Below, in pieces: positions 1 through 32,000 of a stretch of 32,000 nucleotides of DNA. The position numbers and the translations under genes are program-made. Under the pieces are notes generated by a model. It was not told the origin of the DNA. It ran no database searches and saw only the letters and a list, made by a program, of their open reading frames with translations. The DNA comes from Nostoc punctiforme PCC 73102 (GTDB taxonomy: Bacteria; Cyanobacteriota; Cyanobacteriia; Cyanobacteriales; Nostocaceae). The stretch covers positions 660,001 to 692,000 of the forward strand of contig NC_010628.1 of the NCBI RefSeq assembly GCF_000020025.1, in the 5' to 3' direction. The first letter of the stretch is position 1. Every line of letters begins with the position of its first letter.

Positions 1-33
1 TAAGTCTGACAACTTATCGCCTTATATAGCTTT

Positions 34-2601
34 ATGGATACTTCACTAGTTAGCTCTCAGACTGTTGAGCTATTGTCGCAGATTACCGGGCAAAAACTGA
101 CTCCAAAAAATCTCACGCCACCCGTTATTTTTCTGGCAAATTTAGTCACGGTGCTGCTGGGAGTGATATTTGTAGATGGCACAGTAGCAGAGTCAGAAAA
201 GCAACGTTTACTAACAACCCTTTATCGATTTAGTATTCCAGAAAGTGATGTGCGTAAGTTGACACATTTGATGATTAAGGGAGTCAAAGAAAATCAAGTT
301 TATAAGCAAGTTAATAATTTATTAGCATTGGCGGCTCCGCTTTCAGAATCAGAAAAGCTTTTGTTGATTAGCTTTGGCTATGAAATGTCAGCAGCAGATA
401 GCGAAATTGACACCCGCGAGAAAAAATATCTGGATATAGTCGCCAAACACTTAGGCATTAAACCACAACATTTAGTAGTTTTAGAGGCTGGTTTTACTCA
501 TCAAATAAATATAGAGCCTATTGCTTTAAATGAAGTACATTTTTTACTTAATCCTGCTCAATTTCAACAACTAGATATTATATTTATTAAGGCTGCAAGT
601 GATATGTTAGCCGCTCTACCTGCTAAATCAGAACACAAAATAACTAAACCGCACAGAAATCGATCTTACGGAGAATTGAAAAAGTTCCAAGAATATCGTA
701 AACAAGTAGATAATTGTTGTTATCAATTATTTCAGATAATTCAAGACTGTACCAATCGTGGCTTCTTGCCTCACACTTTGATAGAGGAAGTAGAGGAAAT
801 ATCTCAAAAAGTAAAATTTCAGCAATTTAGGTTAGCAGTTTTAGGCGAGTTTAGCCAAGGAAAATCAACCTTACTTAATGCCTTACTAGGTGAAGAGATT
901 CAACCTGTGAGAGAGATTCCTTGTAGTGGTATGGTAACAGTTTTAAAATATGGAACGCAAAAGCGGGTAGTCTGTCGTTATAAAGATGGGCGTGAAGAAG
1001 AAATTCCTTTTGAGCAATATCAACTAAAGGCAACAATTTCAGAAGATGCAGCACTTGGATGTCTGAGTGATGAACTAGCACACGATGAAATTGATGAAAT
1101 TGTTTTTGAGCATCCTGATTTAGAGTTATGTAGCAGTGGAGTGGAAATTATAGATTCCCCAGGATTAAACGAACACCCTGATCGCACCGCCATTACTCAA
1201 AAAGTCCTGAAGGATACGGATGCAGTGATATTCCTAACTAATGCCTCGCGTTCTCTAACTCAGCTAGAACGCGACTTACTCCAGGATGTGAGAACTCAAC
1301 TAAATCATGGTAAAGAAAATGAACCTGCTAACAATCTTTTTGTAGTAGGAAATTTTATAGATTTAGTGCGTACCGAAAAGGGACGTGAGCAAGTGCAACA
1401 GAGGATCGAAAGATTTGTAAAAGGTCAAAATCCTATAGTTACAGGTGAAAACCGCGTTCATTTTATTTCTGCTCAAGCTGCGCTGGATGCAATTTTACAG
1501 GGAACTGAAGATGACTATTTGAAAGACTTCCAAAATTTTACCCGGTCTATTGAGAAGTTTTTGACGTTTGATAGTGGAATAGTAAAAATTAAGCACTCTA
1601 TTAGTCAAATAAATAGAGTTGTCGAAAAAGGTTTAGATGGGCTTTATCAATCTCAAGATACTTTAGACAGAAAAATTCAAATTTCTGAAGCAGAAAAACA
1701 TAAAGTTTTAGAAAAAATAGGAGAAGCCAGTGGGCGCGATGTCAGAATCCGTATATTGGCAGATCAACTTATATACCTAGTATTTGAGCAAATTGCTGAA
1801 TCTTGGGATGAATGGCGTGAAGGATTAGGCGATCGCCTAGCTAACAAAAGTCAACGTTGGTATTCTGAACACAGTCCTGTTTTTAGCCAGGATAAACTCA
1901 TCAGAGATTATACAAATCAATTTATTCGAGATTTGTCAACAGAAATCGATGAATGGGGAAATACGAAACTTAAAGAGGTAATTTTACAAGAAAACCTTAA
2001 GCATTTAGATATTAGTATTGCTTATGAGCTAGATGCAATTCAAGGCGAATTTAACAGCCTAGACGAGAACATACAAACCAATTTTAGCAAACAACTAAAA
2101 ATTTCAATTAATGGTATAAATGATGACTTTACTGGTATGGGAGGATTTGGCGGTGGTGTTGGAATAGGTGGTGCTTTGGCAGCTGGATTAATAGTATTTA
2201 CAGGACTTGGTTTTATTGCCGTAATTGTTGCAAGTGTAGCTGCTGCAATTGCGGGTTCATTTGGTTTTGGGATGCTAGATTTTGATGGAATAAAAGACCA
2301 AATAAAAGGTAAAGTTTTTGAACTAGGATTTGAAAAATTCGATGAGTCAATGGATAAAATATCCGAAAAGTTAGATGAAATTGTTGGCTCAGTCTTTGAA
2401 AACCGAGTTAAATCATCCAGTAGAGTCATTGCAGAAGCGATAGCACTTTACGAAAACCTCCTAGAACAGCAAGAAAAAGTTCACAACGAAACTCTAGAAC
2501 AACGCGAGTCTGAAAAAATGTGGATTTACCAAAAGCGCCAAGAACTTGAGCAAATACACAATGAGCTAGAAGTCATTCTCAATAAATGCACTATTGTTTA
2601 A
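34..2601 (+). CDS. Dynamin-like GTPase (bacterial dynamin-like protein family) fused to an N-terminal TerB-like domain, with a C-terminal glycine-rich membrane hairpin
   Basis: 855-aa ORF starting at the first ATG after an in-frame TGA at 7-9. GTPase motifs: P-loop GEFSQGKSTLLNALLG, G3 IIDSPGLNE, G4-like VVGNFIDLV. The N-terminal ~150 aa has two helix pairs of the TerB type (VDGTVAESEKQRLLTTL and AADSEIDTREKKYLDIVAKHLGI). Residues ~700-750 (GMGGFGGGVGIGGALAAGLIVFTGLGFIAVIVASVAAAIAGSFGFGML) form a hydrophobic Gly-zipper segment, followed by a charged helical tail. Confidence 0.8.
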   Translation: MDTSLVSSQTVELLSQITGQKLTPKNLTPPVIFLANLVTVLLGVIFVDGTVAESEKQRLLTTLYRFSIPESDVRKLTHLMIKGVKENQVYKQVNNLLALAAPLSESEKLLLISFGYEMSAADSEIDTREKKYLDIVAKHLGIKPQHLVVLEAGFTHQINIEPIALNEVHFLLNPAQFQQLDIIFIKAASDMLAALPAKSEHKITKPHRNRSYGELKKFQEYRKQVDNCCYQLFQIIQDCTNRGFLPHTLIEEVEEISQKVKFQQFRLAVLGEFSQGKSTLLNALLGEEIQPVREIPCSGMVTVLKYGTQKRVVCRYKDGREEEIPFEQYQLKATISEDAALGCLSDELAHDEIDEIVFEHPDLELCSSGVEIIDSPGLNEHPDRTAITQKVLKDTDAVIFLTNASRSLTQLERDLLQDVRTQLNHGKENEPANNLFVVGNFIDLVRTEKGREQVQQRIERFVKGQNPIVTGENRVHFISAQAALDAILQGTEDDYLKDFQNFTRSIEKFLTFDSGIVKIKHSISQINRVVEKGLDGLYQSQDTLDRKIQISEAEKHKVLEKIGEASGRDVRIRILADQLIYLVFEQIAESWDEWREGLGDRLANKSQRWYSEHSPVFSQDKLIRDYTNQFIRDLSTEIDEWGNTKLKEVILQENLKHLDISIAYELDAIQGEFNSLDENIQTNFSKQLKISINGINDDFTGMGGFGGGVGIGGALAAGLIVFTGLGFIAVIVASVAAAIAGSFGFGMLDFDGIKDQIKGKVFELGFEKFDESMDKISEKLDEIVGSVFENRVKSSSRVIAEAIALYENLLEQQEKVHNETLEQRESEKMWIYQKRQELEQIHNELEVILNKCTIV

Positions 2602-2644
2602 CCGTTTTTTCAACTCATAGCTGCAAGCATCTTACTAAACAAAA

Positions 2645-2679
2645 ACATCTCCAAAAGCTGTCACACTTTTTGGAGATGT
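2645..2679. terminator. Hairpin between convergent genes, possibly a bidirectional intrinsic terminator
   Basis: ACATCTCCAAAA (2645-2656) pairs perfectly with TTTTGGAGATGT (2668-2679), giving a 12-bp stem and 11-nt loop. An A-run lies 5' and a T-run lies in the 3' arm. It sits between the stop codons at 2601 (+) and 2704 (-). Confidence 0.55.
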
Positions 2680-2703
2680 CTAATCAACTGCAATGATATT
2701 CAG

Positions 2704-4347
2704 TTACACGCTAATACTATTAGTCACAAGCCTTGGTTTGAGATAGTTGTAATTTATTAAACGACTCTTGTTATTCAACTCAATTTCCCGCTCTGCTTCA
2801 TTCAACTCCTGCTGGAATTTAGCTAAAACATCCTGAGCCTCTGGGTCTAAAAATTTATCATCGTAGTACCCTAATCTGTCATAACGGTAGGCCGACAGGA
2901 TAAATAAAATCGATAATTGGTCAGCAGTTTGCTTTGACGGTGGCAGAAATGATAATAGACTTTTACGGTCAGGAATAGTGCCTTCTGATGTCATTTGTTT
3001 ATAAGCAGCAAGAGGCATATTTGGCATGAAAGTCATATATTCATATTGTGAGTAGTTAACAGCAGCGTGTTGCGGCCCACAGGTGAAGATAACCGCAGTA
3101 GCAATATCAACTAATTGGTCTAATGTGTTGATGCGGTCGCTAATACCCTTGACTCGTCCGCCTGATTGGGAAACTAATTCCTGCACCCAACTTTGTAATT
3201 CCAAGTCTTCTGCTAAATCTTGGGGAGTTTTGTAGTATATCTGCAAGTATTCAGACACAAACTTTTTAATGGCATTCCACAATAATAAGCCATCGTCTCG
3301 ATAGGGATAGTGAGGTAAGTTGTCTGGATCATCCATACCCCGATTTTTTAGTTCAGTAGGTAAGGAAAACTGATCTAAGCTCCATTCTGTATATGCGTTA
3401 ACGACAATTTGCAATGACTCTTGCAGAGTTCCGGCTAGCAATTCGTCAACAGGCCCACCTCTACTAATTAGGCGCTTACGAGCCAAGTCATTATTAGCCA
3501 ACATGAAACGGAAGTGGGGTTTTAGCAGTAAGCTAAGGGGATGGTTCTCGGCTAGTTGACGGGCTGTGACAATAGCAAAGGGTTCCATAACAAAGTGAGT
3601 TCGACACAGATGGCTACTCATTTCATGATGGTTAGCATCAGCAATTTGAACACAAAGCTTGGCATGAAACCAGGTTAAAGGGTCATCGAAAGGTGTAATT
3701 AGCTGGCTCTGTTTGCCATCTGCGGGGTTGATTTGGATAACAATCGGTACTAGTTGACCGCGATCGCTAAAACCAGAACTGCGCCAACAAAAGAAAGCTA
3801 TAGGGGTTGGTAAAAACTTCTTACCTCTTTCATAACTACCTCCTTTAACAAACGCAAGCGCTCTGTAATCAGCTACATATAAATTTCCATTCGCAAGTTT
3901 TTCTACTAAGTTAATAGAGTCACCAAATTTTTCTTGCAATTCTAAAATGGTAAAGGCGAAGCCATCTGGCATCTGCTCAATTCGACGTAAAACAAAAGGA
4001 TTTGCCCCACAAAGCCGTTGCTCACAAAAAGAGTCATCACTTTGGTATGTTTTGATAATATTAGGTTTAGGCAAAACTGGAAAATAGTCTTCATAGTCTT
4101 GCAATTCATCTAAAGGGTCCCATAAAGAACGGGTTTTAACGGCTAACATATTTATAGGCAGTTCTGCTGTCTCTAATGTCCGTTCAGCAATATACTTAGT
4201 TGAAAAGTTTTCTATAGAAGGTACATTTTTTAGCATTGCCATAGGTACCAAAAAGTCGTAATCAAATTCATACTCCCCTTGATTTCTCTCTAGCAATATT
4301 TGACGTTTTGTAGGGTCAGGATCATTCTGAGGGAGGTATGGTTTCAT
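2704..4347 (-). CDS. Lipoxygenase, short 'mini-LOX' form lacking the N-terminal PLAT/beta-barrel domain
   Basis: The tracked ORF 2704..4362 opens with TTG. The first ATG (MKPYLPQNDP) is at 4347. Metal-ligand motifs are HHEMSSHLCRTHFVMEPF and PQHAAVNYSQYEY, and the C-terminus is ...VTNSISV. Length is ~547 aa, versus >650 aa for PLAT-containing LOX. Confidence 0.9.
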   Translation of the reverse strand: MKPYLPQNDPDPTKRQILLERNQGEYEFDYDFLVPMAMLKNVPSIENFSTKYIAERTLETAELPINMLAVKTRSLWDPLDELQDYEDYFPVLPKPNIIKTYQSDDSFCEQRLCGANPFVLRRIEQMPDGFAFTILELQEKFGDSINLVEKLANGNLYVADYRALAFVKGGSYERGKKFLPTPIAFFCWRSSGFSDRGQLVPIVIQINPADGKQSQLITPFDDPLTWFHAKLCVQIADANHHEMSSHLCRTHFVMEPFAIVTARQLAENHPLSLLLKPHFRFMLANNDLARKRLISRGGPVDELLAGTLQESLQIVVNAYTEWSLDQFSLPTELKNRGMDDPDNLPHYPYRDDGLLLWNAIKKFVSEYLQIYYKTPQDLAEDLELQSWVQELVSQSGGRVKGISDRINTLDQLVDIATAVIFTCGPQHAAVNYSQYEYMTFMPNMPLAAYKQMTSEGTIPDRKSLLSFLPPSKQTADQLSILFILSAYRYDRLGYYDDKFLDPEAQDVLAKFQQELNEAEREIELNNKSRLINYNYLKPRLVTNSISV

Positions 4348-4675
4348 AACTTTTTGTGTCAATTTAAGGTAAGAACAATAACAGGTAATTTTACCTCTAA
4401 AATCTGGATTTTAAATTTTCACATAAAATATTTAACAGCATTTATTTTTGTCTATCTGCAAACGGCAAAATCTATAGGTTTTAAACCGCTTACTATGAAT
4501 CAGGCTTACTTATTGCTGTTATGCAAAATATCCATATTTGTAAGATTTTTTCACTGATAGTCAAATTCTCATGGGGAAATTACGTCGTCAAGGGATTTGT
4601 AGAGACACTTGATACAGAAGGTGTGCGATCGCATCATAATAAAGAAATATTAAGCAGATTCTCAGAAAACTCTCA

Positions 4676-5353
4676 ATGAGCCAGACTACCTTAAATTTAG
4701 TTGCAATATCTATCTTTCTCATGACCCTATCGGTACTGCTGGGGCCATTCTTGAATTTATCGCCAGCAGTACCAGCACTTGCAACCTTCGCTATCTTAGG
4801 CATAGCTACATTAGATAGTTTTAGCTTGCAAGGCAAGGGTGGTACTATTTTTTTAGATTGGATTGCTGGTTTTTCAAGTGAACACCGCGATCGCATCGTC
4901 CACCACGAAGCAGGACATTTTTTGGTTGCTTACCTACTAGGGATTCCCGTTACCGGCTACACACTCAGCGCTTGGGAAGCCTGGAAACAGGGGCAACCTG
5001 GGCAAGGCGGTGTCAGCTTTGATGATGGCGAATTAGCTTCTCAATTAGAAGTGGGTAAAATCAGTGCCCAAATGCTAGACCGCTACTGTACTGTTTGGAT
5101 GGCGGGTATTGCTGCTGAAACCCTAGTTTTTGATAATGCTGAGGGTGGATCTGATGATAAAAGCAAACTGATTGGAGTCTTGACAGTTTTGGGCTTTTCT
5201 GAATCAGTTTATCAACAGAAACTGCGGTTTCATGCTCTCCAAGCAAAAACCCTACTACAAGAAAATTGGTCTAGTTACGAAGCTTTAGTTAATGCTATGC
5301 GACAACGTGCTTCGGTGGAAGATTGTCATGCTGAGTTAGGAGTGGGGGAGTAG
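4676..5353 (+). CDS. Membrane protein with an FtsH-type (M41-like) zinc-peptidase domain only, no AAA+ module
   Basis: 225 aa with an ATG start. Two N-terminal hydrophobic helices (LVAISIFLMTLSVLLGPFL and ALATFAILGIATL). HEXXH motif in VHHEAGHFLVAY. The downstream MAGIAAETLVFDNAEGGSDDKSKL resembles the FtsH GGRAAEE...G.NDL region. Confidence 0.7.
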   Translation: MSQTTLNLVAISIFLMTLSVLLGPFLNLSPAVPALATFAILGIATLDSFSLQGKGGTIFLDWIAGFSSEHRDRIVHHEAGHFLVAYLLGIPVTGYTLSAWEAWKQGQPGQGGVSFDDGELASQLEVGKISAQMLDRYCTVWMAGIAAETLVFDNAEGGSDDKSKLIGVLTVLGFSESVYQQKLRFHALQAKTLLQENWSSYEALVNAMRQRASVEDCHAELGVGE

Positions 5354-5371
5354 AGGAGTAAGGGAAGAATT

Positions 5372-5392
5372 AATGACAAGTGACAAATGACA
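5372..5392. repeat. STRR-like tandem heptamers (AATGACA AGTGACA AATGACA)
   Basis: Three consecutive 7-mers read directly, plus a degenerate fourth, between convergent stop codons at 5353 and 5395. Confidence 0.6.
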
Positions 5393-5394
5393 AA

Positions 5395-6417
5395 TTATGA
5401 AGAAACAACTTTCAAATGTGAAACATGAGATAGGTAGTTTGAGTGAATAACCCGATTACGCCCAGCATTTTTAGCCTGTAAGAGACATTGATCGGCACGA
5501 TTCAGCAGACTCTCTCCTTGTTCATCATCATCAGCTTGCAGACTAGCTGTGCCCAGACTAATGGTGATATTAATAGTTAGTTTATTACTGAGTGCAAATG
5601 GTTCATCGCTAACTACGCGATTAAGACGACGGGCTACTAATAGTGCTTCCTCATCGGTAGTGTTAGCCAGAAGAATCACAAATTCTTCGCCACCATAGCG
5701 GAATGCTGTGTCTTGACAGCGCAGATTGTGTCGCAAACGCTGACATAATATTTGCAAAATGCGATCGCCTACTAAATGCCCGTGAGTATCATTAACTTTC
5801 TTGAAATGATCTACATCCAGAATAATCAAACTCAGGGAAGTTTTTTGAGTTCTAGCTCTTTGAATTTGCCTGGGTAAGTCCCATTCTAAAGCACGACGAT
5901 TATTTAATTCTGTCAACGAATCGGCTAAGGCGATCGCAGATAACATATCATTTGTCCGAATCAAATCTCGATATTTTTGTGCTTTTCGCAAGCCAACAGT
6001 CAATTGAGCAAGTATTAATCCATGATTGGCAGTCAACTCTGCTAAATTATGGCCTGTTTTCTCATCAATAAGATGCCAAATATAAGCATCTGCTCCTTGC
6101 TTTAGGGCCGCAGCACTCATCTCTAATTCTCTATGCCAACCCTTATTTCTATCAGTAAGCTGTTGGAAACGATCCTCGAATAAAATACAATATATCCAAG
6201 ATAATTTTGTCTGCTCTTTCAACCAATTGCACAGTTCCATACTGCCATCCAAGCTAGCCTGCACAAGCATTATATCGGGGGGCGCTATTTTAATCCGCGA
6301 CACTGCTTGATTCAAATTGTCTATAACTTCTACACTAAAAGCAGCCGCATAACGGATCTGATCTGGAAGTGTGGCGATAAAATTATTTTTCCCAAAGATC
6401 AGAATAGAAATATTCAT
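5395..6417 (-). CDS. Diguanylate cyclase (GGDEF) with a degenerate N-terminal receiver-like domain
   Basis: 340 aa with an ATG start. Active site RYGGEEF, with an RxxD I-site (RCQD) five residues upstream. In the N-terminal REC-like fold the acidic pocket is replaced (ILIFGKNN instead of DD) and the phospho-acceptor position reads LVQ instead of LLD. Confidence 0.85.
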   Translation of the reverse strand: MNISILIFGKNNFIATLPDQIRYAAAFSVEVIDNLNQAVSRIKIAPPDIMLVQASLDGSMELCNWLKEQTKLSWIYCILFEDRFQQLTDRNKGWHRELEMSAAALKQGADAYIWHLIDEKTGHNLAELTANHGLILAQLTVGLRKAQKYRDLIRTNDMLSAIALADSLTELNNRRALEWDLPRQIQRARTQKTSLSLIILDVDHFKKVNDTHGHLVGDRILQILCQRLRHNLRCQDTAFRYGGEEFVILLANTTDEEALLVARRLNRVVSDEPFALSNKLTINITISLGTASLQADDDEQGESLLNRADQCLLQAKNAGRNRVIHSNYLSHVSHLKVVSS

Positions 6418-6823
6418 TGCTTTATTATTTATCCTATTTAAATTTTAAAGAGATTAAGTTGAGTAACTTACTACTATTCTTGCCTAATACTAAATATTAT
6501 CTTTTAGGCTGAGTTAGATTTCTGGTTATATACTTTTATTTACGCCGAATCTAGAATATTTTCTCAATTTTTATCTCCTTTCAAGGGTTTATATTTACTC
6601 CTAGCATTTCTGAAATATTCACTTCTGACAACTAATGTCTTCTTTACACTATGTTTTTCAAACAGTAAAAATACTGAATAATATTGAGACATATAAAAAC
6701 TATTCATGTGCTTTCTTAAGTGTTTTTTAACTGACTAAATTACGAAAATCAAGAGTTTGGAATAACCTCCACATTAGATAAATGAATTTCTTTTTACAAA
6801 GAAAAATAAAGAAATTATAAAGT

Positions 6824-6871
6824 TTTTAATTCAACGATCAAAATCTAAATTTTAATCGTTGAATTAAAAAT
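6824..6871. repeat. 48-bp AT-rich near-perfect palindrome of unknown function
   Basis: TTTTTAATTCAACGAT (6824-6839) is the exact reverse complement of ATCGTTGAATTAAAAA (6856-6871). The inner 16 nt also pair, apart from two mismatched positions. Confidence 0.9.
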
Positions 6872-7600
6872 GTTATTTTTCATAGGGGACTTCAGCCTTT
6901 TGGTTGATAACCTAGGCTTTAATCAAGTATTAAGGTAGGAGTGGAATTGCAAAAGCAATGCAAACTACATAGACAGCAAAGCTCCCTCCTGCTATGGACA
7001 GGAGCTTTCTGGCACTAACAAACTCTATAATTACAGAGCGAATTTGTCGGGCGAAAAATCCCCAAATTAAGTGAGACGTGAAACTTGGGTTCACAATGTG
7101 TTAGCAGGATAAACAAAATATCTCTGCCTACGCACTTTATCTGTCTTTCTTGATTTAACTCACATCTTTTGTTTAATTGATTGCAACATCATAAATTTCG
7201 AAAAAAGAAGCTAAATAAAAAGTTTGATGTCAAAACCTGCCCCTAATGTGGGTAAATCAGTGAAATTCCGCTCTTAGAAAAGTAAGCAATATTTGATACT
7301 TTCAGTTTTAGTGCCATTTGCTACCCTGGTATGGGAATTTTAAACTATTTCTTAAGGATTAATCTTAAAGACTAAAATTAAGATATCTAGGACGGGCGCA
7401 GATGCAGCACATCCTGCCAGAGCCAGATAATAGTCTAAAAGCATCCTCATCACTGCGTATAGCTCACAGACTTGTACAATTTGCTGGCGGTAATATGAAA
7501 CAAAATGCAAGAATATATAAAGCTATTTATGAAAATACACTTACCCAGTGCCGCTACGCCCAAGTCTAGAAGAGTCTAAAGTCTCAAGTTAAAAACACCT

Positions 7601-10243
7601 ATGTCTTCAAATCCCCAGTACCTAAGCGGTAACGAAATTCGCAACACATTCCTCAACTTCTTTGCCCAACGGAGTCACCAAATCCTCCCAAGTGCGTCTC
7701 TCGTGCCAGAAGATCCAACCGTACTGCTGACGATCGCGGGGATGCTACCATTTAAGCCGATATTCTTGGGGCAGAGGACACCAGAATTTAAGCGGGCTAC
7801 GACTTCACAAAAGTGTATCCGTACCAACGACATCGAAAATGTCGGACGCACTAAACGGCATCACACCTTTTTTGAGATGCTGGGTAATTTCAGCTTTGGT
7901 GATTATTTTAAAGAACAAGCGATCGCTTGGGGCTGGGAAATCTCCACACAAGTCTTTGGCTTTTCTCCCCAAAATCTGGTTGTCAGCGTTTTTGAAGATG
8001 ATGATGAAGCCTTTGCTATCTGGCGCGATCAAATCGGTGTGCCGGTAGCCAGAATTAAACGCTTGGGCGAAGATGATAACTTTTGGGTATCTGGCCCGAC
8101 TGGCCCTTGTGGCCCTTGTTCAGAAATATATTACGACTTCCACCCAGAACGCGGTGACGAAAATATCGATTTAGAAGACGATTCCCGGTTCATCGAGTTT
8201 TACAACCTCGTGTTCATGCAATATAACCGAGATGTTTTAGGCAATTTAACGCCACTGCAAAACAAGAACATCGACACGGGTATGGGTTTGGAGAGAATGG
8301 CGCAAATCCTCCAAAAAGTGCCCAATAACTACGAAACTGACCTGATTTTCCCAATTATTCAAACAGCCGCTCAAATTGCTGGTATTGACTACCATAGCAG
8401 TGATGAAAAAACCAAAGTCTCCCTAAAAGTCATTGGCGATCACGTTCGTTCTGTTGTCCACATGATCGCTGATGAAATCCGTGCTTCTAACGTGGGAAGG
8501 GGTTATGTGCTGCGGCGATTGATTCGGCGTGTGGTGCGTCATGGGCGATTAATTGGGATTTCTGGCGAATTTACTACCCAAGTTGCCGAATCTGCGATCG
8601 CTCTTTCCGAATCAGCTTACCCCAATGTGCGCCAACGGGAAGCAGCAATAAAAGCTGAGTTGCAACGAGAAGAATCCAATTTCCTCAGAACTCTCGATAG
8701 AGGCGAAAAACTCTTAGAAGAAATTATCCAAGAGGTGAAACAGCAAGGAAGCACTCAAATTAGCGGTGAAAGTGCATTTACCCTTTATGACACCTACGGA
8801 TTTCCCCTCGAACTTACTCAAGAAGTTGCCGAAGAAAATAATCTCACAGTTGATGCTGAGGGATTTGAGGCACAAATGGAAATTCAAAAAGGACGTGGTA
8901 GAGATGCACATGAAACCATCGATTTAACTGTCCAAGGTTCCCTCGACAAGCTAGCAGAACACATCCAAGTCACCGAGTTTTTAGGCTACACCCAATCGGC
9001 GGCGACGGCAATAATCGAAGCGATTTTGCTAGAAGGTGTTTCTCAAGAAGAAGCAGAAGCGGGGACACAGGTACAAATAGTCCTTGATAAAACGCCATTT
9101 TATGCTGAATCTGGCGGACAAATCGGCGATCGCGGTTATATCTCTGGTGATGGTATTGTTGTTCGAGTGGAAGACGTTAAAAAAGAATCTGATTTCTTTG
9201 TTCACTTCGGACGCATCGAACGCGGTACACTGCGCGTAGGCGATCGCGTCACCGCCCAAATCGATCCGGCTTGTCGCCGTCGCGCCCAAGCTAACCATAC
9301 CGCAACGCACCTGTTGCAAGCGGCGTTGAAAAAAATTGTTGATGATGGCATATCTCAAGCTGGTTCCCTAGTTTCCTTTGATAGATTGCGCTTTGACTTC
9401 AACTGTCCCCGCGCTTTGACAGCAGAAGAAGTGCAACAAGTTGAAGAACAGGTGAACAGTTGGATTGCGGAAGCCCACGCTGCAAAGGTGGAAGTCTTAC
9501 CTTTAGCCGAGGCGAAAGCTAAGGGCGCTGTTGCCATGTTCGGCGAGAAATACGGCGATGAAGTTCGCGTGATTGACTTCCCTAACGTATCAATGGAACT
9601 CTGCGGTGGCACTCATGTCAGCAATACTGCCGAAATTGGCGTGTTTAAGATTATCTCGGAAGCTGGCGTGGCTTCTGGGGTGCGGCGCATTGAAGCTGTT
9701 TCGGGGCCAGCAATCCTAGATTATCTCAACCTGCGGGATAAAGTAGTTAAAGATTTGAGCGATCGCTTTAAAGTGAAACCCGAAGAATTACCAGACAGAA
9801 TTACAAGTCTGCAAAGCGAACTCAGAAATAGTCAGAAGGAATTGGAAACCTTGAAGGTACAATTAGCGATCGCTAAATCTGACAGCTTGCTACAAACAGC
9901 CGAAACTGTAGGCGATCATAAAATTATCGTTGCCCAATTAGAAAATGTCGATCCAGAATCATTGAAAACCGCAGCCGAACGCCTGTTACAAAAAATCGGT
10001 AACGGTGCAGTGGTGCTAGGTTCTGTTCCCGAAGCCGATAAAGTTAGCATAGTTGCAGCTTTTAGTCCAGAAGTTAACAAAAAAGGTTTACAGGCTGGTA
10101 AATTTGTTGGTGCGATCGCTAAAATCTGCGGTGGTGGTGGTGGTGGAAGACCGAACTTAGCCCAAGCTGGCGGACGCGATGCGAGTAAATTACCAGATGC
10201 GTTGGGACAAGCAGAAAGTGATTTAAAGTCCGCATTGGCTTAA
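7601..10243 (+). CDS. alaS: Alanine--tRNA ligase
   Basis: 880 aa. Class II AlaRS signatures: [18 protein letters not shown] and [18 protein letters not shown]. Editing-domain HxxxH ([12 protein letters not shown]) and CGGTHV. C-terminal [15 protein letters not shown] (DHHA1-type). Confidence 0.98.
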
Positions 10244-10326
10244 CCCACATCTGACAATCCCCAGTTCGTTGCTATGCTATTAGCTTTGGAGTTATATAGC
10301 AATACTAAATCATTCGTGAAAAATTA

Positions 10327-10357
10327 GATCCCCGACTTTTCAAATAAGTCGGGGATC
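10327..10357. terminator. 12-bp perfect palindromic hairpin, a possible terminator (the U-run is present only for minus-strand transcripts)
   Basis: GATCCCCGACTT (10327-10338) pairs with AAGTCGGGGATC (10346-10357), with a 7-nt loop. AAAAATTA lies upstream on the + strand, so the minus-strand RNA would end in a U-rich tract. It lies 84 nt after the alaS stop. Confidence 0.45.
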
Positions 10358-10380
10358 TGGACATAAATCTTTAAGCGGAC

Positions 10381-10538
10381 ATGATATAACTCAATACAGT
10401 TCAGTTAAGCATTTCTTTATTCTCTCAGTGCCCTCTGCGTCTCTGTGGTAGCCTGCGGCAAGCCGCTCCGCGTCTACGTAAAAAAAATTGACTTTGACAA
10501 AGAGTTTTAGCTTTAACTGAACCGTATTGTGATATGAC
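10381..10538. mobile_element. MITE-like non-autonomous element (~158 bp) with imperfect ~28-bp terminal inverted repeats
   Basis: The left end ATGATATAACTCAATACAGTTCAGTTAAGC matches the reverse complement of the right end, GTCATATCACAATACGGTTCAGTTAAAGC. The core CAATAC(A/G)GTTCAGTTA(A)AGC is nearly identical. The interior carries the GC-rich motif family seen in other intergenic gaps (GCGTCTCTG...CCGCGTCTACG). There is no ORF. Confidence 0.5.
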
Positions 10539-10554
10539 TGATAATTAATGATTA

Positions 10555-11223
10555 TTAGCTAGAAGTTTTTGGTAACGCGGCGGTAATTTGCCGGATCATC
10601 ATGACTTTCCAGTAAGGTATGGGAGCCAGTAATACAGTCCCAGTTCCCTCAAAAGTATTGACGAGAAATTCCCCAGAAGTCATCGAACCCAAAAGAGATT
10701 TGGTAGCTTTTTCAACGCGATAATTTAAAGTATTTGTGCGAGCGATCGCAAAATTTCCATCGACAACTAATCGGTCATTTTGTAAATTTATTACTTCTAC
10801 AGGGCCTTGTGCTGCCATTACCACTTTACCCCTACCTTTGACTTTTGTTTGAAACAAACCCTCGCCACCAATTAAGCCTGATACAAATTTGTTTCGTTCA
10901 ATTCCTACTTCTATACTGCCATCGCTAGCCCAATAAGCGCCAGTATCTAAAATCCATTCACTACCGTCTAATTCTAGAATGTGATATCCCGCTAAAGACG
11001 GCTCTAAATATAATTCACCCGTACCTGTATATGTAGGACGGAAAATGTTTTCTCCCGTGGCTAATGATTTTAAAAACCCACCTGCTGAAGGGGCTTTAGA
11101 TTGCATCTGAACGTTGCCACGAATATAGTACATAGCACCAGATTCAGTCCGTACTGTTTCGTTTTGCAAAGTGACCTTGACTAAACGTAAGCTTTCTTTT
11201 TCAATTATTTCAAAATGTGCCAT
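10555..11223 (-). CDS. AIM24 / DUF124 (TIGR00266-type) family protein
   Basis: The tracked ORF starts at a TTG (11247). The ATG at 11223 (MAHFEII...) has AGGA 5 nt upstream. Family-typical pattern: ESGAMYYIRG, GGEGLFQTKVKGRGKVVMAAQGPV, SGEFLVNTFEGTGTVLLAP. Confidence 0.8.
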   Translation of the reverse strand: MAHFEIIEKESLRLVKVTLQNETVRTESGAMYYIRGNVQMQSKAPSAGGFLKSLATGENIFRPTYTGTGELYLEPSLAGYHILELDGSEWILDTGAYWASDGSIEVGIERNKFVSGLIGGEGLFQTKVKGRGKVVMAAQGPVEVINLQNDRLVVDGNFAIARTNTLNYRVEKATKSLLGSMTSGEFLVNTFEGTGTVLLAPIPYWKVMMIRQITAALPKTSS

Positions 11224-11461
11224 AATTTTCCTGTTGGTTTTGCACAAATGTGTACTTAGCTGTTAGCCAGAATTTATATCCATTTTTGGCATCTATTTTT
11301 ACAAATGGCAAGTCAGAGGAATTTAATTCCTGTTTAATTTCATGTAAGTTAAATGAGTGATATTGTGTCCGCAATAAATTCTCAGACAAGCCTTTTGAAG
11401 GTAACTCGTAAAATATCTGCTTTCCTCTATGCACCTTAAAAGTGATTTATCGAACCACAGA

Positions 11462-11625
11462 GGCAAGGCAGCGCGGTCTTCTCCCAAAGGGAGAGGCTAA
11501 CGCCTTTCCTTCTCTACGAGAGGCTGCGCCAACGGAACGCTACGCGAACGCGGAGCGTCTCGTAGAGAAGGGGGTTTCCCCCATGAGCGACTGCCGCGCA
11601 GAGAACACAGAGAGAAGATGAATTA
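11462..11625. repeat. Composite GC-rich palindromic dispersed repeat (multi-hairpin)
   Basis: CCTTCTCTACGAGA (11518-11531) pairs with TCTCGTAGAGAAGG (11569-11582), a perfect 14-bp inverted repeat. Side hairpins are TCTCCCaaaGGGAGA and GGGGGtttCCCCC. It shares CCTTCTCT...GCGTTCGCG...CGTAG motifs with 15321-15398. Confidence 0.6.
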
Positions 11626-11670
11626 TTACCCAAAGATTTTATCCGCATTGAAAGGGGTAATTAATCGAAT

Positions 11671-11703
11671 AAAAAACTGTGCCTTAAACTGAAGTTTAAG
11701 GCA
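11671..11703 (-). terminator. Rho-independent terminator of the 502-aa histidine kinase gene
   Basis: TGCCTTAAAC (11680-11689) pairs with GTTTAAGGCA (11694-11703), with a 4-nt loop. A6 at 11671-11676 gives a U-run on the minus-strand RNA. It lies 72 nt downstream of the stop at 11775. Confidence 0.65.
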
Positions 11704-11774
11704 GATAGGGGTTTCTTTAAATTACGTTAATTTAGAGTGAATATTTATAATTTAAAAAAATAATTGATGAATAT

Positions 11775-13283
11775 TCATTCCCAAGTTTTAGCTCCAGATT
11801 TATGTTTACTGCTAACTTCTAAGGGAAGGAAAATCGTCAAAACTTCCCCATAGTGTGGACGCTGACGCACAATCAATTTACCGCCGATCGCTTGAAATAA
11901 ATGCTTGGTTGCAGCAATATTTAAACTAATCGTACCCGTTTCTGGTTGGAACATCAGCAATTGACCAAGGGCTTTGCGAATTGGTGGCGTTGCAGGTGTT
12001 GCGGCTTTACTGGAATCTTTGCACCCAAATTGCGGCGATAATTGTAACTTCAGTTGATCTCCAGCCGGAATAACTTGCACTTGAATATGGCTACCAGACG
12101 GTAAGCTGCGAGTGAAATTCTCTATCAAACCTGTGAGTACCTGATCGAGCATCATGGGATTACTTACCACAGTTGGTAGTTGCTGGGGTAAAACAACATT
12201 TAAAGTTAAGTTCCGGCGATGCGCTGCTTGTTCCCACCGGGGAATGCTCTGCTGCAACACTTGATCTAAAGACATCGGTGTGAGTTGAGTTTTTGCCGAT
12301 TTTGTAGAGGCAGTAGTTTCTAATTCAGCTGCCTTAAACAGCAACTCCATGCGATCAATTTGCTCAGTACACTCATGATCGATAATTTTTAAGCGATTGA
12401 TCACACTAGCATCTAAATCTCGCCGCTTCAGCAGCAGACGAGTCATGGTGCGAATAGTTGTTAAAGGTGTGCGGACTTCGTGAGCGAAGGCTTGGAGCAG
12501 TTCGACATCAGGATTTTGGGATTGGGGATTGGGTATCCCTTCGGCTCCGCTCAGGGCAAGTGAGGATTGGGTATGGGAGAAAACTCTTCTTCCCTGCTCC
12601 CCTGCTTCTTCCCCAGTCGCTATTGCCCACTCCCTAGTCTCTTCTGCTTCTGTTAATTCTTGAAGCAACAACTGGCTAAACTTAATCATGATGCGGCAAT
12701 CTGGCGCTACCGGAGAATATTGTTGTACTAATACATCCAGGCGGGCAAAAAATTCTGGATTAGCCAGCATTACTCTCGCACCTAGCGATCGCCAAGCTTG
12801 CTCTACTACTTCCGGCTCAAAAGAAAATGAAAAGGTTTTTTTACCGTTTTTGTGGGTTGCTAAAACCAGTACTAATCTAAATTTATCTGTAAAAACTAAG
12901 CAAAACTGCTCTGTCCCCAGAGGATCGGCAGGTAATAAGGGAAGTACCGATTCATGAGGAGCAATTTCTTCATCTATGGGTGCGATGACATCTGGCATCT
13001 GAAATGGCATCAGTGCCAAGGGATTAAATGGTTTTGCTGTGAAAGTTACTGTTTGTAAGTTTTGAGTCAGTTTTGGCTGACTGAATAAGGGTGCAGGTGC
13101 AGCTAAAACTAATCCTTGGGTTGTGTCAACTGAATTAGCTGCTAAAGTATTTAATAGCAAATGTTCAGTTGCTGCAAGGCTGACACGCCACTGCCGCTCT
13201 GCTTTACCAGGTGAACATTCAGCCACACTTGATTGATTTTGGGCCAAGATTTCGCTCAGACTTGGCAATATCCATTCGTACAC
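11775..13283 (-). CDS. Sensor histidine kinase-like protein with an intact H-box and a degenerate ATP-binding domain
   Basis: 502 aa. GTG start with AAGGGG 9 nt upstream. H-box FAHEVRTPLTTI and N-box-like LTGLIENFTRS. No DxGxG (G1) or GxGxGL (G2) motif is present (G2 position reads ETGTISLNIA). The N-terminal ~230 aa was not recognised. Confidence 0.75.
   Translation of the reverse strand: MYEWILPSLSEILAQNQSSVAECSPGKAERQWRVSLAATEHLLLNTLAANSVDTTQGLVLAAPAPLFSQPKLTQNLQTVTFTAKPFNPLALMPFQMPDVIAPIDEEIAPHESVLPLLPADPLGTEQFCLVFTDKFRLVLVLATHKNGKKTFSFSFEPEVVEQAWRSLGARVMLANPEFFARLDVLVQQYSPVAPDCRIMIKFSQLLLQELTEAEETREWAIATGEEAGEQGRRVFSHTQSSLALSGAEGIPNPQSQNPDVELLQAFAHEVRTPLTTIRTMTRLLLKRRDLDASVINRLKIIDHECTEQIDRMELLFKAAELETTASTKSAKTQLTPMSLDQVLQQSIPRWEQAAHRRNLTLNVVLPQQLPTVVSNPMMLDQVLTGLIENFTRSLPSGSHIQVQVIPAGDQLKLQLSPQFGCKDSSKAATPATPPIRKALGQLLMFQPETGTISLNIAATKHLFQAIGGKLIVRQRPHYGEVLTIFLPLEVSSKHKSGAKTWE
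12511..12580. repeat. Heptamer plus short-dispersed-repeat sequence lying in frame inside the kinase CDS
   Basis: GGATTTT GGGATTG GGGATTG GGTATCC is followed by CTTCGGCTCCGCTCAGGGCAAGTGAGG. On the coding strand this gives CCCAATC heptamers encoding ...SGAEGIPNPQSQNPD... The same motif types (GCTCAGTACAAG plus TTCCCAA heptamers) occur intergenically at 16411-16438. Confidence 0.5.
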
Positions 13284-13483
13284 AGGCTTTCACCCCTTAA
13301 TTCAAGAGCGACTAACAGTGTCTAAGGTAGACATTTCGCTACTACCTACGAGGTTATAACCATTTATGTACTGTTGAAAGTGGTAGAACCGAACAATTCG
13401 GGCGCAATTTCCCCTATGTAGCGATATCTACGACGGGCTATGCCTACGCAGTTATGGGCTGAAAAATACTCATACTTACCCTA

Positions 13484-15178
13484 TTATGCGATTGATGATT
13501 GTGCTAATTTCCCTGCTCGAATCGGGATTGCAATCACAAACTCTGCACCCTGTCCCGGTGATGAAATACATTCCAAAGATCCACCATGCTTTTCAGTAAT
13601 TATCTGGTAGCTGATCGATAATCCCATACCAGTCCCCTTACCAACTGCTTTCGTAGTGAAAAAAGGGTCAAATAAACGCGACTGAATTTCTTTTGGAATT
13701 CCCGATCCATTATCAGTAATCCGAATCACAGCATTTTCATTTACCTGTTCCGAAGAAATACGAATCAAGGGATTTGGACAAAGTTCTTTTTGGAAAGCCT
13801 CTTCTAAAGCATCGATTGCATTTGTCAAGAGGTTCATAAATACCTGATTCATTTGCCCCGCAAAACACTGAATTTTAGGCATTTCGCCATATTCTTTGAC
13901 CACTTGAATTTGAGGGCGATTATTTTGTGCCTTCAGCCGATGTTGCAAAATTAACAGGGTACTGTCTATTCCTTCATGCAAATCAGCCGTTTTAAATTCA
14001 GCTTTATCCAAGCGAGAGAAAATTCGTAGACTGAGAACAATTTCTCGGATGCGTTTAGCCCCCATTTTCATTGAGGTTAACATCTTAGGTAAATCTTCTA
14101 TTAGGTACTCAATATCGTTCAGTTGGTTAGCATTTTGAATTTCTGGCTCTGGATAGGGGTAGTGTTTTTGATAAAGCTTAATTAACAGCAACATCTGTTG
14201 AGTGTAATCATCAGTGTATTCGAGGTTGCCGTAGATAAAATTAACTGGATTGTTGATTTCATGGGCAACTCCCGCCACTAGTTGACCCAGGCTTGACATC
14301 TTTTCAGATTGAATTAATTGAATTTGGGTTTTTTGCAGTTCTTTTAAAGCTTGCTGAAGTTCCGCTTCTGCTTCTTGGCGTTCGGTAATTTCGTCTCGTA
14401 ATTGTTCATTGGCGTTGACCAATTCATTTCTAGAATATTGCAGATCGTCCGCCATTTTATTGAACGAGGTGGCTAACTCGCCAATCTCATCTTGGGAGCG
14501 AATACTAACTCTAGTATCTAGTTTACCTTCAGCCAGATTTACCACAGCTAGCTGGAGTTGTTTAATCGGTTTTGAGATGCTTTTAGAGAGCAGATAACCT
14601 GCTGCTAATGCAAATACACTACATCCCAGACTGATGAACAACGTAACAATAATATTCTTTTCGGCTGTTGCTAGTGCTGCTTTGTAAAGTGGGGTATATT
14701 CCAAAATTACTGCCCCAATTGTTTCACCCTTGTTAGTTTTAAAAGCAACAGCAATCAATTGAATCCCATTTGGGTATTCAGGACTGGACTCAACATAAGT
14801 TCTTGGTATACCATCTTGAATAGTTTTACCAACTTCATTATTGCGATCGCGATCTAATCGCGTACCGATATCTTCTGTAACCACATCTGCCAGAATGATT
14901 TTATTACGGTCTACAATTTCTAGATCGCGCTGACGTTGCTTGTGTAGCGATTGAACATGCTCTTGTAACTGGGCTAGCATTTCCTTACGCGATCGCAGTT
15001 CGTGGTATTCAAGCTCATGACTTACGAAATATCCCAGTAATCCAGCAACCTCTTCAGCCTCTTGTTGAGCAAGATACTTAGCTATCTTCAATTGTTGATG
15101 GGCACTAATCGCACCAACAATTACTGAGATGGTAGCCATTCCCAGAATACCCGAAATTAATTTTTGACTAATTTTCAT
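13484..15178 (-). CDS. Membrane sensor histidine kinase (extracytoplasmic sensor domain - HAMP - coiled coil - HisKA/HATPase)
   Basis: 564 aa with an ATG start. TM1 ISGILGMATISVIVGAI and TM2 IIVTLFISLGCSVFALAAGYLL. HAMP PIKQLQLAVVNLAEGKLDTRV...IGELATSFNKMADDL. H-box VAHEINNPVNFI, N-box FMNLLTNAIDAL, G1 DNGSGIP, G2 GTGMGLSI. Confidence 0.9.
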   Translation of the reverse strand: MKISQKLISGILGMATISVIVGAISAHQQLKIAKYLAQQEAEEVAGLLGYFVSHELEYHELRSRKEMLAQLQEHVQSLHKQRQRDLEIVDRNKIILADVVTEDIGTRLDRDRNNEVGKTIQDGIPRTYVESSPEYPNGIQLIAVAFKTNKGETIGAVILEYTPLYKAALATAEKNIIVTLFISLGCSVFALAAGYLLSKSISKPIKQLQLAVVNLAEGKLDTRVSIRSQDEIGELATSFNKMADDLQYSRNELVNANEQLRDEITERQEAEAELQQALKELQKTQIQLIQSEKMSSLGQLVAGVAHEINNPVNFIYGNLEYTDDYTQQMLLLIKLYQKHYPYPEPEIQNANQLNDIEYLIEDLPKMLTSMKMGAKRIREIVLSLRIFSRLDKAEFKTADLHEGIDSTLLILQHRLKAQNNRPQIQVVKEYGEMPKIQCFAGQMNQVFMNLLTNAIDALEEAFQKELCPNPLIRISSEQVNENAVIRITDNGSGIPKEIQSRLFDPFFTTKAVGKGTGMGLSISYQIITEKHGGSLECISSPGQGAEFVIAIPIRAGKLAQSSIA

Positions 15179-15320
15179 TCCTTGCTTGAAACCTCAAGTG
15201 CTTGCTACTGTTCTGATTCAGTTTTGGGGAATTTGCCCTGGTTTTAAAATTCCCAATTGTCAGCCTGAAAGCTACAGAATCAACAGCTATTAGCCAAATT
15301 TTTAATCTGAGTCTATTTTG

Positions 15321-15398
15321 GCGATACCTTCTCTGCGTTCGCGCAGCGTGTCGTAGACAGACGCTACGCGTAGCTTTCTTCCCCGCAGGGTAAGCTAA
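15321..15398. repeat. GC-rich dispersed repeat, same family as 11462-11625
   Basis: CCTTCTCTGCGTTCGCGCAGCGTGTCGTAGACAGACGCTACGCGTAGC. Compare the reverse complement of 11545-11582, CCTTCTCTACGAGACGCTCCGCGTTCGCGTAGCG. Confidence 0.55.
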
Positions 15399-15444
15399 CA
15401 CATTTTTTGAGTAGATTAAAAAGAGACTATCTCAAAGGCAATTT

Positions 15445-16266
15445 ATGACTTCTTTTGAAACTTCAGCTGAAGATTTGGTACTAGTTGCTGGTGCTACTGG
15501 TGGAGTAGGGCAACTAGTAGTAGGCAAACTCCTAGAAAAGGGTTTAAAAGTTCGCGTTCTGACACGCAATGCCCCAAAAGCCGAAGAAATGTTTAACCAA
15601 AGAGTGGAAATTGCCGTTGGTGACATCCGCCAGCCAGCTACACTCCCAGCTGCAACACAAGATGTCACCCACATCATCAGTTGTACTGGAACCACTGCCT
15701 TTCCTTCTGCGCGATGGGAGTTTGACCAACCCCAGAACTTGCTTGAATGGGGAATAACTTTCCTTAACCCCAAATCTAGCGAAGCAAAAGCAAAGAATAG
15801 TCCAGCCAAGGTTGATGCCCAAGGTGTCAGCAACCTAGTTACAGCAGCACCCCAGAATTTGAAGCGATTCGTTTTCGTCTCTTCTTGTGGAATTCTCCGT
15901 AAAGATCAGTTTCCTTTTAGTATTCTTAATGCTTTTGGCGTGTTGGATGCCAAACAAAAAGGTGAGGAGTCCATTATTAATTCAGGATTGCCCTACACCA
16001 TCATCCGCCCAGGACGCTTGATTGACGGTCCTTATACCTCATACGACCTCAACACACTGCTAAAGGCCAAAACAGATGGTAAATACGGTGTGGTTATAGG
16101 TACTGGGGATACACTTTCGGGTGATACCAGTCGGATTGATGTAGCAAACGCTTGCGTGGAATGCCTTTTTCAGCCAAGTAGTTCCAAGAAAATTTTTGAA
16201 ATAGTCAACCAGGGACAAAGACCACCTGTAATTGATTGGGAAGCTCTTTTCTCTAGACTTGAGTAA
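15445..16266 (+). CDS. NAD(P)-binding atypical SDR (NmrA/TIC62-like Rossmann protein)
   Basis: 273 aa with an ATG start. N-terminal dinucleotide-binding motif LVAGATGGVGQLVVGKLLEKG. The rest of the assignment rests on overall resemblance to the family (FVFVSSCG, PYTIIRPGRL). Confidence 0.8.
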   Translation: MTSFETSAEDLVLVAGATGGVGQLVVGKLLEKGLKVRVLTRNAPKAEEMFNQRVEIAVGDIRQPATLPAATQDVTHIISCTGTTAFPSARWEFDQPQNLLEWGITFLNPKSSEAKAKNSPAKVDAQGVSNLVTAAPQNLKRFVFVSSCGILRKDQFPFSILNAFGVLDAKQKGEESIINSGLPYTIIRPGRLIDGPYTSYDLNTLLKAKTDGKYGVVIGTGDTLSGDTSRIDVANACVECLFQPSSSKKIFEIVNQGQRPPVIDWEALFSRLE

Positions 16267-16323
16267 GTGCTGACTGCTGTACATAGATAGCGAAGCGTTT
16301 AGCCTGTGCTGAGTAATATTCTA

Positions 16324-16438
16324 TTTCCCATTCCCTATTCCCCATTCCCCATACTTCGGCTTCTCCTAACGGAGACGCTGCGCGTTAAGCGAAGCTATGC
16401 CGTAGGCTTTACGCTCAGTACAAGTTCCCAATTCCCAA
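16324..16438. repeat. STRR-like heptamer tract interrupted by GC-rich short dispersed repeat(s)
   Basis: TTTCCCA TTCCCTA TTCCCCA TTCCCCA (16324-16351), then ...CGGAGACGCTGCGCGTTAAGCGAAGCTATGCCGTAGGCTTTACGCTCAGTACAAG..., then TTCCCAA TTCCCAA (16425-16438). Confidence 0.65.
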
Positions 16439-16861
16439 TGACTTTATACGTAATTACGGAAGCATTCACGCCAATTAATCTTGTTCTATCCTCAGTGCTT
16501 CTGTAGTTTATTACCTCTAAAGACGGCAAACACCACTCGGACGTTACGGTTCACCCTAATTACTGAAAGTATTAATTCTCATACATTAGACAGAGTGAAG
16601 GCAAATCAATCCATGAACCAACTAAAAAAACTATTTAGTTAGTTTAACCGTCCTAAGCAAGGTTCGGGAAACCACCCTTCATGGACTGGCTACCACTAAG
16701 CTTCAGTATATATATCAGCATAGTCTGGAGTTTTAACCCCAGCAAAGCCAAATCAAAGGTATTCATGCTGAATTGGCTGATTTATTGACCCTGTTGGTTC
16801 AAAATTTAGTCCTTTATATTCTCATTCATTCATTTGTAGTTATACGGAGCCAGCACCTAAA

Positions 16862-18766
16862 ATGGCAAAAGTAGTTGGAATTGACTTAGGAACAACGAAC
16901 TCCTGCGTGGCAGTGATGGAAGGTGGTAAACCTACTGTAATTGCTAATGCTGAAGGTTTTCGGACAACGCCATCAGTAGTGGCATTTGCGAAAAATGGCG
17001 ACAACTTGGTTGGCCAAATCGCCAAACGCCAAGCGGTGATGAACCCCGAAAATACGTTTTACTCAGTCAAACGCTTTATCGGTCGCCGCTACGATGAAGT
17101 GAGTAACGAAGCAACTGAAGTTTCTTACAAAGTTCTCAGCAGCAACGGCAATGTCAAATTAGATTGTCCGATAGCTGGTAAACCGTTTGCTCCTGAAGAA
17201 ATTTCTGCAAAAGTTCTTCGCAAACTAGTTGAAGATGCCAGCAAATATCTTGGTGAAACTGTTAGCCAAGCTGTAATCACCGTTCCCGCATACTTTAACG
17301 ACTCCCAACGGCAAGCGACAAAGGACGCTGGTAAAATTGCAGGTATTGAAGTTCTGCGAATTATCAACGAGCCGACTGCTGCTTCTCTAGCTTATGGGTT
17401 TGACAAGAAGAGTAACGAAACCATTCTTGTATTTGACCTTGGTGGTGGTACCTTCGACGTATCCGTGCTGGAAGTAGGAGATGGAGTTTTTGAAGTACTA
17501 GCCACATCTGGAGATACACACCTTGGTGGTGATGACTTCGATAAAAAAATAGTTGACTTCTTAGCTGAAAAGTTCAAGAAAGCCGAAGGCATTGAACTAC
17601 GCAAAGACAAACAAGCTTTACAACGTCTGACAGAAGCCGCAGAAAAAGCCAAAATTGAGCTTTCTAGCGTTACCCAAGCAGAAATTAACCTACCATTTAT
17701 CACCGCTACCCAGGATGGGCCTAAGCACCTGGATACAACCCTGACTCGTGCCACCTTTGAAGAACTTTGTTCTGACTTAATCGACCGTTGCCGTGTTCCT
17801 GTGGAAAACGCTCTCCGCGATGCCAAGTTAAGCAAAGGCGATATTGATGAAGTGGTGTTGGTTGGTGGTTCTACCCGTATTCCCGCAGTTCAACAGATTG
17901 TGAAGCAGGTATTGGGTAAAGACCCCAACCAAAGCGTTAACCCTGATGAAGTCGTAGCAATTGGTGCAGCAATTCAAGCAGGTGTACTGAATAATGAAGT
18001 CACTGGCATCTTATTGTTAGATGTATCACCACTTTCTTTGGGTGTTGAAACATTGGGTGGCGTGATGACCAAAATTATCCCCCGCAACACCACAATCCCC
18101 ACCAAGAAATCGGAAGTCTTCTCCACCGCAGTGGATGGACAAACCAACGTAGAAATTCACGTCCTTCAAGGTGAACGCGAATTTTCTAACGATAACAAGA
18201 GTTTGGGAACCTTCCGCCTTGATGGTATTCCTCCTGCACCACGTGGCGTTCCTCAAATTGAAGTGGTGTTCGATATTGACGCTAACGGTATCCTTAACGT
18301 CACCGCTAAGGACAAAGGTACTGGCAAAGAACAGTCCATCAGCATAACTGGTGCTTCCACCCTGGATAAAACTGACGTTGACCGGATGGTAAGAGAAGCT
18401 GAACAAAACGCTTCATCTGACAAAGACCGACGTGAGAAGATTGAACGCAAGAACCAAGCCGACTCCTTGGCATACCAAGCTGAAAAGCAGTTACAAGAAT
18501 TGGGCGATAAAGTTCCCGATGCTGACAAGACTAAAGTTGAAGGTTTGGTGAAAGAACTGCGGGAAGCAGTTGCGAAAGAAGACGATGAGCAAATCAAGAA
18601 GCTCACCCCAGAATTGCAACAAGCTCTATTCGCTGTTGGTAGTAACATCTATCAACAAGCTGGTGCGGGTGCTGCACCAGGTGCTGAACCTCAAGATGGT
18701 GGTTCTACCTCTAGCTCTGGTAGCGGCGATGATGTGATTGACGCTGATTTTACAGAGAGTAAATAA
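16862..18766 (+). CDS. dnaK: Molecular chaperone DnaK (Hsp70)
   Basis: 634 aa. [39 protein letters not shown]. Acidic C-terminal tail [13 protein letters not shown]. Confidence 0.97.
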
Positions 18767-18812
18767 TTCCTCTACTTCTTTCGGGATAATTATTTTGTCC
18801 CGCCTCATATTA

Positions 18813-18848
18813 CCCACCAAGGTATTAACCTGGGTGGGAATTTTTTTT
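18813..18848 (+). terminator. Rho-independent terminator of dnaK
   Basis: CCCACCAAGG (18813-18822) pairs with CCTGGGTGGG (18829-18838) with one mismatch, followed by AA and T8 (18841-18848). Confidence 0.75.
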
Positions 18849-18919
18849 AGAAGTTATGAGTAAAAATAAATAATATTGCTATTTTAATTTATTTGTAACT
18901 CCTCACTATTAACTCCCTT

Positions 18920-19572
18920 ATGCCATATCCACAAGCACCTTGGACACTTCAAGGCTACGCTATCCAAACTCTGCATTTAGTAAATATTGACCTGGTACGC
19001 CCTTTGATTCCTTTAGATTTAAAAATTATTTCTGTATGGCCTGGTAAAACCATCACTAGTGTGTACTTATCTAAGTACGGGTCAGGCTCGGTACTAGAGT
19101 ACAGTGAGTTAATTATTGCCCCAGCTTTGGTTAATTACCAGAAAAAATCGGCGGTTGGATTTCTCACATTTATGTAGATAATGCTGATTCGGTTGCTGGT
19201 GGTCGAGAAATTTGGGGACTACCAAAGGAACTAGCTGAGTTTACCTGGAAAGAAGGAGAGCATATCACTGTGCATCAGGGAAACCGGAAGTTGTGCAGTC
19301 TTAAATATAATCGGCAAACCTTGGCATGGAGACAGGGGTTAAGCGCCTCTAGTTTCAGCGCCAAGGGTGCTGATTTGCTAATATTCCCTGCTGAATTTCA
19401 GTCCGTATTGGGTTTGATTGGTTCTCAGTTAGAAATCCCCGCCGAAAGCCCTTTTTCTGGAATAGGTTTAGGTCAGCCTTGGTTAACTGTGCGTTGTGAA
19501 CAGATGAGTTTGTGGGTTGATGCCCCGAAAGTTGTAGGTCAATCGATTGGAGATTTTAGATTTACCCCATAA
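18920..19572 (+). pseudogene. Acetoacetate decarboxylase (ADC) family gene split by a 1-nt frameshift in an A-run
   Basis: ORF 18920..19177 (MPYPQAPWTLQGY...LEYSELIIAPALVNYQKK) and the frame of ORF 19270..19572 join as ...KIGGWISHIYVDNADSVAGGREIWGLPKELAEF... The second frame is open from 19132. The switch must occur at CAGAAAAAATCGG (19139-19151). One extra A would give a single ~217-aa protein. Confidence 0.7.
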
Positions 19573-19608
19573 GTTTCTCAAGGAAAGGAATTACGGTTCA
19601 AAGCGCTA

Positions 19609-19659
19609 CTTGTACAAAATCGTGGGTTTTGAGACGCGATAAATCGCCGTCTCTACAAG
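19609..19659. repeat. Nested hairpin belonging to the GC-rich dispersed motif family
   Basis: CTTGTA...GAGACGcgataaatcgcCGTCTC TACAAG, with inner 6-bp and outer 6-bp complementary arms. Confidence 0.45.
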
Positions 19660-19881
19660 TGTTTTGTGTATTGAATTATATTGGGGCATAATTCGGAATG
19701 CTGCACTTTGATCTTGTAGTTCTAGGTATACCTAAAAAAGTAAACATCAAATGGTCGCTTGAAAGTATATGAGATAGATTGGATGGTCTATCTCGCTATA
19801 CATTCTATGTAATATCTAGCAAGTTTTTAAATTGAAATTGTTTACTTAATTAGCAAGCTTGAGAAAACGACACCCTTATTA

Positions 19882-19911
19882 CCCTACTAATAATCAACAG
19901 TAGGGTTTTTT
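19882..19911 (+). terminator. Orphan rho-independent terminator on the plus strand
   Basis: CCCTACT (19882-19888) pairs with AGTAGGG (19899-19905), with a 10-nt loop, followed by T6 (19906-19911). It lies 310 nt beyond the nearest plus-strand stop codon (19572). Confidence 0.5.
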
Positions 19912-20106
19912 GTTGAGAATAACTAAATTACCAACTTTTAATACAATTTTATTTATTATTAAATTCCATAGAAGGAGCAACACAGCTAGTCTTTTAAAGG
20001 TGTTTTCTACTCTAAATAAGACAAATTGATATTTGATTTGCTGGTATAGATGTAGTTACAAAGATAGCGATCGCTATATCCCCCTTCAGATTATTCTGAA
20101 AATATC

Positions 20107-21987
20107 CTAACTTCCCAACATCTGCAAGTTATGCAAAGTTGCATAAAGCCCTCCCTGTTCCAGTAGTTGGTCGTGACTTCCCTGTTCGATTAATTCGCCA
20201 CGCTTGAGAACAAAAATCCGGTCTACATTGCGAATCGTAGACAGGCGGTGAGCAATAATAATAGCGGTACGTCTGAGCATTAGCTGGTTTAATGCCTCTT
20301 GCACTAAAGCTTCTGTGCCAACATCTAAACTAGCAGTAGCTTCATCTAACACCAAAATTTGAGGATCGCGAATAGCAGCCCGTGCAAAGGCTAAAAGTTG
20401 CTTTTGACCACTAGAAATATTTGTGCCCCGTTCTCGAAGTTGAGTATCATAACCCTGGGGTAGTTCTTCTATAAATTGGGCAATGTTGGTTTGCTCTGCT
20501 GCTTGTTGAATCTGTTCAATGGTATAACCATCTCCTAAAGAAATGTTGCTTTTAACATCGCCAGCAAATAAAAAACCTTCTTGTAAAATTACTGCCATGT
20601 AGCGCCGCAGTTCTGCCTGTGGGACTTCTCGAATATCTACGCCATCGATGAGAATGCGTCCTTTGGTGGGTTCATAGAGGCGGCATAAAAGCCGGATGAT
20701 CGAAGTTTTGCCGGCACCTGTGGGACCGACTAATGCCACTTTTTCACCAGGACGAATGGTGAAATCTAAGTCTTTAATTACGTAATCATCATTTTTATAA
20801 GCAAACCAGACACGATCAAAGCAAATCTCTCCCAGTTCAGGCGGGGAAGTAGTATCTGGGGATTCTAGATTTGCAACGATTTCGTCTATGTAGCCGAATT
20901 TAGCATCAAATATTGAGAAGCGCACATTGGCGCGATCGCGGATTTCTATCGGTTCATCTAATATATCGCCTACGCGTTCAATGGCAGTAAAACCAGCTTG
21001 AATTACTGTAAATTTTTCGGCAAAATCCCTTAAAGGGTCAAATAATCGCTGGGCATACAAGACAAATGCCGATAAAGTCCCAAAAGCTATACTTTTTCCT
21101 AACAGTAACCAACCACCCATACACAAAACAGCTGCGATCGCAATCAGCCCAATCCATTCTAAGGTTGCTGAAATAAATGAATCATAAAAAATGGTTTGAT
21201 CCATTTGCTGTGTGTAGCGGCTGTTGGTGGCACGAAACAGTTCGGCATTAAATTTTTCCCTACGGAATAACTGCACTACGTTAATCCCAAGGACATTTTC
21301 TTGTAGCTGTGAGTTCAATATAGAAAGTTCTTCCCGCCCTTTGTAATTGGCTTTGCGGTACTGTTGCTGAATGTAAACAATTAACCAGGTAACTGGTAAT
21401 AGCATCAATAGCAGCAAACAAGTCAGTTGCCATTCAATGGAAAACATTAAACCTAAAATCACCAGCATGGAAAACAAATTGGACACGATGCCAATTGCCC
21501 CAGTAGAAAAGACATCGCCTAAGACTTCCACATCGCTGGTGATTCTGGTGATTAATTTACCTACGGGTGTGCGGTCAAAAAAGCGTACTGCTAGGGATGT
21601 TACGTGCTGAAATAAATCTTGGCGAATTGCGGCGGTGATTTGTTGCCCTAGCTTCTGTACTAAATAACCCTGGTAGCCTGTAAAAATCAATCGGATTGCG
21701 ATCGCCACAAACAACAATCCCTCCAGGATATTTAATCCTTCGGACAAGGGGCGATTCCTGAGAAATTCGTAAGCGCTTGGTTCATTGCGAATTAGGGAGA
21801 TAACTTGGCCAATCAACAGAGGTTGGACGGCATTAGCTAGGGCGATGGGTATGAGTAGGCACATCGACAGCGCCAATAGTTGTCCGTTACGACGGGCGTA
21901 AGGCACTAGACGCAAAAACAACCGCCAGTCATTTTCACGCCGACGAGGTTGCGTATAAGATTTTTTGAGAGATTGATAGATGCTCAT
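20107..21987 (-). CDS. ABC exporter, fused permease/ATPase (MsbA/MdlB-type half transporter)
   Basis: 626 aa with an ATG start. Six hydrophobic segments in the N-terminal half. Walker A GPTGAGKTS, signature ISSGQKQLLAFARA, Walker B ILVLDEATASLD, H-loop IIAHRL. Confidence 0.9.
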   Translation of the reverse strand: MSIYQSLKKSYTQPRRRENDWRLFLRLVPYARRNGQLLALSMCLLIPIALANAVQPLLIGQVISLIRNEPSAYEFLRNRPLSEGLNILEGLLFVAIAIRLIFTGYQGYLVQKLGQQITAAIRQDLFQHVTSLAVRFFDRTPVGKLITRITSDVEVLGDVFSTGAIGIVSNLFSMLVILGLMFSIEWQLTCLLLLMLLPVTWLIVYIQQQYRKANYKGREELSILNSQLQENVLGINVVQLFRREKFNAELFRATNSRYTQQMDQTIFYDSFISATLEWIGLIAIAAVLCMGGWLLLGKSIAFGTLSAFVLYAQRLFDPLRDFAEKFTVIQAGFTAIERVGDILDEPIEIRDRANVRFSIFDAKFGYIDEIVANLESPDTTSPPELGEICFDRVWFAYKNDDYVIKDLDFTIRPGEKVALVGPTGAGKTSIIRLLCRLYEPTKGRILIDGVDIREVPQAELRRYMAVILQEGFLFAGDVKSNISLGDGYTIEQIQQAAEQTNIAQFIEELPQGYDTQLRERGTNISSGQKQLLAFARAAIRDPQILVLDEATASLDVGTEALVQEALNQLMLRRTAIIIAHRLSTIRNVDRIFVLKRGELIEQGSHDQLLEQGGLYATLHNLQMLGS

Positions 21988-22181
21988 AGTAAGAGCATTA
22001 TATTAATGTTTCTAAAAAAATACGCATATTTAAAGTAGCCTTTGTCCTGCGACTCTGATACCATGCCTGAGATAGAAACCGCAAGATTCCTACTCAGACA
22101 TAGATGTAGCGTATTATGCTCTCGCTTGTTCACAACGGCAGCTAGATGATTCTCTTGACCATTTGTATTATTTTTTGCTGC

Positions 22182-23228
<1,047 letters not shown>

Positions 23229-23245
23229 TTAATCTACGATCGAGT

Positions 23246-23329
23246 CTGCTATTGTTCGTCGCTGACCTGTTTCATTTAGTCCACGGGCTTGTCTTGAGTT
23301 CTGAATAGCGATATGCATCATGTCCGTGG
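23246..23329 (-). pseudogene. Relic of a cupin gene 3' end (frameshifted, with an internal stop)
   Basis: Aligns at nucleotide level with the 3' end of the intact cupin (30336-30420). It also shares the 23-nt identity CTGCTATTGTTCGTCGCTGACCT with the second relic at 26540-26562. The expected reading ...HIAIQ...KPVD*MKQVSDEQ* is broken. Confidence 0.6.
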
Positions 23330-23358
23330 ATTTGACGATCGTGCTTCTTGCGCGATCG

Positions 23359-24195
23359 CTAGAACGAACCGTCCGTTGATTTCGATAGCTCTTCATGGGC
23401 GTGCGTCGCCTGCAACCGTTCCTCGACAGCCGGCGCGATCGTCGCAAGGGCATCACTTCCGGCAACGAACAGCTTCGGCGGATTCTCCATCCCGGCGATT
23501 TTGACCAGAGCATCGCCCAACTTTGCCGGGTCACCCTGCTGCGTGCCGTTGTAGACCGACCAAGTGTCCTGGACGTTGCCCTCGGCGGCATAGTCTTCGA
23601 TGGCGTTGCTGGGCCATCTGACATTCTGGTCGTCCAGAAGGTCCGTGCGAAAGAAGCCAGGTTCGACGAGCGTCATCTTGATGCCGAACCCCTCGACCTC
23701 GACCGCGACCGACAGTGAGATGCCTTCGACCGCGAACTTCGATGCAGCGTAGGCAGCACAGTGCTTAAACCCGACAACGCCAGCAACGGAGCTAATGTTG
23801 ATGATGTGGCCCGATCGCTGCTGACGCATAATCGGCAGCACGGCACGCATGACGTACACCACACCATAGAAGTTTGTCGCGAACTGGCGTTCGATGTCGG
23901 TCGTGGTCATCTCTTCAAAATTACCAAGCAGGCTGTAGCCCGCATTGTTAACTAAAACGTCGATGCGACCGAACCGATTCACCGCCTCCTCGATGGCTGT
24001 TTTCGCCTGTACCTCGTCGGAAACGTCCAACTGGACAAATGCAAGATTCTCGCTTGCAACATCGCGCAAGGCATTACGCACTTTATCGAGGTTTCGGCCA
24101 GTCGCGACTACACGGTCACCGGACTGCAATGCTGCCTTGGCGGTTCCGGTTCCGATCCCACTGCCAGCGCCTGTGATAAACCAGACTTTGCTCAT
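23359..24195 (-). CDS. Classical short-chain dehydrogenase/reductase
   Basis: 278 aa. ATG start with AAGGAAA upstream. TGAGSGIG, NNAG, catalytic S...YAASK. Confidence 0.9.
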   Translation of the reverse strand: MSKVWFITGAGSGIGTGTAKAALQSGDRVVATGRNLDKVRNALRDVASENLAFVQLDVSDEVQAKTAIEEAVNRFGRIDVLVNNAGYSLLGNFEEMTTTDIERQFATNFYGVVYVMRAVLPIMRQQRSGHIINISSVAGVVGFKHCAAYAASKFAVEGISLSVAVEVEGFGIKMTLVEPGFFRTDLLDDQNVRWPSNAIEDYAAEGNVQDTWSVYNGTQQGDPAKLGDALVKIAGMENPPKLFVAGSDALATIAPAVEERLQATHAHEELSKSTDGSF

Positions 24196-24243
24196 AATTA
24201 TTTTCCTTTTACTCGAACTTAATCAAGCCCTGTATTGTTCATT

Positions 24244-24264
24244 GTTCATTGCTCGTTATCATCG
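24244..24264. repeat. Tandem heptamers ATTGTTC ATTGTTC ATTGCTC inside the G+C-rich block
   Basis: Read directly between the CMD-family stop (24268) and the SDR start (24195). Confidence 0.55.
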
Positions 24265-24267
24265 CCA

Positions 24268-25059
24268 TTACTCCGTCGCCACTTCATTCAGGCATTTCAA
24301 TACATTCAGGGTTCGGGGATATCCCACCCAGGGCAACAATTGTGTAATCAGATCCAGCAGTATGTCTTTGCCGTTTCCGACATTCAGGTTGCCTTGAATG
24401 TGCCACTTTATCTGTGATTCAACCCCGCCCAGAGCAATGAGGATGGACAGTGTGATGAGTTCCCTGACACTTATGTCTACGCCATTGCGGGTATAATAAT
24501 CGCCAAAGCAATTGGCAGACAGAAACCTTTGAATGTGTAGCTGGTCTTTGGGCGATCGCTCATACATTTGATCGATCGTCTCGCCGAACACAGCTTTCTG
24601 TATTGCCAGCCCTTTGTCGTAGCGTGTTTCCGGGCTGGTGGTCGATTGCCCTTCCAACGGTAATTGAATGCCCCTGCTGGACATTACTTCATTAGTGGCA
24701 TGAACGAAGTCAAATGCTTTCGCCATACCTACGTAAGGTACCGACTGATACAGGATCTCCTTGATTTCAACCGGCGTTACTCCGACATTGAGCGCAGCGC
24801 CCACCATAACTCTGTATTCGCTTACTGCCTGGTTGCCGATGATAGACGCTAGAATCAGCATGATCCTTGTCTTTGTATCCAGCTTGCTCTCAGCAATTAC
24901 TTCGTCGAAGGCGAAGTTGTCAAAGACTTCGATCAGTTCAGGATCGGTTACTTTCAGGGTCGATTTGTGGTTTGGAAAGAGTTCCTCATGGTTTTTATGT
25001 GCCGCTTCACTTATCCTCACAGAGGATTGAGTTTTGTCCTTCTGCGGTGTATTTGTCAT
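24268..25059 (-). CDS. Carboxymuconolactone decarboxylase (CMD/AhpD-like) family protein, two CMD repeats
   Basis: The ORF extends to 25065, but AAGGAG lies 6 nt upstream of the second ATG (25059). Repeats: LDTKTRIMLILASIIGNQ...VTPVEIKEILYQSVPYVGMAKAFDF and SVRELITLSILIALGG...DLITQLLPWVGYPRTLN. Confidence 0.85.
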   Translation of the reverse strand: MTNTPQKDKTQSSVRISEAAHKNHEELFPNHKSTLKVTDPELIEVFDNFAFDEVIAESKLDTKTRIMLILASIIGNQAVSEYRVMVGAALNVGVTPVEIKEILYQSVPYVGMAKAFDFVHATNEVMSSRGIQLPLEGQSTTSPETRYDKGLAIQKAVFGETIDQMYERSPKDQLHIQRFLSANCFGDYYTRNGVDISVRELITLSILIALGGVESQIKWHIQGNLNVGNGKDILLDLITQLLPWVGYPRTLNVLKCLNEVATE

Positions 25060-25105
25060 CCACATCTCCTTTTTTGAGTCACAGTTCTATGGTTGGCAAT
25101 TCCGT

Positions 25106-25394
25106 CTATAATCCCGTTCGCTTTTCCAACGCTTCTGGATAGCGATCGCCTTCCACTGTAATTTGCGCCAATGCCTCGTCGATGCTCTTCAATTCGTCCT
25201 GCGTCAGCTCGATGTCCGCTGCCACAATGTTTTCTTCCAGGCGGCTCAATTTAGTTGTGCCGGGAATGGGCACCACGGCTTGGAGCAGGGAGATACTTTC
25301 TTGCTTGTCGAGGGTATGGCTGTAGGCATAGTTCAACGCCCAGCCCGATCGCCGAGACTTCCAGATTACTGTTTCCAAGTTTGCGCTTTTGCAT
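25106..25394 (-). pseudogene. Aldo/keto reductase relic with a large internal deletion and a frameshift
   Basis: It keeps the RBS (AAGGAG), the ATG (25394) and the 5' coding end. Positions 25338-25380 are identical over 43 nt to 23133-23175 of the intact AKR. The sequence then jumps from about codon 45 (...KQESISLLQA) to the C-terminal ...[17 protein letters not shown]...DRYPEALEKRTGL. The 5' and 3' parts are in different frames. Confidence 0.75.
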
Positions 25395-25420
25395 TGGCAC
25401 TCCTTCGAGATTCCGCTCGG

Positions 25421-26479
25421 TTATTCAGATTTCAGGGATGCCATATCAATCACAAAGCGGTATTTCACATCAGACTTGAGCAGGCGATCGTAGGCTTCGT
25501 TGACCTTCTGGATAGGAATGACTTCGACATCGGCGGTGATGTTATGCTTGCCGCAAAAGTCGAGCATCTCTTGGGTTTCGGGGATGCCGCCGATGTTTGA
25601 GCCGGAGAGACTGCGACGGGCCATGATCAGGCTGAATGCCGCGACATCCAGGGGCTTCTCCGGTGCGCCGACAAGGGTGATATTGCCGTCGAGGCGGAGT
25701 AGGTTGAGATAGGCGTTGATGTCGTGCTTGGCAGAAACGGTGTCGAGGATGAAATCGAAGCTGCCAGCGTGTTTCTGCATCTCGTCGGCATTGCGGGAGA
25801 CGACCACTTCGTCGGCACCCAGGCGGAGCGCGTCTTCCTTTTTATCGGGTGAGGTGGTGAAGACGACAACGTGGGCACCAAACGCATGAGCAAACTTCAC
25901 GCCCATGTGCCCCAGTCCGCCAAGACCGACTAGGCCAACTTTCTTGCCTTCAGTGACACCCCAGTGACGCATCGGTGAATAGGTTGTGATTCCAGCACAA
26001 AGAAGTGGTGCAGCCCCGGCGAGATCGAGGTTGGAGGGAACACGCAGCACGAAGCGTTCATCAACGACAATGCTATCGGAGTAGCCCCCATAAGTAACGC
26101 CACCAAGGTGCTTGTCTGGAGAGTTGAAGGTGAGGATTTGATTCGGGCAGAAATTCTCAAGGCCAGCTTTGCAATTAAGACAGGTACCATCCGAATCGAC
26201 CAAGCAACCAACCGCCGCGAGGTCGCCGGGCTTGTACTTGGTCACTGCCGAGCCAACCTCAGTGACACGGCCCACGATCTCATGACCGGGGACAATCGGA
26301 TAAACGGTGGAAATTATGCTGCTCCACTCGTTACGCACTGAATGGAGGTCGGAGTGGCAGATGCCGCAGAAGAGAATTTCGATCTGAACATCGTGTTCGG
26401 TTGGATCGCGCCGTGCGATCTGGGTGGAGGACATCGGTGATGTTGCACTGGCTGCGGAATAGGCTTTTGTGTTGTACAT
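25421..26479 (-). CDS. Zn-dependent NAD(P) alcohol dehydrogenase (cinnamyl-ADH / YahK-like)
   Basis: The tracked ORF starts at a TTG (26494). The ATG at 26479 (MYNTKAYSA) has GGAG upstream. GICHSDLH, GHEIVGRV, structural-Zn cysteines CLVDSDGTCLNCKAGLENFC, GLVGLGGLGHMG. Confidence 0.9.
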   Translation of the reverse strand: MYNTKAYSAASATSPMSSTQIARRDPTEHDVQIEILFCGICHSDLHSVRNEWSSIISTVYPIVPGHEIVGRVTEVGSAVTKYKPGDLAAVGCLVDSDGTCLNCKAGLENFCPNQILTFNSPDKHLGGVTYGGYSDSIVVDERFVLRVPSNLDLAGAAPLLCAGITTYSPMRHWGVTEGKKVGLVGLGGLGHMGVKFAHAFGAHVVVFTTSPDKKEDALRLGADEVVVSRNADEMQKHAGSFDFILDTVSAKHDINAYLNLLRLDGNITLVGAPEKPLDVAAFSLIMARRSLSGSNIGGIPETQEMLDFCGKHNITADVEVIPIQKVNEAYDRLLKSDVKYRFVIDMASLKSE

Positions 26480-26542
26480 AAATTGATGCTCCAATCTGGA
26501 AGATAAGCTGGTTTCCTTCTACTCGCTCTTGAATCTGTCCTG

Positions 26543-26706
26543 CTATTGTTCGTCGCTGACCTTTTCCATCCAGTCCACGGGCTTGCCGTCGAGTACCTCC
26601 TGAGTGGCGATATGAGTCATCGCCGTTGACGGTGAAGGTGGCGATGGCGACAATGCTTTGTTGTAGCGCACCAAGCTCGAACGTAACACTACCACCAGCA
26701 CTATCC
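26543..26706 (-). pseudogene. Mosaic relic: cupin 5' piece, CMD-gene 5' piece and cupin 3' end
   Basis: Read on the minus strand directly after the SDR stop. [10 protein letters not shown] matches the cupin [27 protein letters not shown] matches the CMD protein RQQSIVTIAAFTANGD and is similar at nucleotide level to 28129-28180. After a frame change, [27 protein letters not shown] matches the cupin [27 protein letters not shown]. Confidence 0.6.
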
Positions 26707-27450
26707 TTACCAAGGCTGCGTGGTTGGGCCAATCGTAAATTCGTTCACGTTTGTGTCTTCTGGCTGGTCAATCGCAAACGCCACAACATTGGCTACTCGA
26801 TCGGGTGAGATGCCATATTGCTCATACAACTCTGTCATTTTTTCAGCCATATCTTGGTTGGTAATCTGATTTAACAACTCAGTGTTAATTGCCGCAGGAT
26901 AAATTGTCGCAGTACGAATCTTAGTCCCCTCTTGAGCAGACTCCATGCGTAGAACTTCCATGAAATCGCGCACGAACCATTTCGTCCCACCATACACTGC
27001 ACCACCTGGATAAGCTTTTAACCCAGCAACCGATGAAGTTGTGATAACATGCCCAGACTTTTGGCTAATAAACGTTGGTAACACAGCAGCGATACCATTG
27101 AGTACACCCTTGATATTGATATCAACTGTTTGATTCCATTCATCCGTTTTCAATGCAGAGAGTGGAGAATTGGGCATTATGCCAGCGTTCAAGAAAATAA
27201 CATCGATGCCTCCAAATCTTTCCTTGGCAAGGTTGACGATTTCAGCGCTATCAGATGGGTTAACCACATCCATCACTTGATAGACTGCTTGTCCGCCATC
27301 TCTTTGAATTTCATCAACCAGTTGTCTCAATTGGCGATCGCGTCGCGCACCCAATACGACTTTAGCGCCTTTGCTTGCAAGCAATTTCGCACTTGCTTCA
27401 CCAATCCCTGATGATGCGCCGGTAATAATTACAACTTTGTCTTTAATCAT
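26707..27450 (-). CDS. Classical short-chain dehydrogenase/reductase
   Basis: 247 aa. ATG start with GAGGAA upstream. [13 protein letters not shown]...YGGTK. Confidence 0.9.
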
Positions 27451-27547
27451 CTTATTCCTCTTTTTGTTGAGTCACTACTGAGTTTTACCTAACGGACTTG
27501 TTAATTAGCCGAGGTTTCACCAAAGTTTGTGTGGCGCACCACTAAAG

Positions 27548-28267
27548 CTATTTATTGCTTAAAACCTTATTCAATACTTCAGCAGCATTATCGGCTTCAG
27601 GCTTGCCGACTTTGGACTTGAGAACGGATACGAGACTGTTCATCTGTGCCTTGGTCAGTCCAGTATTCATGCCGATTCTAAAATGTGCTTGCAGTTGGGG
27701 GTTGACACCTTTCATACTCGAAAGAGCTGCAATGGTCGCAATCTCCCTACTTTGAAAGTCCAGGTTGTCGCGCCCGAAGATGTCTGCGAACAGGTGACTT
27801 TTCAAAAACTGATCGATGGCGGGAGCAAAAGTATAGATTTCCCCAGCAACCGGACTTCCTGAAAGGCGCGTCTGAATTTCTGTTCCAAGTTCGAGACGAC
27901 TTTTATCGGTAGAAAGTGGGCTTGCTTCCTTACCCGCTACGTCCTTAATTCCCTTGGCCTCCCTTGCTTTCATAACGCTCATAAAGACGTTGAGGGCGTT
28001 TAGACTGCGCGGAAATCCTGCATAAGCATACAGTTGAACCAAAACCTCCTTGATCTCATTTACCGTCAAGCCAGCATCAAGCCCTTCATTTAGAGCCGCA
28101 GACAAATCTTCTAGATCGCCGTTGGCGGTAAAGGCGGCGATGGTGACGATGCTTTGTTGTCGTGCATCTAAAGTTTGATCGTTGTTCATTGTTTGTGCAT
28201 CCGACATACATGAAAGGCTAAATATCATTACAGACACCAGTGCTAAGAACACGATGAGCTTTTTCAT
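27548..28267 (-). CDS. Exported carboxymuconolactone decarboxylase family protein (two CMD repeats with a signal peptide)
   Basis: The tracked ORF starts at a TTG (28309). The ATG at 28267 has AAGGAGG 8 nt upstream. N-terminus MKKLIVFLALVSVMIFSLSCMSDAQT. Repeats: LTVNEIKEVLVQLYAYAGFPRSLNAL and SREIATIAALSSMKGVNPQLQAHFRIGMNTGLT. Confidence 0.85.
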   Translation of the reverse strand: MKKLIVFLALVSVMIFSLSCMSDAQTMNNDQTLDARQQSIVTIAAFTANGDLEDLSAALNEGLDAGLTVNEIKEVLVQLYAYAGFPRSLNALNVFMSVMKAREAKGIKDVAGKEASPLSTDKSRLELGTEIQTRLSGSPVAGEIYTFAPAIDQFLKSHLFADIFGRDNLDFQSREIATIAALSSMKGVNPQLQAHFRIGMNTGLTKAQMNSLVSVLKSKVGKPEADNAAEVLNKVLSNK

Positions 28268-28443
28268 CAAAACTGCCTCCTTATTGCCACTGCTACAGAG
28301 TCGTGGCAAACGGTTCTTTTAGGTTTCACGCCTTTGAGAGGATGGAACGAGCGCATAAGCTGACAAGGATCGTCAGCGCCGTCTGGCGCGATCTCCACCA
28401 TTTGTCGCGTTCACTGCAACGGTGTCATGCTTAGTGCCATTTA

Positions 28444-29217
28444 TCACTGCACCGTTTGGCCACCGTCGATGATCAGGGCGTGCCCGACGACAAAGGAGGA
28501 CGCATCCGAACACAGCCAGACGACGGCATTGGCGATTTCTTCGGGCTGCCCCATCCTTCCAATCGGCTCCTCTGAGACTACCTTTTGGCGGCCTTCGGGA
28601 GTGCCGCCGGTGAAGCGATCCATCATCGACGTGTCGATATAGCCAGGACACACGGCGTTGATGCGGATGTTCTGCGAGGCGTAGTCGAGGGCCGCCGCTT
28701 TGGTGAGGCCGATCACGCCGTGTTTTGCGGCGGTGTATGCGGCTCCGCCCTTGATGCCGATGACCCCAGCACCCGATGATGTGTTCACGATCGCGCCGCC
28801 ACCTTGCTTGAGCATTAGCGGGATTTCGTGCTTCAGGCATAGAAAGACACTCCGCAGGTCGGTGTTGACGATGCGATCCCATTCTGCCTCCTCCAGTTCC
28901 GCAGTTGCAGCTTTCTTCTGTTCAACACCAGCATTGTTAAAAGCAAAGTCCAGCCGTCCGAAAGTTTCGATGGTCTTGGAAAGAGCCGCCGTCACGTCCT
29001 CGGTTCGCGTCACATCGCACTTGACGGCAAGCACTCGTCCGCCGAGGTCTTCGATCAGGCGCACCGTTTCTTGATTGCCCTGTTCTGAAACATCGGCAAC
29101 CACGACATTAGCGCCCTCACGGGCAAACGCCAGCGCCGTAGCTCGACCGATGCCGTTTGCTGCTCCGGTTACAAATGCAACCTTTCCTGTGTAATTTCCA
29201 TTCTCGTTCTTTGTCAT
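28444..29217 (-). CDS. Classical short-chain dehydrogenase/reductase (glucose-1-dehydrogenase / 3-oxoacyl reductase-like)
   Basis: 257 aa. ATG start with AAGGAG upstream. TGAANGIG, NNAG, S...YTAAKHGVIGLTK, and PGYIDT. Confidence 0.9.
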   Translation of the reverse strand: MTKNENGNYTGKVAFVTGAANGIGRATALAFAREGANVVVADVSEQGNQETVRLIEDLGGRVLAVKCDVTRTEDVTAALSKTIETFGRLDFAFNNAGVEQKKAATAELEEAEWDRIVNTDLRSVFLCLKHEIPLMLKQGGGAIVNTSSGAGVIGIKGGAAYTAAKHGVIGLTKAAALDYASQNIRINAVCPGYIDTSMMDRFTGGTPEGRQKVVSEEPIGRMGQPEEIANAVVWLCSDASSFVVGHALIIDGGQTVQ

Positions 29218-29306
29218 TTTTTACTCCTTACATTGCTCATTAGGGAAGTCTTGATTGGGATTTTCACGATCTATTGCCGGGTAGTGGAGCCAAGGACAAG
29301 CTCGAA

Positions 29307-29702
29307 TCACTTCGCGCCAAGCAAAACTGGATCGGTCTCGACAAGTTTGAGGGACTTAACCATTTGCTGGGTATTGGTCTTGTATTTTTTGAAATGAGGC
29401 GATTCGATGTGTGCTTTGTACGCATCCACATCAGCATACGTCTCAAGAATTCTTATGCTGGTGGGGCTATCCTTTAGAGAGACGGCGTATAAGGTCAACA
29501 CCCCCGGCTCCAGGCGAATGGAAGCCTCGATTTCCTCCCTAAGTTCAGCTTTATAATTTTCTAACAGAGCTGGATCGATCTCAATTTCCGATAGTCGTAC
29601 CATGCGTCCTTGGGTCTGTTCGGCAGGGGCACGCCCGCACGCGCACAACAGACATAACGTCAGCACCGATGCACCAAGGATTGGAAATCGTCTAGCTTTC
29701 AT
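29307..29702 (-). CDS. ABM (antibiotic-biosynthesis-monooxygenase / quinol monooxygenase fold) protein with a signal peptide, possibly a lipoprotein
   Basis: 131 aa. ATG start with AGGAGG upstream. N-terminus MKARRFPILGASVLTLCLLCACGRAP. The ferredoxin-like ABM core is VRLSEIEIDPALLENYKAELREEI...LTLYAVS...IRILETYADVDAYKAHIESPHFKKY. Confidence 0.8.
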   Translation of the reverse strand: MKARRFPILGASVLTLCLLCACGRAPAEQTQGRMVRLSEIEIDPALLENYKAELREEIEASIRLEPGVLTLYAVSLKDSPTSIRILETYADVDAYKAHIESPHFKKYKTNTQQMVKSLKLVETDPVLLGAK

Positions 29703-29771
29703 GTTGACCTCCTGGTTGGTTGTTGAAGATGCCCATGCATCTGCGATCGCTTCCGCCAGTAAAACGTCCCA

Positions 29772-30320
29772 TCATTTCGGCGCGATAGATGTTTGATCGA
29801 GTTCAATCGTCACTTTTAAAGAGCCTGGCAGATTGAAAGCTTCTAGGTCGGAATCGATCTTGCCTATGACAATGATGCCGGGATCGGGGATTTCCTCTCC
29901 ACCGTGGCGATAATAAATAGCCACATCAGGGCCGGGAGACCAGTAAATGACCTCTCCAACTTCATAGGTTTTGGTTCGCTCTCCCTCCTCCGAAATTGCT
30001 CTCGGCAGGTGGGCAAACTTTTCTCTTCCAAACAAATCGTTCATCGTCAGCGTTAATGGCAGCAGGGAAACAAAATCCTGAGTGGTTTTGCTGTCGATTA
30101 AAGCGGCTGTAACAACTTTGTCTTTGACCTTGATGTTTATCTTCATACTGTCTGCCTGCTTGATTGATATTTCAGTCGGCATCTTCAACGAGGCACTGCT
30201 AGTCATACTGTTGTCGGCACGGCAGGCTGAGTTACTCAGGGACATCACTAGGGCGAGAACCAAAATCAGTATTCTCTGCTGGCAGTTTTTCCCCTTGACG
30301 GGAAACCATTTCAACAGCAC
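29772..30320 (-). CDS. Cyclophilin-like fold protein with a signal peptide
   Basis: 182 aa. The GTG start overlaps the cupin stop (TAGTG), and GGAGGAA lies 7 nt upstream. N-terminus KGKNCQQRILILVLALVMSLSNSAC. Family-like core: IKVKDKVVTAALIDSKTTQDFVSLLPLTLTMNDLFGREKFAHLP...YEVGEVIYWSPGPDVAIYY. Confidence 0.7.
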   Translation of the reverse strand: MLLKWFPVKGKNCQQRILILVLALVMSLSNSACRADNSMTSSASLKMPTEISIKQADSMKINIKVKDKVVTAALIDSKTTQDFVSLLPLTLTMNDLFGREKFAHLPRAISEEGERTKTYEVGEVIYWSPGPDVAIYYRHGGEEIPDPGIIVIGKIDSDLEAFNLPGSLKVTIELDQTSIAPK

Positions 30321-30721
30321 TAAGATATTCCTCCATACTGCTTGTCGCTGACATGCTCCATCCAGTCCACAGGCTTACCGTCGAGCCATTCCTGAATAGC
30401 AATGTGCGTCATCGCCGTGGTTGCTGTAGCACCGTGCCAATGCTTCTCACCTAGCGAGATCCAGATTGTGTCCCCCGGTCGAATTTGCTCGATCGAGCCG
30501 CCCCAGCGCTGTACTAAACCACAGCCAGCCGTCACAATCAAGGTTTGTCCTAATGGGTGCGTGTGCCATGCTGTCCGAGCGCCAGGCTCAAACGTGACAC
30601 TGGCTCCAGACGTGCGTGCTGGATCGTGCGCCTCGAATAGGGGATCAATGCGGACAGTGCCCGTAAAATAATCAGCCGGTCCTTTGGCAGAAGGCTGTGA
30701 GCCACTTCTTTTAATGTCCAT
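30320..30721 (-). CDS. Small cupin protein of the type often annotated '(R)-mandelonitrile lyase-like cupin'
   Basis: The ORF is open to 30838, but the family-typical N-terminus [29 protein letters not shown] starts at the ATG at 30721, with AAGGAA upstream. Cupin motifs are [14 protein letters not shown] and GEKHWHGA. Confidence 0.85.
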
Positions 30722-30929
30722 TTTCTTAATTCCTTTACTTGATGCAATTTTGGTGGCTAGCAGGCAAGTCTCTTGCCGAATCAAAACTGAGTTTTCTCTT
30801 AAATAAAAATCCAGAATGCTTAAATAAGGCGAAATCATTTTTCATTGCTTTAGCTTCATTCTAAGAATCCTGAAGAACAAGTAATAGGACGATCGTCTAA
30901 GATCGTTGTACAATTCTGCAAACTTAGAA
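30722..30929. promoter_or_regulatory. Divergent control region between the cupin operon and the AraC-family gene (inferred)
   Basis: 208-bp AT-rich gap. Palindromes GGCAAGtctCTTGCC (30763-30777) and GACGATCGTC (30888-30897). GATCGT is repeated 10 bp apart (30891 and 30901). TTGTACAA at 30906-30913. No promoter can be proven by eye. Confidence 0.4.
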
Positions 30930-31910
30930 ATGAACGCTGCTAAAACGAGTGAGAAGTCCAATATCGATTTAATGAACGACCCGCAGGCAAAGCGCCAGGT
31001 AGACAGAGCGCAAGCCAACAGAGACGAACTCAAAGAGCTGATTGCACAGGCGATTCCTCATGATGGAACGATTGAGCCGCTTAAAGGTTTGCACTTCAAC
31101 CGCTCCTCCTCGCCTTCGGAATGCGTTCATAGTGTCTCTATCCCTGCGTTTTGTGCGATCGCTCAGGGCAGCAAAGAAGTTCTTTTGGGTAGCGAGCGCT
31201 ATCAGTACGACCCGATGCATTATCTGCTTGCTACGGTCGAACTGCCAATTGTCAGTCAAATTTTGGAAGCGTCCAAGGCGCAACCGTACCTTAGTCTTCG
31301 CCTCGATCTTGACCCTACTCTCGTTGGCTCAGTGATGGTCGAGGCAGGGTATCCCTCGCGCAGGCGTGCTGATGTGAAAGCGATTGACGTAAGTCCATTG
31401 AATGCAAATCTGTTGGATGCTGTAGTGCGGCTCGTCAGGCTTTTAGATTCCCCTGCTGAAGCTCATGTTCTCGCACCACTGATTAAGCGGGAAATCATTT
31501 ACCGACTCCTGATGGGAGAGCAAGGTAATCGGCTCCGTCATATTGCAGTTCTGGGTGGCTACACTTACCACATCGCCAGAGCCGTCGAGCGACTTCGTAA
31601 AGACTTTAACGAACCGATCAAGATTGAAAGCATCGCCCGAGAGCTGGGAATGAGTGTTTCGGGCTTCCACCATCACTTCAAGTCTGTCACTGCCATGAGT
31701 CCCTTGCAGTACCAAAAGCAACTGCGACTCCAGGAGGCTCGCCGTCTGATGCTGGGGGAAAAGCTTGATGCTACCAGTGCTGCCTACCGCGTGGGTTATG
31801 ATGATGCCTCGCATTTCAACCGGGAGTACAAGCGGCTTTTTGGTGCGCCACCGATGCGCGATGTGGAGCGGCTGCGAGAAGCTGCTAGGGAGACTGCTAG
31901 TTCAATTTGA
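30930..31910 (+). CDS. AraC-family transcriptional regulator with an AraC_N-type ligand-binding domain
   Basis: The tracked ORF starts at a TTG (30906). ATG candidates are 30930 and 30972. N-domain YQYDPMHYLLATVELPIVSQILEASKAQPYLSLRLDLD. C-terminal double HTH IARELGMSVSGFHHHFKSVTAMSPLQYQKQLRLQEARRLM...VGYDDASHFNREYKRLFGAPP. Confidence 0.9.
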   Translation: MNAAKTSEKSNIDLMNDPQAKRQVDRAQANRDELKELIAQAIPHDGTIEPLKGLHFNRSSSPSECVHSVSIPAFCAIAQGSKEVLLGSERYQYDPMHYLLATVELPIVSQILEASKAQPYLSLRLDLDPTLVGSVMVEAGYPSRRRADVKAIDVSPLNANLLDAVVRLVRLLDSPAEAHVLAPLIKREIIYRLLMGEQGNRLRHIAVLGGYTYHIARAVERLRKDFNEPIKIESIARELGMSVSGFHHHFKSVTAMSPLQYQKQLRLQEARRLMLGEKLDATSAAYRVGYDDASHFNREYKRLFGAPPMRDVERLREAARETASSI

Positions 31911-32000
31911 TCTCCTCGAGATGCCCTAAAATTCCCAGAAATCGCTGTTTATAGGCAGTATGACTTCAATCGTGAGTATCACAGTAACTCTGAGCAGTAC

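Follow-up and report, generated by a model that had tools for sequence, protein, structure and literature searches.

YqhC of Escherichia coli is the activator of yqhD-dkgA in the response to aldehydes such as glyoxal and furfural (PMC5297802, PMC6115493), with the direct action of aldehydes on YqhC itself being unclear (PMC5297802). An aldehyde-specific stress operon that belongs to the glyoxal response of Pseudomonas aeruginosa contains the ABM protein ArqI (PMC12274486). Two enzymes from other settings also bear on the comparison made here: GtHNL of Granulicella tundricola, a cupin in which the aldehyde coordinates Mn(II) (PMC13556127), and KslB, a beta-carboline synthase that condenses an amine with an aldehyde or keto acid, i.e., carbonyl chemistry (PMC12012969). 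The window, by which we mean the whole stretch of 32,000 nucleotides of Nostoc punctiforme PCC 73102 that was analyzed, contains a gene island at 22.2-31.9 kb that is best read as an uncharacterized variant of the YqhC-type regulon. A literature search found no published account of this island. Gene calls and Pfam matches place the genes of the cluster where a first-pass annotation had put them, all but the regulator on the minus strand. The features of the island, in window coordinates, are as follows.

22182..23189, minus strand: intact aldo-keto reductase (AKR), 335 aa, Pfam Aldo_ket_red 6e-79; last gene of the island
23359..24195, minus strand: third SDR oxidoreductase, 278 aa, Pfam adh_short 6.6e-55; predicted cytoplasmic
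24268..25065, minus strand: second CMD-family protein, Pfam CMD 4.6e-27; predicted cytoplasmic
25106..25395, minus strand: aldo-keto reductase remnant, 5' end fused to 3' end with an internal deletion
25421..26479, minus strand: Zn-dependent NAD(P)H alcohol dehydrogenase (ADH)/aldehyde reductase, 352 aa in the gene call, with the ORF open from 26494
26540..26670, minus strand: decayed fragments of cupin (3' end) and CMD (5' end) genes, between SDR and ADH
26707..27450, minus strand: second SDR oxidoreductase, 247 aa, Pfam adh_short 6.4e-55; predicted cytoplasmic
27548-28267, minus strand: two-domain CMD-family protein, 239 aa, PF02627 in two stretches, 9.9e-24; predicted exported
28444-29217, minus strand: classical SDR oxidoreductase, 257 aa, Pfam adh_short_C2 3.6e-74; predicted cytoplasmic
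29307-29702, minus strand: ABM-domain protein with lipobox signal (Cys22), 131 aa, Pfam PF03992 8.6e-11
29772..30320, minus strand: cyclophilin-like protein (PF18050) with lipoprotein-type signal, 182 aa, Pfam E 8.7e-30
30320-30721, minus strand: Mn-cupin, GtHNL orthologue, Cupin_2, 133 aa, without signal peptide; predicted cytoplasmic
30722..30929, no strand: divergent regulatory region between regulator and cupin, with conserved blocks
30930..31910, plus strand: YqhC-like AraC_N/HTH_18 transcriptional regulator, 326 aa

A step in GC at about 22,190, from 0.43 to 0.57, marks the edge of the island, within which GC varies as a mosaic from gene to gene (0.44-0.60). Island proteins are 75-95% identical across genera and retain 78-89% identity between phyla, plasmid-borne copies of the cluster were found in relatives, for instance on plasmid p1 of Leptolyngbya boryana, and identical copies of the region are present in 92 sequence-collection blocks. 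Comparison of direct repeats also revealed cassette remnants inside the island. This is best read as a foreign-looking, horizontally acquired, mosaic, and mobile island of the carbonyl/electrophile-stress type. The carriers are cyanobacteria of soil, plant, and lichen association. The pieces at 26540..26670 are a recombination scar, with direct repeats D1, D2, and D5 matching 30332-30429 and 28115-28166, and similar remnants are present in Microcoleus loci. In the remnant at 25106..25395 the Aldo_ket_red match covers profile positions 243-290 only, and 25338-25395 shares 95% identity with the beginning of the intact AKR gene (23133-23190), which is itself preceded by another cupin 3' remnant carrying repeat D2 (23246-23291). 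With such pseudogene remnants present, part of the island may be decaying. A single operon is putative, scans for sigma-70 promoters and terminators having been uninformative.

The regulator ORF opens at a TTG (30906), but the ATG at 30930 (MNAAKTSEK...) is the likely start; it is kept in relatives, and gene calls on identical contigs give the 326-aa product. The protein matches AraC_N (7.3e-54) and HTH_18, the same Pfam architecture as E. coli YqhC, to which it is 35% identical over 247 aa (E 3e-48). The cluster thus does lie under an AraC_N regulator, as the first-pass annotation had proposed; that annotation did not spot the YqhC homology, the GtHNL orthology of the cupin, or the exported cupin paralogues and fusions described below. 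Across 30 aligned cyanobacterial intergenic regions, long blocks of at least 80% identity are seen between regulator and cupin, a region that also contains a palindrome, ACGATC-N6-GATCGT (30889-30906), that we infer to be a putative operator.

The cupin scores 198.5 bits against the NCBIfam '(R)-mandelonitrile lyase' equivalog NF049940 (cut-off 140) and is 78.3% identical to GtHNL (PDB 4BIF/4UXA/8OZ8) over 129 ungapped residues. It has each of the 13 first- and second-sphere residues given for GtHNL (PMC13556127), namely the Mn ligands H53, H55, Q59, H94, and H96, the base H106, and seven second-sphere residues. Since the natural role of GtHNL is not known, carbonyl handling by the window cupin is an extrapolation. 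Sec-signal paralogues occur in 23 of the 48 cyanobacterial loci surveyed, and 8 of those 23 have a cytoplasmic cupin as well; the cupins of loci L031 and L068 carry Tat signals (RRTFLK), and the exported forms retain all Mn ligands. Fusions in relatives include signal-cupin-CMD (L076) and signal-CMD-cupin (P0229).

The cupin and cyclophilin-like genes overlap in a TAGTG, base 30320 being common to the cupin TAG (30322-30320) and the cyclophilin-like GTG (30320-30318), with GGAGGAA 7 nt upstream of the latter. The first-pass annotation had described this overlap correctly and had taken it as a sign of a functional pair. The arrangement is conserved: of 35 distinct cyanobacterial sequences, 29 have ATG as the codon aligned to the window GTG, mostly with a one-base overlap with the cupin stop. 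The overlap is nonetheless no proof of a physical pair, since the two products are predicted to be in different compartments here.

In the cyclophilin-like protein a hydrophobic core (residues 17-28) is followed by Cys33 (30222-30224) and by a folded domain that begins at Met59. The core and the near-invariant cysteine (YSAC or HAGC) are kept in relatives down to 40-60% identity, hydrophobic N-extensions are found in 33 of 59 diverse PF18050-like representatives, and the signal-peptide region has an excess of third-position change. Met59 is invariant, and some Nostoc have signal-less genes starting there, so a short cytoplasmic product from Met59 may also be made. Relatives include split or truncated genes as well as signal-cyclophilin-like-CMD fusions (P0043, P0067). 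An AlphaFold2 model of the mature domain (pLDDT 90.4) was matched by Foldseek to TM1367/AF2241 at TM 0.72-0.76, with the KslB barrel next at about 0.70.

Export was judged by heuristics (Kyte-Doolittle hydropathy, n-region charge, and PROSITE PS51257) together with conservation, rather than by a trained predictor. The best 12-residue N-terminal hydropathy mean is 3.27 for the cyclophilin-like protein, 3.23 for the CMD protein, and 2.51 for the ABM protein, with n-region net charges of +4, +2, and +3, respectively, versus at most 1.7 for the cupin (0.45), the three SDRs, the ADH, the AKR, the second CMD, and the AraC protein. Three exported products in six adjoining genes would not be improbable by chance alone. 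The signals are judged real because they are conserved in distant relatives. The lipobox pattern matches ABM (Cys22) and CMD (Cys20). ABM has AGGAGG 6 nt upstream of its sole usable ATG, and its relatives retain an LCLLCAC-type lipobox signal, Met34 not being conserved. The CMD gene has AAGGAGG 8 nt upstream of its ATG (28267) and a predicted cleavage ..SDA|QT after residue 24, of the signal peptidase I type; Cys20 is not conserved in relatives, and a signal ending ..SEA|QT is kept across phyla in 108 of the 120 best matches, which points to signal peptidase I. The second CMD (N-terminal maxKD -0.16) has no signal in the window or in relatives and belongs to another subfamily.

These sequence criteria place the cupin and SDRs of the window in the cytoplasm and mark the CMD, ABM, and cyclophilin-like proteins as exported. 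This two-compartment layout, which the first-pass annotation had recognized, appears to be real and to recur in relatives, where related clusters also include exported DLH-like hydrolases. The three exported proteins are not the oddities that they had been taken for, as they fall in large, already-annotated subfamilies (2,360 matches for ABM and more than 7,900 for the exported CMD). A check of the mature CMD, ABM, and cyclophilin-like sequences found no CxxC and no cysteine of any kind, and a Pfam search found no nucleotide- or flavin-binding domain in them; the redox role proposed for the exported arm is therefore not supported, and a function of the CMD protein as an AhpD-type peroxidase or reductase is ruled out.

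The cytoplasmic reductases are of several families. The classical SDR scores over the cut-off of NCBIfam PRK06172 (352 bits); its type is the commonest partner downstream of the cyclophilin-like gene and adjoins it in most cyanobacterial loci. Copies of the second SDR in related loci are 89-95% identical, and the third is PRK08263/PRK06180-like. The Zn-ADH (Pfam ADH_N and ADH_zinc_N) belongs to the YahK/cinnamyl-ADH group; its best PDB match is the NADPH aldehyde reductase YahK of E. coli (1UUF, E 5e-135), and its 309 bits against NCBIfam Ahr are under the cut-off of 470.

Linkage was surveyed in 80 loci (48 cyanobacterial and 32 from other phyla), many of them related by descent or transfer, so that the counts are not independent. 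The cyanobacterial loci have AraC_N in 42 of 48, the cupin in 38, and at least one reductase in 47; the corresponding numbers for other phyla are 14, 15, and 21 of 32. Starting from relatives of CMD and ABM, AraC_N with AKR and cupin/CMD was found again in two independent contexts, a Syntrophobacteraceae locus (L085) and an Acidobacteria locus (L088). Among the 54 loci with enough flanking DNA, 4 have ABM and 10 the exported CMD; the 3 that have both are lichen-cyanobiont MAGs of Nostoc closely related to the window. The exported trio is thus not conserved as a unit in these loci, which the first-pass annotation had itself named as telling against its proposal. The Nostoc loci with the cyclophilin-like-ABM-CMD order (L021, L024, and L026) have a cyclophilin-like gene without a signal peptide. 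From gene linkage, the conserved core appears to be the YqhC-like AraC_N regulator, the Mn-cupin, and the cyclophilin-like lipoprotein, and the remainder, namely the shuffled SDR, YahK-like ADH, and AKR reductases together with CMD and ABM, is best explained as a set of accessory cassettes that can replace one another. The gene set is highly variable, and from host to host the cassettes may act on different substrates.

We consider it somewhat probable that the island is a defense against membrane-permeant reactive carbonyls or electrophiles, acting in two compartments under a YqhC-type activator. The activator would control the island genes from the conserved divergent promoter; the inducers, by analogy with YqhC, would be aldehydes, and the substrates presumably aldehydes, ketones, and quinone- or lactone-type xenobiotics. 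In the cytoplasm, the three SDRs, the YahK-like Zn-ADH, and the AKR would reduce carbonyls with NAD(P)H, the AKR and SDRs being members of carbonyl-reductase families, and the Mn-cupin would bind or transform a carbonyl at its metal. The envelope arm (periplasm or thylakoid lumen) would work without NAD(P)H through three cofactor-free proteins, the cyclophilin-like lipoprotein, the ABM lipoprotein, and the soluble CMD, which may bind or perhaps catalytically convert the same class of compound.

The same genes could also be read as a route for breaking down or salvaging cyanohydrins, cyanogenic compounds, or aromatics. The cupin would then be a genuine hydroxynitrile lyase that liberates HCN along with an aldehyde for the ADH, AKR, and SDRs to convert, and CMD, DLH, and tautomerase-type proteins would process ring-derived lactones. 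The cupin, above the mandelonitrile lyase cut-off and with every GtHNL catalytic residue, would suit such a route, as would an ADH of the cinnamyl/benzyl-alcohol dehydrogenase group, families typical of aromatic catabolism (CMD, dienelactone hydrolase, tautomerase), and soil-, plant-, and lichen-associated carriers. We think it unlikely, however: neither the cluster nor the relatives examined yielded a ring-cleaving or hydroxylating dioxygenase, a nitrilase, a rhodanese, or any other gene for cyanide detoxification, a transporter was likewise not seen in most of them (two have MFS and OprB genes), the variation in gene content is too great for a fixed pathway, the exported CMD is far under the PcaC cut-off (69.7 bits versus 155.7), and the hydroxynitrile lyase activity of bacterial cupins has been described as unexpected (PMC13556127). 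Even less favored are tailoring enzymes of a secondary-metabolite pathway, with an alkaloid or polyketide being modified by ABM (a family named for antibiotic biosynthesis), the SDR, the cupin, and a barrel of the Pictet-Spenglerase type. That KslB is the sole enzymatic structural neighbor of the cyclophilin-like domain (PMC12012969) speaks for this idea, but the match is at fold level and to just one of the two KslB domains, the window and the related loci examined contain no gene for building a scaffold (PKS, NRPS, terpene synthase, or other), and protein export and broad phylogenetic spread are ill-suited to a specific pathway, making it extremely improbable.

Real and conserved signals, a conserved overlap, and fusions that connect two of the three exported proteins are what the original model of a two-compartment redox system, with an exported ABM-CMD(AhpD-like)-cyclophilin-like trio and a coupled cupin/cyclophilin-like pair beside cytoplasmic SDRs, has in its favor. 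We regard it as very unlikely given the rarity of the trio, the signal-less cyclophilin-like genes in loci of the same order, the lack of cysteines and redox cofactor domains, and the separate compartments of cupin and cyclophilin-like product in the window. It is similarly improbable that the island is a junkyard of acquired, partly decayed oxidoreductase cassettes beside an AraC gene with no common function. Mosaic GC, remnants of three kinds, split or truncated cyclophilin-like genes in relatives, and extreme variability of gene content would be expected of a junkyard, but the regulator, promoter region, cupin, and cyclophilin-like gene with its one-base overlap stay linked in dozens of genomes, the same families recur with AraC_N regulators in unrelated phyla, and identity between genera, the third-position excess in the signal-peptide region, and the many identical copies all argue against it.

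Compared with known systems, the proposed two-compartment carbonyl defense is closest to the E. coli yqhC locus, which shares an AraC_N and HTH_18 activator divergent from genes for NAD(P)H-dependent aldehyde/carbonyl reductases, including an AKR. In E. coli the locus encodes just two reductases, both cytoplasmic, and YqhD is an iron-type ADH, neither a Zn-ADH nor an SDR; the island has at least five reductases and adds to them ABM, a Mn-cupin, a cyclophilin-like protein, and two CMD proteins, with export predicted for three of these products. GtHNL is known only as a biocatalyst, cyanohydrin cleavage or synthesis being its sole known activity, and its physiological role and genomic context are undescribed; here its orthologue lies in a YqhC-type cluster, overlapping a cyclophilin-like gene, and in relatives it occurs in Sec- or Tat-exported and CMD-fused forms. 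The exported CMD shares two CMD-fold stretches with AhpD/PcaC (PF02627) but has a conserved Sec signal. The structure closest to ABM is 3KKF, a putative ABM protein of Bacteroides thetaiotaomicron without known function (E 1.3e-31 over the whole mature domain), whose construct begins at the mature N-terminus. ArqI, compared by description only, differs in being cytoplasmic, LsrG-like, and encoded with the glyoxalase GloA2 under a LysR regulator. KslB is the sole structural neighbor of the cyclophilin-like domain with a known reaction, but at TM about 0.70 (E about 2e-5) and 15-19% identity the resemblance of the predicted domain to the KslB/McbB Pictet-Spenglerase beta-barrel is a fold-level lead and not membership, KslB being a cytoplasmic biosynthetic enzyme with an extra helical domain. 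The predicted mature domain superposes on the 'atypical cyclophilin' fold of TM1367 and AF2241 (PF04126, PF18050; PDB 1ZX8, 2KA0, 2NNZ) at about 20% sequence identity. Neither these proteins nor the window protein have a known function, but the latter is distinguished by its 58-residue N-terminal extension with a lipoprotein-type signal and by its fixed genomic partners, the cupin and the AraC_N regulator.

The island begins with a step in GC from about 0.43 to about 0.57 at around 22,190, the end of an ABC-transporter gene, after which GC stays near 0.50. The 22 kb flanking it are ordinary cyanobacterial chromosome of about 0.40 GC, with genes for AlaRS, DnaK, histidine kinases, an ABC exporter and a lipoxygenase. 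Individual genes inside the island vary between 0.44 and 0.60 in GC, a spread that points to cassettes of differing origin. Eleven genes or gene remnants on the reverse strand face the regulator on the forward strand, and the features of the island are as follows:

30930-31910, forward strand, YqhC-like regulator with AraC_N and HTH_18 domains
30320-30721, reverse strand, cupin
29772-30320, reverse strand, cyclophilin-like protein
29307-29702, reverse strand, ABM protein
28444-29217, reverse strand, first SDR
27548-28267, reverse strand, exported CMD protein
26707-27450, reverse strand, second SDR
25421-26479, reverse strand, Zn-ADH
25106-25395, reverse strand, AKR remnant, a copy with an internal deletion
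24268-25065, reverse strand, second CMD protein
23359-24195, reverse strand, third SDR
22182-23189, reverse strand, intact AKR
26540-26637, copy of the cupin 3' end upstream of the ADH gene
23246-23291, copy of the cupin 3' end upstream of the AKR gene
26619-26670, CMD 5' fragment

Elsewhere in the window, an 855-aa protein on the forward strand (34-2601) carries a TerB domain and a dynamin-family GTPase domain, and the lipoxygenase gene (2704-4362, reverse strand; Pfam Lipoxygenase, 3.8e-69) lies 18 kb from the island. Lipoxygenases are uncommon in bacteria, and their products decay to reactive aldehydes.

The regulator consists of an AraC_N domain (PF06719, 7.3e-54) and an HTH_18 domain (2.7e-22), the same two domains as the E. 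coli aldehyde-response activator YqhC, with which it shares 35% identity over 247 aa (E 3e-48). It is divergent from the reverse-strand row of cupin, SDR, ADH and AKR genes. YqhC itself is an AraC-type activator divergent from yqhD-dkgA that induces these aldehyde reductases when glyoxal, furfural or other aldehydes are present (PMC5297802, PMC6115493). Among the reductases of the island, the Zn-ADH has E. coli YahK as its best PDB match (1UUF, E 5e-135) and belongs to the cinnamyl-alcohol-dehydrogenase group; against the NCBIfam Ahr model it scores 309 bits, the cut-off being 470.

The first gene facing the regulator encodes an orthologue of GtHNL, the Mn(II)-dependent cupin hydroxynitrile lyase (HNL) of Granulicella tundricola. 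The cupin reaches 198.5 bits on the equivalog model NF049940 (cut-off 140), aligns to GtHNL (4BIF, 4UXA, 8OZ8) without gaps at 78.3% identity, and keeps the Mn(II) ligands H53, H55, Q59, H94 and H96, the base H106 and all seven second-sphere residues (residue list from PMC13556127). The metal of GtHNL is where the aldehyde binds, and the HNL activity of microbial cupins has been called initially unexpected (PMC13556127). The literature that we found describes no natural role for bacterial cupin HNLs, which are known as biocatalysts.

To follow the gene set across genomes, we used a scan with one genome per species, which returned 80 loci, all found via relatives of the cyclophilin-like protein. 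Of these, 48 are cyanobacterial, and the other 32 come from Verrucomicrobiota, Acidobacteriota, delta- and alphaproteobacterial MAGs, Planctomycetes, Gemmatimonadales and others; genes were counted by BLAST of the window proteins against the ORFs of each locus. What is conserved is the order of a divergent AraC_N gene, the cupin and the cyclophilin-like gene. In the 65 loci with upstream sequence, the cupin lies directly upstream of the cyclophilin-like gene in 33 and an AraC_N gene lies within 4 kb in 46, and the divergent layout of regulator and reductase row seen in the window recurs in 40. AraC_N is present in 42 of the 48 cyanobacterial loci, a full-length cupin in 38, and at least one SDR, ADH or AKR in 47. 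Past this core, the genes for reductases, CMD and ABM are shuffled between genomes. When the search began from relatives of CMD and ABM in other phyla, it too arrived at AraC_N genes, there accompanied by esterases and by AKR, cupin, CMD or cupin-CMD fusions (loci L085 and L088). The 208-nt spacer between regulator and cupin (30722-30929) is conserved at 80% or more over long blocks in 30 cyanobacterial loci, and within it the palindrome ACGATC-N6-GATCGT (30889-30906) is a candidate operator; it also resembles the core of the cyanobacterial HIP1 element.

The first-pass annotation had missed this core of regulator, cupin and cyclophilin-like gene, as well as the identities of the regulator and the cupin. 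It had proposed instead that the exported ABM, CMD and cyclophilin-like proteins form, with the cytoplasmic cupin and SDRs, a candidate two-compartment redox system. As a conserved unit this trio does not survive comparison: among the 54 loci with sufficient flanking DNA, ABM occurs in 4 and exported CMD in 10; the two coincide in 3, which the gene maps show to be MAGs of lichen-cyanobiont Nostoc close to the window. In the Nostoc loci with the order cyclophilin-like, ABM, CMD (L021, L024 and L026), the signal is gone from the cyclophilin-like gene.

The export signals of the three proteins, by comparison, are borne out by N-terminal hydrophobicity, net-positive n-regions and conservation in relatives, and the domain assignments made at first pass were all correct. 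The highest Kyte-Doolittle mean over 12 N-terminal residues is 3.27 in the cyclophilin-like protein, 3.23 in CMD and 2.51 in ABM, each preceded by a net-positive n-region, and the maximum in the remaining eight island proteins is 1.7 or less. As marks of a bacterial lipoprotein, a substrate of signal peptidase II, we took a positive n-region, a hydrophobic core and the lipobox [LVI][ASTVI][GAS]C (PROSITE PS51257), a pattern that in the window matches ABM at Cys22 and CMD at Cys20. Relatives of ABM (about 133 aa, mostly metagenome-derived with a few named Acidobacteria) match PS51257 in 56 of 120 cases and keep a lipobox of the LCLLCAC type, and Met34, the sole possible downstream start, is not conserved among them; ABM is thus predicted to be a lipoprotein. 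The same assignment was rejected for CMD, since its Cys is not retained and its relatives hold an AXA-type signal peptidase I site, the signal ending in ..SEA|QT. CMD is accordingly predicted to be a soluble exported protein; the best 120 of its more than 7,900 matches are about 241 aa long, cover 100% of the query and come from Syntrophobacteria, Desulfobacterales, Geobacterales and Pelosinus.

Among relatives of the cyclophilin-like protein, a hydrophobic core, a near-invariant Cys33 and a following ADN motif are kept down to 40-60% identity. The n- and h-regions are present, but position -3 of the lipobox is N, Y or H and PS51257 does not match; we regard the protein as a probable lipoprotein whose lipobox is non-canonical. 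Differences within codons 2-36 are most frequent at third positions, with 4097, followed by first positions with 3536 and second positions with 2419. The conserved N-terminal features indicate that the long N-termini are translated and act as export signals. These exported subfamilies are large, with 2,360 matches for ABM in addition to those for CMD; the cyclophilin-like domain spans 2,026 representative clusters, and 33 of 59 full-length representatives have a hydrophobic N-terminal extension and 19 have none. In Leptolyngbya boryana, the RefSeq annotation gives the cyclophilin-like gene a shorter start (149 aa).

The overlap reported at first pass between the cupin TAG and the cyclophilin-like GTG is real, base 30320 being common to both, with GGAGGAA 7 nt upstream. 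The position of this GTG is ATG in 29 of 35 distinct cyanobacterial sequences, usually as a TAATG or TGATG overlap with the cupin stop and preceded by GAAGGAA. Further into the protein, Met59 is invariant and stands at the start of the folded domain. Signal-less genes beginning at Met59 occur in some Nostoc genomes (L021, L024, L026 and L082, about 9971-10387), and in three loci insertions of 0.1-1.5 kb split the gene at about residue 59 (L033, 1950-2847; L055, 9310-10354; L080, 8103-10354). This junction looks like a hot spot of recombination or insertion, and Met59 may also serve as an internal start for a short cytoplasmic isoform.

The redox function proposed for the exported proteins finds no support in their composition, since mature CMD, ABM and cyclophilin-like proteins contain no Cys at all. 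CMD therefore lacks the CxxC of AhpD and is not an AhpD-type peroxidase. Nor is it PcaC (TIGR02425), for which it scores 69.7 bits against an equivalog cut-off of 155.7. We know of no function for the cyclophilin-like proteins of PF18050, a family (Cyclophil_like2) to which the island protein belongs (103.6 bits, gathering score 22.7). An AlphaFold2 model of its mature domain, built from a 92-sequence alignment (pLDDT 90.4), shows a cyclophilin-like beta-barrel and resembles TM1367/AF2241 with TM 0.72-0.76 (1ZX8/2KA0, 0.74-0.76), followed by the beta-barrel domain of the Pictet-Spenglerase KslB (TM about 0.70). A classical peptidyl-prolyl isomerase was rejected, with no Pro_isomerase Pfam match and TM of only 0.51-0.59 to CypA/CypB at 8-14% identity. 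The substrates that KslB condenses are tryptophan and either alpha-ketoglutarate or succinic semialdehyde (PMC12012969). Of the structural neighbours of the modelled domain, KslB alone has a known reaction; that reaction is carbonyl chemistry, a lead at the level of the fold only.

The division into two compartments is real and extends further than noted at first pass, to the cupin itself. Related loci encode the GtHNL-like cupin in a cytoplasmic form, as in the window, and in one that carries a Sec signal (such as MKLLATTIVSFSLLTLALAHAGQTQ...); the exported form is found in 23 of the 48 cyanobacterial loci, 8 of which contain both, and exported forms retain every metal ligand. Two MAGs, one of Chthoniobacterales and one of a Planctomycete, encode cupins with a Tat signal (RRTFLK or RRTFLT; L031, 3047-3586, and L068, 6550-7086), which fits an enzyme that leaves the cytoplasm already folded and loaded with metal. 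Both cupin and cyclophilin-like protein are also found fused to CMD, in metagenomes, Pyrinomonadaceae and Acidobacteria, and these fusions predict that CMD makes contact with each of them. A signal-cupin-CMD fusion in a Pyrinomonadaceae locus (L076, 10473-11678) is joined precisely at the CMD signal cleavage site, and an acidobacterial locus has a cupin-CMD fusion (L088, 11472-12350). A signal-CMD-cupin fusion (protein P0229) and two signal-cyclophilin-like-CMD fusions (P0043 and P0067) come from short contigs (964-2,746 bp) and may be artefacts of assembly or gene calling. Relatives of the island have other exported members too, among them a dienelactone-hydrolase-like alpha/beta-hydrolase of about 355 aa. 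Locus L064, from a deltaproteobacterial MAG, has an ORF resembling 4-oxalocrotonate tautomerase (8256-8672) with a Tat-like RRSFLKK in frame upstream. This enzyme requires an N-terminal proline, and an internal Met-Pro is probably the true start; we left the ORF out of the exported count, and the upstream segment may be a relic.

The cupin 3'-end copies, the CMD 5' fragment and the deleted AKR indicate that the island was assembled from mobile cassettes joined end to end, each of which, they suggest, was formerly headed by a cupin. Comparable recombination scars are present in Microcoleus loci. The exact cyclophilin-like protein is found in 92 blocks of public assemblies with gene order unchanged, and identities of 78-89% connect the cyanobacterial genes with Acidobacteria and a deltaproteobacterial MAG. 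In that MAG (L064, about 5249-10500), identity to the window reaches 87-89% for ADH and about 79% for the cupin. Values this high between phyla must stem from recent horizontal transfer or, in the case of L064, from binning contamination. Related clusters lie on plasmids in L. boryana IU 594 (p1; L090, 40314-55024) and Scytonema NIES-4073 (plasmid1; L039), and a closely related SDR gene is on a Nostoc cyanobiont plasmid. The complete plasmid-borne clusters comprise AraC, alpha/beta-hydrolase, cupin, cyclophilin-like protein, exported cupin, two SDRs, ADH and AKR; a group II intron reverse transcriptase is encoded close to the one on p1. We regard the island as a clear case of horizontal transfer, cassette by cassette, between cyanobacteria and other soil phyla. 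Its right-hand border is just past the end of the window, and contig L001 runs on into a TPR-protein gene. A 340-aa ORF of the window (5395-6417), considered as a copy of the 340-aa gene beside AraC on L001, which would have meant a repeat or IS, is unrelated, the former being a GGDEF protein and the latter a TPR protein. Scanned end to end for Rfam families and tRNA genes, the window has none, and so neither a riboswitch nor a tRNA integration site. Promoter and terminator scans of 22-32 kb gave fewer sites than shuffled sequence and are uninformative on operon structure.

The best-supported reading of the island, and one we hold to be moderately probable, is a YqhC-type regulon for carbonyl or electrophile stress that operates in two compartments. 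The anatomy, export signals, homologies, linkage and fusions are observed here; what induces the regulon, which substrates it handles and how the exported proteins act chemically are inferred. In the cytoplasm, the NAD(P)H-dependent reductases and the Mn-cupin would act on carbonyls and electrophiles. The envelope is without nicotinamide cofactors, and the proteins acting there would be cofactor-free or metal-only: the cyclophilin-like lipoprotein, the ABM lipoprotein and soluble CMD, joined in relatives by the exported cupin and the hydrolase. A narrower proposal, tentative and rather doubtful on present evidence, is that the conserved core constitutes an undescribed NAD(P)H-independent pathway of carbonyl detoxification spanning envelope and cytoplasm. 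This core comprises the YqhC-like regulator, the Mn cupin of GtHNL type, both cytoplasmic and exported, and the cyclophilin-like lipoprotein, often joined or fused to the exported, Cys-free CMD. If so, aldehyde defence would be the physiological job of bacterial "hydroxynitrile lyase" cupins, and the PF18050 proteins and the exported CMD subfamily would be its partner enzymes or binding proteins.

Other readings are less well supported than the two-compartment stress regulon. The orthology to GtHNL brings to mind a catabolic route for cyanohydrins or aromatic compounds, which we consider unlikely. Of the earlier interpretation, export and the division into two compartments stand and the trio and its redox function fall, leaving the redox trio as a whole very unlikely. 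To the same low degree we credit a collection of cassettes without function, the scars of assembly being present in an island whose core keeps its order across genomes. Tailoring of a secondary metabolite is the most improbable of all. Should the hypothesis of a reactive-carbonyl defence in envelope and cytoplasm be wrong, the region would amount to variable detoxification genes from ordinary families. As it stands, that hypothesis covers four uncharacterised, widespread protein subfamilies, and the cluster on L. boryana plasmid p1 makes it testable in that host.

All island proteins belong to annotated families, with no new fold or domain, and the L. boryana copies are labelled in RefSeq as 'cupin domain-containing protein', 'cyclophilin-like fold protein' and 'SDR family oxidoreductase'. 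Our literature search for the gene combination or for PF18050 found no paper. Three features appear to be undescribed: that a GtHNL-type cupin and a PF18050 lipoprotein are conserved additions to a YqhC-type regulon, that the cupin exists both as a cytoplasmic and as an exported protein, and that it is fused to an exported, Cys-free CMD. This provides a first coherent and testable context for bacterial cupin "HNLs" and PF18050 proteins. The regulator and reductase part of the island is a variant of the E. coli yqhC-yqhD-dkgA locus, and across several phyla it is within such a YqhC-type carbonyl-reductase regulon that the cupin HNLs and the PF18050 proteins are placed.
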